Shown here: piece after piece, positions 1 through 64,000 of the stretch | Position numbering within the stretch: the first letter of the stretch is position 1 | How the letters are laid out: each line of letters opens with the position of its first letter | Assembly: GCA_028826165.1 (NCBI GenBank) | Contig: JAPDFW010000013.1 | Location: 19,107 to 83,106, forward strand | DNA length: 64,000 nucleotides | Origin: Anaeramoeba ignava BMAN | Taxonomy: Eukaryota > Protista > Anaeramoebae | Direction: 5' to 3' | Notes under the pieces: generated by a model | Told to the model about the DNA's origin: nothing | What the model saw: the letters and a program-made list of their open reading frames with translations, nothing else | Database searches by the model: none | Position numbers and translations under genes: made by a program

Positions 1-2685
1 TAAAGCAATATGTAAAGGTATTTCATTCTTTTTATTTTTTGAATTAATATCAGATTCTTTGGAAATTAATAATTCAATAATTTCTTTTGGATTTTTCTTT
101 TTCAAAGCAATATGTAAAGGTATTTCATTTTGATTATTTTTTGAATTAATATCAGAACCTTTGGAAATTAATAATTTAATAATTTCTTTTGGATAATTTC
201 TTTCTAAAGCAATATGTAAAGGCGTTTCTTTCCGATTACTTTTTGAATTAATATCAGAACCTTTGGAAATTAATAATTTAATAATTTCATTTGGATAATT
301 TCTTTCTAAAGCAATATGTAAAGGTATTTCATCCCAATCATTTTTTGAATTAATATCAGAACCTTTGGAAATCAATAACTCAACAATTTCTTTTGGATAT
401 TTATTTTGCAAAGCAATATGTAAAGGTATTTCATTTTGATTATTTTTTGAATTAATATCAGATTCTTTGGAAATTAATAATTCAATAATTTCATTTGGAT
501 ATTGATTTTTCAAAGCAATATGTAAAGGTACTTCATTTTCATTATTTTTTGAATTAATATTAGAACCTTTGGAAATTAATAATTCAATAATTTCATTTGG
601 ATATTTATTTCTCAAAGCAATATGTAAAGGTATTTCATTCAATTCATTTTTTGAATTAATATCAAATTCTTTGGAAATTAATAATTCAATAATTTCATTT
701 GGATTTTGATTTCTTTCTAAAGCAATATGTAAAGGTATTTCATTTTCATTATTTTTTGAATTAATATCAGAACCTTTGGGAATTAATAATTCAATAATTT
801 CATTTGGATATTTATTTTTCAAAGCAATATGTAAAGGTTTTTCATTTTCATTATTTTTTGAATTAATATCAGAACCTTTGGAAATTAATAATTCAATAAT
901 TTCATTTGGATATTTATTTCTCAAAGCAATATGTAAAGGTATTTCATTTTGATCATTTTTTGAATTAATATTAGAACCTTTGGGAATTAATAATTCAATA
1001 ATTTGATTTGGATAATTTCTTTCCAAATCAATATATAAAGGTATTTCATTTTGATTATTTTTTGAATTAATATCAGAATATTTGGAAATTAATAATTCAA
1101 TAATTTCTTTTAGATTTTGATTTCTCAAAGCAATATGTAAAGGTATTTCATTTTGATTATTTTTTGAATTAATATCAGAATCTTTGAAAATTAATAATTC
1201 AATAATTTCTTTTGGATATTTATTTTTCAAAGCAATATGTAAAGGTATTTCATTCCATTTGTTTTTTGAATTAATATTAGAACCTTTGGAAATTAATAAT
1301 TCAATAATTTCATTTGGATATTTATTTCTCAAAGCAATATGTAAAGGTATTTCATTTTCATAATTTTTTAAATTAATATAAAAACCTTTGGAAATTAATA
1401 ATTCAATAATTTCTTTTTTTGATTTTTCTAAAGCAATATGTAAAGGTATTTCATTTTCATTATTTTTTGAATTAATATCAGATTCTTTGGAAATTAATAA
1501 TTCATTAATTTCATTTGGATAATGATCCTCCAAATCAATATATAAAGGTATTTCTTCATTCCAATCATTTATTGAATTAATATCAGAACCTTTGGAAATT
1601 AATAATTCAATAATTTCTTTTGGATATTTATTTCTCAAAGCAATATGTAAAGGTGTTTCATTCCATTCATTTAGTGAATTAATATCAGAATCTTTGGAAA
1701 TTAATAATTTAATAATTTCTTTTGAATATTTATTTTTCAAAGCAATATGTAAAGGTATTTCATTCCAACTATTTTTTGAATTAATATCAGAACCTTTGGA
1801 AATTAATAATTTAATAATTTCATTTGGATATTTATTTTTCAAAGCAATATGTAAAGGTTTTTCATTTTCATAATTTTTTAAATTGAGATAAGAACCTTTG
1901 GAAATTAATAATTCAATAATTTCTTTTGCATATTGATTTTTCAAAGCAATATGTAAAGGTATTTCATTCCGATTATTTTTTAAATTAAGATAAGAACCTT
2001 TGGAAATTAATAATTCAATAATTTCTTTTGCATATTGATTTTTCAAAGCAATATGTAAAGGTATTTCATTTTCATTATTTTTTGAATTAATATTAGAACC
2101 TTTGGAAATTAATAATTCAATAATTTCTTTTGAATATTTATTTTTCAAAGCAATATGTAAAGGTATTTCATTCCGATTATTTTTTGTATTAATATTAGAA
2201 CCTTTGGAAATTAATAATTCAATAATTTCATTTGGATTTTTATTTTTCAAAGCAATATGTAAAGGTGTTTCATTCCATTCATTTTTTGAATTAATATTAG
2301 AACCTTTGGAAATTAATAATTCAATAATTTCATTTGGATTTTGATTTTTCAAAGCAATATGTAAAGGTGTTTCTTTTTGAATATTTTTTGAATTAATATC
2401 AGAACCTTTGGAAATTAATAACTTAATAATTTCTTTTGGATATTTTCGTTCTAAAGCAATATGTAAAGAATTGTTTCCATTTTGATCAACCCAATTTACA
2501 TTTGTCTCTTTATCAATAAGTTTTTGAATCATTTCAAGATTTGAATTTCGTTCAAAAGCATAATTTAAAAAAGGTTTATTTTCTTTTTCAAATTGTTCTG
2601 TTGTTTCTAACGACAAATTAAAAAAGTGGACATTTTTTGTTTTGATTGCTTGATAAACTGTTTTTAAATAATTTTCCTGTTTCAT
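1..2685 (-). CDS. Long ankyrin-repeat protein (about 24 near-identical 34-aa repeats), 3' end runs off the window
   Basis: ATG at 2685 (MKQENYLKTVYQAIK...); position 1-3 is still in the same frame. The ~102-bp repeat translates to PLHIALKNKYPNEIIELLISKGSNINSKNNxNE, the ankyrin consensus. Missing from the ORF track, consistent with no stop codon inside the window. Confidence 0.9.
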   Translation of the reverse strand, partial: MKQENYLKTVYQAIKTKNVHFFNLSLETTEQFEKENKPFLNYAFERNSNLEMIQKLIDKETNVNWVDQNGNNSLHIALERKYPKEIIKLLISKGSDINSKNIQKETPLHIALKNQNPNEIIELLISKGSNINSKNEWNETPLHIALKNKNPNEIIELLISKGSNINTKNNRNEIPLHIALKNKYSKEIIELLISKGSNINSKNNENEIPLHIALKNQYAKEIIELLISKGSYLNLKNNRNEIPLHIALKNQYAKEIIELLISKGSYLNLKNYENEKPLHIALKNKYPNEIIKLLISKGSDINSKNSWNEIPLHIALKNKYSKEIIKLLISKDSDINSLNEWNETPLHIALRNKYPKEIIELLISKGSDINSINDWNEEIPLYIDLEDHYPNEINELLISKESDINSKNNENEIPLHIALEKSKKEIIELLISKGFYINLKNYENEIPLHIALRNKYPNEIIELLISKGSNINSKNKWNEIPLHIALKNKYPKEIIELLIFKDSDINSKNNQNEIPLHIALRNQNLKEIIELLISKYSDINSKNNQNEIPLYIDLERNYPNQIIELLIPKGSNINSKNDQNEIPLHIALRNKYPNEIIELLISKGSDINSKNNENEKPLHIALKNKYPNEIIELLIPKGSDINSKNNENEIPLHIALERNQNPNEIIELLISKEFDINSKNELNEIPLHIALRNKYPNEIIELLISKGSNINSKNNENEVPLHIALKNQYPNEIIELLISKESDINSKNNQNEIPLHIALQNKYPKEIVELLISKGSDINSKNDWDEIPLHIALERNYPNEIIKLLISKGSDINSKSNRKETPLHIALERNYPKEIIKLLISKGSDINSKNNQNEIPLHIALKKKNPKEIIELLISKESDINSKNKKNEIPLHIAL

Positions 2686-2802
2686 TTTTTGGATTTTAAT
2701 AAAATAAATTTTGAAAAAAAAAATGAATTGAAAAATTTTGTTTTGTTTTTTAATTTTTTTTTTCATTTTTTCTTTCTTTAAAAAAAAAATAAATAAAAAA
2801 AA

Positions 2803-3296
2803 ATGATAACAGTTTCACAAGAAGTTTATCAAACAATTGTAACTGTTCAAGAAAAGAAGAAAGCAACAACACAAAAATTACAAAACACACTTTTATTAAT
2901 TGATATTAAACAAAATGCAGAAAAAAAATCAAAATTTGTAATTCAAAAACTAAAAGAAATTCCACCAAAAACACCCGTTTATAATTCATCTGGAAGAATG
3001 TATAATTTCAATTTAAAAAATTTTCAATTTAAAAAATTAATTTATCAAAAAAAAAAATAAAAAAAAGGTTTGTTTCAACTTCAATTGAACAAGTAATTGA
3101 TACAAAAGAAAGAAAAGTTGCAAGAATTACTGAAGAATTAAAAACTTTAAAAGTAAAAAATTAAATAAAAAATTAAAATAAAAATTAAAATAAAAAATTA
3201 AATTAAAAAATTTAGAAAAGTAAAGATTTCCTTGAAAAACAAATTTCTGATGCAGAAAAACAATTAAAAGAGATAGTGGATCAAGCAAAAAAATAA
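2803..3296 (+). CDS. PFDN1: Prefoldin subunit 1 (beta-type), 3 exons: 2803-2999, 3068-3152, 3216-3296
   Basis: GT-AG introns join to 120 aa: coiled coil, KLKEIPPKTPVYNSSGRMFV, coiled coil ending KDFLEKQISDAEKQLKEIV, matching the PFDN1 'Y.SVGRMF' signature. Confidence 0.8.
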
Positions 3297-3450
3297 TTTT
3301 TCTTCTTTTTTTTTTTTTTAAATAAAACAAATTTTTCTCCTTTTAAAAATAAAAAAATTTTTCTTTTTTAATTTTTCATTTTTTTTCATTTCTTTTTACT
3401 TTTATTTTTACTTTTACTTTTATTTTTACTTGTGTTTTTTTTTAAATTAA

Positions 3451-4710
<1,260 letters not shown>

Positions 4711-4889
4711 AAAAAAACGGAATTATTTTAAAACAAATCTTTTTTTTACTTTTTTTTTTCATTTCATTTACTTTCATTTACTTTCATTTACTTTCATTTC
4801 ATTTGATATTTCAAGTTTTTTTTTTTTTAATCAAAAACAAAATTAAAAACAAAATTATCATTTCATTTTTTTCATTTTTTTCATTTTTT

Positions 4890-6012
4890 ATGTCAGTTTC
4901 TTTTAAAATTAAAAAAAGAAAACAAAAACCAAATATTGTAATTCCAATTAATACTAATTCTTTTCAAAATAATTCAGATGAAAAACAAAATGAAAAAAAT
5001 GAAAATCAACAAAATAATAAATTAAATCAAAATACAAGAAAAACAGTAAATTCTTTTTTATTAGCAGAATCAGAAAGAAGGAAGAAATCAAAAATAGTAA
5101 GTAAATTAAATTAAAATTTTTAAATTAAATTAAAATTTTTAAATTAAATTAAATTAAATTAAATTAAATAGAATAAAAACAAAATGGAAGAATCTCAAAA
5201 ACAAAACCAAAATATATTTGAATATGATAAAATTTATGAACAAATTCAAAATCAAAAACAAAATCAAAAACCAAATCAAAATACTGATTCAATGGGAAAT
5301 AAAATAAAAGGAAAATCAAGATATATTGGAGTTATTAAGAAAAAAAGTGAAGAAAGAGAAAAATTAAATGAATTAAGAAAAGAAAGACAAGTTCAACAGA
5401 AAATTGAAGAAGAGAAAAAAATATATGGAGATACAGAAAAATTTATTACATCTTCTTATTTGAAGAAAATTGATGAACTGAATAAAATCAAAGAAGATGA
5501 AATTGAGAAAGAAAAAAGGGATAAAGAAGATTCAATTCATAAAAGAAAAAATTTTTCAACTTTTTCAATAATGGTTGGATCAACAATAATAAATAAAGGA
5601 AATGTTCAAAAGAATAATGAAATCAAACTTAAAACCTCAAAAAAAGAAAAATTCAAAAATGGAAATCAAAATCAAAATCAAAATCAAAATCAAAATCAAA
5701 ATCAAAATCAAAATCAAAATCAAAATCAAAATCAAAATCAAATTCAAAATCAAAATCAAAATCAAAATCAAATTGAAATTCCTCAAGAAGAAAAATCAAA
5801 TCAACAAATTTTAGAAGAAAAATTAAAAGAAAAAGAAAAAAGAAAAAGAAAAAGAAAAAGAAAAAGAAAAAGAAAAAGAAAAAGAAAAATGAAAATGAAA
5901 ATGAAAATGAAAATGAAAATGAAAATGAAAATGAAAAAGAAAAAGAAAGATTAAGACAAGAAAAAATAAAACAAGCAAAAGAAAGATTTTTTCAAAGAAA
6001 AAAATTAAATGA
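4890..6012 (+). CDS. NSRP1: Nuclear speckle splicing regulatory protein 1 / CCDC55 (DUF2040); intron 5097-5171; probable indel near 5840
   Basis: IFEYDKIYEQ...KSRYI...ERQVQQKIEEEKKIYGDTEKFITSSYLKK. The C-terminal ERLRQEKIKQAKERFFQRK* lies in a shifted frame after an A-rich repeat. Confidence 0.72.
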
Positions 6013-6165
6013 AAATGAAAATCAAAAATCAAAATTAATTAAAGATTTTTTTTTTATAAATAAAAATTTAAAAAATCTTTTTCATTTTTTTTCATTTTTT
6101 TTGTTTTTTGTTTTGTTTTTTGTTTTTGTTTTTATTTTTGTTTTATTTTTCTCAAATAAAAATTT

Positions 6166-8875
6166 ATGAATAGTCTTCCTTATCAAATAAATGAAGATAT
6201 TTTAATTTCTGAACAAATCGATCCTCTTTATTTACAAAAAAGTAAAAATGAAATTTTAAAAAGAATATTTGGACAAGGACAAGCAACATCATTACTAATA
6301 AAAAAACTAGTTGAAAAAGGAGTAGACATTAAAGAAAAAATCAGTGAAAGAAAAACAATTTTGCATTTGAGTTGCGAAATTCAACAAAAAGATCGATTTG
6401 TAATTGAGCAAATAATAGAATTTGGAGTGAAAGTTAATGAATATAATGAAAATGGACAAACAGCACTGCATTTGGCAGTAATAAATAAATTTCCGTTGGA
6501 AACAATTGAAATCCTTTTAAAATCAAAAGCAAATACAAATATTCAAGACAATTGGAAAAAAACACCACTTCATTATGCTTGTGAAAATAATTTGGATTTT
6601 GGAATTATTAAAGCGCTGATTCGCTATTCAGCAAAAGTAAATATTAAAGATCATGCACAGCGAACACCGCTTCATCACGCAATGATTAAAAACGCCTCAC
6701 CTGAAATTGCGAGGTTGTTGTTGAAAAAACAAAAGAATATTAATTGTGTTGACAAGCATAAAAGAACTGTTCTTCATTATGCATTGGAGGCAGGTGTTGA
6801 TGAGGAGGTTGTTAAGGCAATCTTCTCAAAAAAACCCAAAGTGAAGCTTCTTGATGAAAATCTTCGCAGCGCTCTTCATTTTGCTTGCAAATCAGGATAT
6901 TCCTGTAAAATCATTGAGGAATTACTCAAAAGAGGATCAAAAATCTCAATTGAAGATGCGTTTTCACTTACTCCTCTTCATCATCTTTGTGGAAACAAGT
7001 CAATATTCCCGCAAGCAAAACTGCTCATCAAACACGGCGCGAAGATTCATGTCAAGGATATCTACAGCAGATTTCCTGCGCATTTTGCTTGCCAAAGCGG
7101 ATGTGATGTTGAGGTGTTGAAAATCCTGATTTCGCCGCAAATGGAAATCAACTCTCGCGACCATCATGGCAAAACATTTCTGCACTATGCTTGCGAGAGG
7201 GAAGGCTCAATAGAAATTGCGAAGTTCTTAATCTCGCAGAAAATTAATGTTGGGATCCGGGACAATCTGCTCAATACAGCTCTGCATCATGCAGTGCAAA
7301 CGGGAGATTCTGAACTAGTCCAAGTTCTTCTCTCATCAGGCTTCCAAACAGAGGACAGAAACAACGAATACCGAAGTGTTCTTCATTGTGCGTGTTTACA
7401 GATCTCTGAAAAACAAGCGCAGATTTTGTCTGTTTTACTCTCTCATGGAGCAGTTGTTGATGCTTATGATAATTTCGGAAAAACCCCTTTATTTTATTTA
7501 TGTGAAAATCAAGCAAGTTTGGATTGCGTTAAAATCCTAATCGATGCCGGAGCTGATCCCAAAACAAAGGATCGCTACTCGCAAAAAACACCTCTTCATC
7601 ACGTCTCAGATCCGGATCTTGCTGAATTGCTTCTCAAAGCAGGCGCAGATCCAAATGAGTTGTCGTCAACAAAGCAATCCGCAATGCTGAGCTCGTTTAT
7701 TAATCTAATTCGACAATTGAACAAAGATTCCCAAAAAGTCGAAAAACAAGTTCTCGTTTTGATAAAAAAGTTCCTACTTTACAAAGCTGATATCAACACA
7801 AAAGATTCAAAAGGAAACAATGTTATTCTTCTTGCGTTTTCTTATCCAAATATTTTCCGCAAGATTTTCAAATATTTTATCAGAAATGGAGGCGATCCAA
7901 ATACTCAAGACGCAAACAAACACTCTCTTCTTCATCTCGCATGCATCAACCGAATTGGGCATGAAATTGTGCAGGATTTAATCAATGCAGGCGCAAATGT
8001 GAATGCGAAGGATTTCTTTGATTTGATTCCGTTATCTTATGCGCTTCAAAAACGAGATTTTTTAAGTGCAAAAAATTTATTGTTATCAAATTCTCAAGTG
8101 GATGAAATCAACACAGAGAACATTGATGAGGACATGAAAATCATGCTGCGCACATACAACACTATACAGAAAGAAATGCTTGATTTTTTCAAGCGGGGAG
8201 AGTTTACTGATTTTGTATTTAATTGCAAAGATGGAAATGTTTCAATTCACAAATTGATTGCACAATTTAGACTGACAGATCCCGAACAAAAGGAGCCTAA
8301 TATTGAGCTCATGTTGAACAATCTTTCGCCGAAGTTCCTTGATATGACATGCAAGGACGCAAGGCTGTTTTTCAAGTTCCTTTATTCAGGAATATTGCGG
8401 GATTCTGGCGAAAAAAACTCATTTTCAGAAATGCAAAGAATTTGTGATCATTTGAAACTTTCAAAGAATTGGATCGCACAGAAACTTGGCAAAAAAGGGT
8501 TGATTCAAGATCTGACAAGGATGTATTGCGATGAAGGAATCAAAAGATTTTGTGATTGTGGTTGAGCAAAAAAAGATCAAAGTGCATAAACTCATTTTGA
8601 TTACAAGGTGTGATTTATATCGAGGAATGTTTTTGAGTGTTAAAGACGATTCAAATTCTGTGTCTGATTATAGTGGCAAAAGTTTTAATACTATCAACTT
8701 GTTTATTCGCTATCTTTATATTGATGATTTTGATGAAAGTGATTTGACTTATGATGTTATTCATGAGTTGTCAGACGCTAAAGATTATTATCAATTATCT
8801 GATAATTGTTTTTTGGATTTTTTTCTTGCTTTTTCCAATGAGAAGAGATCTCGATTTGGATTGTTTTTAAAATGA
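6166..8875 (+). CDS. Ankyrin-repeat protein with tandem C-terminal BTB-like domains (one frameshift near 8537)
   Basis: Many TPLHYAC/TALHLAV repeats, then EFTDFVF..SIHKLIAQFRL and, in the next frame, SKDFVIVVEQKKIKVHKLILITRCDLYRGMF..FIRYLY. Confidence 0.85.
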
Positions 8876-9120
8876 ATTATATTTTTTTTTTTTTTTGATT
8901 AAATTTGAAATAGAATTTAAATAAAAATTTGAAATTAAAAAAAAAAAAAGTGGAACAAAATTTTGAAAATAAATTTTGGAATAGAACTTGAAATTTGAAT
9001 AAATGTCAAGTAAATTCAAAAATTTAAAATGACTAAAAAAAAAAAATGTTAAAGAGAAAAATTATTTCAAATTATTTTTTTTTTTCATTTTTTTTTTAAA
9101 TTTTTTCATTTCATTAAATT

Positions 9121-10962
9121 ATGTGGCAAGATATAAAAGCTATTCCAACAGATCTTGAAAAATTATTTTTTGCAAGTAAAGCAAGAATAATCATACCAGA
9201 AAAAATAACTGAAAATCCACTTGATGATCTTCAAAAACCACCAAAACAAAGAATATTTTTCGGACAACTTGTACATTTTTACATACATTTAAAATGTCCC
9301 CAGAACATGGCATCAAGAGAAAAAGAGAAATGGGACCAATTACTGAATATGATCACTATTAAATCCCATATCAAAGCATCTTATAGAACATCCTCGGAAA
9401 AAATAGAATCACCAAGATCACCAAGACTTAAGACTCAAAAATCATTAACGGCCAAAAAAAAATCCAATTCGAAACTAATAAAAGATTCGGAAAAGAATAA
9501 AACCGCAATGAAAATGTTCACAAAATCGCAAGACTTGTCAGGAGACATGGGCAATATAACAAAACATCGAAGACATCTCTCGGATTACCGAACAAATTCA
9601 TTTGATATTCTCAGTCCAAGCAAGTCTGAGAGGAATTTAGCCAAGCAAATAAAAACAAAATCAACTCGAGAGAAAAAATCTGCGCGCGAAGAAAACCCAG
9701 CTCATTTGCTTGGTTTTAATAGCGAAACGCAGATTGAAAAACAAAACGAAACACACACAGAATTCCAGCTTTCAAATGGAGACTTTTTGATTGCACGCTC
9801 GATTCGGGTTGTGCAAAATCTCTACGAATCTGAGCAACAGAATATCACAATAACAGCCAAAATTTATTTTTTAGAAAACAAACAAACAGAACTGTTTGGA
9901 AAATTAAGTGCCAAAGAACTGGAAAAAATGATCGGAATTTCTGAAAAAAAAGCATTTGGTCCATATGGTCCTAATCCCGAATTTGTGATCAGAAAAATCA
10001 ACAAGCATCTTAGCGTTGATTTTCCGTTTAATTTAACCTCGTCGTTTTGTTCTTTTGGAAATTCAACAATGATCATGATTGTGATCGAGAATGTCCATAA
10101 AAACTCGGCGTTGGTTCTTCACAACCCAAAATTCCATTTGAATCCGAGTTTCCAATCGCGGTCTCCATTGGAAGACATGGAAGGAAACGAGGAAAACAAG
10201 AACAAACCAATTCCACAAAAAAGAATCAATTCTTTTCTTTTTGGAGAAGCGATGCAAATCCAGGAGCTTGTGGAACTTTTTTGTGTGAATGAAATCCCGT
10301 CGAAAGACAAATCAATCAATATCAAATTTCTCAAACCCAACGAGAAAATGAGTCTTCTTTATCGCATCTCTCCAGTCTCATCCACACTTGTTGATGATAG
10401 ATATTTATATTTTCACGGAAAATTCACTTCTTTATTTACTGTTTCTTGGCAAATTACTCGCCAAAAAACCGCAATGAATATCGACCAATTCATGCAATTC
10501 CCTCAGAATATCTCAAAACACCAGATCCAATGGAAGAAGGAGCTTGTTTCCGATGTCCAGATCAAAATCAAAAATCCTCCTCTTGCAAATGCTTATTCGC
10601 TTTTTGAGGTTCAAGTCGAAATTGTTAATAATGGCAAAAATTTTCGTGAATTTCAACTTAAAATTCCTTATTCAAAATTCTCATCAAATTTCGAACAAAA
10701 AAATTTTCAACTGGCAAAAAAAAGTTCTTCTCAAAATGACAAAAAAATTTTTGATCAATTTCAGAACAATCTGAACCAACTTGAAATTGTTTGTCAAGAA
10801 AACTCCATTCATTTGATTATTCAAGCCAAAAGTTCTGTTTTTGTTAATCTTCATTTTATTGCTTTTAAAGTTGGGATTTGTGATATTTTTTTGGAATTGG
10901 TTGATTTGGGTTTATTACAACGATTAGTTGCTCAACAATCTTTTAAAATACAAATTTGTTGA
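9121..10962 (+). CDS. TRAPP-II accessory subunit-like protein (Trs65/TRAPPC14-like), tentative
   Basis: 613-aa intact ORF. N-terminal QRIFFGQLVHFYIHL resembles the TRAPPC14 'LYLGETVRFLL' motif; Ig-like C-terminus FEVQVEIVN...VNLHFIAFKVGICDIFLELVD. Confidence 0.45.
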   Translation: MWQDIKAIPTDLEKLFFASKARIIIPEKITENPLDDLQKPPKQRIFFGQLVHFYIHLKCPQNMASREKEKWDQLLNMITIKSHIKASYRTSSEKIESPRSPRLKTQKSLTAKKKSNSKLIKDSEKNKTAMKMFTKSQDLSGDMGNITKHRRHLSDYRTNSFDILSPSKSERNLAKQIKTKSTREKKSAREENPAHLLGFNSETQIEKQNETHTEFQLSNGDFLIARSIRVVQNLYESEQQNITITAKIYFLENKQTELFGKLSAKELEKMIGISEKKAFGPYGPNPEFVIRKINKHLSVDFPFNLTSSFCSFGNSTMIMIVIENVHKNSALVLHNPKFHLNPSFQSRSPLEDMEGNEENKNKPIPQKRINSFLFGEAMQIQELVELFCVNEIPSKDKSINIKFLKPNEKMSLLYRISPVSSTLVDDRYLYFHGKFTSLFTVSWQITRQKTAMNIDQFMQFPQNISKHQIQWKKELVSDVQIKIKNPPLANAYSLFEVQVEIVNNGKNFREFQLKIPYSKFSSNFEQKNFQLAKKSSSQNDKKIFDQFQNNLNQLEIVCQENSIHLIIQAKSSVFVNLHFIAFKVGICDIFLELVDLGLLQRLVAQQSFKIQIC

Positions 10963-11148
10963 TTTTTTTTCTTTTTTTTTTGAATAATTTAATTTTACAA
11001 ATAAATTTTAAAATAAACTAAAAAGTGGAATGGAAAAAAAAATATTTATTTAAAAAATTAAACATTTTTCTTTTTTCTTTTGATTTTGATTATTAAATTT
11101 TTTAATTAATAAATCAAATAAATTTGGATTTCATCAATTATTTCTTTT

Positions 11149-12946
11149 TTAAAAAATTAAACATTTTTCTTTTTTCTTTTGATTTTGATTATTAAATTTT
11201 CCAGTTAATAAATCAAATAAATTTGGATTTGTTTGATTTAATTGAAAATAATCAATTCCTGTTTTAATTTCATCAATAATTTGTTGTGTAATTTGGATTT
11301 CTTCTTTAATTTGATTTGAATAAATCCAATATTCAAATATTTGAAATGATTTATTACTTAATTCACTATAATCTGTAACTTTATTAGAAGTATCATCTTT
11401 TACAGATAAAAACATTCCTCGATATAATTCACTTCTCATTATTAATATTAATTTTGGAAATTTATATTGTTTTTCTTTTCTTTCAATTATAAAATCATTT
11501 CTCATTTTCATTTTCATTTTCATTTAAATAAATTCTTTTCATTGTTTCTTCAATTTTTTCATTTGAATTTATAATTTCTTTAATTTCAGAATATAATTTT
11601 GGATTTATAATTCTGTTTGAATAAATCATTTCAAATATTTGATTTGATTCTTTAATTGATTTATTTGAAATAATTTCTTGAAGTTTTTCAATTTCATTTT
11701 GATTTTGATTTAATCTATATTTCAATATTAATTTATGAGCTTCGATTATTTCTCCATTTTCGGTTTTAAATGAAATATTACAAAATTCTTTTCTTTCAAA
11801 TAGTTTTATCAAATCTTCTTCAAGATTGGAAAAAGAAGGAGAATAATAAAGAAATGAATTACAATCTCCACAAGAAATATGATAATTAGAAATATTTTCA
11901 TTAAATCTTAATTTAGGAAGTTCAATTTGAAATGGAATAAATTGATTATTTATATCTCCAATTCCTAATTCACCATATAAATTATCTCCAAATCCAATTA
12001 ATTTTGAATTGGAAGTTAAAATCAAACTATGAGAATCTCCACAAGAAAAATCAATAATATCATTATCATTTTCAAATAAAGATGATTTGATTTCAGTAAA
12101 TTCATAAATATTTTCATATTCGTCTTTGCCAAGTCCATTATATTGATAATCACCACATGAATAAAGTTTTCTTTTTGGATTTTGATTTTCATTTTCAATC
12201 AACATTATTGAATGAAAATTTCCACATTGAATATCAATTATTTTACCTTTTGGAATATTTTGGATTTTGGTTAAGTTTTGGATTTTTCTTTCTTTTCTTG
12301 ATTCTCCTAATCCAAGTTGAGCAGAATAATTATATCCACATCCAAATAATTCTTGATTTGAATTTAAAAGAAAAGCATAAAATGAGGTGTTTCCTGAAAA
12401 TATTTTAGAAACATTTTTCATCATTAAAATTGGTTTTTTTGTTTTTTCAAATGTTTTAGAATCAAATCCAAGTTGATCATATCGATTTGAACCAATTCCA
12501 TAAGCATTTTGATTTGAAGTTAATAAGTAAATTGAACAAGCACCAGAAACAACATCTTGAATTATTTTATCATTTGTATCTTCAATTAATGATGAAATAT
12601 TGATAAATTCTTTTGTATTTTTTGAATTAATATTTTCTCCTTTGGCAAATACATTTCCTTCTATTGTTAAAATAGCTTCATTTTGATAACCAATAGTTAC
12701 TTTTTGGATATTTTCAATTTGGATTTTTTTAGGTTTTTGACTTGAATATTCTATTGCTTTTCCATTTTTAAAAAGGAAAATTGTTGAATATCTTCCTGAT
12801 GAAATTTGTTTAATTTGTTTTTCATTTTCATTTTCATTTTCATTTTCATTTTCAAATTTAAGTTGAATTGGTTTTGTTATTTTATTTGGTTCATTTTTGA
12901 TAAGTTTTGGATATTGGTTTTCACCAAAAAATAAACAATCATTCAT
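11149..12946 (-). CDS. RCC1-repeat + tandem BTB protein, copy 1; C-terminal CaaX (KKKEKCLIF); indel near 11500
   Basis: RCC1 motifs GSNxxxQLG, IQCGxxHS, YSCG, GFGxNxxGELG; BTB-like EFCNISF..AHKLILKYR and KLILIMRSELYRGMF. Confidence 0.88.
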
Positions 12947-13320
12947 TTTTGAAAAGAAAAAAAATGAAAAAAATATTTTTGGAACTTTATTTTTGATTTT
13001 AATTTTAATTTTGATTTTGATTTTAATTTTAATTTTAATTTTTGATTTTAATTTTAATTTTAATTTGTATTTTAATTTTAGTTTTAATTTTAAATTTTAA
13101 TTTTAATTTTAATTTTAATTTTGATTTTTAATTTTAATTTTAATTTTAATTTTAATTTTAATTTTAATTTTAATTTTAATTTTAATTTTAATTTTAATTT
13201 TAATTTTAATTTTAATTTTGATTATTAAATTTGTTAATTAATAAATCCAATAAATTTGGATTTGTTTGATTTAATTGAAAATAATCAATTCCAATTTTAA
13301 TTTCATTAATTATTTCTTTT

Positions 13321-15101
13321 TTAAAAAATTAAGCATTTTTCTTTCTTTTTTTGATTATTAAATTTGTTAATTAATAAATCAAATAAATTTGGGTTTGTTT
13401 GATTTAATTGAAAATAATCAATTCCAGTTTGAATTTCATTAATTATTTCTTTTGTAATTTGAATTCCATCTTTAATTTGATTTGAATAAATCCAATATTC
13501 AAATATTTCAAATGATTTATTACTTAATTCACTATAATCTGTAACTTTATTAGAAGTATCATTTGTTACAGATAAAAACATTCCTCGATATAATTCACTT
13601 CTCATTATTAATATTAATTTTGGAAATTTATATTGTTTTTCTTTTCTTTCAATTATAAAATCTTTTTCATTTTCATTTTCATTTAAATAAATTCTTTTCA
13701 TTGTTTCTTCAATTTTTCATTTGAATTTATAATTTCTTTAATTTCAGAATATAATTTTGGATTTATTATTCTGTTTGAATAAATCATTTCAAATATTTGA
13801 TTTGATTCTTTAATTGATTTTTTTGAAATAATTTCTTGAAGTTTTTCAATTTCATTTTGATTTTGATTTAATCTATATTTCAATATTAATTTATGAGCTT
13901 CAATTATTTCTCCATTTTTGGTTTTAAATGAAATATTGCAAAATTCTTTTCTTCTAAATAATTTTATCAAATCTTCTTCAAGATTGGAAAAAGAAGGAGA
14001 ATAATAAAGAAATGAATTACCATCTCCACAAGAAACATGATAATTAGAAATATTTTCATTAAATCTTAATTTAGGAAGTTCAATTTGAATTGGAATTGAT
14101 TGTTCTATTATATCTCCAGTTCCTAATTCACCATTTATATTATATCCAAATCCAATTAATTTCTTGGAAGTTAAAATCAAAGTATGTTGATATCCAACAG
14201 AAAAATCAAGAATATTATCATCATTTTCAAATAAAGATGATTTGATTTGAGTAAATTCATAAGTATCTTCATCTTTGCCAAGTCCATTAAATTCATAATT
14301 TCCACATGAATAAAGTTTTCTTTTTGGATTTTCATTTTCATCTTCAATCAACATTATTGAATTAGATCCGCATTGAATATCAATTATTTTACCTTTTGGA
14401 ATATTTTGAATTTTGGTTAATTTTTGGATTTTTGTTTCTTCTTTTCTTGATTCTCCTCCTAATCCAAGTTGAGCAAATTCATTATTTCCGCATCCAAATA
14501 ATTCTTGATTTGAATTTAAAAGAAAAACAGAACTAGAATAATTTCCTGAAAATACTTTAGAAACATTTTTCATCATTAAAATTGGTTTTTCTGTTTTTTT
14601 CATTGTTTCAGAATCAAATCCAAGTTGACCATTTTCATTTGAACCAATTCCGTAAACATTTTGATTTGAAGTTAATAAGTAAATTGAACAAGCACCAGAA
14701 ACAATATCTTGAATTATTCTATCATTTGTATCTTCAATTAATGATGAAATATTAATAAATTCTTTTGGATTAATATTAAATCCTTTGGCAAATACATTTC
14801 CTTCTATTGTTAAAATAGCTACATTTTCAGAACCAACAGTTACTTTTTGAATATTTTCTTCAATTTGGATTTTTTGAGGTTTTTGATATGAATCATTTTC
14901 ATTTAAATATTCTATTGCTTTTCCATTTTTAAAAAGGAAAATTGTTGAAAGACTTGATGATGAAATTTGTTTAATTTGTTTTTCATTTTCATTTTCATTT
15001 TCATTTTCAAATTTAAATTGAATTGGTTTTGTTATTGAATCTGGTTCATTTTTGATAAGTATTGGAAATTGATTTGCACCAAAAAATAAACAATCATTCA
15101 T
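13321..15101 (-). CDS. RCC1-BTB-BTB copy 2; CaaX tail; indel near 13715
   Basis: Paralog of copy 1. ORFs 13698-15101 and 13321-13701 are joined by a homopolymer indel. Confidence 0.88.
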
Positions 15102-15449
15102 TTTTAAAAAGAAAAAAAATGAAAAAATGATTTGGAACTTTTTTATTTTAATTTTAATTTTAATTTTAATTTTGATTTTAATTTTAATTTTGAATTTTAA
15201 TTTAAATTTTATTTTTAATTTTAATTTTAATTTTAATTTTAATTTTAATTTTAATTTTAATTTTAATTTTAAATTTTAATTTTAATTTTAATTTTAATTT
15301 TGATTTAATTTTGATTTTAATTTTAATTTTAATTTTTAATTTTAATTTTAATTTTAATTTTAAATTTAATTTTAATTTTAATTTTAATTTTAATTTTAAT
15401 TTTAATTTTAATTTGTATTTTAATTTTAATTTTAATTTTAATTTTAATT

Positions 15450-17267
15450 TTAATTTTGATTATTAAATTTGTTAATTAATAAATCAAATAAATTTGGTTT
15501 TGTTTGATTTAATTGAAAATAATCAATTCCAATTTTAATTTCATTAATAATTTCTTGTGTAATTTGAATTTCATCTTTGATTTGATTTGAATAAATCCAA
15601 TATTCAAATATTTGAAATGCTTTATTACTTAATTCACTATAATCTGTAACTTTATTAGAAGTATCATTTGTTACGGATAAAAACATTCCTCGATATAATT
15701 CACTTCTCATTATTAATATTAATTTTGGGAATTTATATTGTTTTTCTTTTCTTTCAATTATAAAATCTTTCTCATTTTCATTTTCATTTTCATTTAAATA
15801 AATTCTTTTCATTGTTTCTTCTATTTTTTCATTTGAATTTATAATTTCTTTAATTTCAGAATATAATTTTGGATTTATAATTCTGTTTGAATAAATCATT
15901 TCAAATATTTGATTTGATTCTTTAATTGATTTATTTGAAATAATTTCTTGAAGTTTTTCAATTTCATTTTGATTTTGATTTAATCTATATTTCAATATTA
16001 ATTTATGAGCTTCAATTATTTCTCCATTTTCTGTTTTAAATGAAATATTACAAAATTCTTTTCTTCTAAATAATTTTATCAAATCTTCTTCAAGATTAGA
16101 AAAAGAGGAAAGAAAAGGAGAATAATAAAGAAATGATTTTGAAAATCCACAAGAAAGATGATAATTAGAAATATTTTCATTAAATCTTAATTTAGGAAGT
16201 TTGATTTGAATTGGAATTGATTGATAATTGAAATCTCCAATTCCTAATTGACCAGAATGATTACTTCCAAATACAATCAATTTTCTTTTGGAAGTTAAAA
16301 TCAAAGTATGATCATATCCAACAGAAAAATCAAGAATAATATCATCATCATTTTCAAATAAAGATAATTCTATTTCAGTAAATTCATAAGTATTTTGAAA
16401 CATTTTGTCAAATCCATTAAATTTATGATCTCCACATGAATAAAGTTTTCTTTTTGGATTTGGATTTTCATTTTCATTTTCAATCAGCATTATTGAATGA
16501 GAAAACCCACATTGAATATCAATTATTTTGCCTTTTGGAATATTTTGGATTTTGGTTAATTTTTGGATTTTTGTTTCTTCTTTTCTTGATTCTCCTAATC
16601 CAAGTTGGCCATATGCATTATTTCCACATCCAAATAATTCTTGATTTGAATTTAAAAGAAAAACATGATTTGAAGTATTTCCTGAAAATATTTTAGAAAC
16701 ATTTTTCATCATTAAAATTGGTTTTTCTGTTTTTTCAAGTGCTTCATAATCAAAACCAAGTTGATCATATCGATTTGAACCAATTCCATAAGCATTTTGA
16801 TTTGAAGTTAATAAGTAAATTGAATAAGCACCAGAAACAATATCTTGAATTATTCTATCATTTTTATCTTGAATTATTCTATCATTTTTATCTTCAATTA
16901 ATGATGAAATATTGATAAATTCTTTTGGATTATTTGAATTGATATCTTCTCCTTTTGCAAATACATTTCCTTCTATTGTTAAAATAGCTTCATTTTCAGA
17001 ACCAACAGTTACTTTTTGAATATTTTCAATTTGGATTTTTTCAGGATTTTGATTTGAATCATTTTCATTTAAATATTCTATTGCTTTTCCATTTTTAAAA
17101 AGGAAAATTGTTGAAAGACTTGATGTTGAAATTTGCTTAATTTGTTTTTCATTTTCATTTTCATTTTCATTTTCAAATTTAAATTGAATTGGTTTTGTTA
17201 TTTCATTTGATTCATTTTTGAAAAGTTTTGGATATTGATTTTCACCAAAAAATAAACAATCATTCAT
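15450..17267 (-). CDS. RCC1-BTB-BTB copy 3 (intact, 605 aa, ends NNQN*)
   Basis: Full ORF with an internal 24-bp duplication, DKNDRIIQ x2. Confidence 0.92.
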   Translation of the reverse strand: MNDCLFFGENQYPKLFKNESNEITKPIQFKFENENENENEKQIKQISTSSLSTIFLFKNGKAIEYLNENDSNQNPEKIQIENIQKVTVGSENEAILTIEGNVFAKGEDINSNNPKEFINISSLIEDKNDRIIQDKNDRIIQDIVSGAYSIYLLTSNQNAYGIGSNRYDQLGFDYEALEKTEKPILMMKNVSKIFSGNTSNHVFLLNSNQELFGCGNNAYGQLGLGESRKEETKIQKLTKIQNIPKGKIIDIQCGFSHSIMLIENENENPNPKRKLYSCGDHKFNGFDKMFQNTYEFTEIELSLFENDDDIILDFSVGYDHTLILTSKRKLIVFGSNHSGQLGIGDFNYQSIPIQIKLPKLRFNENISNYHLSCGFSKSFLYYSPFLSSFSNLEEDLIKLFRRKEFCNISFKTENGEIIEAHKLILKYRLNQNQNEIEKLQEIISNKSIKESNQIFEMIYSNRIINPKLYSEIKEIINSNEKIEETMKRIYLNENENENEKDFIIERKEKQYKFPKLILIMRSELYRGMFLSVTNDTSNKVTDYSELSNKAFQIFEYWIYSNQIKDEIQITQEIINEIKIGIDYFQLNQTKPNLFDLLINKFNNQN

Positions 17268-17499
17268 TTTTGAAAAAGAAAAAAAATGAAAAAAATATTT
17301 TTTTTGGAATTTTTATTTTAATTTTAATTTTAATTTTAATTTTAATTTTAATTTTTAATTTTAATTTTAATTTTAATTTTAATTTTAATTTTTAATTTTA
17401 ATTTTAATTTTAATTTTAATTTTAATTTTAATTTTAATTTTAATTTTAATTTTAATTTTAATTTTGATTTTAATTTTAATTTTAATTTTAATTTTAATT

Positions 17500-19273
17500 T
17501 TAATTTTGATTATTAAATTTGTTAGTTAATAAATCAAATAAATTTGGATTTGTTTGATTTAATTGAAAATAATCAATTCCAATTTGAATTTCATCAATTA
17601 TTTCTTGTGTAATTTGAATTTCATCTTTAATTTGATTTGAATAAATCCAATATTCAAATATTTGAAATGATTTATTACTTAATTCACTATAATCTGTAAC
17701 TTTATTAGATTTATCTTCTGTTACAGATAAAAACATTCCTCGATATAATTCACTTCTCATTATTAATATTAATTTTGGAAATTTATATTGTTTTTCTTTT
17801 CTTTCAATAATAAAATCTTTTTCATTTTCATTTTCATTTTCATTTAAATAAATTCTTTTCATTGTTTCTTCAATTTTTTCATTTGAATTTATAATTTCTT
17901 TAATTTCAGAATATAATTTTGGATTTATTTTGGAATTGTTTGAATAAATCATTTCAAATATTTGATTTGATTCTTTAATTGATTTTTGAAATAATTTCTT
18001 GAAGTTTTTCAATTTGATTTTCATAATCTTTTAATCTATATTTCAATATTAATTTATGAGCTTCAATTATTTCTCCATTTTCGGTTTTAAATGAAATATC
18101 ACAAAATTCTTTTCTTCTAAATAATTTTATCAAATCTTCTTCAAGATTGGAAAAAGAAGGAGAATAATAAAGAAATGAATTATAAACTCCACAATGAACA
18201 TGATAATTAGAAATATTTTCATTAAATCTTAATTTAGGAAGTTCAATTTGAGTTGGAATCGGTTTATATTCTGTATCTCCAGTTCCTAATTCACCATTTA
18301 TATTTCTTCCAAATCCAATCAATTTCCCTTTTTCGGTTAAGATTAAAGTATTTTCATATCCAACAGAAAAATCAAGAATATTATCATCATTTTCAAATAA
18401 AGATGATTTGATTTCAAAAAAAGATGTGAGATATTCAGTTTGGCTATTTCCATTGAATTGAGGTTCACCACACGAATAAAGTTTTCTTTTTGGATTTTGA
18501 TTTTGATTTTCATCTTCAATTTCAATCAACATAACTGAATGCCAATTTCCTGTTTGAATATCAATTATTTTACCTTTTGGAATATTTTGGATTTTGGTTA
18601 ATTCTTTCATATTTTCTTCTTCTGTTTCTTTTATTTCTAATCCAACTTGACCATAGCAATTATATCCACATCCAAATAATTCTTGATTTGAATTTAAAAG
18701 AAAAACAGAATAAGAAGGAATTCCTGAAAATATTTTAGAAACATTTTTCATCATTAAAATTGGTTTTTCTGTTTTTTTAAATGTTTCAGAATCAAAACCA
18801 AGTTGAGCAAAAAAATTTGAACCAATTCCATAAGCATTTTGATTTGAAGTTAATAAGTAAATTGAATTATATCCAGAAACAACATCTTGAATTATTCTAT
18901 CATTTGTATCTTCAATTAATGATGAAATATTGATAAATTCTTTTGGATTTTTTGGATTAATATCTTTTCCTTTGGCAAATACATTTCCTTCTATTGTTAA
19001 AATAGCTTCATTTTGAACACCAACAGTTACTTTTTGAATATTTTCAATTTGGATTTTTTGAAGATTTTGTTTTGAATCATTTTGATTTAAATATTCTATT
19101 GCTTTTCCATTTTTAAAAAGGAAAATTGTTGAAAAATAACCTGATGCAATTTGTTTAATTTGTTTTTCATTTTCATTTTCAAATTTAAATTGAATTGGTT
19201 TTGTTATTTTATTTGGTTTATTTTTGATAAGTATTGGATATTGATTTAAACCAAAAAATAAGCAATCATTCAT
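17500..19273 (-). CDS. RCC1-BTB-BTB copy 4; indel near 17985
   Basis: ORFs 17975-19273 and 17500-18024 are the two halves of the paralog. Confidence 0.88.
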
Positions 19274-19533
19274 TTTTGAAAAGAAAAAAATGAAAAAATA
19301 ATTTTGAATTTTAATTTTAATTTTAATTTTAATTTTAATTTTAATTTTAATTTTAATTTTAATTTTAATTTTGATTTTAATTTTAATTTTAATTTTAATT
19401 TTAATTTTAATTTTAATTTTGATTTTAATTTTGATTATTAAATTTGTTAATTAATAAATCCAATAAATTTGGATTTGTTTGATTTAATTGAAAATAATCA
19501 ATTCCTCTTTTAATTTCATTAATAATTTCTTTT

Positions 19534-21326
19534 TTAAAAAATTAAGCATTTTTCTTTCTTTTGATTTTGATTATTAAATTTGTTAATTAATAAATCAAAT
19601 AAATTTGGATTTGTTTGATTTAATTGAAAATAATCAATTCCAATTTGAATTTCATCAATTATTTCTTGTGTAATTTGAATTTCTTCTTTAATTTGATTTG
19701 AATAAATCCAATATTCAAATATTTCAAATGATTTATTACTTAATTCACTATAATCTGTAACTTTATTAGAAGTATCATCTTTTACAGATAAAAACATTCC
19801 TCGATATAATTCACTTCTCATTATTAATATTAATTTTGGAAATTTATATTGTTTTTCTTTTCTTTCAATTATAAAATCTTTTTCATTTTCATTTTCATTT
19901 TCATTTAAATAAATTCTTTTCATTGTTTCTTCAATTTTTCATTTAAATTTATAATTTCTTTAATTTCAGAATATAATTTTGGATTTATTATTCTGTTTGA
20001 ATAAATCATTTCAAATATTTGATTTGATTTTTTAATTGATTTTTTTGAAATAATTTCTTGAAGTTTTTCAATTTGATTTTGATTTTGATTTAATCTATAT
20101 TTCAATATTAATTTATGAGCTTCAATTATTTCTCCATTTTTGGTTTTAAATGAAATATCACAAAATTCTTTTCTTTCAAATAATTTTATCAAATCTTCTT
20201 CAAGATTGGAAAAAGGAGAAGAATAATAAAGAAATGAATTACCATATCCACAAGAAACATGATAATTAGAAATATTTTCATTAAATCTTAATTTAGGAAG
20301 TTCAATTTGGATTGGAATTGATTGTTTTATGAAATCTCCAGTTCCTAATTCACCAAAAAAATTATCTCCAAATCCAATTAATTTCCCTTTTGATGTTAAA
20401 ATCAAAGTATGTTGATATCCAACAGAAAAATCAAGAATATTATCATCATTTTCAAATAAAGATGATTTGATTTCAGTAAATTCATAAATATCTTCATATA
20501 TTTTGCCAAGTCCATTAGATCGATAATCTCCACATGAATAAAGTTTTCTTTTTGGATTTTCATTTTCATCTTCAATCAACATTACTGAATTAGATCCGCA
20601 TTGAATATCAATTATTTTGCCTTTTGGAATATTTTGAATTTTGGTTAATTTTTGGATTTTTGTTTCTTCTTTTCTTGATTCTCCTAATCCAAGTTGAGCA
20701 AATTCATTATATCCGCATCCAAATAATTCTTGATTTGAATTTAAAAGAAAAACATGATTTGAATAATTTCCTGAAAATATTTTAGAAACATTTTTCATCA
20801 TTAAAATTGGTTTTTCTGTTTTTTTAAGTGTTTCAGAATCAAAAGCAAGTTGACCGTTATGATTTGAACCAATTCCATAAGTATTTTGATTTGAAGTTAA
20901 TAAGTAAATTGAACAAACACCAGAAACAATATCTTGAATTATTCTATCATTTGTATCTTCAATTAATGATGAAATATTAATAAATTCTTTTGGATTTTTT
21001 GGATTAATATCAATTCCTTTGGCAAATACATTTCCTTCTTTTGTTAAAATAGCTACATTGTGAGAGCTAACAGTTACTTTTTGAATATTTTCAATTTGGA
21101 TTTTTTGAGGTTTTTGATATGAATCATTTTCTTCTAAATATTGGATTGCTTTTCCATTTTTAAAAAGGAAAATTGTTGAGAAATAACCTGATGAAATTTG
21201 TTTAATTTGTTTTTCATTTTCATTTTCATTTTCAAATTTAAATTGAATTGGTTTTGTTATTGAATCTATTTCATTTTTGATAAGTATTGGAAATTGATTT
21301 GAACCAAAAAATAAGCAATCATTCAT
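19534..21326 (-). CDS. RCC1-BTB-BTB copy 5; CaaX tail; indel near 19937
   Basis: ORFs 19920-21326 and 19534-19923; ends QKKEKCLIF*. Confidence 0.88.
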
Positions 21327-21580
21327 TTTTGAAAAGAAAAAAATGAAAAAATGATTTTGCTTTTTATTTTAATTTTAATTTTAATTTTAATTTTAATTTT
21401 AATTTTAATTTTGATTTTAATTTTAATTTTAATTTTAATTTTAATTTTAATTTTAATTTTAATTTTAATTTTAATTTTAATTTTAATTTTAATTTTAATT
21501 TTAATTTTAATTTTAATTTTAATTTTGATTTTAATTTTAATTTTAATTTTTAATTTTTGATTTTGATTTTAATTTTAATT

Positions 21581-23359
21581 TTAATTTTGATTATTAAATT
21601 TGTTAATTAATAAATCAAATAAATTTGGGTTTGTTTGATTTAATTGAAAATAATCAATTCCTGTTTGGATTTCATCAATAATTTCTTGTGTAATTTGAAT
21701 TTCATCTTTAATTTGATTTGAATAAATCCAATATTCAAATATTTGAAATGATTTATTACTTAATTCACTATAATCTGTAACTTTATTTGATTTATCTTCT
21801 GTTACAGATAAAAACATTCCTCGATATAATTCACTTCTCATTATTAATATTAATTTTGGAAATTTATATTGTTTTTCTTTTCTTTCAATAATAAAATCTT
21901 TTTCATTTTCATTTTCATTTAAATAAATTCTTTTCATTGTTTCTTCAATTTTTTCATTTGAATTTATAATTTCTTTAATTTCAGAATATAATATTGGATT
22001 TATTATTCTGTTTGAATAAATCATTTCAAATATTTGATTTGATTCTTTAATTGATTTTTTTGAAATAATTTCTTGAAGTTTATCAATTTGATTTTCTTGA
22101 TTTTGATTTAATCTATATTTCAATATTAATTTATGAGCTTCAATTATTTCTCCATTTTCGGTTTTAAATGAAATATTACAAAATTCTTTTCTTTCAAATA
22201 ATTTTATCAAATCTTCTTCAAGATTGGAAAAAGAAGGAGGAGAATAATAAATAAATGAACTAAATCCTCCACAAGAAACATGATAATTGGAAACATCTTC
22301 ATTAAATCTTAATTCAGGAAGTTCAGTTTGGAATGGAATTGATGTATAACTGTAATCTCCAGTTCCTAATTGACCAGAATAATTACTGCCAAATACTATT
22401 AGTTTTGAATTTGAAGTTAAAATCAAAGTATGTGCATATCCAACAGAAAAATCAAGAATATTATCATCATTTTCAAATAAAGATGATTTGATTTCAGTAA
22501 ATTCATAAATATTTTCATCTTTGCCAAGTCCATTAAATTTATGATCTCCACATGAATAAAGTTTTCTTTTTGGATTTTGATTTTCATCTTCATCTTCAAT
22601 CAACATTATTGAATGAGAATATCCGCATTGAATACCAATTATTTTGCCTTTTGGAATATTTTGGATTTTGGTTAAATTTCGGATATATGCTTCTTTTCTT
22701 GATTCTCCTAATCCAAGTTGGCCAAATTGATTATCACCACATCCAAATAATTCTTGATTTGAATTTAAAAGAAAAACATGATTAGAATAGTTTCCTGAAA
22801 ATATTTTAGAAACATTTTTCATCATTAAAATTGGTTTTTCTGTTTTTTTAAGTGTTTCAGAATCAAAACCAAGTTGATCATATCGGTTTGAACCAATTCC
22901 ATAAGCATTTTGATTTGAAGTTAATAAGTAAATTGAATTTCTTCCAGAAACAATATCTTGAATTATTCTATCATTTGTATCTTCAATTAATGATGAAATA
23001 TTGATAAATTCTTTTGGATTATTTGAATTGATATCATATCCTTTTGCAAATACATTTCCTTCTTTTGTTAAAATAGCTTCATTTCCAGAACCAACAGTTA
23101 CTTTTTGAATATTTTCTTCAATTTGGATTTTTGAAGGATTTTGATTTGAATCATGGAGATATTCTATTGCTTTTCCATTTTTAAAAAGGAAAATTGTTGA
23201 GAAACTTGATGATGAAATTTGTTTAATTTGATTTTCATTTTCATTTTCATTTTCATTTTCATTTTCAAATTTAAATTGAATTGGTTTTGTTATTTTATTT
23301 GGTTCATTTTTGATAAGTATTGGATATTCATTTTGACCAAAAAATAAACAATCATTCAT
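21581..23359 (-). CDS. RCC1-BTB-BTB copy 6 (intact, 592 aa)
   Basis: Full paralogous ORF. Confidence 0.92.
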   Translation of the reverse strand: MNDCLFFGQNEYPILIKNEPNKITKPIQFKFENENENENENENQIKQISSSSFSTIFLFKNGKAIEYLHDSNQNPSKIQIEENIQKVTVGSGNEAILTKEGNVFAKGYDINSNNPKEFINISSLIEDTNDRIIQDIVSGRNSIYLLTSNQNAYGIGSNRYDQLGFDSETLKKTEKPILMMKNVSKIFSGNYSNHVFLLNSNQELFGCGDNQFGQLGLGESRKEAYIRNLTKIQNIPKGKIIGIQCGYSHSIMLIEDEDENQNPKRKLYSCGDHKFNGLGKDENIYEFTEIKSSLFENDDNILDFSVGYAHTLILTSNSKLIVFGSNYSGQLGTGDYSYTSIPFQTELPELRFNEDVSNYHVSCGGFSSFIYYSPPSFSNLEEDLIKLFERKEFCNISFKTENGEIIEAHKLILKYRLNQNQENQIDKLQEIISKKSIKESNQIFEMIYSNRIINPILYSEIKEIINSNEKIEETMKRIYLNENENEKDFIIERKEKQYKFPKLILIMRSELYRGMFLSVTEDKSNKVTDYSELSNKSFQIFEYWIYSNQIKDEIQITQEIIDEIQTGIDYFQLNQTNPNLFDLLINKFNNQN

Positions 23360-23692
23360 TTTTGAAAAGAAAAAAATGAAAAAATGATTTTTGGAACTTT
23401 TTTATTTTAATTTTAATTTTAATTTTAATTTTAATTTTAATTTTAATTTTAATTTTGATTTTAATTTTAATTTTAATTTTAATTTTAATTTTAATTTTGA
23501 TTTTAATTTTAATTTTAATTTTAATTTTAATTTTAATTTTGATTTTAATTTTAATTTTAATTTTAATTTTTAATTTTAATTTTAATTTTAATTTTAATTT
23601 TAATTTTAATTTTAATTTTTAATTTTTGATTTTAATTTTTAATTTTAATTTTAATTTTAATTTTAATTTTAATTTTAATTTTAATTTTAATT

Positions 23693-25501
23693 TTAATTTT
23701 GATTTTGATTATTAAATTTATTAATTAATAAATCAAATAAATTTGGATTTGTTTGATTTAATTGAAAATAATCAATTCCAATTTGAATTTCATTAATTAT
23801 TTCTTGTGTAATTTCAATTTCATTTTTAATTTGATTTGAATAAATCCAATATTCAAATATTTGAAATGATTTATTACTTAATTCACTATAATCTGTAACT
23901 TTATTTGATTTATCATTTGTTACAGATAAAAACATTCCTCGATATAATTCACTTCTCATTATTAATATTAATTTTGGAAATTTATATTGTTTTTCTTTTC
24001 TTTCAATAATAAAATCTTTTTCATTTTCATTTTCATTTTCATTTTCATTTTCATTTAAATAAATTCTTTTCATTGTTTCTTCAATTTTTTCATTTGAATT
24101 TATAATTTCTTTAATTTCTGAATATAATATTGGATTTATTTTGGAATTATTTGAATAAATCATTTCAAATATTTGATTAGATTCTTTAATTGATTTTGTT
24201 GAAATAATTTCTTGAAGTTTTTCAATTTGATTTTCATCTTTTAATCTATATTTCAATATTAATTTATGAGCTTTGATTATTTCTCCATTTTCGGTTTTAA
24301 ATGAAATATCACAAAATTCTTTTCTTCTAAATAATTTTATCAAATCTTCTTCAAGATTGGAAAAAGAGGAAAGAAAAGGAGAATAATAAAGAAATGAATT
24401 ATAATATCCACAAGAAATATGATAATTGAAAATATCTTCATTAAATCTTAATTTAGGAAGTTCAATTTGAAATGGAATTGATTGATAATTTGTATCTCCA
24501 GTTCCTAATTGTCCATAATAATTACTGCCAAATCCTATTAATTTTGAATTGGAAGTTAAAATTAAAGTATGAGCTCTTCCAACAGAAAAATCAAGAATAT
24601 TATCATTTTCAAATAAAGATGATTTGATTTCAGTAAATCCATAAGTATCTTCATCTTCATTTTTCCCAAGTCCATTATATTGAGAATATCCACATGAATA
24701 AAGTTTTCTTTTTGGATTTGGATTTTCATCTTCATTTTCAATCAAAATTATTGAATGAGAATATCCACATTGAATACCAATTATTTTGCCTTTTGGAATA
24801 TTTTGGATTTTGGTTAATTTTTGGATTTTTTCTTCTTTTCTTGATTCTCCTAATCCAAGTTGACCATATCTATTATCACCGCATCCAAATAATTCTTGAT
24901 TTGAATTTAAAAGAAAAATTGAATTTGAGAAAATTCCTGAAAATATTTTAGAAACATTTTTCATCATTAAAATTGGTTTTTCTGTTTTTTTAAGTGTTTC
25001 ATAATCAAAACCAAGTTGATCATATCGATTTGAACCAATTCCATAAGCATTTTGATTTGAAGTTAATAAGTAAATTGAATGAGCTCCAGAAACAATATCT
25101 TGAATTATTCTATCATTTTTATCTTCAATTAATGATGAAATATTAATAAATTCATTTGGATTTTCTGAATCAATATATTCTCCTTTGGCAAATACATTTC
25201 CTTCTATTGTTAAAATAGCTTCATTTTCAGAACCAACAGTTACTTTTTGAATATTTTCAATTTGGATTTTTGAAGGATTTTGATTTGATTCTTGGAGATA
25301 TTCTATTGCTTTTCCATTTTCAAAAAGGAAAATTATTGAAAACCCTGATGAAATTTGTTTAATTTGATTTTCATTTTCATTTTCATTTTCATTTTCATTT
25401 TCATTTTCAAATTTAAATTGAATTGGTTTTGTTATTATATCTTGTTCATTTTTGATAAGTTTTGGATATTTATTTTCACCAAAAAATAAACAATCATTCA
25501 T
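23693..25501 (-). CDS. RCC1-BTB-BTB copy 7 (intact, 602 aa)
   Basis: Full paralogous ORF. Confidence 0.92.
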   Translation of the reverse strand: MNDCLFFGENKYPKLIKNEQDIITKPIQFKFENENENENENENENQIKQISSGFSIIFLFENGKAIEYLQESNQNPSKIQIENIQKVTVGSENEAILTIEGNVFAKGEYIDSENPNEFINISSLIEDKNDRIIQDIVSGAHSIYLLTSNQNAYGIGSNRYDQLGFDYETLKKTEKPILMMKNVSKIFSGIFSNSIFLLNSNQELFGCGDNRYGQLGLGESRKEEKIQKLTKIQNIPKGKIIGIQCGYSHSIILIENEDENPNPKRKLYSCGYSQYNGLGKNEDEDTYGFTEIKSSLFENDNILDFSVGRAHTLILTSNSKLIGFGSNYYGQLGTGDTNYQSIPFQIELPKLRFNEDIFNYHISCGYYNSFLYYSPFLSSFSNLEEDLIKLFRRKEFCDISFKTENGEIIKAHKLILKYRLKDENQIEKLQEIISTKSIKESNQIFEMIYSNNSKINPILYSEIKEIINSNEKIEETMKRIYLNENENENENENEKDFIIERKEKQYKFPKLILIMRSELYRGMFLSVTNDKSNKVTDYSELSNKSFQIFEYWIYSNQIKNEIEITQEIINEIQIGIDYFQLNQTNPNLFDLLINKFNNQNQN

Positions 25502-25867
25502 TTTTAAAAAGAAAAAAAAATTATTTTTGAAAAATTTATTTTTGGAATTTTAATTTTAATTTTAATTTTGATTTTAATTTTAATTTTAATTTTAATTTTA
25601 ATTTTAATTTTAATTTTAATTTTAATTTTAATTTTAATTTTAATTTTAATTTTAATTTTAATTTTAATTTTAATTTTAATTTTAATTTTAATTTAAATTT
25701 AATTTTAATTTTTAATAAAATTTTAAAATTTTAATTTTTTTAATTTGTTTGATTTATTTTAATTGAAAATAATCAGTTTAAATTTTAATTTTGATTATTA
25801 AATTTGTTAATTAATAAATGTTTCTTTGATTTAATTTTAATTTCAATTTCATCTTTATTATTTGATT

Positions 25868-27526
25868 TCAATTTTTAATTTGATTTGAATAAATCCAATA
25901 TTCAAATATTTGAAATGATTCTTCACTTAATTCACTATAATCTGTAACTTTGTTAGAAGTATCATCTTTTACAGATAAAAACATTCCTCGATATAATTCA
26001 CTTCTCATTATCAATATTAATTTTGGAAATTTATATTGTTTTTCTTTTCTTTCAATTATAAAATCTTTTTCATTTTCATTTAAATAAATTCTTTTCATTG
26101 TTTCTTCAATTTTTTCATTTAAATTTATAATTTCTTTAATTTCAGAATATAATTTTGGATTTATAATTCTGTTTGAATAAATCATTTCAAATATTTGATT
26201 AGATTCTTTAATTGATTTTTTTGAAATAATTTCTTGAAGTTTTTCAATTTGATTTTGATTTTGATTTTGATTTAATCTATATTTTAATATTAATTTATGA
26301 GCTTTGATTATTTCTCCATTTTTGGTTTTAAATGAAATATCACAAAATTCTTTTCTTCTAAATAGTTTTATCAAATCTTCTTCAAGATTGGAAAAAGAAG
26401 GAGAAGAATAATAAAGAAATGAATTTTCATATCCACAAGAAAGATGATAATTAGATATATCAATATTATCGGTCAATAGTAATTTAGGAATCTTTCCTTT
26501 CACAGGAATTGAATGTTCTTTTGTATCTCTAGTCCCTAATTGGCCAAACTGATTATCTCCGAATCCTATTAATTTCCCTTTGGAAGTTAAAATCAAAGTA
26601 TGAGCTCTTCCAACAGAAAAATCAAGAATATCATCATCATTTTCAAATAAAGATGATTTGATTTCAGTAAATTCTCTTGTATCTTCATTTTTGCCAAGTC
26701 CATTATAATGACAATTTCCACATGAATAAATTTTTCTTTTTGGATTTTCATTTTGATTTTCATTTTCAATTAACATTATTGAATAAGCATGCCCACATTT
26801 AATATCAATTATTTTGCCTTTTGGAATATTTTGGATTTTGGTTATCTCTCCAGTTATTGGTTGGGGTGTTCTTCCTAATCCAAGTTGGCCAAAATAATTA
26901 TATCCGCATCCAAATAATTCTTGATTTGAATTCAAAAGAAAAACTGAATTTATAAAACTTCCTGAAAATATTTTAGAAACATTTTTCATCATTAAAATTG
27001 GTTTTTCTCTTTTTTTACCCCAAACTTCAGTATCACATCCAATTTGACCATATTGATTTGAACCAAAGCCATAAGCATTTTGATTTGAAGTTAATAAATA
27101 AATTGTTTCAGAACCAAAAACAATATCTTGAATTATTCTATCATTTGGATCTTCAATTAATGATGAAATATTAATAAATTGATACAGGTTTTTTTGGTCG
27201 ATATTTTCGCCTTTTGCAAATACATTTCCTTCTATTGTTAAAATAGCTTCATTTCTATAAAATCCTACAGTTACTTTTCGAATATTTTCAATTTGGATTT
27301 TTCTTGCATTTTGTTTTGATTCTTTTAAATATTTAATTGCTTTTCCATTTTTAAAAAGGAAAATTGTTGCAAAACTTGATGATGAAATTTGTTTAATTTG
27401 TTTTTCATTTTCATTTTCATTTTCATTTTCAAAATTAAATTGAATTGATTTTTTTATTATTTCTTTTGTTTCATTTTGTAAAAGTTTTGGAAATTTATTC
27501 CAACCAAAAAAGAAATTTTGATTCAT
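25868..27526 (-). CDS. RCC1-BTB-BTB copy 8 (most divergent; 3' end truncated or degenerate)
   Basis: 552 aa, stops at SNQIKN*. Scrambled remnants of the normal 3' end (DYFQL, LLINKFNNQN) lie at 25745-25865. Confidence 0.8.
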   Translation of the reverse strand: MNQNFFFGWNKFPKLLQNETKEIIKKSIQFNFENENENENEKQIKQISSSSFATIFLFKNGKAIKYLKESKQNARKIQIENIRKVTVGFYRNEAILTIEGNVFAKGENIDQKNLYQFINISSLIEDPNDRIIQDIVFGSETIYLLTSNQNAYGFGSNQYGQIGCDTEVWGKKREKPILMMKNVSKIFSGSFINSVFLLNSNQELFGCGYNYFGQLGLGRTPQPITGEITKIQNIPKGKIIDIKCGHAYSIMLIENENQNENPKRKIYSCGNCHYNGLGKNEDTREFTEIKSSLFENDDDILDFSVGRAHTLILTSKGKLIGFGDNQFGQLGTRDTKEHSIPVKGKIPKLLLTDNIDISNYHLSCGYENSFLYYSSPSFSNLEEDLIKLFRRKEFCDISFKTKNGEIIKAHKLILKYRLNQNQNQNQIEKLQEIISKKSIKESNQIFEMIYSNRIINPKLYSEIKEIINLNEKIEETMKRIYLNENEKDFIIERKEKQYKFPKLILIMRSELYRGMFLSVKDDTSNKVTDYSELSEESFQIFEYWIYSNQIKN

Positions 27527-27601
27527 TTTGAAAAAAATAAAAAAAATGAAAAAAATGAAAAAAAAATTTTTTGAAAAGCGAAGAATTTTTTAAGAAGAAA
27601 A

Positions 27602-27949
27602 TCATTTGAAGAAATCATTCGCAGTTTTGACTCCTTTCACCACATCTCCAATCAGAGAAAGCCATTTTCCAGGATCTTTATTTCCTGAACAGTTTGTCCG
27701 ATTTCCACATTCTCGAGCTTCATATCCACAATATTCACAAATTACTTTCCAACTTTTTCCATCAGATGATTCGTAATAATGGAAATAATGATGTCCTCGA
27801 ATGTCAGTGTTTAGCTTCACTTTATTGTTTCCTGAACATTGTGATTTGTTTTTGCAATCTTTTTGTCGCCAGCCACAATGAGTACAAAGAACAACATCTC
27901 CTTCTTTTTCACTTGGAAATGGAACAAAATTATGTCGACCTCTTGACAT
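27602..27949 (-). CDS. Small protein (115 aa) with two tandem His/Cys-rich putative zinc-binding repeats
   Basis: MSRGRHNF..VLCTHCGWRQKDCKNKSQCSGN / IRGHHYF..VICEYCGYEARECGNRTNCSGN; GC-richer than flanks; probable ATG at 27949. Confidence 0.75.
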   Translation of the reverse strand: MSRGRHNFVPFPSEKEGDVVLCTHCGWRQKDCKNKSQCSGNNKVKLNTDIRGHHYFHYYESSDGKSWKVICEYCGYEARECGNRTNCSGNKDPGKWLSLIGDVVKGVKTANDFFK

Positions 27950-28054
27950 CTTTAAATCAAAATTAAAAAAATAATCAAAAAAAAAATGAACTAACAAAAA
28001 AAACAAAAAGATCTTTTTAAACTCTTTTTTTTCCTTTTTTCCCTTTTTTTTAAA

Positions 28055-28610
28055 AAATAAAATAAGGAATATTAAATAATTAACTTTAAAATCAATTTTA
28101 ATTTATATATTTATGAATATTTATTTATTTAAATTAATATAAAGTTATTCCCAATAATTTAATAAAATTAATTAAATATTTTAATCAAATTTATTTCAAA
28201 AATAGAATAAGGAATATTAAGTAATTAAATTTAAAATAAATTTTAATTTGTATATTTATGAATATTTATTTATTTAAATTAATATAAAGTTATTCCCAAT
28301 AATTTAATAAAATTAATTAAATATTTTAATCAAATTTATTTCAAAAATAAAATAAGGAATATTAAGTAATTACCTTTAAAATCAATTTTAATTTATATAT
28401 TCATGAATATTTATTTATTTAAATTAATATAAAGTTATTCCCAATAATTTAATAAAATTAATTAAATATTTTAATCAAATTTATTTAAAAATAAAAATAA
28501 ATAATAATAAATAATTAAATTTAAAATCAATTTTAATTTATATATTTATGAATATTTATTTATTTAAATTAATATAAAGTTATTCCCAATAATTTAATAA
28601 AATTAATAAA
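28055..28610. repeat. Tandem array, 145-bp unit, about 4 copies
   Basis: aaagttattcccaataa recurs at 28141, 28286, 28431 and 28576. Confidence 0.9.
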
Positions 28611-28920
28611 AATATTGAAATATTTTCATTTTAATTATTTAATTTATTAATTAATTAACATTTATTTTATTAATAATTTATCTAAAAATAAAGAATTTAA
28701 ATTTAATTATTATTAATTTCAATTTTCAATTTTTATTTTTGTTTATTAATTTGAAAAAACAATTTATTATTTTTTCTTTTAAATTTTTAATCATAATTTT
28801 AAATTAATTTCAAATTTGTTTAAAATTGGATTTGTTTCTTATTTATTGATTTGAAGAATTTAATTTGATTGAAAGTAAATGAAAATTGAATTGAATTTTG
28901 AAAGAATAAAATGAAAAATT

Positions 28921-29969
28921 TTAAATTGGAATGAAATAAGATTCAACTTCATCAACAATCCATGAATTAGGAGAACCAGCTAAATAACTTCTAGCTTCAT
29001 TTTTACCATATTCAATTCCATTAGGTAGATTATAACTATAACCAAAATCTGAATAACCAGGTTGTAAATGATCATTCAAATAAAAATCATGACCAGAAAG
29101 CCCTCCATAACCAAAAATTGGGCCATAATTATGCCAGTTAGAATAAATTGCATATTGAGGTTGTTTAATTGTAAACTTTTCAGGTTTTCTATCTCCTGTA
29201 TCATTTCTTAATGAAAAAATAAATGAATTTGAATCATTAATCCATTCTCCATTTGCTGAATTAAATCCAACTTGAGTAAATCCTCCAAAAATAAAATTAT
29301 CTTTTGTTTTGATAATAATTAATGTTTTTCCTTTTCCATCAACTGCTTTATGCCAATTTTGACCAGAAAATCCATCTCTTTTTGCTGAAAATCCTTTTTT
29401 TATTTTAGAAAAAAAATCATTATCATTTATCCATTCTTCTAATTTCTTAACATATTCAATATCTTTAATAATTTCTGAATCTGAAAATTGAGGAAAATTC
29501 TTTTTGATTTCTTGTTTTTCATATTCATCAAAAATTGGTTTCATTTTTTTAATTTGGTTATTTTTATATTTAACTTCTTTCTTCCATTTCTCTTTTATTT
29601 CCTTTTCTTGTTCTTCAATTTTTTTTTCTTGAATTAAATTATCTTTTTCTTGAATTTGTTTATGAAGTTCAAAAATTTGTTTATCTTTTTCTTGAGAAAG
29701 TTCAAGAATTTGTTTATAAAGTCCTTCATTCTTGTATAAAAGTTCTTTATTCTCTTTATAAAGTTCAATAATTTGTTTATCTTTTTCTATTTATTTATAA
29801 TTTAATTATCCAAAAAAAATGTTAAAAAATGTTAAATAAGTTTTTTTTTTGTGTTTTTATTTTAAAAAATATATTTATAATAATAATAATAATAATTACC
29901 ATTAATAGTTTTATTTAATTCATTAATTTGTTGGTTATTGCTATTATTACTATTACTATTGCTATCCAT
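28921..29969 (-). CDS. Coiled-coil + TLDc domain protein; exons 29969-29900 and 29786-28921
   Basis: TLDc motifs FSAKRDGF..HKAVDGKGKTLIIIKT..IFGGF..SFIFSL..GPIFG..YLAG..VDEVE. A phase-1 GT-AG intron links MDSNSNS..KTING in frame. Confidence 0.88.
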
Positions 29970-30399
29970 TTTGTTTTTGTTTTTGAAAGAAAAAGCAAAA
30001 ATGAAAAATTAAAAAGCACAAAAAAATGAATAAAAAAAGTGGATTTTGAAATTAAATAAAAATATAAAAAATGAGAATAAATTTAAATTAATAATTAATT
30101 TAATTTTCTTTTTAATTTATTATTTTAAATTAATTTATTAATAAATTATTATTATTTTATTAATTTTTATTATTAAAAAAAGGAAAAATTATTTTAATTT
30201 AATTTTTTTTGGAATTTAAAAATTATTAATAAATTTAAATTTAAAAACAAATTTCTAAATTAATATTAATTCAATTTAATTCAAAAAGATAAAATTTTAA
30301 TTTCAAAAATCAATTTTCAAAATATTTTTAATTAATAAAATATTTAAATCTAAAAATAAATTATTATTTTTAATCATGAAAACAAATATTAAATTATAT

Positions 30400-32575
30400 T
30401 TTTAAATTAATTTATAATTAAATATTAAATTAAATTTATTCTTATTATTTATATTTTTATGTTAAATATTTAATAAAGAAAAATATAAAAATTGAAATAA
30501 TAAATTAATTTGTTTTAATAATAAATTTATTTTTAAAATTGAATTTAGAATTAATTTATAAATAAATAATAAATTATTTATATTTTAAATTATTTATATT
30601 TTTATGTTAAATATTTAATAAAGAAAATATAAAAATTGAAATAATAAATTAATTTGTTTTAATAATAAATTTATTTTAAAATAGAATTTAGAATTAATTT
30701 ATAAATAAATATTAAATTAATTATGTTTAAATTATTTATGTTTTATGTTAAATATTTAATAAAGAAAATATAAAAATTGAAATAATAAATTAATTTGTTT
30801 TAAATAATAAATTTATTTTTGAAATAGAATTTAGAATTAATTTATAAATAAATAATAAATTAATTATGTTTTAAATTATTTATGTTTTTATGTTAAATAT
30901 TTAATAAAGAAAATATAAAAATTGAAATAATAAATTAATTTGTTTTTAATAATAAATTTATTTTTGAAATAGAATTTAGAATTAATTTATAAATAAATAA
31001 TAAATTATTTATGTTTAAATTATTTATATTTTTATGTTTAATATTTAATAAAGAAAATATAAAATTGAATAAATTAATTTGTTTAAATAATAAATTTATT
31101 TTGAAATTGAATTTAGAATTGATTTATAAATAAAAATAAATTATTTATGTTTAAATTATTTATATTTTTATGTTTAATATTGAATAAAGAAAATATAAAA
31201 ATTGAAATAATAAATTAATTTGTTTTTAATAATAAATTTATTTTAAAATTGAATTTAGAATTGATTTATAAATAAAAATAAATTATTTATGTTTAAATTA
31301 TTTATATTTTTATGTTTAATATTGAATAAAGAAAATATAAAAATTGAAATAATAAATTAATTTGTTTTTAATAATAAATTTATTTTAAAATTGAATTTAG
31401 AATTAATTTATAAATAAATACAAATTATTTATGTTTAAATTATTTATATTTTTTATTTAAATATTTAATAAAGAAAATATGAAAATTGAAATAATAAATT
31501 AATTAGTTTAAATAATAAATTTATTTTAAAAATAGAATTTAGAATTGATTTATAAATAAATATTAAATTATTTATGTTTAAAATTATTTATATTTATATG
31601 TTAAAATATTTAATAAAGAAAATATAAAAATTGAAATAATAAATTAATTTGTTTAAAAAAATAAATTTATTTTGAAATTGATTTTTAGAATTAATTTATA
31701 AATAAATAATAAATTATTTTAAATTTAAATTATTTTATATTTTTATGTTAAATATTGAATAAAGAAAATATAAAAATTGGAAATAATAAATTAATATGTT
31801 TAAATATTAAATTATATTTTGAAATTGAATTTAGAGTTGATTTATAAATAAATAATAAATTATTTATGTTTAAATTATTTTATATTTTATGTTAAATATT
31901 TAATAAAGAAAATATAAAAATTGAAATAATAAATTAATATGTTTTAAATAATAAATTTATTTTGAAATTGAATTTAGAATTAATTTATAAATAAATAATA
32001 AATTATTTAAATTTAAATTATTTATATTTTTATGTTAAATATTTAATAAAAGAAAATATAAAAATTGAAATAATAAATTAATTTGTTTAAATAATAAATT
32101 TATTTTTAAAATTGAATTTAGAAATTGATTTATAAATAAAAATAAATTATTTAAATTTAAATTATTTATATTTTTATGTTAAATATTTAATAAAGAAAAT
32201 ATTTAAAATTGAAATAATAAATTAATATGTTTAAATAATAAATTTATTTTTGAAATTATATTTTCAAATTAATTTATAATTAAATATTAAATTATTTATA
32301 TTCTAATTATTTATATTTTTATGTTAAATATTGAATAAAGAAAATATAAAAATTGAAATAATAAATTAATTTGTTTAAATAATAAATTTATTTTAAAATT
32401 GAATTTAGAATTAATTTATAAATAAATAATAAATTATTTATATTTAAATTATTTATATTTATATGTTAAATATTGAATAAAGAAAATATAAAAATTGAAA
32501 TAATAAATTAATTTGTTTTAATAATAAATTTATTTTAAAATTGAATTTAGAGTTGATTTATAAATAAAAATAAAT
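30400..32575. repeat. Tandem array, about 143-146-bp AT-rich unit, about 15 copies
   Basis: Unit atgttaaatatttaataaagaaaatataaaaattgaaataataaattaatttgttt...gaatttagaattaatttataaataaat recurs at about 30460, 30604, 30746, 30890 ... 32463. Confidence 0.92.
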
Positions 32576-32644
32576 TAGTTTTTCTTTTTAAAAAAAAAAT
32601 AAAAAAAAAATTTTTTTTAAATTTTTATAATTAAATTAAATAAA

Positions 32645-32819
32645 GGAAAGATCAGAACGGCGAATGAAATGTTTTTTATCTTCAGTTCAAGTCTTTTTCT
32701 AAGTGGGTCGACCAAATATTATTGAATTTTTTTTTTACAAAGAAAAAAAAAAACAAAAATAAAAGGAACTTAGAATAAAGAAAATGATCTGGCTGTGTTA
32801 AGTTTCATCATTTCTTTCC
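32645..32819 (-). ncRNA. Box C/D snoRNA (about 175 nt), predicted LSU rRNA 2'-O-methylation guide
   Basis: Minus strand reads GGAAAGA-A-ATGATGA (box C, 32811-32805)...TTCATTCGCCGTT-CTGA (box D, 32655-32652)-TCTTTCC. Perfect 7-bp terminal stem. The 13-nt element before box D is antisense to the conserved LSU sequence AACGGCGA(G/A)UGAA. Confidence 0.8.
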
Positions 32820-32993
32820 AATTTAATTTTTTGAAAATAAAAAAATGAAAAAAAAAAACAAAAAAAAATTTTTTAATTAAAAAAAACAAAAACAATTTTT
32901 CATTTTTTTTTCATTTTTTTCTTCTTTTTTTTCTTCTTTTTTTGTTTTATTTCATTTATTTTCAAAAATTAAAATTAAAAAATAAAATTAAAA

Positions 32994-33494
32994 ATGAAAA
33001 TATTTGTCACAGTTGGAACTACAAAATTTACAGAATTAATAAACATTGTAGATTCACAAGAATTTCTACAATTAATGAAAAAAAAAGGAGTAACGGAAAT
33101 AACATTACAAACAGGAACAGAAGAATTTGAACCAAAAGAATTAAAAAAAGAAACAAATTTGACAGTTAAGACATTTAAATTAGTTCCATCAATAGAAGAA
33201 TATATTGAAAAAGCAGATTTAATAATTAGTCATGGAGGCGCAGGAACTATTTTTGAAAGTCTTCGCGCAAAAAAACCGTTAATTGTTGTTGTTAATGATT
33301 CTTTAATGGATAATCATCAAACTGAACTGGCAGAAAAATTAGCGGAAGAAAAGCATCTTTTTTATTGTGAAAATTCTTCTTTTCTTCCTACTATTTTTAA
33401 AAATATTGAAATCGATGGTTTATTGCCTCTTCCTGATACTAATCCTGATAAATTCAATTCTTTTATTGATAATCATTTTAATTTGAAAATTTAA
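32994..33494 (+). CDS. ALG13: UDP-GlcNAc transferase catalytic subunit ALG13
   Basis: MKIFVTVGTTKF..ADLIISHGGAGTIFESL..KPLIVVVNDSLMDNHQTELAEKL. Confidence 0.95.
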   Translation: MKIFVTVGTTKFTELINIVDSQEFLQLMKKKGVTEITLQTGTEEFEPKELKKETNLTVKTFKLVPSIEEYIEKADLIISHGGAGTIFESLRAKKPLIVVVNDSLMDNHQTELAEKLAEEKHLFYCENSSFLPTIFKNIEIDGLLPLPDTNPDKFNSFIDNHFNLKI

Positions 33495-33905
33495 TCAATG
33501 AAAAAAAATACAAAAGTTGATTTTTTTTTTCAAGTTTTTTATTTGAAATGGAGTGTGAATTATTTCAATATTCTTTATAATAAAGCTTCATTTAAAATTA
33601 AAATTCATTTATAAAATCAAAATCAAAATTAAAATTCATTTAATAATTAAAATTCATTTATAAAATTAAAATTCATTTATAAAATTAAAATTCATTTATA
33701 AAATTAAAATTAAAATTCAAATTAAAATTAAAATATTAAAATTAAAATTAAAATTAAAATTAAAATTAAAATTAAAATTAAAATTAAAATTAAAATTAAA
33801 ATTAAAATTAAAATAATTTTGTTTTCAAAGTTTATTTCTTTTCCAAATTTTCTTTTCTAAATTATCTTTCTTCATTTTTTTTCTTTTTAATATCTTTTTT
33901 TCTTA

Positions 33906-33966
33906 CTTTGTGTTCGAAAATCTCAATCCAAAAAAAAGGTTTCTTGAGATTTTGTCATATACAAAG
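33906..33966 (-). promoter_or_regulatory. SECIS element in the 3' UTR of the SelK-like gene
   Basis: CTTTGT-at-ATGAC-AAAATCTCAA-gAAA-CC(T8)GG-a-TTGAGATTTT-CGAA-c-ACAAAG: helix I, AUGA/GA quartet, perfect 10-bp helix II, apical AAA with mini-stem. Confidence 0.9.
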
Positions 33967-34057
33967 AAAGAAAAAAAGAAAGAGAAAATCATTTTAAAAT
34001 TTTAAAAAAAAAAGAAATTACTAAAAAGGATTAAATCTGAATTAGAAAAAATCCTTT

Positions 34058-36208
34058 TTAGCAATTTCCCCCACCTCATCCACCACCACCACTAAAGAAA
34101 GAAAGTGTAGAAAATGAATTTCGTCGATTTTGTGGAATTGGTTGTTGTCTAGGTTGAGGTCTTGTTTCATCTGGTTCTTCATAAAATAAAGTTTGTAAAC
34201 TAAAAATTTATAATTAAATTTATAATTAAATTTATAATTAAATTTATAATTAAATTTATAATTAAATTTATAATTAAATTTATAATTAAATTTATAATTA
34301 TATTTATAATAAATTTATAATTAAATTTATAATTAAATTTATAATTAAATTTATAATTAAATTTATTATTATAATTATAATAAAATTAATAATTAAATTT
34401 ATAATTAAATTTATAATCAAATTTATAATTAAATTTATAATTATATTTATAATTAAATTTATAATTAAATTTAAAATTAAATTTATAATTAAATTTATAA
34501 TTAAATTTGTAATAAAATTTATAATTATATTTTATAAACAAAATTTATAATTAAATTTATAATTAAATTTATAATTAAATTTATAATTAAATTTATAATT
34601 ATATTTATAATAAAATTAATAATTAAATTTATAATAAAATTAATAATTAAATTTATAATAAAATTTATAATTAAATTTATAATTAAATTTATAATTAAAT
34701 TAATAATTAAAATTTATAATAAAAATTTAAATATATAATTAAAATTATAATTAAATTTATAATTAAATTTATAATTAAACTTATAATTAAATTTATAATT
34801 AAATTTATAATTAAATTTATAATTAAATTTATAATTAAATTTAATTAAATTTATATTTTATATAATTAAAATTATAATTAAAAATATAATTAAATTTATA
34901 ATTAAATTTATAATTATATTTTATAATTAAATTTATAATAAAAATTTATAATTAAATTTATAATTAAATATATAATTAAACTTATAATTAAAATATATAA
35001 TTAAATTTATAATTAAATTTATAATTATATTTATAATTAAATTTATAATTAAATTTATAATTAAATTTATAATTAAATTTATAATTAAATTTATATAATT
35101 AAATTTATAATTAAAATTATAATTAAATTTATAATTAAATTTATAATTAAATTTATAATTAAATTAATTAAATTTATAATTAAATTTATAATTAAATTTT
35201 ATAATTAAATTAATAATTAAATTTATAAAAAATTTATAATAAAATTTATAATTATATTTATAAACAAAATTTATAATTAAATTTATAATTAAATTTATAA
35301 TTAAATTTATAATTAAATTTATAATTAAATTTATAATTAAATTTATAATTAAATTTAAAACTAAATTTATAATAAAATTAATAATTAAATTAATAATTAA
35401 ATTTATAATAAAATTTATAATTAAATTTATAATATTTATAATTAAATTTATAATTAAATTTATAATTAAATTTAAATTTATAATTAAATTTATAATAAAA
35501 TTTATAATTAAAATATATATTTATATTTATAATTAAATTTATAATTAAATTTATAATTAAAAATATAAAATTTATAATTAAATTTATAATTAAATTTATA
35601 ATTAAATTTATAATTAAATTTATAATTAAATTTATAATTAAATTTATAATTAAATTTATAATTTATTTATAATTATATTTATAATTAAATTTATAATTAA
35701 ATTTATAATTAAATTTATAATTAAATTTATAATTAAATTTATAATTAAATTTATAATTAAAATTTATAATTAAATTTATAATTAAATTTATAATTAAATT
35801 TATAATTAAAATTTATAATTAAATTTATAATTAAATTATATTTTATAATTAAATTTATAATTAAATTTATAATTAAATTTATAATTAAATTTATAAACAA
35901 ATTTATAATTATATTTATAATTAAATTTATAATTAAATTTATAATTAAATTTATAATTAAATTTATAATTAAATTTATAATTATATTTATAATTAAATTT
36001 ATAATTAAATTTATAATTAAATTTATAATTATATTTATAATTAAATTTATATTAAAATTTATAATTAAATTTATAATTAAATTGTTTACAAAATTTTTAA
36101 AAATTGTAAAATGGCTAATAAAATGTTTTGTATTTTTGTAAAAATTCTTGATTCATTTGATTCTGTTCTTGTTTGTTGTGGAAAAACTTTTCTTCTATTA
36201 TTTTCCAT
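34058..36208 (-). CDS. SELENOK: Selenoprotein K-like (86 aa); exons 36208-36090 and 34199-34058; UGA-Sec at 34078-34076
   Basis: MENNRRKVFPQQ..RIFTKIQNILLAILQFLKIF|LQTLFYEEPDETRPQPRQQP..FSGGG-TGA-GGGNC-TAA: single hydrophobic helix with 'FLQTLF', Pro/Arg-rich tail, GGU near the C-terminus, and a downstream SECIS. Confidence 0.85.
34200..36089 (-). repeat. 1.9-kb intron composed of a 12-bp quasi-palindromic repeat (AATTTATAATTA)n
   Basis: GT at 36089 and TAG at 34202-34200 on the minus strand; the interior is almost purely the 12-mer. Confidence 0.85.
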
Positions 36209-36315
36209 TTATAAAAAAAATAATTGAAAAAAAAAATGAAAAAAATGAAAAACAAAATCATTTTGAATTTTATTTGTTTTTTTTTTTGAAAAGAAAAAAA
36301 AAGGAAAAAAATTTA

Positions 36316-36397
36316 TTTTTAATAATCATTGACTTTCAGAAAATATTCTTCCAAAGATTTCAAATATTTCCTTCATTTGTTCAACAATTATTAAAAA
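36316..36397 (-). promoter_or_regulatory. SECIS element in the 3' UTR of the SelW/Rdx gene
   Basis: TTTTTAATAATTGTTGA-acaa-ATGAA-GGAAATATT-tgAAA-TCTTTGGAAGA-ATATTTTC-TGAA-ag-TCAATGATTATTAAAAA: long helix I, AUGA/GA core, helix II, AAA apical motif. Confidence 0.88.
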
Positions 36398-36506
36398 TTG
36401 GAAAAAAAAATGTGGCTTTTATGTTGAAAGATTGTTTGAGAAATGAAAAAAGAAAAAGAAAAAGAAAGAAGAAGAAATGTTCAGTTTTTTTTTGATTTGA
36501 ATTTGT

Positions 36507-38312
36507 TTACTTTTCTTTTTCTTCTTTTTCTTCTTTTTTTTCTTTTTGAGATTCTAAATGTTTTTCAATAAGAGTAACAAGTTCTTCAGGTTCTGGATAT
36601 CTTCCTGTTTTTTTACGTGAAAAAATGAGTGTTCCATCATCAAGATGTACTTCAAACAAATATCCTGAATGTCCGTGTTTTGGAGCAACTGTATATCCTT
36701 TTTCTTTTAATCCATTAGCCACCCAAAGGTATCGTCCAAAGATACCTCATCCTATTTTAAAATTATTATTAAAATTATTATTAAAATTAATTATTATTAA
36801 AATTATTATTAAAATTATTATTAAAAATTATTATTAAAATTATTATTAAAATTATTATTAAAATTATTATTAAAATTATTATTAAATTTATTATTAAATT
36901 TATTATTAAAATTATTATTAAAATTATTATTAAAATTATTATTAAATTTATTATTAAATTTATTATTAAATTTATTATTAAATTTATTATTAAATTTATT
37001 ATTAAAATTATTATTAAATTTATTATTAAAATTATTATTAAAATTATTATTAAAATTATTATTAAAATTATTATTAAAATTATTATTAAAATTATTATTA
37101 AAATTATTATTAAAATTATTATTAAATTTATTATTAAATTTATTATTAAAATTATTATTAAATTTATTATTAAAATTATTATTAAAATTTATTATTAAAA
37201 TTATTATTAAATTTATTATTAAATTTATTATTAAATTTATTATTAAAATTTATTATTAAAATTTATTATTAAAATTATTATTAAAATTATTATTAAAATT
37301 TATTATTAAATTTATTATTAAATTTATTATTAAATTTATTATTAAATTTATTATTAAATTTATTATTAAAATTGTTATTAAATTTATTATTAAATTTATT
37401 ATTAAATGATTATTAAATTTATTATTAAATTTATTATTAAATTTATTATTAAAATTATTATTAAAATTATTATTAAAATTATTATTAAAATTATTATTAA
37501 ATTTATTATTAAAATTATTATTAAATTATTATTGAATTTATTATTAAATTTATTATTAAAATTATTATTAAAATTATTATTAAAATTATTATTAAAAATT
37601 ATTATTAAAATTATTATTAAATTTATTATTAAAATTATTATTAAAATTATTATTAAAATTTATTATTAAATTTATTATTAAATTTATTATTAAAATGATT
37701 ATTAAAATTTATTATTAAAATTTATTATTAAAATTATTATTAAAATTATTATTAAAAATTATTATTAAAATTTATTATTAAATTTATTATTAAATTTATT
37801 ATTAAAATTATTATTAAAATTATTATTAAAATTATTATTAAATTTATTATTAAAATTATTATTATATTTATTATTAAATTTATTATTAAATTTATTATTA
37901 AATTTATTATTAAATTTATTATTAAAATTATTATTAAATTTATTATTAAATTTATTATTAAATTTATTATTAAATTTATTATTAAAATTATTATTAAAAT
38001 TATTATTAAATTTATTATTAAAATTATTATATTTATTATTAAAATTATTATTTATTATTAAATTTATTATTAAAATTATTATTAAATTTATTATTAAATT
38101 TGTTATTAAAATTATTATTAAAATTATTATTAAATTTATTATTAAAATTATTATTAAAATTATTATTAAATTTATTATTAAAATAGATTGCTAATTGATT
38201 GGGGAGATTTGGTTAAATTATTAATTTTAATTGATTTTAATTTTGAGAACTTTAATTGAGATTAATTTTTGATTGTTGATTTACCTCCACAATAAGTAAT
38301 TATGACTTTCAT
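36507..38312 (-). CDS. SELENOW: Rdx-family selenoprotein (SelW-like, 90 aa); exons 38312-38285 and 36751-36507; UGA-Sec at 36749-36747
   Basis: MKVIITYCGG|-TGA-GIFGRYLWVANGL..GYLFEVHLDDGTLIFSRKKTGRYPEPEELVTLI gives a CxxU thioredoxin-like motif plus the Rdx G.FEV..L+.S+..G.+P signature; SECIS downstream. Confidence 0.9.
36752..38284 (-). repeat. 1.5-kb intron composed mostly of a 13-bp repeat (plus strand ATTATTATTAAAA / TTTATTATTAAAT)
   Basis: GTAAAT donor at 38284, TAG acceptor at 36752; repeat spans about 36760-38182. Confidence 0.85.
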
Positions 38313-38668
38313 TAAGTCACTAAAATTTCTTTTTTGAAAATTTTGAAGTTTTTGCGTTGTGTTTTTATTTGTTTTAAATGTTTTAAAAAAAGAAAAAAAA
38401 ATGAAAAAAAAAATGAAAAAAAAAAATCTTTTAATAAATTTTATTTTTGTTTTTGTGGGCAAATTAAAAAAATAAAAATAAAAAAAGGAGAAAAAAAAAA
38501 TAAATTTTTCTTAATTTAAAAATAAATAAAAAAATAAAATAAAAAAAATTGTTTTTCATTTTTTTTCTTTTTGCTTTTAATTTTCTTTACAATTACAAAT
38601 TAAAAAAAAAAACAATAAATTGAAAAAATAAAAATTAAAAAACAATAATTAATAATAATAATAATAAA

Positions 38669-38938
38669 ATGACTGAATCAAAAGTTGTAGTGAAGAATGT
38701 AGATATGGTAGAAGAAATGCAAAACGAGATAATTAACGAAGCATTAACGGCATTTGAGAAATTTACAGTAGAAAAAGATATAGCAGGATATTTGAAACGA
38801 GCTGCTGATAAAAAATACGGTCCTACTTTTCATGTTATTGTTGGGAAAAGTTTCGGATCTTTTGTTACTCATGAAAGCAAAAACTTTATATATTTTTATG
38901 TTGGTCAAACTGCTGTCCTTCTTTTTAAATGCGGTTAA
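38669..38938 (+). CDS. DYNLL1: Dynein light chain LC8
   Basis: VVKNVDMVEEMQ..EKDIAGYLKRAADKKYGPTFHVIVGKSFGSFVTHESKNFIYFY..LLFKCG. Confidence 0.95.
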   Translation: MTESKVVVKNVDMVEEMQNEIINEALTAFEKFTVEKDIAGYLKRAADKKYGPTFHVIVGKSFGSFVTHESKNFIYFYVGQTAVLLFKCG

Positions 38939-39433
38939 TTTTCAAACTCAAGTTTTCTTTCTTTTAAAATTCTCTTCTTTCTTTCTTTCTTTCTTCCCCT
39001 TTTTTTCTCTTTTAATTTTACTTTTAATTTTACTTTTAATTTTACTTTTAAATTTCTTCTTTCTTTTTTTAAAAAAATTTTCTTCTATCTCAAGTTTATT
39101 CTTGTTCTTGTCTTTTTCTTCACTTTTTTTTTTTCTTTCTGTTTTGTTTATCCTTCCTTTCTTTAATTCATTTCAAAAAAAATTGATTTTTTTAATTGCG
39201 TTTTTTTTTTTTGACAATTTAATTGAAAAATTTAAAAAAAATTTAAAAATTAAAAAAAATTAAAATCGAATAAACTGATTAACTTTTTCATTGTTTTTAA
39301 TTTAGTTTTTTTTTGAAAAATAAAAAGTGGAATAAATTCGGATATTATTTTAATTAAAAGAAAATTAAAATTTTTATTTTTTTTTTTAAAATTCAAAATT
39401 TCATTTTTTTCATTTTTTTTCTAAATTTTTATA

Positions 39434-41697
39434 ATGGATTCTTGGTCAACGTAATAAAAGAATAAAAGAATAAAAAATTTAAATTTGCATAAAAAATAAC
39501 TCAAATAAATTTATTAAGAAATTTAAAAATTTAAAAATTAAAAAAATTTAAAAAAAAATTTTAAAAAAAAAAAAGAATTGAATCTGATCCTGGAGTTTTC
39601 ACTGAAATGATAGAAGGATTTGGAGTTGTAAAAGATCAAATTCAAGCCGAAGAATTGTTTTCATTTGATGAAGAATCATTCAATGATTTGCAGTAATTTT
39701 TAAAAAAATCAAATTAAAAAACGAAATAAAAAATCAAATTAAAAAATGAAATTAAAAAAAATCAAAAATGAAATTAAAAAATTTTTTTCTTTTTTAAATT
39801 TCTTAGACCCATTTATGGCCTTGTTTTTCTTTTTAAATGGGATCCCAAATTACACATTGTTAATAAAGGAACTGTTGTAGATCCTCCTGATGAGGTTTTT
39901 TTTGCGAAACAAATAGTTCAAAATGCATGTGCGACTCAAGCTATTTTATCTATTTTATTGAATCTTGAAAACAGTTTTCCTGAAATTGATATTGGTACTC
40001 ATCTTACTAATTTCAAGAGTTTTACGAAAGATTTTCCTCCTGATGTATTTATTAAATAAATATAAAAATTAAAATCAAAATTAAAATCAAAATTAAAAAT
40101 TAAAATCAAAAATTAAAATTAAAATTAAAATTAAAATTAAAATTAAAATCAAAATCAAAAATTAAAATCAAAATTAAAATTAAAATTAAAATTAAAATTC
40201 ATTTATAAAATCAAAATCAAAATCAAAATTAAAATTCATTTATAAAATTAAAATTAAAATCAAAATTAAAATTAAAATTAAAATTAAAATTAAAAAAATA
40301 AAAAAAATCAAAATCAAATCAAATCAAAAATTAAAATTAAAATTAAAATTAAAATTAAAATTTAAAATCAAAATCAAAATTAAAATTAAAATTAAAAATC
40401 AAAATTAAAATCAAAATTAAAATCAAAAATTAAAATTAAAATTAAAATTAAAATTAAAATTAAAATTAAAATTAAAATTAAAAATTAAAATCAAAATCAA
40501 AATCAAAAATCAAAATCAAAATCAAAATTAAAAATTAAAATTAAAATTAAAATTAAAATTCATTTATAAAATTAAAATTCATTTTATAAAATTAAAATTA
40601 AAATCAAAATTAAAATTAAAATTAAAATTAAAATTAAAATTCATTTATAAAATTAAAATTAAAATTCAAAATCAAAATCTAAAATTAAAATTAAAATTAA
40701 AAATTCATTTATAAAATTAAAATTAAAAATCATTTATAAAATTAAAAATTAAAATTAAAATTAAAATTAAAATTAAAATTAAAATTAAAATTAAAATTCA
40801 TTTATAAAATTAAAATTCATTTATAAAATTAAAATTAAAATTAAAATTCATTTATAAAATTAAAATTAAAATTAAAATTCATTTATAAAATTCATTTATA
40901 AAATTAAAATTCATTTATTAAAATTTAAATAGTTAAAAGGAAATGCAATTGGAGATCATGATTTATTCCGAGAAGTTCATAACAATTTCGCAAGACCAGA
41001 ACCATTCATTTACGAACAAGGAGATGAAGACGACGCAGACGATAGCGAATTATATCACTTTGTATCATTTCTACCAATTAACGGAATCCTTTTTGAATTT
41101 GATGGATTAAAATCTGGACCAATTCTTCATGAAAATTGCACACTTGAAAATTGGACAGAAGTTGCAAGAAAAGTTATTATTGAAAGAACACAAATGTTTG
41201 GAACAGAAATTAGATTCAATTTAATGGCAATTGTCAAAAATAGAGTCACTGTTTTGAATGAAAAAATCAACGAATTGAAATCTCAAAAAGAAAAAATTAC
41301 TGATGATAATGAATCTGCTTTAAGTGAAATTGATTCAGAACTTGAAACTCTCGAAATTTTATTATCAAGTGAAGAAGATAAAAGAAAAAATTGGAAAATC
41401 GAAAATGTTCGAAGACAACATAATTATATTCCTTTTTTCATTAACTTGCTTAAGATTTCTGCTCAAAATGGTTTTTTGGAAAATATGGAAAAGAAAGCAA
41501 AACAAGAAGCTGAATTAAAAGAAATGCAAGAAAAATCAAAAGAAAAAGATGAAAAAGAAAAATCAAATGAAGATGAAAAAAAAGATGAGAAAGAAAAAGA
41601 TAATCAAATGGATCAAGAAAAAAAAGAAGATGAAAAAGAAAAAGATGATGAAAAAGATAATCAAATGGATCAAGAAAAAAAAGATGATGATCAATAA
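39434..41697 (+). CDS. UCHL5: Ubiquitin C-terminal hydrolase UCH37/UCHL5; exons 39434-39450, 39576-39692, 39807-40044, 40933-41697
   Basis: MDSWST|IESDPGVFTE..PIYGLVFLFKW..FAKQIVQNACATQAILSILLN..HNNFARPE..YHFVSFLPINGILFEFDGLKSGP..EIRFNLMAIV..WKIENVRRQHNYIPF. Confidence 0.95.
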
Positions 41698-41881
41698 AAA
41701 GAAAATATTCCGTTTTTTTTCCAACTTTTCATTCAAAAAAAAATTTTTCATTCAATTTTTAAAAAAAAAAACATGAAAGCAACAAATTTTATTCCACTTT
41801 TTTTCTTGATTCTTAAAATTCAATAAAAATCAAAAAAAAAAAAAATTTATTCTTCTTTCTTTTTTTGTATCAACACAAACA

Positions 41882-43177
41882 TTATTTTTTTTTTAAATTT
41901 TGATTATAATTCTTATTCAATTTCGGTTTTGATTTTGATTTTGATTTTGAATTTGAATTTGATTTTTCTAATTCTTGTTGTTTTTTCCAAGCTGCAATTG
42001 CTTTTTTTTTAAGTTCTTCTTTTTCTTTTTTTTTTCTTTCTTCAAAATTTTGTAAATTAAAAGTTTTAGGAGATGTTTGAGTTTGTTTTCTGGTTGTTTT
42101 AGTTCTATGTTTCTTTTCATCTAAAGGAATTGTTGGTAATTTTCTTTTAAAAATAACAAATTAATTTTTAAATCAAATTAATATTTAAATCAAATTTGAA
42201 TCAAATTTAATATTTAAATCAAATTTTAAATCAATATTTAAATCAAATTAATATTTAAATTAATATTTAAATCAAATAAATATTTAAATTAATATTTAAA
42301 TCAAATCAATATTTAAATCAAATTAATATTTAAATCAAATCAATATTTAAATCAAATCAATATTTAAATCAAATCAATATTTAAATCAATATTTAAATCA
42401 AATCAATATTTAAATCAATTTAATATTTAAATTAAATCAATATTTAAATTAAATCAATATTTAAATCAAATTAATTTTTAAATCAATATTTATAAAAATA
42501 TTTAAATCAAATAATCCAATATTTAAATCAAATCAATATTTTTCAAATTAATTTTTAAATTTTTAAATCAAATTTTTAAAATAAATATTTAAATTAAATA
42601 TTTAAATCTTTAAATATTTTCAAATCAATATTTTTAAATAAATATTTAAATCAAATTAAATCAATATTTAAATCAAATAAATATTTATAAAATATTTAAA
42701 TCAAATTCTTTAAATTCTTTAAATTCTTTAAATTCTTTAAATTCTTTGAATTCTTTAGATTTTTCTTGTTTTTATTATCATTTTTTGGTTGAGGAACATA
42801 ATCAAGTTTTTTAATTTTTTTTTCTTGCTTTTTTTGATTTTAATTTTCTTTTCAAACAAAGATTTTTTCAATTTATAAAAATCTCTCCATTTAATTGAAT
42901 CTTTTTTTTCAAAACCACCAAAATTTTTTTTAGTAAAAACTTCCCATTTTTTTTCACTATTAAAATCAATTAAAGGATTCATTTTCTCAATTTTTTCAAA
43001 TTGTTCTGGTGTGCATTTTTGTACTATTTTCCTTGCAATTTCATCGGGTATTTCTCCCATATATCCAAGTTGATCAATGTTTCTTTGAATATGTCCAAGA
43101 GTTATATTGAATAATGTTGGTATTTTCTTTTTTTCTTTGAGAAATTCATTTACTCCATAAAAATCAAATTGATTCAT
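41882..43177 (-). CDS. ELOA: Elongin A-like protein; second exon 42143-41882; 5' splice site uncertain
   Basis: BC-box IPTLFNITL..IQRNIDQLGYMGEIPDEIARKIVQKCTPEQFEKIEKMNP..W..F..KNF..WRDFY. Downstream exon KLPTIPLDEKK..AIAAWKK follows an AAG acceptor at 42144. Confidence 0.72.
42160..42750. repeat. Intronic minisatellite (AATATTTAAATCAAATC)n plus (TTCTTTAAA)n
   Basis: Directly visible about 17-bp and 9-bp units between the Elongin A exons. Confidence 0.8.
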
Positions 43178-43291
43178 TAATTTTTGATAAGATTTTTGAA
43201 AAGAAAAAAATGAAAATTTAAAATTTAATTTTTTTCTTTTTTTAAATAAATTAAAATTAAAATATTTTTTTCATTTTTTTTCTTTTCAAAA

Positions 43292-45123
43292 ATGAATGAA
43301 ATTTTATTTTTTGGTCAAAATCAATATCCAAAACTTATCAAAAATGAATCAAATAAAATAACAAAGCCAATACAATTTAAATTTGAAAATGAAAATGAAA
43401 ATGAAAATGAAAATGAAAATGAAAATGAAAATGAAAATGAAAATGAAAAACAAATTAAACAAATTTCATCAGGTTATTTTTCAACAATTTTCCTTTTTAA
43501 AAATGGAAAAAGCAATAGAATATTTAGACGAAAATGATTCAAATCAAAATCCTGAAAAAATCCAAATTGAAGAAAATATTCAAAAAGTATCTGCTGGTGT
43601 TCAAAATGAAGCTATTTTAACAATAGAAGGAAATGTATTTGCAAAAGGAAAATATATTAGTTCAAAAAATCCAAATGAATTTATCAATATTTCATCATTA
43701 ATTGAATATAAAAATGATAGAATAATTCAAGATATTATTTCTGGAGTTAGTTCAATTTACTTATTAACTTCAAATCAAAATGTTTATGGAATTGGTTCAA
43801 ATCAATATGGTCAACTTGGTTTTGATTATCAAACACTTTCAAAAACAGAAAAACCAATTTTAATGATGAAAAATGTTTCTAAAATATTTTTAGGAAATTC
43901 CTCATATTCCGTTTTTCTTTTAAATTCAAATCAAGAATTATTTGGATGCGGAAATAATTTTTATGGTCAACTTGGATTAGGAGAATCAAGAAAAGAAGAC
44001 AAAAGAAATCCAAAAATTAACACAAATCCAAAATATTCCAAAAGGTAAAATAATTGATATTCAATGTGGAAATTATCCTTCAATAATGTTGATTGAAAAT
44101 GAAAATGAAAATGAAAATCCAAAAAGAAAACTTTATTTATGTGGATATTCTAAATATAATGGACTTGGCAAAAATGAAGATACTTATGAATTTACTGAAA
44201 TCAAATCATCTTTATTTGAAAATGATGATAATATTCTTGATTTTTCTTGTGGAAATGGGCATACTTTAATTTTAACTTCAAATTCAAAATTATTAGGATT
44301 TGGATATAATTATTTTGGTCAATTAGGAACTGGAGATACAAAAGATCAATCAATTCCAATTCAAATTGAACTTCCTAAATTAAGATTTAATGAAAATATT
44401 TACAATTATCATATTTCTTGTGGATATCATAAATCATTTATTTATTATTCTCCTCTTTCTTTTTCCAATCTTGAAGAAGATTTGATAAAACTATTTAAAA
44501 GAAAAGAATTTTGTGATATTTCATTTAAAACCAAAAATGGAGAAATAATCAAAGCTCATAAATTAATATTAAAATATAGATTAAATCAAAATGAAATTGA
44601 AAAACTTAAAGAAATTATTTCAAATAAATCAATTAAAGAATCAAATCAAATATTTGAAATGATTTATTCAAACAATTCCAAAATAAATCCAAAATTATAT
44701 TCTGAAATTAAAGAAATTATAAATTCAAATGAAAAAATTGAAGAAACAATGAAAAGAATTTATTTAAATGAAAATGAAAATGAAAATGAAAAAGATTTTA
44801 TAATTGAAAGAAAAGAAAAACAATATAAATTTCCAAAATTAATATTAATAATGAGAAGTGAATTATATCGAGGAATGTTTTTATCTGTAACAGAAGATAA
44901 ATCTAATAAAGTTACAGATTATAGTGAATTAAGTAATAAATCATTTCAAATATTAGAATATTGGATTTATTCAAATCAAATTAAAGAAGAAATTGAAATT
45001 ACACAAGAAATAATTGATGAAATTAAAATTGGAATTGATTATTTTCAATTAAATCAAACAAATCCAAATTTATTTGATTTATTAATTAACAAATTTAATA
45101 ATCAAAATCAAAATTCAAAATAA
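43292..45123 (+). CDS. RCC1-BTB-BTB copy 9 (dispersed; two or more indels near 43510 and 44000-44020)
   Basis: Three consecutive ORF fragments are colinear with copies 1-8. Confidence 0.82.
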
Positions 45124-45525
45124 AATCAAAATCAAAATTAAAATTAAAATTAAAATTAAAATTCAAAATTAAAATCAAAATTAAAATTAAAATTAAAATT
45201 AAAATTAAAATTAAAATTAAAATTAAAATTAAAAATAAAAAAGGAATTAAAAGAAAAAAAAAAGGAGAAAAAGAAAAATATCCACTTTTTTCTTATTGTT
45301 TTTAATTCAATAAAAAAATTTTTTTTTCATTTTTTCATTTTTTTTTTATTTTCATTCCCTTTATTTTTAATTATTTATAAAATCAATATCAAAAATAAGT
45401 AAGAATATATTCTTAATTCTTTAAAAATACATCAAAAAAACACAAAACACAAAACTTACAAATTTAATTTTTGTTATCATTTTTTTGAAATTGAAAATAG
45501 AAAACAAAAATTAATCCAATCAACA

Positions 45526-48237
45526 ATGAAATCAATTCTTTTCTTTTCCTTTTTCTTAATTTTCAATATTTACTTAATTAAATCGATTCAAAATGATCCA
45601 AAATACATTTCATCTTCTAAATCATCAAAACTAATATTAAAAGAAACAGAAACAGAAACAACAACAAAATATTATCCTTCTCTAAATGAAGTTTTTTTTT
45701 GGCGTTTAATATCTAATTTTTCATTTTCATCAAGTTTATCAGGTTTTGGATACAGTACTTATATTTATAAAGATCTTCTTGTTATTACAGCCCCTTTTGC
45801 ACGAAAAGCATTTATTTACAGATATAATGGAACAAATTTTGATCTTCAACAAACTTTGGATGGACCTTCATTTTCAACTTTTGGATATTCTGTTTCAATT
45901 TATGAAGATGTTATTGTTATTGGTGGTTATTATTCAGAAAATGCATTTATTTACAGATATAATGGAATAATTTGGAATCTTCAACAAACTTTGAGTGTAC
46001 TTTCAATTTCAGGTTTTGGATATTCTGTTTCAATTTATGAAGATGTTATTGTTGTTGGTACTTATTTTGCAAACCAAACATTTATTTACAGATATAATGG
46101 AATAGTTTGGAATCTTGAACAAACTTTGGATGAATCAGCTTTATATTTTGGATATTCTGTTTCAATTTATGAAGATGTTATTGTTGTTGGAACTTATTTG
46201 AAAATCAAACATTTATTTACAGATATAATGGAATAATTTGGAATCTTGAACAAATTTTGGATGAATCAGCTAAATATTTTGGATATTCTGTTTCAGTTTA
46301 TGGTAATGTTATTGTTGTTGGAGCTTTTGTTACAGAACGAGCATTTATTTACAGATATAATGGAATAGTTTGGAATCTTGAACAAATTTTGCATGAATCA
46401 TCTTTATGTTTTGGATATTCTGTTTCAATTTATGATAATGTTATTGTTGTTGGAGCTTATGGTCAAAATCAAACATTTATTTACAGATATAATGGAATAA
46501 TTTGGAATCTTGAACAAATTTTGAGTGAATCAGCTAAATATTTTGGATATTCTGTTTCAGTTTATGAAAATTTTACTGCTGTTGGAGCTTGGAGTGTAAA
46601 TCAAACATTTGTTTATGAATTTATACAAATTCCTCAAGTTAATATTCTTAATTGTTCATCTTTGTTTTCATCATTTGATTGTTATTGGGATAAAGTAGAA
46701 TTTATTTCAACTTTGAAATATCAAATAAATTATGGATTTAGTTGGGATTGATATTGAATCTCCAATTTTTGAAGATGGGAATGTTTATTATCAATTATTT
46801 AATTCTTCAAATTATGATAATATTACTGGAAATGAATTTTATTCAATTCAAATCAAAGTTTGTGCATCAGAAATTAAATGTGATAAACCTTCTTCTTTCA
46901 TTAATTTAACAACAAAAATTGATTCTGTAAAAGATTTACAATTAACAAATGCAAATTCTTCAATTAATGTAACTTGGAATCCTCCTAATGTTAAAATTAA
47001 TGAAGGAATTGCTCATCTTGATCATTATAACCTTTCTTATTTCAATCAATCTCAACCTAATTCAATATCTTTCGTTTCAGTTGCTAATTCTTCACTTTCT
47101 TATTTTTTGAATAATTTAAAATGTGGAAATGATTATAATATTTCAATTTGTGGATGTAGAACACCTAAATGTGAAGGAAATGATAAAGGAGAAGTTGCTA
47201 ATTCATTAATTTCATTATTATTTGAAAAAGTTGGAAATTTAACATGTTCAATTTCAAATTTAATAGATATTAATTGTAATTGGAATCAACCAATTAATTG
47301 TTCAACTCCATCTTATTATAATTTTACTTATCAATCAATTTCTCAAAATGATTCAGGAAATTATCAACCAATATCATCAAATCAACAATTTACAGCTCAA
47401 ATTCCAAATCAACAATATCAAATCAATGTATCAGCATGTAATTCAGATGGAAAATGTGGATATATTTCAACAACTTCAATTACAACTGATAATTTACCAA
47501 TAGCTCCAATAATTTATGAAACAATTTCTAAAATTGAAGAAATTGAATTTAATTTCACAAAATTAACAAATGCAAATAATTATTCAATTTCACTTAATAA
47601 TGAAACAAATTGGCAAAAATTTACATCTCTTGATTTAAGTGGAAATGAAATAATTGGAATCATAAGTGGAATATCAGGAAATGTTGAATATAATATTTCA
47701 ATTCGAGGATGTGCAGATTTAAATTGTGAAACACCTTATTTAGGATTACCAAGTTCAATTATTTCAACAAGAGCTAAATTAGGAAATATTACTACATTAA
47801 ATTGCATATCATTAATTAATGGATTTGAATGTAGTTGGGATTCATTAATTTTATCAAGTGGATTAAAAGCATATTCATTTCATTTCAATTCAATATCAAT
47901 TTGTTTATCAAAAACAACAAATTTTCATTCAGAATCAGGATTAAAAGGAGGAGAATATTATGAAATTTCAATTTATTCATCAGCTGATTCAAATTGTTTA
48001 ATTAATGAATATTCAGGAATTAATTCAAAAACATCAATTACAACATTATCTCCAACTGAATCAAAAGAAAGTTCCTCAAAAACTTCAATCATAGCTATAT
48101 CAATTCTTTTTCCTATTTTAATAACAGGAATTATTATAGTTATTATTATTATTATTAAAAAAAAACGCACTCCAAAAATCATTTTTCAAGAAGAGGACAA
48201 AGAACTTGAACCTTTAACAGACATTGAATTATTTTAA
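45526..48237 (+). CDS. Type I surface protein: signal peptide, FG-GAP-like beta-propeller, FN3-like domains, TM; copy A (indels near 46200 and 46740)
   Basis: Repeats FGYSVSIYEDVIVVGxxxxxxxFIYRYNG; FN3-like INVTWNPP..Y.ISI.GC; TM IIAISILFPILITGIIIVIIIII then KKKR. Confidence 0.85.
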
Positions 48238-48710
48238 ATAATATTATGATATTTCTTCATTTCTTTTCAAAAATAAAATTAAAATCAAAATTAAAATTAA
48301 AATTAAAATTAAAATTAAAATCAAAATTAAAAATTAAAATTAAAATTAAAATTAAAATTAAAATTAAAATTAAAATCAAAATTAAAATTAAAATTAAAAT
48401 TAAAATTAAAAATAAAAATAAAAAAGGAATTAAGAAGAAAAAAAAAAGGAGAAAAAGAAAAATATCCACTTTTTTCTTATTGTTTTTAATTCAATAAATA
48501 AATTTTTTTTTCATTTTTTCATTTTTTTTTTCATTTTCATTCCCTTTATTTTTAATTATTTATAAAATCAATATCAAAAATAAGTAAGAATATATTCTTA
48601 ATTCTTTAAAAATACAACAAAAAAACACAAAACTCAAAACTTACTAATTTAATTTTTGTTATCATTTTTTTGAAATTGAAAATAGAAAACAAAAATTAAT
48701 CCAATCAACA

Positions 48711-51375
48711 ATGAAATCAATTCTTTTCTTTTCCTTTTTCTTAATTTTCAATATTTACTTAATTAAATCGATTCAAAATGATCCAAAATACATTTCATCT
48801 TCTAAATCATCAAAACTAATATTAAAAGAAACAGAAACAGAAACAACAACAAAATATTATCCTTCTCTAAATGAAGTTTTTTTTTGGCGTTTAATATCTA
48901 ATTTTTCAGGTTCAGGATATTTTGGATATTCTGTTTCAATTTATAAAAATGTTCTTGTTATTGGAACTTATTATGCAGATCAAGCATTTATTTACAGATA
49001 TAATGGAACAAATTGGAATCATGAACAAACTTTGAATGAATCAAGTTCAAATTTTGGATATTCTGTTTCAATTTATGAAGATGTTATTGTTGTTGGGACT
49101 TCTGGTGCAAATCAAACATTTATTTACAGATATAATGGAACAAATTTTATTCTTGAACAAATCTTGAATCAATCAGCTAAATATTTTGGATATTCTGTTT
49201 CAATTTATGGCAATGTTCTTGTTGTTGGTGCATATAATGGAACAATTTGGAATCAAGAACAAATATTGAATGAATCAGCTTCATATTTTGGATATTCTGT
49301 TTCAATTTATGAGAATGTTACTGTTATTGGAGCTTATTATGCCAAAAAAGTATTTATTTACAGATATAATGGAACAAATTGGAATCAAGAACAAATATTG
49401 AATGAATCAGCTTTATATTTTGGATTTTCTGTTTCAATTTATGGCAATGTTCTTGTTATTGGAGCTTGGAGTGCCAAACAAGTATTTATTTACAGATATA
49501 ATGGAACATGGAATAAAGAACAAATATTGAATGGATCAGCTTTATATTTTGGATCTTCTGTTTCAATTTATGATAATGTTATTGTTGTTGGAGCTTATGG
49601 TCAAAATCAAACTTTAATTTACAGATATAATGGAACTATTTGGAATCAAGAACAAATTTTGAATGGATCAGTTCCTTATTTTGGATATTCTGTTTCAGTT
49701 TATGAAAATTTTACTGCAATTGGAGCTTTTATTGCAAATCAAGCATTTGTTTATGAATTTATACAAATTCCTCAAGTTATTCTTGTTAATTGTTCATCTT
49801 TGTTTTCATCATTTGATTGTTATTGGAATAAAATTGAATTAGTGAATTTGAAATATCAAATCAAGTATCAGTATCGTTGGGTTGATATTCAATCTCCAAT
49901 TCTTGAAGATGATAATGTTTATTATCAATTATTTAATTCTTCAAATTATGTTAATATTACTGGAAATGAATTTTATTCAATTCAAATCAAAGCTTGTGAT
50001 GCATCATCAATTAAATGTGGTGAACCTTCTTCTTTCATTAATTTAACAACAAAAATTGATTCTGTAAAAGATTTCCAATTAACAAATGCAAATTCTTCAA
50101 TTAATGTGACTTGGAATCCTCCTAATGTTAAAATTAATGAAGGAATTGCTCATCTTGATCATTATAACCTTTCTCATTTCAATCAATCTCAACCTGATTC
50201 AATATCTTTCGTTTCAGTTGCTAATTCTTCACTTTCTTATTTTTTGAATAATTTAAAATGTGGAAATGATTATAATATTTCAATTTGTGGATGTAGAACA
50301 CTTAAATGTCAAGGAAATGATAAAGGAGAAGTTGTTGATTCATTAATTTCATTATTATTTGAAAAAGTTGGAAATTTAACATGTTCAATTTCAAATTCAA
50401 TCGATATTAATTGTAATTGGAATCAACCAATTAATTGTTCAACTCCATCTTATTATAATTTTACTTATCAATCAATTTCTCAAAATGATTCAGGAAATTA
50501 TCAACCAATATCATCAAATCAACAATTCACAGCTCAAATTCCAAATCAACAATATCAAATCAATGTATCAGCATGTAATTCAAATGATAAATGTGGATAT
50601 ATTTCAACAATTTCAATTACAACTGATAATTTACCAATAGCTCCAACAATTTATGAAACAATTTCCAAAATTGAAGAAATTGAATTTAATTTCACAAAAT
50701 TAACAAATGCAAATAATTATTCAATTTCACTTAATAATGAAACAAATTGGCAAAAATTCACATCTCTTGATTTAAGTGGAAATGAAATAATTGGAATCAT
50801 AAGTGGAATACCAGGAAATGTTGAATATAATATTTCAATTAGAGGATGTTCAGATTTAAATTGTGAAACACCATATTTAGGATTACCAAGTTCAATTATT
50901 TCAACAAGAGCTAAATTAGGAAATATTACTTCATTAAATTGCATATCATTAATTAATGGATTTGAATGTAGTTGGGATTCATTAATTTTATCAAGTGGAT
51001 TAAAAGCATATTCATTTCATTTCAATTCAATATCAATTTGTTTATCAAAAACAACAAATTTTCATTCAGAATCAGGATTAAATGGAGGAGAATATTATGA
51101 AATTTCAATTTATTCATCAGCTGATTTAAATTGTTTAATTTAATGAATATTCAGGAATTAATTCAAAAACATCAATTACAACATTATCTCCAACTGAATC
51201 AAAAGAAAGTTCCTCAAAAACTTCAATCATAATTATATCAATCCTTTTGTCTATTTTAATAACAGGAATTATTATAGTTATTATTGTTATTATTAAAAAA
51301 AAACGCACTCCAAAAATCATTTTTCAAGAAGAGAACAAAGAACTTGAACCTTTAACAGACATTGAATTACTTTAA
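48711..51375 (+). CDS. FG-GAP/FN3 surface protein copy B (indel near 51140)
   Basis: 810-aa ORF plus frameshifted TM and tail ending LTDIELL*. Confidence 0.85.
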
Positions 51376-51760
51376 ATAATATTATGATATTTCTTCATTT
51401 CTTTTCAAAAATAAAATTAAAATCAAAATTTAAAATTAAAATTTAATTTTTTTAATAAGATCATTTTTTTCTTTTTCAATTCCCTTTTTTTTGTTTCTTT
51501 TCTTATTTTCTTTTATTTTATTTTATTTGCATCTCTATTATTCTAAATTTACAATCACACACTAAATTTAATATTAAAAGTAAAAAATTTATAACAAAAA
51601 AACACACAAATTTGATTTTTTTTTGATTTTTGATTTTTATTTGATTTTTAATAAATAATTTTAATAATCTTAGTTCTTCTGAAAAAAAAACAAAAAAAAA
51701 TTTTTGTTTTGATTTTTTTGATTTATTTCTTTTTTTAAAAAATAATAAAATAGGGAAAAA

Positions 51761-54434
51761 ATGAAAACAATTCTTTTAATTGTCTTAATAATCCAAGTTA
51801 TTTTGATTGAATCAATCCAATCTGAACAATTAATAACAACAAGACATTATTCTTCAGGGGAAGAGAATTATGCTTGGAATTTAATCAGTACATTTTCAGA
51901 ACTTTCTGCATATTATGGATCTAGTGTTTCAGTTAAAGGAAATGTTCTTGCTATTGGAGATGCTGGATTAAGTCAAACATCCATTTACAGATATAGCGGA
52001 ACAAATTTTAATCTTGAACAAACTTTGGACGGACCTTCAAGTTCAAGTTTTGGATATTCCGTTTCAGTTTCTGAAAATGGAACTATTCTTGCTGTTGGCG
52101 CGTTGAATTCAGATCAAGCATTTATTTACAGATATAATGGAACTATTTGGAATCAAGAAGTGATTTTGAATGGAACTGTGAATTCTCGTTTTGGATCAAG
52201 TATTTCAGTTTCGGAAGAGGTACTTGTTGTCGGTGCTCAAGATCCAAGTCAAGGATTGATTTACATATTCAATGGAACTGATTGGAATTACGAACTTTTT
52301 TTGAATGGATCTTCAGGATCTGAATCGAGTGTTTCAGTTTCGGGAAATCAAACAAGAAATGCTATTGTTGTTGGATCTTCTGCTGCAAATCAAGTTGTTG
52401 TGTTTAGATACGATGGAGCTTCCTTCAATTTTGAAGACGCTTTGTCGGGATCTTCAGGTTTTGGATCTAGTGTTTCAGTTTCTGAAAATGGAACTCTTCT
52501 TGCTGTTGGAGCTTCGAATGCAAAACAAGCATTTATTTACAGATATAATGGAACATGGAATCAAGAACAAATATTGAATGGATCAACTCCAAGTTTTGGA
52601 TCTTCTGTTTCAATTTATGGAAATGTTCTTGTTATTGGAGCTTATTCTGCAGATCAAGCATTTATTTACAGATATAATGGAACTATTTGGAATCAAGAAC
52701 AAACTTTGGATGGATCAAGTTCAGGATTTGGTCATTCTGTTTCAATTTATGAAAATTTTACTGCTGTTGGAGCTCCCGATTCAAGTCAAGCATTTGTTTA
52801 TGAATTTATGCAGATTCCTCAAGTTAATATTCTTAATTGTTCATCTTTGTTTTCATCATTTGATTGTTATTGGGATCAAATTGAATTAGCGAATTTGAAA
52901 TATCAAATCAATTATGGATTTGGTTGGATTGGTATTGAATCTCCAATTCTTGAAGATGGGAATGTTTATTATCAATTATTTAATTCTTCAATTTATGATA
53001 ATATTACTGGAAATGAATTTTATTCAATTCAAATCAAAGCTTGTGATGTATCATCAACTAAATGTGGTGAATCTTCTTCTTTCATTAATTTAACAACAAA
53101 AATTGATTCTGTAAAAGATTTCCAATTAACAAATGCAAATTCTTCAATTTGTGTGACTTGGAATCCTCCTAATGTTCAAATTAATTTAGGAATTGCTCAT
53201 CTTGATCATTATAATCTTTCTCATTTCAATGAATCTCAACCTGATTCGATATCTTTCGTTTCACTTGTTAATTCTTCATTTTTTTATTTTTTAACCCATG
53301 TGGAATGTGAAAATTATTATAATATTTCAATTTGGGGATGTAGAACACTTGAATGTGAAGGAAATGATAAAGGAGAAGTTGCTAATTCATTAATTTCATT
53401 ATTATTTGGAGAAGTTGGAAATTTGGCATGTTCAATTTCAAATTTAATAGATATTAATTGTAATTGGAATCAACTAATTAATTGTTCAACTCCATCTTAT
53501 TATAATTTTACTTATCAATCAATTTCTCAAAATGATTCAGGAAATTATCAACCAATATCATCAAATCAACAATTTACAGCTCAATTTACAAATCAAGAAT
53601 ATCAAATCAATGTATCAGCATGTAATTCAGATGGAAAATGTGGATATATTTCATCAATTTCAATTACAACTGATAATTTGGCTGCTCCAATAATTTATGA
53701 AACAATTTCTAAAATTGAAGAAATTGAATTTAATTTCACAAAATTAACAAATGCAAATAATTATTCAATTTCACTTGATAATGGAACAAATTGGCAAAAA
53801 TTCACATCTCTTGATTTAAGTGGAAATGAAATAATTGGAATCATAAGTGGAATACCAGGAAATGTTGAATATAATATTTCAATTCGAGGATGTGCAGATT
53901 TAAATTGTGAAACACCATATTTAGGAGAACCAAGTTCAATTATTTCAACAAGAGCTAAATTAGGAAATATTACTTCATTAAATTGCATATCATTAATTAA
54001 TGGATTTATTTGCACTTGGCATCCATTAATTTTATCAGAAGGATTAAAAGCATATTCATTTACTTATAATTCAATATCAATTTGTTTATCAGATTCACTA
54101 GCAGCTCATTATTTACTTACAGGATTAAATGGAGGAGAATATTATGAAATTTCAATTTATTCATCAGCTGATTTAAATTGTTCATTTAATGAATATTCAG
54201 GAATTAATTCAACAACATCAGTTACAACATCATCTCCCAACTGAACCATGTCAACAAAGTGATAACTCAACGAACACAACAGCTATTACTGTTGGAGTAA
54301 TTGTTCCTATTGTTGTTATTGCGGCTTTTATTATTGGAGTTATTTTATTTAAGAAAAAGAGAAAAAAATCCAAAAATTCAAACAAAAAAGAAAAAGAAAA
54401 AGAAAAAGAACTTCATAATGATTTGGATCTTTAA
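51761..54434 (+). CDS. FG-GAP/FN3 surface protein copy C (indel near 54238)
   Basis: 827-aa ORF plus TM AITVGVIVPIVVIAAFIIGVILF in ORF 54189-54434. Confidence 0.85.
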
Positions 54435-54762
54435 TTCAAATCACAGAACCAATTCAATTTTTCTTTCAAAACCTTTTTTTTTTTTTTTTCTAATTTTTTT
54501 TTCAATTTCCAAATTCAAATTCAAAATAAGAATAATAAAAAATCAAAACAAAATTGCTTTTTATTTTATTATTTAATTAATTAAATTGAAAATTAAAATA
54601 AAAGTGATTTGATCAATTTTAATTTAATTAATAAGAATAAGGGTGTATTAATTAAAATAAAAAAATTAATAAAAAATACAATAAAACAAAATTGTTTTTA
54701 TTTTTTTCATTTTTTTCATTTTTTTTCTTTTTAAAAAAAAAAAAAAGATTTATTAGATTAAA

Positions 54763-57220
54763 ATGAATTTAAAAAAAAAACTTTTTATTTTCTTCATTTT
54801 ATTAATTCTCTTTAATGAAGTAATTACAACAAAAGATAAAATCGCTCCAAAGGAAAGAAAAAAAGAAGTAAATTTTGCTTTTGAAAAAACAAACAGAAAA
54901 AGCAAAAAATTTTTTGAAGAAGCAAAAAGAAAAAGAAAAAGAAGAAGATGAATTAATATGGAACGAAATTGAACAAATACTTTCCAATGACGGAAGTACA
55001 AGGGATCTATTTAGTTACTCAATTTCAATTTCTGAGAACAGGAAATATCTAGTTGTTGGAGCACCTTTTGCAAGTGCTAATGGTAAAGCAGATCAAGGAA
55101 AAGTTTATGTTTTTGAAAATAACGGAACAAATTGGATCCAAACTCAAATTTTATTACCAAGTGATGGCGATAATGATCAATATTTTGGATCAAGTTCTTC
55201 AATTTCAAGAGATGGAACTTTTATTGTTGTTGGATCTCCTTCTGCAACTGTTAGTGGATATCCTTCAGAAGGAAAAGCTTATATTTTTGAAAACAATGCG
55301 GGAAATTGGATTCAAACTCAAATGCTATTTGCAAATGATAGTGAAAGTTATGAATATTTTGGATCAAGTATTGCAATTTCACAAAATCAAACGTATCTTT
55401 TTATTGGAGCTCCTTTTGCAACTGTGAATGGAAGGACTTCTCAAGGAAAAGTCTATGTTTTTGGAAACAATGCGGGAAATTGGGTTCAAACTCAAATTTT
55501 ATTTACAACTGATACTGGTTTTTATTACCAATTTGGAACAAGTATTTCAATTTCTGAAAATGAAAATTATCTTGTGATTGGAGCTCCTGGCGCAGCTGTG
55601 AATGAAACTAGTCATCAAGGAAAAGCTTATGTTTTTGAAAACAATGCGGGAAATTGGGTTCAAACTCAAAGTTTAATAGCAAGTGATGGTGGTCTTTATT
55701 ACCAATTTGGAACAAGTATTTCAATTTCTGAAAATGAAAATGATCTTTTTATTGGAGCTCCTTTTGCAACTGTGAATGGAAGTAGTTCTCAAGGAAAAGT
55801 CCATGTTTTTAGAAAAAATGCGGGAAATTGGGTTGAATCTCAACCTTTAATAGCAAGTGATGGTGGTCTTTATTACCATTTTGGATCAAGTATCTCGGTT
55901 TCACAAAATGATACATTTCTTGTTGTTGGAGCTCCTGGTGCAAATATTGGAGCAAATAATTCTCAAGGAAAAGCTTATGTTTTTGAAAATAACGGAACAG
56001 ATTGGGTTCAAACTCAAATCATAGCAGAAAGTGATGGGAATCCAAGCGACCGATTTGGATTTAGTGTTTGTGCTTTATTAAATGATATTTTTGTTGGAGC
56101 TACTTTTGCGAGTGTTGGAGGTAATTCGTCCCAAGGAAAAATATATGTTTTTGCAAAATTCTCAGCTCCTTCACAAGTCAATCTTTTGAATTGCAGTTCT
56201 TTATTTTCTTCATTTAACTGCTATTGGAATCAAATTCCGAATGATTCAAGTCACATTGAATATCAAATCATTTACAATTCTTCATGGGAAGTGATCAAAT
56301 CACCAAATCTGAATCAAGGAACATACTATCAACTTTTCAATTCCTCAATCTATCCAACTATCATAGGGAATGCTGATTATTCAATCCAAATCAAAGCTTG
56401 CGATAAAACAAAAACACCAAAAGTTTGCGGAAAAAGTTCAAATGCCTGGAATTTACAAACAAGAATTGATTCCGTTACAGATTTTTATTTGAAGGCTTTA
56501 TCAGAGAACTCAATCCAGGTTTCATGGAATTATCCAAATGTGCCAATCATTGATTCAGTTCCCAAATTATCTCACTATGTGGTTTCTTATAAAAAACAGA
56601 GTTCATATCAAACATCAAACATCTCAGTATTGAACTCTTCGACTTCATATCAGATAACTAATTTGGATACAGAGACACTGTATTCCATTTCCGTTTGGGG
56701 CTGCAGGAGTGAGGGATGTTCTGGGGAAGATCAAGGAAAAATCACATCAGGATCAATTTCCACTTTATTTGGAAAAGTGTTAAATCTTCAATGCTCTAAC
56801 TTGAAAGATTATCATGTGTCATGTTCTTGGAATCCACCAACTATAGGAACTCCTAGTTATTATAACCTCACTTATCGAGCAACAACTCAAAATGATTTCA
56901 ATACAATAAACACAAACATGTTGTCTCAAGAATTCACCGTAAAATTTTTAAATCAAGAATATCAAATCGATGTTTCTGCTTGTGATTCATTTCTTCAATG
57001 TGGAACTGTCTCTTCAGTTAAAATTACAACTTTGAATTCAAATCAAAGTTCCCAAAGTAGTTCAAAATCTACAAAAATTGCTCTTGGTGTTGTTTTCTCA
57101 ATTATTGGTGTTGCTTTGATTGCTCTTGGAATATTTTGGTTTCAAAGAAAGAAAAACAGGATTACAAAATATGAAAAACTTGAATTGGAAAAAGGGGAAA
57201 TCAAAGCAAATCAAAATTAA
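54763..57220 (+). CDS. FG-GAP/FN3 surface protein copy D (divergent; indel near 54900-54930)
   Basis: Signal peptide MNLKKKLFIFFILLILF; canonical FG..S.S....LVVGAP......QGKVYVF repeats; TM IALGVVFSIIGVALIALGIFWF. Confidence 0.87.
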
Positions 57221-57627
57221 AATTAAAATTAAAATTAAAATTAAAATTAAAATTAAAATTAAAATTAAAATTAAAATTAAAATCAAAATTAAAATTAAAA
57301 TCAAAATTCAAATCAAAATTAAAATTAAAATTAAAATTAAAATTAAAATTAAAATTAAAATTAAAATTAAAATCAAAATTAAAATTAAAATTAAAATCAA
57401 AATTATAATTAAAATTAAAATCAAAATCAAAATCAAAATTAAAATCAAAATCAAAATCAAAATTAAAATCAAATTTAAAATCAAAATCAAAATCAAAATT
57501 AAAATCAAAATCAAAATCAAAATTAAAATCAAAATCAAAATTAAAATTAAATTTAAAATTAAAATTCAAAATCAAAATCAAAATTAAAATCAAAATTAAA
57601 ATTAAAATTAAAATTAAAATTAAAATT
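57215..57627. repeat. (AATTAA/AATCAA)n microsatellite spacer
   Basis: Directly visible; the same repeat separates the RCC1-BTB copies and fills several introns. Confidence 0.9.
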
Positions 57628-57661
57628 CCAAAATCATTTTTTCATTTTTTACTTTTTAAAA

Positions 57662-59461
57662 ATGAATGAAATTATATTTTTTGGAAGAAATAAACCAAAA
57701 CTTTTCAAAAATAAACCAAACCTTTTCAAAAATAAACCAAAAAAAAATAAAAAAAAACCAATTCAATTTAAATTTGAAAATGAAAATGAAAATGAAAAAC
57801 AAATTAAACAAATTTCAACAGGAGACTTTTCAACAATTTTCCTTTTTGAAAATGGAAAAGCAATAGAATATTTAAGATATTCAAATCAAAATCCTGAAAA
57901 AATTCAAATCAAAAATATTCAAAAAGTAACTGTTGGTTTTCACAATGAAGCTATTTTAACAATAGAAGGAAATGTATTTGCCAAAGGAGAATATATTAAT
58001 CCAAATAATCCAAAAGAATTTATCAATATTTCATCATTAATTGAAGATACGAATGATAGAATAATTCAAAATATTATTTCTGGAGCTAGTTCAATTTACT
58101 TATTAACTTCAAATCAAAATGCTTATGGAATTGGTTCAAATGAATATGGTCAACTTGGTTTTGATTATCAAATCCTTCCAAAAACAGAAAAACCAATTTT
58201 AATGATGAAAAATGTTTCTAAAATATTTTCAGGAAATACTTCAAATTTTGTTTTTCTTTTAAATCCAAATCAAGAATTATTTGGATGCGGATATAATACA
58301 TATGGTCAACTTGGATTAGGAGAATCAAGAAATGAAACAAAAATACAAAAATTAACCAAAATCCAAAATATTCCAAAAGGCAAAATAATTGATATTCAAT
58401 GTGGATATTTTCATTCAATAATGTTGATTGAAAATCAAAATCAAAATGAAAATCCAAAAAGAAAACTTTATTCATGTGGATATTATTTATCTAATGGACT
58501 TGGCAAAAATGGAATTAAAAATACTTATGAATTTACTGAAATCAAATCATATTTATTTGAAAATGATGATAATATTATTGATTTTTCTGTTGGAAATAAT
58601 CATACCTTGATTTTAACATTTAAAGGGAAATTAATTTCGTTTGGAATTAATGATTATGGTCAATTAGGAACTGGAGATATAAATGATAGTCAACAAATTC
58701 CAATTCAAATTGAACTTCCTAAATTAAGATTTAATGAAAATATTTATAATTATCATATTTCTTGTGGTGCTTGGAATTCATTTATTTATTATTCTCCTCC
58801 TCTTTCTTTTTCCAATCTTGAAGAAGATTTGATAAAATTATTTGAAAGAAAAGAATTTTGTGATATTTCATTTAAAACCAAAAATGGAGAAATAATTGAA
58901 GCTCATAAATTAATATTGAAATATAGATTAAATGAAAATGAAAATGAAATTGAAAAACTTCAAGAAATTATTTCAAAAAAATCAATCAAAGAATCAAATC
59001 AAATATTTGAAATGATTTATTCAAACAGAATTATAAATCCAAAATTATACTCTGAGATTAAAGAAATTATAAGTTCAAATGAAAAAATTGAAGAAACAAT
59101 TAAAAGAATTTATTTAAATGAAAATGAAAAAGATTTTATAATTGAAAGAAAAGAAAAACAATATAAATTTCCAAAATTAATATTAATAATGAGAAGTGAA
59201 TTATATCGAGGAATGTTTTTATCTGTAACAAATGATAAATCAAATAAAGTTACAGATTATAGTGAATTAAGTAATAAATCATTTCAAATATTTGAATATT
59301 GGATTTATTCAAATCAAATTAAAGATGAAATTGAAATTACACAAGAAATTATTAATGAACTTGAAATTGGAATTGATTATTTTCAATTAAATCAAACAAA
59401 TCCAAATTTATTTGATTTATTAATTAATAAATTTAATAATCAAAATCAAAATCAAAATTAA
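57662..59461 (+). CDS. RCC1-BTB-BTB copy 10 (intact, 599 aa)
   Basis: Full paralogous ORF with an N-terminal KPKLFKN duplication. Confidence 0.92.
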   Translation: MNEIIFFGRNKPKLFKNKPNLFKNKPKKNKKKPIQFKFENENENEKQIKQISTGDFSTIFLFENGKAIEYLRYSNQNPEKIQIKNIQKVTVGFHNEAILTIEGNVFAKGEYINPNNPKEFINISSLIEDTNDRIIQNIISGASSIYLLTSNQNAYGIGSNEYGQLGFDYQILPKTEKPILMMKNVSKIFSGNTSNFVFLLNPNQELFGCGYNTYGQLGLGESRNETKIQKLTKIQNIPKGKIIDIQCGYFHSIMLIENQNQNENPKRKLYSCGYYLSNGLGKNGIKNTYEFTEIKSYLFENDDNIIDFSVGNNHTLILTFKGKLISFGINDYGQLGTGDINDSQQIPIQIELPKLRFNENIYNYHISCGAWNSFIYYSPPLSFSNLEEDLIKLFERKEFCDISFKTKNGEIIEAHKLILKYRLNENENEIEKLQEIISKKSIKESNQIFEMIYSNRIINPKLYSEIKEIISSNEKIEETIKRIYLNENEKDFIIERKEKQYKFPKLILIMRSELYRGMFLSVTNDKSNKVTDYSELSNKSFQIFEYWIYSNQIKDEIEITQEIINELEIGIDYFQLNQTNPNLFDLLINKFNNQNQNQN

Positions 59462-59524
59462 AATTAAATTTAAATTTAAATTTAAAATCAAAATCAAAAT
59501 CAAAATTAAAATTAAAATTAAAAT

Positions 59525-59975
59525 TAAAATCCAAATTCAAATCCAAATTCAAATCCAAATTCCAATCCAAATTCAAATTCCAAATCCAAATCTAATCTAA
59601 ATTCCAATTAAATCCAAATTAAATTCCAATCCAAATCTAATCTAAATCGATCTAAATTTCAATCCAAATCCAAATCAAATCCAAATTCAAATTCCAAATT
59701 CAAATTAAATTCCAATTAAATTCCAATTAAATTCCAATTAAATCCAAATTAAAATTAAATTCAAATCCAAATTCAAATTAAAATTCAAATTCCAATTCCA
59801 ATCCAAATCTAATCTAAATCAAAATCAATCTAAATTCCAATCAAATCTAATCCAAATCTAAATTCAAATTCCAATCCAAATTCCAATTAAATCTAAATCA
59901 AAATCCAAATCAAATCCAAATCAAATCTAAATTCCAATTAAATTCCAATCAAATCCAAATTAAAATTCAAATTAA
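59525..59975. repeat. Degenerate C-containing hexamer satellite (AATCCA/AATTCC/AATCTA)
   Basis: Directly visible; essentially no G on the plus strand. Confidence 0.75.
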
Positions 59976-60407
59976 AAAAAAAAGAAAGAAAAAGGAGAAA
60001 AATTAAATTAAAAAGGAGAAAAAATTAAATTAAAAATAAAAAGAAAAATTTTTCATTTTTCATTTTACTTGTTCGAAATAAAAATATAAAATAATAATTT
60101 TAATTATTAATTTAAAAAGAAAAACAAAAAGAAAAACAAATAATTTAATTCATAGTTTTGTTTTCTTTACAAATTGTTCAATAAATTTATTAAAATTAAA
60201 AACAAAAACAAAAACAAAATTAAAAACAAAAACAAAAACAAAATTAAAATTAAAATTAAAATTAAAAACAAAATTAAAATTAAAAACAAAAACAAAAACA
60301 AAAACAAAAACAAAAACAAAATCAAAATTAAAATTAAAATCAAAATTAAAAACAAAATTAAAATTAAACAATTATTTTTCATTTTTTTTATTCAATTATT
60401 TTAGAGA

Positions 60408-62334
60408 ATGTCCACAAAACAAGAAACCTTAATTGAAAATGATTCAGAAAACGTGAACAACTCTAATAACGAAATGGAAGTAGATAAAAAGAAAGAAAAA
60501 GATTTATATAAACAATATTCACTTTATCCAAAAAAACGTGTAACAAAAACTCAAAAAATTATAAAAAAAGCACCAAAACTTAGAAAATCAATTACACCTG
60601 GTAATTTTACAATTAAAATCAAAATTCATTTATAAATTTGAAATTAATATTAAAAATAAAATTAAAATTAAAAATTAAAATTAAAATTAAAAATTAAAAT
60701 TAAAATTAAAATTAAAATTAAAATTAAAATTAAAATTAAAATTGAAATCAAACTAAAATTAAAATTAAAATTAAAATTAAAATTAAAATTAAAATCAAAT
60801 TTAAAATTAAAATTAAAATTAAAATTAAAATTAAAATTAAAATTAAAATTAAAATTAAAATTTAAAATTTAAAATTAAAATTAAAAATTAAAATTAAAAT
60901 TAAAAATTAAAATTAAAATTGAAAAAATTAAAATTAAAATTAAAATTAAAATTAAAATTAAAATTAAAATTAAAATTAAAATTAAAAATTAAAATTAAAA
61001 TTAAAATTAAAATTAAAATTTAAAATTAAAATTAATATTAAAATTTTAAAAAAAATTAAAATTAAAAACAAAAATTCATTTATAAAAATCAAATTTAAAA
61101 TTAAAATTAAAATTAAAATTAAAATTAAAAATTAAAATTAATATTAAAATTAAAATTAAAATTAATATTAAAATTAAATTTAAAATAAAAATTAAAATTA
61201 AAATTAAAATTAAAATTAAAATTAAAATTAAAATTAAAATTATAATTAAAATTAAAATTAAAATAAAATTTAAATTTAAAATTCATTTATAAAAATAAAA
61301 AGGAACTGTTCTTATTTTATTAACTGGAAAAAACAAAGGAAAAAGAGTTGTCTTTTTAAAACAATTACCATCTGGTTTATTATTAGTTACAGGTAAAAAA
61401 ATTAAAATTAAAATAATTAAAATTAAAATTAAAATTAAAATTTAAAATCAAAATTTAAAATTAAAATTAAAAATTAAAATTAAAATTAAAATTAAAAAAA
61501 TTAAAATTAAAATTAAAATTAAAATTAAAATTAATATTAAAATTAAAATCAAAAATTAAAATTAAATTTGAAATTAAAAATTCGTTTATAAAATTAAAAT
61601 TCATTTATAAAATTAAAATTAAATTTTAAAATTGAAATTAAAAATTAAAAATTAAAATTAAAATTAAAATTAAAATTAAAAATTAAAATTAAAATTAAAA
61701 ATTAAAATAAAAAATTAAAATTAAAAATTTAAAATTAAAATTAAAAATTAAAATTAAAATTAAAATTAAATTTAAAATTAAAATTAAAATTAAAATTAAA
61801 ATTAAAATTAAAATCAAAATTAAAATTAAATTTAAAATTCATTTATAAAATTAAAATTAAAATAAAAATTAAAATTCATTTATAAATTTGAAATTAAAAT
61901 TCGTTTATAAAATTAAAATTCGTTTATAAAATTAAAATTAAAATTAAAATTCATTTATAAAATTAAAAATTAAAAGGACCTTATTCAATTAATGGAATTC
62001 TTCTTTCAAGAGCTAATCAAAGATATGTTATTGCAACTAAAACCAAAATTAATATTGAAAATGTGAAAATTCCAGAAGAAGTAAATGATGATTTATTCAA
62101 ACAAAAGAAAGAAAAAGTTGAAAAAGAAAAAAGTGAAAAAGATCTTCTTGATGGAGAAGTTGGAAAAAAGAAAAAGAAAGAAAAAAAAGTTATTCCTCAA
62201 GAAAAACTTGACAGACAAAAGATTATTGATGAACCAATTTTAGAAGAAATCAAAAAAGAACCACTTCTTGAACGTTATCTTAAATCTCTTTTTAGTTTAA
62301 CTAATGGTCAATTCCCTCATAAAATGGTTTCTAA
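60408..62334 (+). CDS. RPL6: 60S ribosomal protein L6 (eL6); exons 60408-60600, 61303-61392, 61977-62334
   Basis: [11 protein letters not shown]|[30 protein letters not shown]|[32 protein letters not shown](F*); the terminal F-stop needs one extra T at about 62330. Confidence 0.93.
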
Positions 62335-62578
62335 ATTTCAAATTCGTTTCTTTTTCATCAATTTTTGTTTCATTTCTTTTTACTCTCAAAAAACTTACAT
62401 AATAACGAAAAACAAATTTTTACACAATTTTATCTTCAATTTAGAGAAAATTCAACTCAAAAATGATTTTTTTTTTTCTTTTCTTTTCTTTTTAAGAAAT
62501 AAATTTTTCCTTTTAAAATTAAATTTTGTTTTTCAATTAAAAAGAATTCATTTTTAAATTTAAAATTTTATTATTTAA

Positions 62579-64000
62579 ATGACAGAAAAAGATTTTCAAC
62601 AAAAATATAAAATTATTAAAAATACAAAGAAATCTTATCTAAACAAAAACAAAACAAGAAGAAAATGATGAACTCCCAAATGCAAATTATGGTTGAAGAT
62701 GAATCAAAAATGGAGTTTATTACAAAAATCAAGTTCAAAATCATCTTTATTCATTAACATTAAATAGCACTCAAGAAGAAATTGATTCTGTTATGAATCT
62801 TCTTCAAGAAGTTGTTATTAAATTTTATGAAAATGAAACTTTAGAAAACAAAAACTACATATGGCTAAAAAAATATAAAGTTCAATTATTAAAATCCCAA
62901 AAAAAACAAAGAAAGCAAAAATTGATTAAAATGGATTCTGTTTTAAATGATATTCAAAAACAAATTCTTCAAATTAAATTAGAAAAAGAAAAAGTTATTG
63001 AAGAAGCAAAAGATATTTTGAAAGAATATTCACTAAATTTAAGAAATACAAACGAGAATTCAATTCAAAAATCAAAATTGCAGCATCAGCTCGAATTAAA
63101 TCAAAATCAAAATCAATTTAAAAATGAAAATGAAAATCAAAATGAAAATGAAAATCAAAATCAAAATCAAAATGAAAATTTAAAAGAAAATCAAAATGAA
63201 AATGAAAATATAAATCAAAATCAAAATGAAAATCAAAATCAAAATCAAAATGAAAATGAAAATGAAAATCAAAATCAAAATCAAATTGAAAATGAAAATC
63301 AAAATCAAAATCAAAATCAAAATGAAAATATAAATCAAAATGAAAATGAAAATCAATTTAAAAATCAAAATGAAAATCAAAATCAAAATGAAAATCAAAA
63401 TCAAAATAAAAATCGAAATCAAAATCAAAATAAAAATAAAAATCAATTTAAAAATCAAAATGAAAATGAAAATCAATTTAAAAATGAAAATGAAAATGAA
63501 AATAAAAATAAAATCAAAAATTCGAATAATGATGTTTCTGTTGAATCTTTACTCACAAAAGTTAGTGATTTGGTTCAAGAAAATTTTTCATTAAGAGAAG
63601 AAATTCGTCAAAAAGATGAATGGATTACTCAAACTAAAAAATTTAATGAAGAAAATAATGATTCAAAAAATCCAATTAATTTGAAAGAAATTATTAAACA
63701 CAAAAAAGAAAAAATTCATCAATTAAAAGAAAAAATTTCAATTTATCAACAATATTTAAGTGATTTTCAATTAGATTTTGATGAAAATCAAAAATTATTG
63801 TTATTTCAAGGAAGTCAAATACATCAACAAAAACAAGAAATTGAATTATTAATGGGAACAAAAAATCAAAATAAAAATCAAAATAAAAATCAAAATCAAA
63901 ACCAAAATGAAAATCAAAATCAAAATGAAAATGAAAATGAAAGTAATAAAATAAAAATCAAATCTAATTCAAAACCAAAAATCAAAACTCAAAATCAAAA
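62579..64000 (+). CDS. Coiled-coil, N/Q/E-rich protein of unknown function (partial; several indels near the 5' end)
   Basis: Long open frame from about 62730 (QVQNHLYSLTLNSTQEEIDSVMNLLQEVV...NQNENEN...) running off the window. Confidence 0.55.

Follow-up and report, generated by a model that had tools for sequence, protein, structure and literature searches.

The 64-kb window, meaning the whole stretch of Anaeramoeba ignava DNA analysed here, carries on its minus strand a putative two-exon gene followed by a candidate SECIS element and a polyadenylation-like signal. The features are as follows.

36208..36090, minus strand: exon 1, with the ATG at 36208; 39 full codons plus 2 nt (from translation)
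34200..36089, minus strand: intron of 1,890 nt, GT...AG
34199-34058, minus strand: exon 2, with the frame read from 34198 and including the in-frame TGA
34079..34199, minus strand: coding part of exon 2 before the proposed Sec codon (end of the helix, P/R/Q-rich linker, S-G-G-G-G)
34078-34076, minus strand: proposed Sec codon TGA, in frame, with Gly codons on either side
34075..34058, minus strand: post-Sec codons G-G-G-N-C and the stop TAA (34060-34058)
33906-33966, minus strand: SECIS element, match to Rfam SECIS_1 (RF00031)
33831..33836, minus strand: AATAAA polyadenylation-like signal about 70 nt 3' of the SECIS, from a pattern match

Exon 1 begins M-E-N-N-R-R-K and ends L-K-I. The first 25 residues and the greater part of a hydrophobic helix are encoded here. 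The start codon has an A at -3 and a G at +4, and an in-frame TAA lies immediately 5' of it. Exon 2 opens with L-Q-T-L-F-Y-E-E-P and runs through 40 codons to S-G-G-G-G before the TGA; this pre-Sec part is single copy in the genome. The intron between them consists almost entirely of a 12-mer AT array (34204-36083, period 12, 158 copies by TRF) and has a GC content of 0.6%. Its donor is GTAAAC at 36089 and its acceptor TTTTTAG, ending at 34200. The first-pass annotation had described two exons separated by about 1.9 kb of 12-mer repeat, an 86-residue product and the ending SGGG-UGA-GGGNC-TAA. The exons and the repeat lie where it had placed them, the codon count with the exons translated separately gives 86 residues (39 + 1 + 40 + 1 + 5), and the ending is found in the translation of exon 2. 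Its statement that the gene is absent from the list of open reading frames holds only roughly. The exon-1 frame is listed (36086-36208, 40 aa), and the gene is also publicly annotated as the cut-off 3' half of a fused model.

The base composition sets the exons apart from their surroundings. GC content is 20% in exon 1 and 35% in exon 2 (34.7% in its pre-Sec part) versus 10-15% in the flanks. The G-rich codons do not end at the TGA but run on as far as the TAA. The 15 nt immediately 3' of the TGA are 60% GC versus 15% in the UTR, a level met by 0.4% of the 15-mers of the window.

The junction between the two exons was also picked by the independent gene predictor behind the public protein KAJ5080130.1. 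This shared junction is support of a computational kind for the predicted splice, not of an experimental one. The runs that match the gene stretch are DNA-type contig runs of one organism only, with no RNA run among them. Contig pieces from four runs, compared with 33830-34215, cover only 33830-33955 and show neither joints nor loose ends, and are uninformative on splicing. As regards the letters of the TGA, the only run containing all the sampled words may be the assembly's own source.

The SECIS element begins 91 nt past the TAA, at a distance of 110 nt from the UGA. Its parts are as follows.

33966-33962 with 33910-33906, minus strand: helix I
33958-33955 and 33915-33914, minus strand: core, AUGA and 3' GA respectively
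33953-33944 with 33926-33917, minus strand: helix II, 10 perfect pairs
33942-33940, minus strand: apical AAA, unpaired, 12 nt past the core
33939-33938 with 33929-33928, minus strand: mini-stem CC/GG

All of the core features of a eukaryotic SECIS are present: the AUGA...GA core, a helix II of about 10-12 bp, an unpaired AAA some 12 nt further on and a site in the 3' UTR. The perfect 10-bp helix II and the distance of about 90 nt that had been claimed for this element were thus borne out. The predicted fold has a minimum free energy of -22.2 kcal/mol (z -3.5). The SECIS_1 score is 31.9 bits, which corresponds to an E-value of 0.0014 over 4 kb and of 0.022 over the 64-kb window, and it lies below the Rfam gathering cut-off of 35 bits. 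SECIS_1 matches occur at only two places in the 64 kb, and both follow a same-strand frame interrupted by a TGA at a distance of about 100 nt. The genome-wide expectation for 31.9 bits is about 0.004, on a scale where 32.2 bits equals an E-value of 0.003 in the 42.8-Mb genome. Because of this low expectation, and because the site lies 91 nt behind a TGA-interrupted, G-rich frame, a chance SECIS is very unlikely.

The 42.8-Mb assembly of Anaeramoeba ignava was scanned for further elements, genome-wide with SECIS_1 (121 of 564 candidates scored) and then with a model built from six of the genome's own elements (150 of about 137,000 scored). At least eight good SECIS elements were found among the candidates scored, counting that of the gene described here. 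The frames upstream of the other seven are one thioredoxin reductase, four Rdx/SelW-like genes and two small frames. The large thioredoxin reductase (locus L002) ends G-C-U-G. In the four Rdx/SelW-like genes, one of which is the immediate neighbour of the present gene, the UGA is at or beside the CxxU position, and exactly at CxxU in at least two. The two small frames start M-(C/A)-U. At least five of these seven candidates stand behind recognisable selenoprotein frames. In the same genome, several SECIS candidates that follow clear selenoprotein frames reach only 21-32 bits. The spacing of AUGA, 12 nt and AAA is common to all eight elements. Their alignment has 81.7% of cells paired, with double changes in 14 of 15 pairs, a level met by none of 500 shuffles and far above that of slid controls, as read from an alignment fitted to a model that was built partly from this gene's own SECIS. 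Two further hairpins in the window, at 47887-47937 and 51024-51074, are identical to each other and match the model; they were rejected as SECIS elements because they lack the AAA and a TGA frame. The genome also contains a tRNA-Sec (70.3 bits) and SepSecS (404 bits). The machinery for decoding selenocysteine is present.

Against this background the simplest objection can be weighed, namely that there is no selenoprotein here at all. The TGA would be a plain stop and the protein would end G-G-G-G, or there would be no gene, and the SECIS-like hairpin would be a chance product of AT-rich DNA. Many hairpins do form in such DNA, the score is under the gathering cut-off, and a search of JGI metagenome contigs found no relative. 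However, the genome-wide expectation given above is low for an accidental match, and the motif geometry is identical to that of the seven other candidates, most of which follow recognisable selenoprotein frames. In addition, the element has the correct position past the stop, the coding-like G-rich codons go on beyond the TGA, and the exons are far richer in GC than the flanks. We consider the objection improbable. The original proposal, a hidden selenoprotein gene with a SECIS of its own, finds good support in the in-frame UGA, the SECIS and the presence of the Sec machinery, and the gene is very probably a real selenoprotein gene.

The public record describes the locus differently. A phmmer search with exon 1 against 1.84 billion representative proteins returned a single protein, KAJ5080130.1 (A0A9Q0LYE8; labelled P0001 here), at 92% identity. 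It is an Anaeramoeba ignava entry with the public name "selenoprotein t". The model starts with the upstream SelW/Rdx-like gene, shorn of its Sec codon, reaches the last Lys codons of that gene, and then jumps to codon 6 of exon 1. Its C-terminus is S-G-G-G-G, which means that it stops at the Sec TGA of the present gene. The neighbour has the following signals of its own.

36328-36385: SECIS of the upstream SelW/Rdx-like gene, SECIS_1 score 26.4 bits
36318-36313: AATAAA of the same gene, before the ATG at 36208

Together with a TAA stop, these all lie before the ATG at 36208, and only about 100 nt separate the neighbour's polyadenylation signal from that ATG. Paralogues of the neighbour on other contigs are built likewise, with a stop and then a SECIS. 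The neighbour's intron has a similar donor, GTAAAT, and is filled with a microsatellite.

Could the fused model be right in essence? In that case the SelW/Rdx-like gene and the downstream frame would be transcribed together and yield a single protein or an alternative isoform. Splicing would remove the upstream SECIS and leave the UGA codons to the downstream one. KAJ5080130.1 does join the two parts in frame, and they lie very close together, with about 120 nt between the neighbour's SECIS and the ATG at 36208. To join them, however, the model must use an AG inside T-G-A-G, thereby dodging the first Sec codon, and must use the GTAA of the neighbour's stop as donor. The downstream frame has its own ATG and is closed 5' by a TAA. 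Since a stop, a SECIS and an AATAAA belong to the neighbour itself, and since its paralogues elsewhere also close with a stop and then a SECIS, the locus is read as two genes. A single fused gene is very improbable, and it is highly likely that the downstream gene is separate from its neighbour. KAJ5080130.1 is a mis-prediction in which two genes were fused, each with its Sec codon missed or avoided.

The first-pass annotation had called the product SelK-like. The protein has one hydrophobic helix in its N-terminal half and a tail rich in P, R, Q, S and G after it, as had been described, with a hydrophobicity that is borderline (1.58 in the best 19-residue Kyte-Doolittle window). The segment P0001:89-163, which corresponds to the spliced protein minus its first five and last six residues, was compared with Pfam. 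SelK_SelG (PF10961) was the sole family matched, at 16.5 bits over HMM positions 19-68, with a library-wide E-value of 0.013. Taken as a single family stated beforehand, the match has a probability of about 5e-7, to which hydrophobic composition may contribute. It survives in three trimmed versions of the query at 14.2-16.8 bits, all below the curated cut-off of 23.3 bits. It is the helix with its polar flank that produces the match, residues 19-45 aligning to HMM positions 19-45 with 14.2 bits. By itself the G-rich tail gave no match to Pfam, and neither exon alone gave one at E-values up to 10. The HMM search that had been proposed as a check is in this sense weakly positive, at 14-17 bits.

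The C-terminal end is mixed in its likeness to SelK. The Sec lies within G-G-G-G-U-G-G-G, and the G-G-U-G motif of SelK is present. In the published alignment of SelKs, all members carry an N-terminal motif and end U-G, U-G-R or U-G-P-K (PMC2375036 supplement 2). The Sec of the Anaeramoeba protein is sixth from the C-terminus rather than second to fourth. The N-terminal motif as defined from that alignment (Y-[IV]-S-x-G-x-V ... W-R) is absent from exon 1, and HMM positions 1-18 are unmatched. A pattern scan of the genome for G-G-U-G gave 22 places, fewer than in the reversed control, and only the present locus among them resembles SelK. A six-frame genome scan with PF10961 found nothing, but the controls of that scan were silent as well.

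Searches for homologues were similarly empty outside the public model. No homologue of exon 2 or of P0001:89-163 was found in a set of 5.8 billion proteins, and exon 1 matched nothing besides KAJ5080130.1 among the representatives. The ESM Atlas, searched by features and by structure, gave no relative. The PDB gave chance matches only (E 0.7), and exact look-ups of the encoding contigs returned nothing.

Two readings of a genuine selenoprotein follow from these data. According to one, the product is not a SelK homologue but a lineage-specific small membrane protein that has arrived at the SelK/SelS layout by convergence, with a Sec-x4-Cys end peculiar to it. The sub-threshold Pfam score, the lack of a match with single exons, the missing N-terminal motif and the empty searches of the representatives and metagenomes are all consistent with it, and a match of helix to helix can stem largely from hydrophobic composition. 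On the other hand, SelK_SelG is the only family that is matched and the match is stable to trimming; the alignment runs for 27 positions without a shift in register and takes in the polar juxtamembrane part; the sequence around the Sec is the SelK motif; and the incomplete scans of the genome brought up no second SelK candidate. Convergence is unlikely on this evidence, though by no means negligible. The alternative, that the product is a SelK homologue, is moderately favoured. Of the term SelK-like, the architecture and the specific though weak match to SelK_SelG hold good, whereas the N-terminal motif is missing and no homologue was found beyond the public model in the sets searched. Taken as a whole, the reading that we prefer, with some reserve, is a separate two-exon nuclear selenoprotein gene whose 86-residue product is of the SelK/SelS type and most likely a very divergent SelK. 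The product would work like a SelK/SelS-type protein; it is probably, not demonstrably, a divergent SelK.

A mechanism can be proposed for such a divergent SelK. The SECIS 110 nt further on would direct Sec insertion at the UGA at 34078-34076. The single helix would anchor the protein in the endomembrane system, probably the ER, and the disordered P/R/Q/G-rich tail would face the cytosol. The protein has a single Cys, at the very C-terminus and five residues after the Sec (Sec81 and Cys86). The G-G-U-G-G-G-N-C end might be redox-active and alternate between a selenol/thiol state and an internal selenenylsulfide linking Sec and Cys, by analogy with the Cys-Sec pairs found in SelS and thioredoxin reductase. 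A precedent is the bond between Cys174 and Sec188 of SelS (PMC3628699). A Sec-Cys selenenylsulfide is chemically plausible; its actual formation here is a tentative proposal, somewhat short of an even chance. If Sec insertion fails, the product would end in Gly-Gly, as happens in animals when SelK or SelS is truncated; in mammals this ending acts as a degron (PMC12035522).

The partner Cys had been presented as a departure from SelK, and this was overstated. A Cys precedes the Sec by two to nine residues in the SelKs of Drosophila, Chlamydomonas, Ostreococcus tauri and Dictyostelium (PMC2375036 supplement 2). The unusual feature of the Anaeramoeba protein is limited to the position of its Cys, downstream of the Sec and at the very end of the chain.

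Comparison with known systems places the protein nearest to SelK. With the SelKs of human, Drosophila (the G-rich protein) and Dictyostelium (XP_646897.1) it shares a length of about 90 residues and an N-terminal-half helix with polar and charged residues. In addition, it shares the disordered P/R/G-rich tail, the C-terminal G-G-U-G Sec motif, the 3' UTR SECIS and the Gly-Gly end of a truncated product. The HMM match is weak and specific, lies over the helix and is below the cut-off. Unlike the Anaeramoeba protein, SelK has a conserved motif before the helix and its Sec second to fourth from the end, and the non-vertebrate SelKs have their Cys upstream of the Sec whereas here the sole Cys is downstream and terminal. 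The Dictyostelium selenoproteome has five members including SelK (PMC2375036). That SelK is canonical, unlike the protein described here.

SelS has about 189 residues, a coiled coil and a p97-binding region. SelS/VIMP shares with the Anaeramoeba protein the single-pass membrane layout, the disordered G-rich tail and the Gly-Gly truncated end. Its Sec is penultimate and forms a selenenylsulfide with a nearby Cys (PMC3628699). SelS differs in that its Cys is 14 residues upstream of the Sec, and no sequence similarity was detected.

The large thioredoxin reductase ending G-C-U-G likewise has a flexible C-terminal tail with a Sec/Cys pair. In animal thioredoxin reductases, the cycling of this tail through a selenenylsulfide is established; for the Anaeramoeba protein it is a proposal. 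The enzyme differs in the adjacent C-U order on a large flavoprotein, whereas the Anaeramoeba product is a tiny membrane protein that lacks a catalytic domain and has its pair as U-x4-C. Finally, the Sel1/Sel4-type proteins of Plasmodium are small, with a membrane helix, a C-terminal Sec and a SelK/SelS-like layout without clear sequence homology. They belong to a different lineage, and the likeness drawn here is one of layout.

To our knowledge, no known selenoprotein has a resolving Cys that lies downstream of the Sec as the last residue. A more far-reaching reading of the Anaeramoeba end is that the protein is the first member of a new family, confined to Anaeramoeba, of membrane selenoproteins with active tails and without descent from SelK. 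In such a family Sec-x4-Cys-COOH would form a small terminal selenenylsulfide ring. We regard this as quite unlikely. If true, the family would be part of an unexpectedly rich selenoproteome, of at least eight genes, in an anaerobic metamonad.

Metamonads are mostly held to be poor in selenocysteine or to be without it. In Spironucleus, a SelW1 homologue is reported for which a canonical SECIS was not found (PMC2874811), and in Preaxostyla the Sec pathway has been reported (PMC10703272). For the genus Anaeramoeba, a tRNA-Sec is mentioned in A. pumila (bioRxiv 10.64898/2026.04.11.717937); the literature searched holds nothing further on Sec in the genus and no account of its selenoproteins. The main value of the present finding is the repair of a public gene model, with KAJ5080130.1 corrected to two genes, and an addition to an undescribed selenoproteome. 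This naturally occurring SelK-type tail, in which the resolving Cys follows the Sec instead of preceding it, may also serve as a simple test case for whether tails of this kind act through an intramolecular selenenylsulfide. In this free-living anaerobe there are canonical SECIS elements and several selenoprotein genes, and the SelK-like gene is very probably one of them.

Upstream of the SelK-like gene lies a second, SelW/Rdx-like selenoprotein gene with the following features in the window.

36328-38312, minus strand: SelW/Rdx-like selenoprotein gene, upstream neighbour of the SelK-like gene
~38284, minus strand: end of exon 1, ...Y-C-G-(G), with a GTAAAT donor
near 36750, minus strand: start of exon 2, the remainder of the Gly codon followed by TGA
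near 36507, minus strand: TAA stop
36328-36385, minus strand: the gene's own SECIS, 26.4 bits
36318-36313, minus strand: AATAAA

With the Gly codon divided between the two exons and TGA directly behind its remainder, a microsatellite intron interrupts the CxxU site. The public model KAJ5080130.1 (P0001, "selenoprotein t"; window about 34079-38312), on which Pfam Rdx scores 34.4 bits, is a fusion of two selenoprotein genes. A shifted acceptor bypasses the first Sec codon and the model terminates at the second.

The genome has three further Rdx/SelW-like genes, all with a SECIS downstream.

C137:507625-507686: Rdx/SelW-like locus L001
C1:510441-510498: Rdx/SelW-like locus L005
C66:505578-505638: Rdx/SelW-like locus L040

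The copies on C137 and C1 read ...C-G-G and then enter a microsatellite intron, and those on C1 and C66 have a second exon with a visible in-frame UGA. A locus on C143 (L028), reading G-G-U-G-S-L-C-G-Y-Q-K-K-T-G-K-Y-P, may be a further gene of this type.

Other selenoprotein frames were also detected. A large thioredoxin reductase frame (L002, G000:C2:448278-451340) ends in ...T-G-C-U-G-stop, and its SECIS (C2:449778-449840, 32.2 bits) lies downstream, past a microsatellite stretch. In two small frames residue 3 is Sec, and a good SECIS stands behind each.

C73:332204-332265: locus L003, small frame with N-terminus M-C-U-M-L-F-A-C-C-F-G...
C117:41378-41437: locus L039, small frame with N-terminus M-A-U-L-L-I-G-G-V-M-L-L-L-S-A-C-C-G...

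The L039 frame has an additional in-frame TGA close to its end. No known family was recognised in the two, which may represent a new family of small selenoproteins. The Sec machinery is present in the A. ignava genome: a tRNA-Sec (L030, C85:71115-71202, 70.3 bits) was detected along with SepSecS, whose gene has two exons (L032/L033, C115:320484-322222, 404 bits).

Elsewhere in the window, two identical 51-nt hairpins spaced 3.1 kb apart on the minus strand (47887-47937 and 51024-51074) score 25.9 bits with our own SECIS model. They were rejected as SECIS elements because the AAA is missing and no TGA-interrupted frame precedes either of them; both appear to belong to a local duplication. The flanking plus-strand ORFs are one of 166 aa (32994-33494), which may encode ALG13, and one of 89 aa (38669-38938), which may encode an LC8-type dynein light chain.

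Kilobase AT microsatellite arrays, with a period of 6-12 and a GC content as low as 0.6%, enlarge the introns and 3' UTRs of the selenoprotein genes (window 34200-36089 and 36760-38280; loci L001, L002, L003 and L005). These arrays set the parts of tiny genes far apart, and the genes thereby escape ORF-based calling.

Follow-up and report, generated by a model that had tools for sequence, protein, structure and literature searches.

Whether an in-frame TGA on the minus strand of the 64-kb window (the whole stretch of DNA analysed) is a plain stop codon or the selenocysteine (Sec) codon of a gene split by a repeat-filled intron is the question raised by this locus. From the sequence and its comparisons, we consider it very probable that the locus is a functional nuclear gene by which the anaerobic amoeba Anaeramoeba ignava encodes a 90-residue cytosolic selenoprotein W (SelW)-like selenoprotein with an Rdx fold. 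Reading the 64-kb window directly, we found every feature of the original prediction where it had been placed, namely a first exon encoding MKVIITYCGG that ends at a GT donor at 38284, a CxxU motif split by a 1.5-kb microsatellite intron, and an acceptor at 36752 followed by GA-TGA-GGT-ATC. The gene lies on the minus strand and has two coding exons. Coding exon 1 (38285..38312, minus strand; ATG AAA GTC ATA ATT ACT TAT TGT GGA G) runs from the ATG at 38312-38310 to a last base at 38285 and holds, counted from the ATG, 9 codons and the first base of a Gly codon (MKVIITYCG, G-), so that strand beta-1 and the first three residues of the CGGU motif (Cys-Gly-Gly) come from this exon; read on without splicing, it reaches a stop after 16 codons. 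Coding exon 2 (36507..36751, minus strand) opens with GA TGA GGT ATC from 36751, where GA finishes the Gly codon and the TGA (36747..36749, minus strand) is the U of C-G-G-U, and continues as an open frame of 79 codons (GIFGRYLWVANGLKEKGYTVAPKHGHSGYLFEVHLDDGTLIFSRKKTGRYPEPEELV...) for an Rdx-fold body with a Lys/Glu-rich tail, to a TAA at 36509-36507. Across the junction the motif is read directly as TGT GGA G/GA TGA, C-G-G-U, directly after the first beta strand. No in-frame Met follows the TGA in the exon 2 frame, so exon 2 is unable to start alone. The predicted product is 90 residues long (10 + 1 + 79), its U is residue 11, and it has no hydrophobic stretch.

Between the exons lies a phase-1 GT..AG intron (36752..38284, minus strand) of 1533 nt and 1.8% GC, whose donor GTAAAT begins at 38284 and whose acceptor AATAG has its AG at 36753-36752. 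Nearly all of it is filled by tandem copies of a 12-nt unit (TATTATTAAAAT on the plus strand; 36753..38184), detected with Tandem Repeats Finder (119 copies, 92% matches, score 2267). AG dinucleotides occur at intron positions 34, 93 and 1532 only, and the last of these, the acceptor, comes after 1439 nt free of AG. A second AG (36746..36747, minus strand) stands 6 nt past this acceptor and is present because the TGA adjoins a G-initial codon; the same AG pair is found in one paralogue of the gene (C137), and another (C1), which reads TGA TCC, is without the second AG.

The original prediction had an Rdx/SelW body following the TGA, and the exon-2 peptide indeed matched the Pfam Rdx profile (PF10262) with 31.6 bits (E 2e-7, cut-off 22.6) over positions 16-73 of 74; a six-frame Rdx search of the organism's own genome gave 30.5 bits at exon 2, and NCBIfam TIGR02174 (CXXU_selWTH) gave 33 bits. 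The profile positions that the exon-2 peptide leaves unmatched are exactly those for exon 1, U and GIFGR; as residue 6 of the peptide falls on profile position 16, U and exon 1 fill profile positions 1-10 gap-free. The GenBank protein for the locus (P0241), which includes exon 1, matched Pfam Rdx with 34.4 bits over positions 1-73. Among PDB sequences the best solved-structure matches were 2FA8 (E 0.002) and 2LJK (E 0.04), which we take to be Rdx-fold proteins, the former bacterial (Atu0228) and the latter human MIEN1/C17orf37, and the nearest named atlas clusters were 'Rdx family' and 'Selenoprotein W family'. A word-indexed homologue search with the exon-2 peptide returned no match. The features of the SelW subfamily are all present (a length of about 85-95 aa, neither signal peptide nor hydrophobic insert, and a CxxU among the first ~13 residues). 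A ciliate-type genetic code was ruled out, the window being filled by long standard-code ORFs.

The genome holds at least 6 members of the Rdx-fold family. Paralogue C137 (GenBank KAJ5066207.1, mis-modelled) has the same exon-intron plan, phase and GATGAGG junction (MQVSITFCG-G/443-nt AAAATT-repeat intron/U-GIYGEF...), with ~64% identity across the body and a SECIS about 140 nt past its stop that scores higher on Rfam than that of the present gene (39.5 bits, above the gathering score), whereas its AAAATT array has no similarity to the 12-nt array. Paralogue C1 (...IEFCGG/intron/U-SDS...) has its own SECIS, and in both C137 and C1 the intron stands at the identical position and phase (TGT GGN G/gt..ag/GA TGA). 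Paralogue C71 is a single exon (MNVHIEFCLVU...) with a full Rdx match spanning the TGA and its own SECIS; BLASTP of the exon-2 peptide against it aligned the low-complexity tail only, and the kinship is at profile level only. A homologue in A. flamelloides reads MSILIKYCSGUG... and is followed by a SECIS of 25.3 bits. The position of the CxxU motif, and of the TGA within it, is common to these four relatives, and exon 1 aligns gap-free with exon 1 of C137 (MQVSITFCG) and the N-terminus of C71 (MNVHIEFCLV-U). These comparisons bear on the possibility that exon 2 is part of some other transcript, which begins elsewhere or has a different exon upstream, and that MKVIITYCGG matches by chance. Exon 1 is only 28 coding bases long and the RNA junction was not directly observed, which leaves such an arrangement some room, but the exons are separated by 1.4 kb of pure repeat without an ORF, the short exon and its boundary recur in two paralogues and the N-terminus in A. 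flamelloides, an independent gene caller picked the same exon 1 and donor (KAJ5080130.1), and the Rdx profile takes exon 1 as its positions 1 onward. We therefore regard it as extremely unlikely.

Downstream of the TAA, where a hairpin with an AUGA/GA quartet and an apical AAA had been predicted at about 110 nt, we located a SECIS element in the 3' UTR (about 36327..36385, minus strand; AUGA 36376-36373, apical AAA 36360-36358, 3' GA 36337-36336). The element begins 121 nt after the TAA, at a distance of 371 nt from the UGA, and its outer stem reaches about 36320-36393, the longer stem beginning ~113 nt past the stop. The features that define such elements are present (an AUGA..GA core, a helix 2 of ~10-11 bp, an unpaired apical AAA, and a location in the 3' UTR on the gene's strand); the minimum free energy fold has -16.4 kcal/mol (z = -3.5 against shuffles) and a helix 2 of 11 bp, and a comparison of 7 elements showed compensatory changes at 9/9 pairs of helix 2. 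Using cmscan against Rfam RF00031 (SECIS_1), the element scored 26.4 bits over the full-length model (positions 1-64), below the gathering threshold of 35 bits and with an E-value of 0.71 across the whole window. A leave-one-out Anaeramoeba SECIS model, built without the element of the SelW-like gene itself, gave 40.2 bits (E 2.5e-4) against 22 bits for the best non-SECIS match in the window, so the shortfall on Rfam reflects the AT-rich lineage and no missing feature. Of the Anaeramoeba SECIS elements examined, 1/8 passed 35 bits on Rfam, a threshold that under-calls in this 80% A+T genome. On both strands of the window, Rfam SECIS_1 had 2 matches only, each just 3' of an ORF carrying a family-typical in-frame TGA, and genome-wide all 5 matches lay 3' of candidate genes, 3 of them at Rdx genes and 1 at a thioredoxin reductase ending in GCUG-stop. 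The co-occurrence of SECIS and in-frame TGA exceeds chance. Within the loci examined, no Rfam SECIS was found near paralogue C78 or near SPS2. We discarded Rfam miRNA-family matches at 36441-36549 as low-complexity AG/CT repeats with high bias; a bacterial scan for promoter and terminator signals in the 3' UTR, irrelevant to a eukaryotic gene, returned none.

A TGT or TGC in the reads had been named in advance as what would speak against a Sec codon. The TGA was covered by contigs of 2 public sequencing runs, which carry AG-GATGAGG with zero differing letters, so an error of this kind is excluded. In the contigs of both runs the match ends at 36753, 3 nt short of the repeat mask, letters abutting masked repeats being suppressed; this end would fit a spliced mRNA, but could also come from the trimming of a DNA contig by the aligner. 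Exact exon matches at high word depth came from one run of unrecorded kind and one sediment metatranscriptome library; more than 1/5 of the sampled words were present in one run only (kind unrecorded), and the other runs held small shares.

As the original prediction had anticipated for standard gene callers, the GenBank model of the locus (KAJ5080130.1, P0241, "selenoprotein t", 163 aa) goes astray: it avoids the TGA by splicing to the second AG, which deletes Gly-Sec in frame and gives ...YCGGIFGRY..., and it fuses the SelW-like gene with a SelK-like neighbour, ending precisely where that neighbour has its Sec codon. Taken at face value, this model would have the intron run to the second AG (36747-36746) and yield a Sec-less product, perhaps fused to the SelK-like ORF. 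The join is in frame and C137 carries the same GATGAG, but such a splice would cost the protein the second redox residue of the family-defining CxxC/U motif, and with the fusion a SECIS of 40 bits on the species model would be lost by splicing. The expected acceptor is moreover the first AG after the 1.4 kb of AG-free intron, and the contigs of 2 runs contain AGGATGAGG, which a splice 6 nt further on would not yield. C1 has no such AG, and C71 has no intron there and yet keeps its TGA. In the GenBank model of C137 the TGA is avoided in a different manner, via another AG 36 nt downstream at the loss of 12 residues, and two A. flamelloides models avoid it in two further ways, an inconsistency that looks like the keeping of an ORF by a gene caller rather than biology. 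We hold it very unlikely that the GenBank model is correct. KAJ5080130.1 merges two distinct selenoprotein genes into a chimera and avoids the Sec codon of each; the public record is thus corrected here, and the C137 paralogue and A. flamelloides homologues are also mis-modelled.

We compared the gene with C137, its closest paralogue. Exon 2 gave dN 0.29 and dS 0.85 (dN/dS ~0.34) and exon 1 gave dN 0.21 and dS 0.97, values that point to purifying selection on the gene with dN/dS ~0.3. In a family of at least 6 members one could be redundant, and the modest Rfam score of the SECIS would suit a decaying or silent paralogue that retains exon 1 and the SECIS as relics and in which the TGA now simply ends translation. 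Such a pseudogene is highly improbable, given a dN/dS of ~0.3 in both exons with synonymous sites near saturation, a start, donor, acceptor, frame, stop and SECIS core that are all intact, and exact exon contigs at high word depth in the run of unrecorded kind and in the sediment metatranscriptome library.

The genome search recovered these components of the Sec machinery that recoding of the UGA had been expected to require: a tRNA-Sec (70 bits, anticodon UCA), SepSecS (404 bits), SPS2 with its own Sec codon (KMKG-U-SCKLPQ), domain 4 of eEFSec (49.6 bits) and a PSTK-like gene (TIGR03575, E 1.6e-20), for which a PDB search returned no match. For the SelW-like gene, we propose that splicing in vivo would join GT 38284 to the first AG (36753-36752), excising the 1533-nt intron with its 12-nt repeat and linking TGT GGA G to GA TGA GGT, and that the resulting mRNA would encode Cys-Gly-Gly-Sec-Gly. 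The UGA would then be recoded as selenocysteine via the SECIS stem-loop past the TAA by the organism's own tRNA-Sec, PSTK, SepSecS, SPS2 and eEFSec, presumably with an SBP2-like factor. The CxxU pair, expected where helix 1 of a thioredoxin-like fold begins, may form a redox centre of the thiol/selenol type, as it does elsewhere in the SelW family.

Compared with vertebrate SELENOW/SelW1, both proteins are of ~9-10 kDa, cytosolic (predicted for the one described here) and of Rdx fold, with CxxU near the N-terminus, which reads YCGGU here and YCGAU in mammalian SelW. They have in common the body motifs G..FEV and ..SKK/SRKK..G..P, a SECIS in the 3' UTR and a very short first coding exon, although direct sequence similarity is low and matches are found at profile level only. 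In mammalian SelW, exon 1 gives 9 residues and ends just upstream of CxxU (PMC3316567). The Anaeramoeba intron instead interrupts the motif itself, following the first base of the second x codon (phase 1), ~2 1/3 codons further 3', and the gene has 2 coding exons against 5 in mammals. It further differs from the vertebrate genes in its 1.5-kb intron made of a 12-nt array, its Lys/Glu-rich tail and a SECIS within the stop-codon exon. Bacterial SelW-like forms carry a bacterial SECIS within the coding region, or Cys, and in MIEN1 Cys replaces Sec; bacterial Atu0228 (2FA8) and human MIEN1 (2LJK), the best sequence matches in the structure database, do not have the gene structure of the Anaeramoeba gene. 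Selenoprotein T, which is ~2x as long, carries a signal peptide and has its Rdx domain interrupted by a hydrophobic insert, belongs to the same Rdx superfamily and has CxxU in common, but the signal peptide and the insert are absent from the Anaeramoeba protein, and the extra length of the "selenoprotein t" record comes from the fusion to the SelK-like neighbour.

SelW-like selenoproteins are widespread among Sec-using eukaryotes (PMC2375036), and the kind of gene, the mechanism of recoding and the type of mis-annotation are textbook; the value lies in the correction of an ordinary gene. Anaeramoebae are a free-living anaerobic metamonad lineage housing sulfate-reducing symbionts. Selenoproteins go unmentioned in the Anaeramoeba genome paper (PMC11550330), and the inference of Sec use in a 2026 preprint came only from two tRNA-Sec genes, in A. 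pumila. The present locus adds gene-level evidence for selenocysteine use by Anaeramoebae. It is conceivable, though improbable, that the pair of in-frame acceptors, separated by 6 nt (TAG/GATGAG/GT), acts as a switch between the Sec form and a selenium-free form lacking Gly-Sec; the form spliced to the downstream AG might be used, for example, under selenium shortage, and C137 has the same AG pair. We rank as more likely than such a switch a lineage-specific expansion of at least 6 Rdx-fold selenoproteins in Anaeramoeba. Together, the Rdx-fold genes (at least 6), the SelK-like gene, the GCUG thioredoxin reductase and SPS2 indicate a fairly large selenoproteome.

We read on the minus strand every element of the gene structure that the original prediction had proposed, with a CxxU motif split by an intron. 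Exon 1 starts at the ATG at 38312 and reads ATG AAA GTC ATA ATT ACT TAT TGT GGA G; it is directly followed by a GTAAAT donor at 38284 and an intron of 1533 nt (1.8% G+C) that ends with the acceptor AG at 36753-36752. Exon 2 begins GA TGA GGT ATC, where GA completes the split Gly codon and the in-frame TGA lies at 36749-36747, and the stop TAA (36509-36507) ends the 79 open codons after the TGA. The intron holds a 12-nt tandem array from 38184 down to 36753 (119 copies, 92% match), and AG occurs in it at positions 34, 93 and 1532 only; since the preceding 1439 bases lack AG, the one at 36753-36752 is the first possible acceptor. Left unspliced, the exon 1 frame meets a stop after 16 codons, while the exon 2 frame lacks any Met and is therefore not translatable by itself. 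The predicted spliced product, obtained by reading both exons, is MKVIITYCGG-U-GIFGRY... (90 residues). Overall, the sequence features are confirmed, and the proposed reading of the TGA as a Sec codon is supported.

The exon 2 peptide matched Pfam Rdx (PF10262) with 31.6 bits (cut-off 22.6, E 2e-7), which bears out the proposed Rdx body after the TGA. This match starts at peptide residue 6 and covers profile positions 16-73 of 74, and the unmatched positions 1-15 leave exact gapless room for exon 1 residues K2..G10, U and GIFGR. NCBIfam TIGR02174 (CXXU_selWTH) gave 33 bits, slightly below its cut-off of 34.2, as expected because the exon 2 peptide lacks the CxxU end. The top solved-structure matches were Atu0228 (2FA8) and C17orf37/MIEN1 (2LJK), both Rdx-fold proteins, and the closest named protein-atlas clusters were 'Rdx family' and 'Selenoprotein W family'. 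Mammalian SelW has a tiny first coding exon (9 residues) ending just upstream of CxxU (PMC3316567); the A. ignava gene shares the very small first coding exon, with the intron placed about 2 1/3 codons further 3', within the motif.

Using an exhaustive profile-free search, we retrieved a public 163-aa protein with 100% identity to the exon 2 peptide, KAJ5080130.1 ('selenoprotein t [Anaeramoeba ignava]'), which reads MKVIITYCGG-IFGRY...KEEKEEKEK-RKVFPQQ...SFFSGGGG. The exon 1 and donor of its model are identical to those read here, the same first exon having been chosen independently by another program. The model takes the second AG (36747-36746) as its acceptor, deleting Gly-Sec, splices away the TAA stop and the entire 3' UTR via the GT in AA/GTAAAC, and continues into the neighbouring gene as far as that gene's in-frame TGA. 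The anticipated failure of standard gene callers is thus seen exactly in this entry, with the TGA skipped and two genes fused. In this public protein, Pfam placed Rdx on residues 2-70 (34.4 bits, profile 1-73), and SelK_SelG matched residues 107-163 weakly. That standard pipelines mis-annotate selenoproteins is well documented (PMC3753652), and the gene is a mis-annotated, previously undescribed member of a well-known family. A. ignava is an anaerobic marine amoeba of Metamonada (genome reported as 80.65% A+T, introns as 91.86% A+T), and its genome paper contains no word beginning 'seleno' (PMC11550330). For the Anaeramoeba lineage, whose selenoproteome is so far undescribed, the gene is useful for annotation and unsurprising in kind.

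Of the sequencing runs, only one, of unrecorded kind, contained the majority of the sampled words. On 36250-36800, a 215-nt contig of this run and a 176-nt contig of a sediment metatranscriptome library both matched exon 2 with zero differences. Because both include the TGA, it is not an assembly error, and neither contig has TGT or TGC in its place. Both contigs contain AGGATGAGG, which the second AG, 6 nt downstream, would not yield. Their match ends at 36753, exactly where a spliced mRNA would stop matching because exon 1 ends ..GGAG and the intron ends ..ATAG; a DNA contig would be expected to match as far as the repeat mask at 36757. These ends are compatible with splicing at the 36753-36752 acceptor, but not decisive.

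The hairpin proposed as a SECIS element was matched over the full length of Rfam SECIS_1 at 36328-36385 (minus strand, 26.4 bits), below the 35-bit Rfam threshold (E 0.71 for the whole window). It comprises AUGA, an 11-bp helix 2, an apical AAA and a 3' GA, and its fold energy is -16.4 kcal/mol versus -8.9 ± 2.2 in shuffles. The window holds only two SECIS_1 matches on both strands, the other (33906-33966, 31.9 bits) lying 3' of a SelK-like neighbour. Genome-wide we found at least 5 matches: three follow Rdx genes on the 3' side, one follows a thioredoxin reductase with the C-terminus GCUG before the stop, and one follows a small unassigned ORF. We then trained a covariance model (the species model) on seven Anaeramoeba SECIS elements other than the studied one. 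It scored the studied element at 40.2 bits (E 2.5e-4), with the best non-SECIS match after it at 22.1 bits, and ranked it genome-wide above one training member. In an alignment of seven elements ATGA and AAA are invariant (7/7), and all nine predicted helix 2 pairs show compensatory changes.

Searching the genome for Rdx in six frames returned four loci, and SECIS searches added more. The closest paralogue, on contig C137 (L014:953-1659 and L007:1501-1562), encodes MQVSITFCGG-U-GIYGEF...; its exon 1 reads ATG CAA GTC TCA ATC ACA TTT TGT GGT G, followed by a GTAAAT donor, a 443-nt intron of AAAATT repeat ending AATAG, and an exon 2 beginning GA TGA GGA ATC. Intron phase and junction are identical to those of the studied gene, while the intron sequence is unrelated; TGA, splice sites and SECIS core are kept, and the C137 SECIS (39.5 bits) exceeds Rfam's gathering score. 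Its GenBank model, KAJ5066207.1, avoids the TGA via another AG 36 nt downstream, losing 12 residues. Between the two genes, 62 codons 3' of the TGA could be aligned; dN is 0.29 and dS 0.85 over these, and 0.21 and 0.97 over the 9 codons of exon 1, indicating purifying selection on both exons with silent sites near saturation.

The paralogue on contig C1 (L011 reverse strand, about 850-1560) is likewise split, ...ATT GAA TTT TGT GGA G / gt..ag / GA TGA TCC... (...IEFCGG/intron/U-SDSRTARTL...), with a signal-peptide-like exon upstream, one further intron and a SECIS downstream (Rfam 21 bits, species model 37 bits); its TGA cannot be skipped in frame because no AG follows it. The paralogue on C71 (L012:1498-1730 and 1838-1897; SECIS with 20 bits Rfam, 46 bits species model) is a single exon, MNVHIEFCLV-U-NYDPEF..., in which Rdx matched full-length with the TGA inside the match. 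The A. flamelloides homologue, MSILIKYCSG-U-G... (L023:3001-3570, JAOAOG010000234.1), differs from the A. ignava gene in that its intron follows the Sec codon, the entire CSGU lying within exon 1. With a GG/GTATGT donor its length equals that of the A. ignava protein through ...EKGYTV, and a GUGA-type SECIS_1 match (25.3 bits) lies about 140 nt past the stop. GenBank models KAJ6237998.1 (81 aa) and KAJ3443578.1 (111 aa) have wrong N-termini that bypass the TGA by two other routes. An Rdx-like gene on C78 (L015 reverse strand, 1011-1720) has an exon 1 reading ...RVCIFLELG-U-CK before a 24-nt-repeat intron, with an unusual G-U-C motif and no Cys three residues upstream; its 3' UTR holds a candidate ATGA...TGA hairpin, and no Rfam SECIS match was found there. 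A new SECIS match on C66 (L028, G000:C66:505577-505638, minus strand) scores 44 bits with the species model and lies on the 3' side of a further Rdx-like ORF, reading ...KG-U-RQNGLSKRIKDDLSKKGYSV....

A working Sec machinery had also been predicted, and the following components were found in the genome: a tRNA-Sec (70.3 bits; called SeC by ARAGORN, anticodon TCA), SepSecS (404 bits; top homologues about 52% identical), SPS2/SelD (divided among three exons and carrying the Sec site of its own family, KMKG-U-SCKLPQ), the eEFSec fourth domain (49.6 bits; 0/14 prokaryotic control genomes matched) and a PSTK-like gene, the second of the KTI12 family, whose best NCBIfam model is eukaryotic PSTK (TIGR03575, E 1.6e-20, under the equivalog cut-off). 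Few selenoprotein families of Sec-using eukaryotes are as widespread as SelW and SelK (PMC2375036), and among metamonads the Sec pathway has been reported from Spironucleus salmonicida and the Preaxostyla Paratrimastix pyriformis, Trimastix marina and Monocercomonoides exilis (PMC10703272). In the literature on Sec in Anaeramoeba we found nothing beyond a 2026 preprint, which notes that A. pumila has two tRNA-Sec genes (10.64898/2026.04.11.717937).

Directly downstream, in tandem, lies a SelK-like candidate selenoprotein gene (33906-36208, minus strand), with its ATG at 36208, donor GT at 36089, acceptor at 34200, TGA at 34079-34077 and TAA at 34060-34058. The intron of this gene (1.9 kb) consists of another 12-nt array, the protein has the C-terminus ...SFFSGGGG-U-GGGNC, Pfam SelK_SelG matched weakly (E 0.013), and the 31.9-bit SECIS_1 match at 33906-33966 belongs to it. 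The thioredoxin reductase gene on C2 (L008, G000:C2:449778-449840; SECIS 32 bits) ends ...KKTGC-U-G and the stop, with a microsatellite in the 3' UTR between stop and SECIS. On C73 (L009, G000:C73:332204-332265, minus strand), a SECIS match (29 bits Rfam, 51 bits species model) lies downstream from a short ORF that has candidate in-frame TGA codons and matches none of the families checked; this ORF may encode a small selenoprotein of no assigned family. The nuclear SSU rRNA (L016, G000:C26:17366-19631) spans 2266 nt versus 1831 model positions and therefore carries sizeable expansions. Elsewhere in the window we detected a weak box C/D snoRNA-like match (41294-41359, plus strand; snoMe28S-Cm3227, 31 bits, E 1.1) and, by Pfam, an array of RCC1-BTB paralogues (11495-27526, minus strand), an ankyrin-repeat ORF (6166-8565) and FG-GAP/fn3 ORFs (48711-54244).
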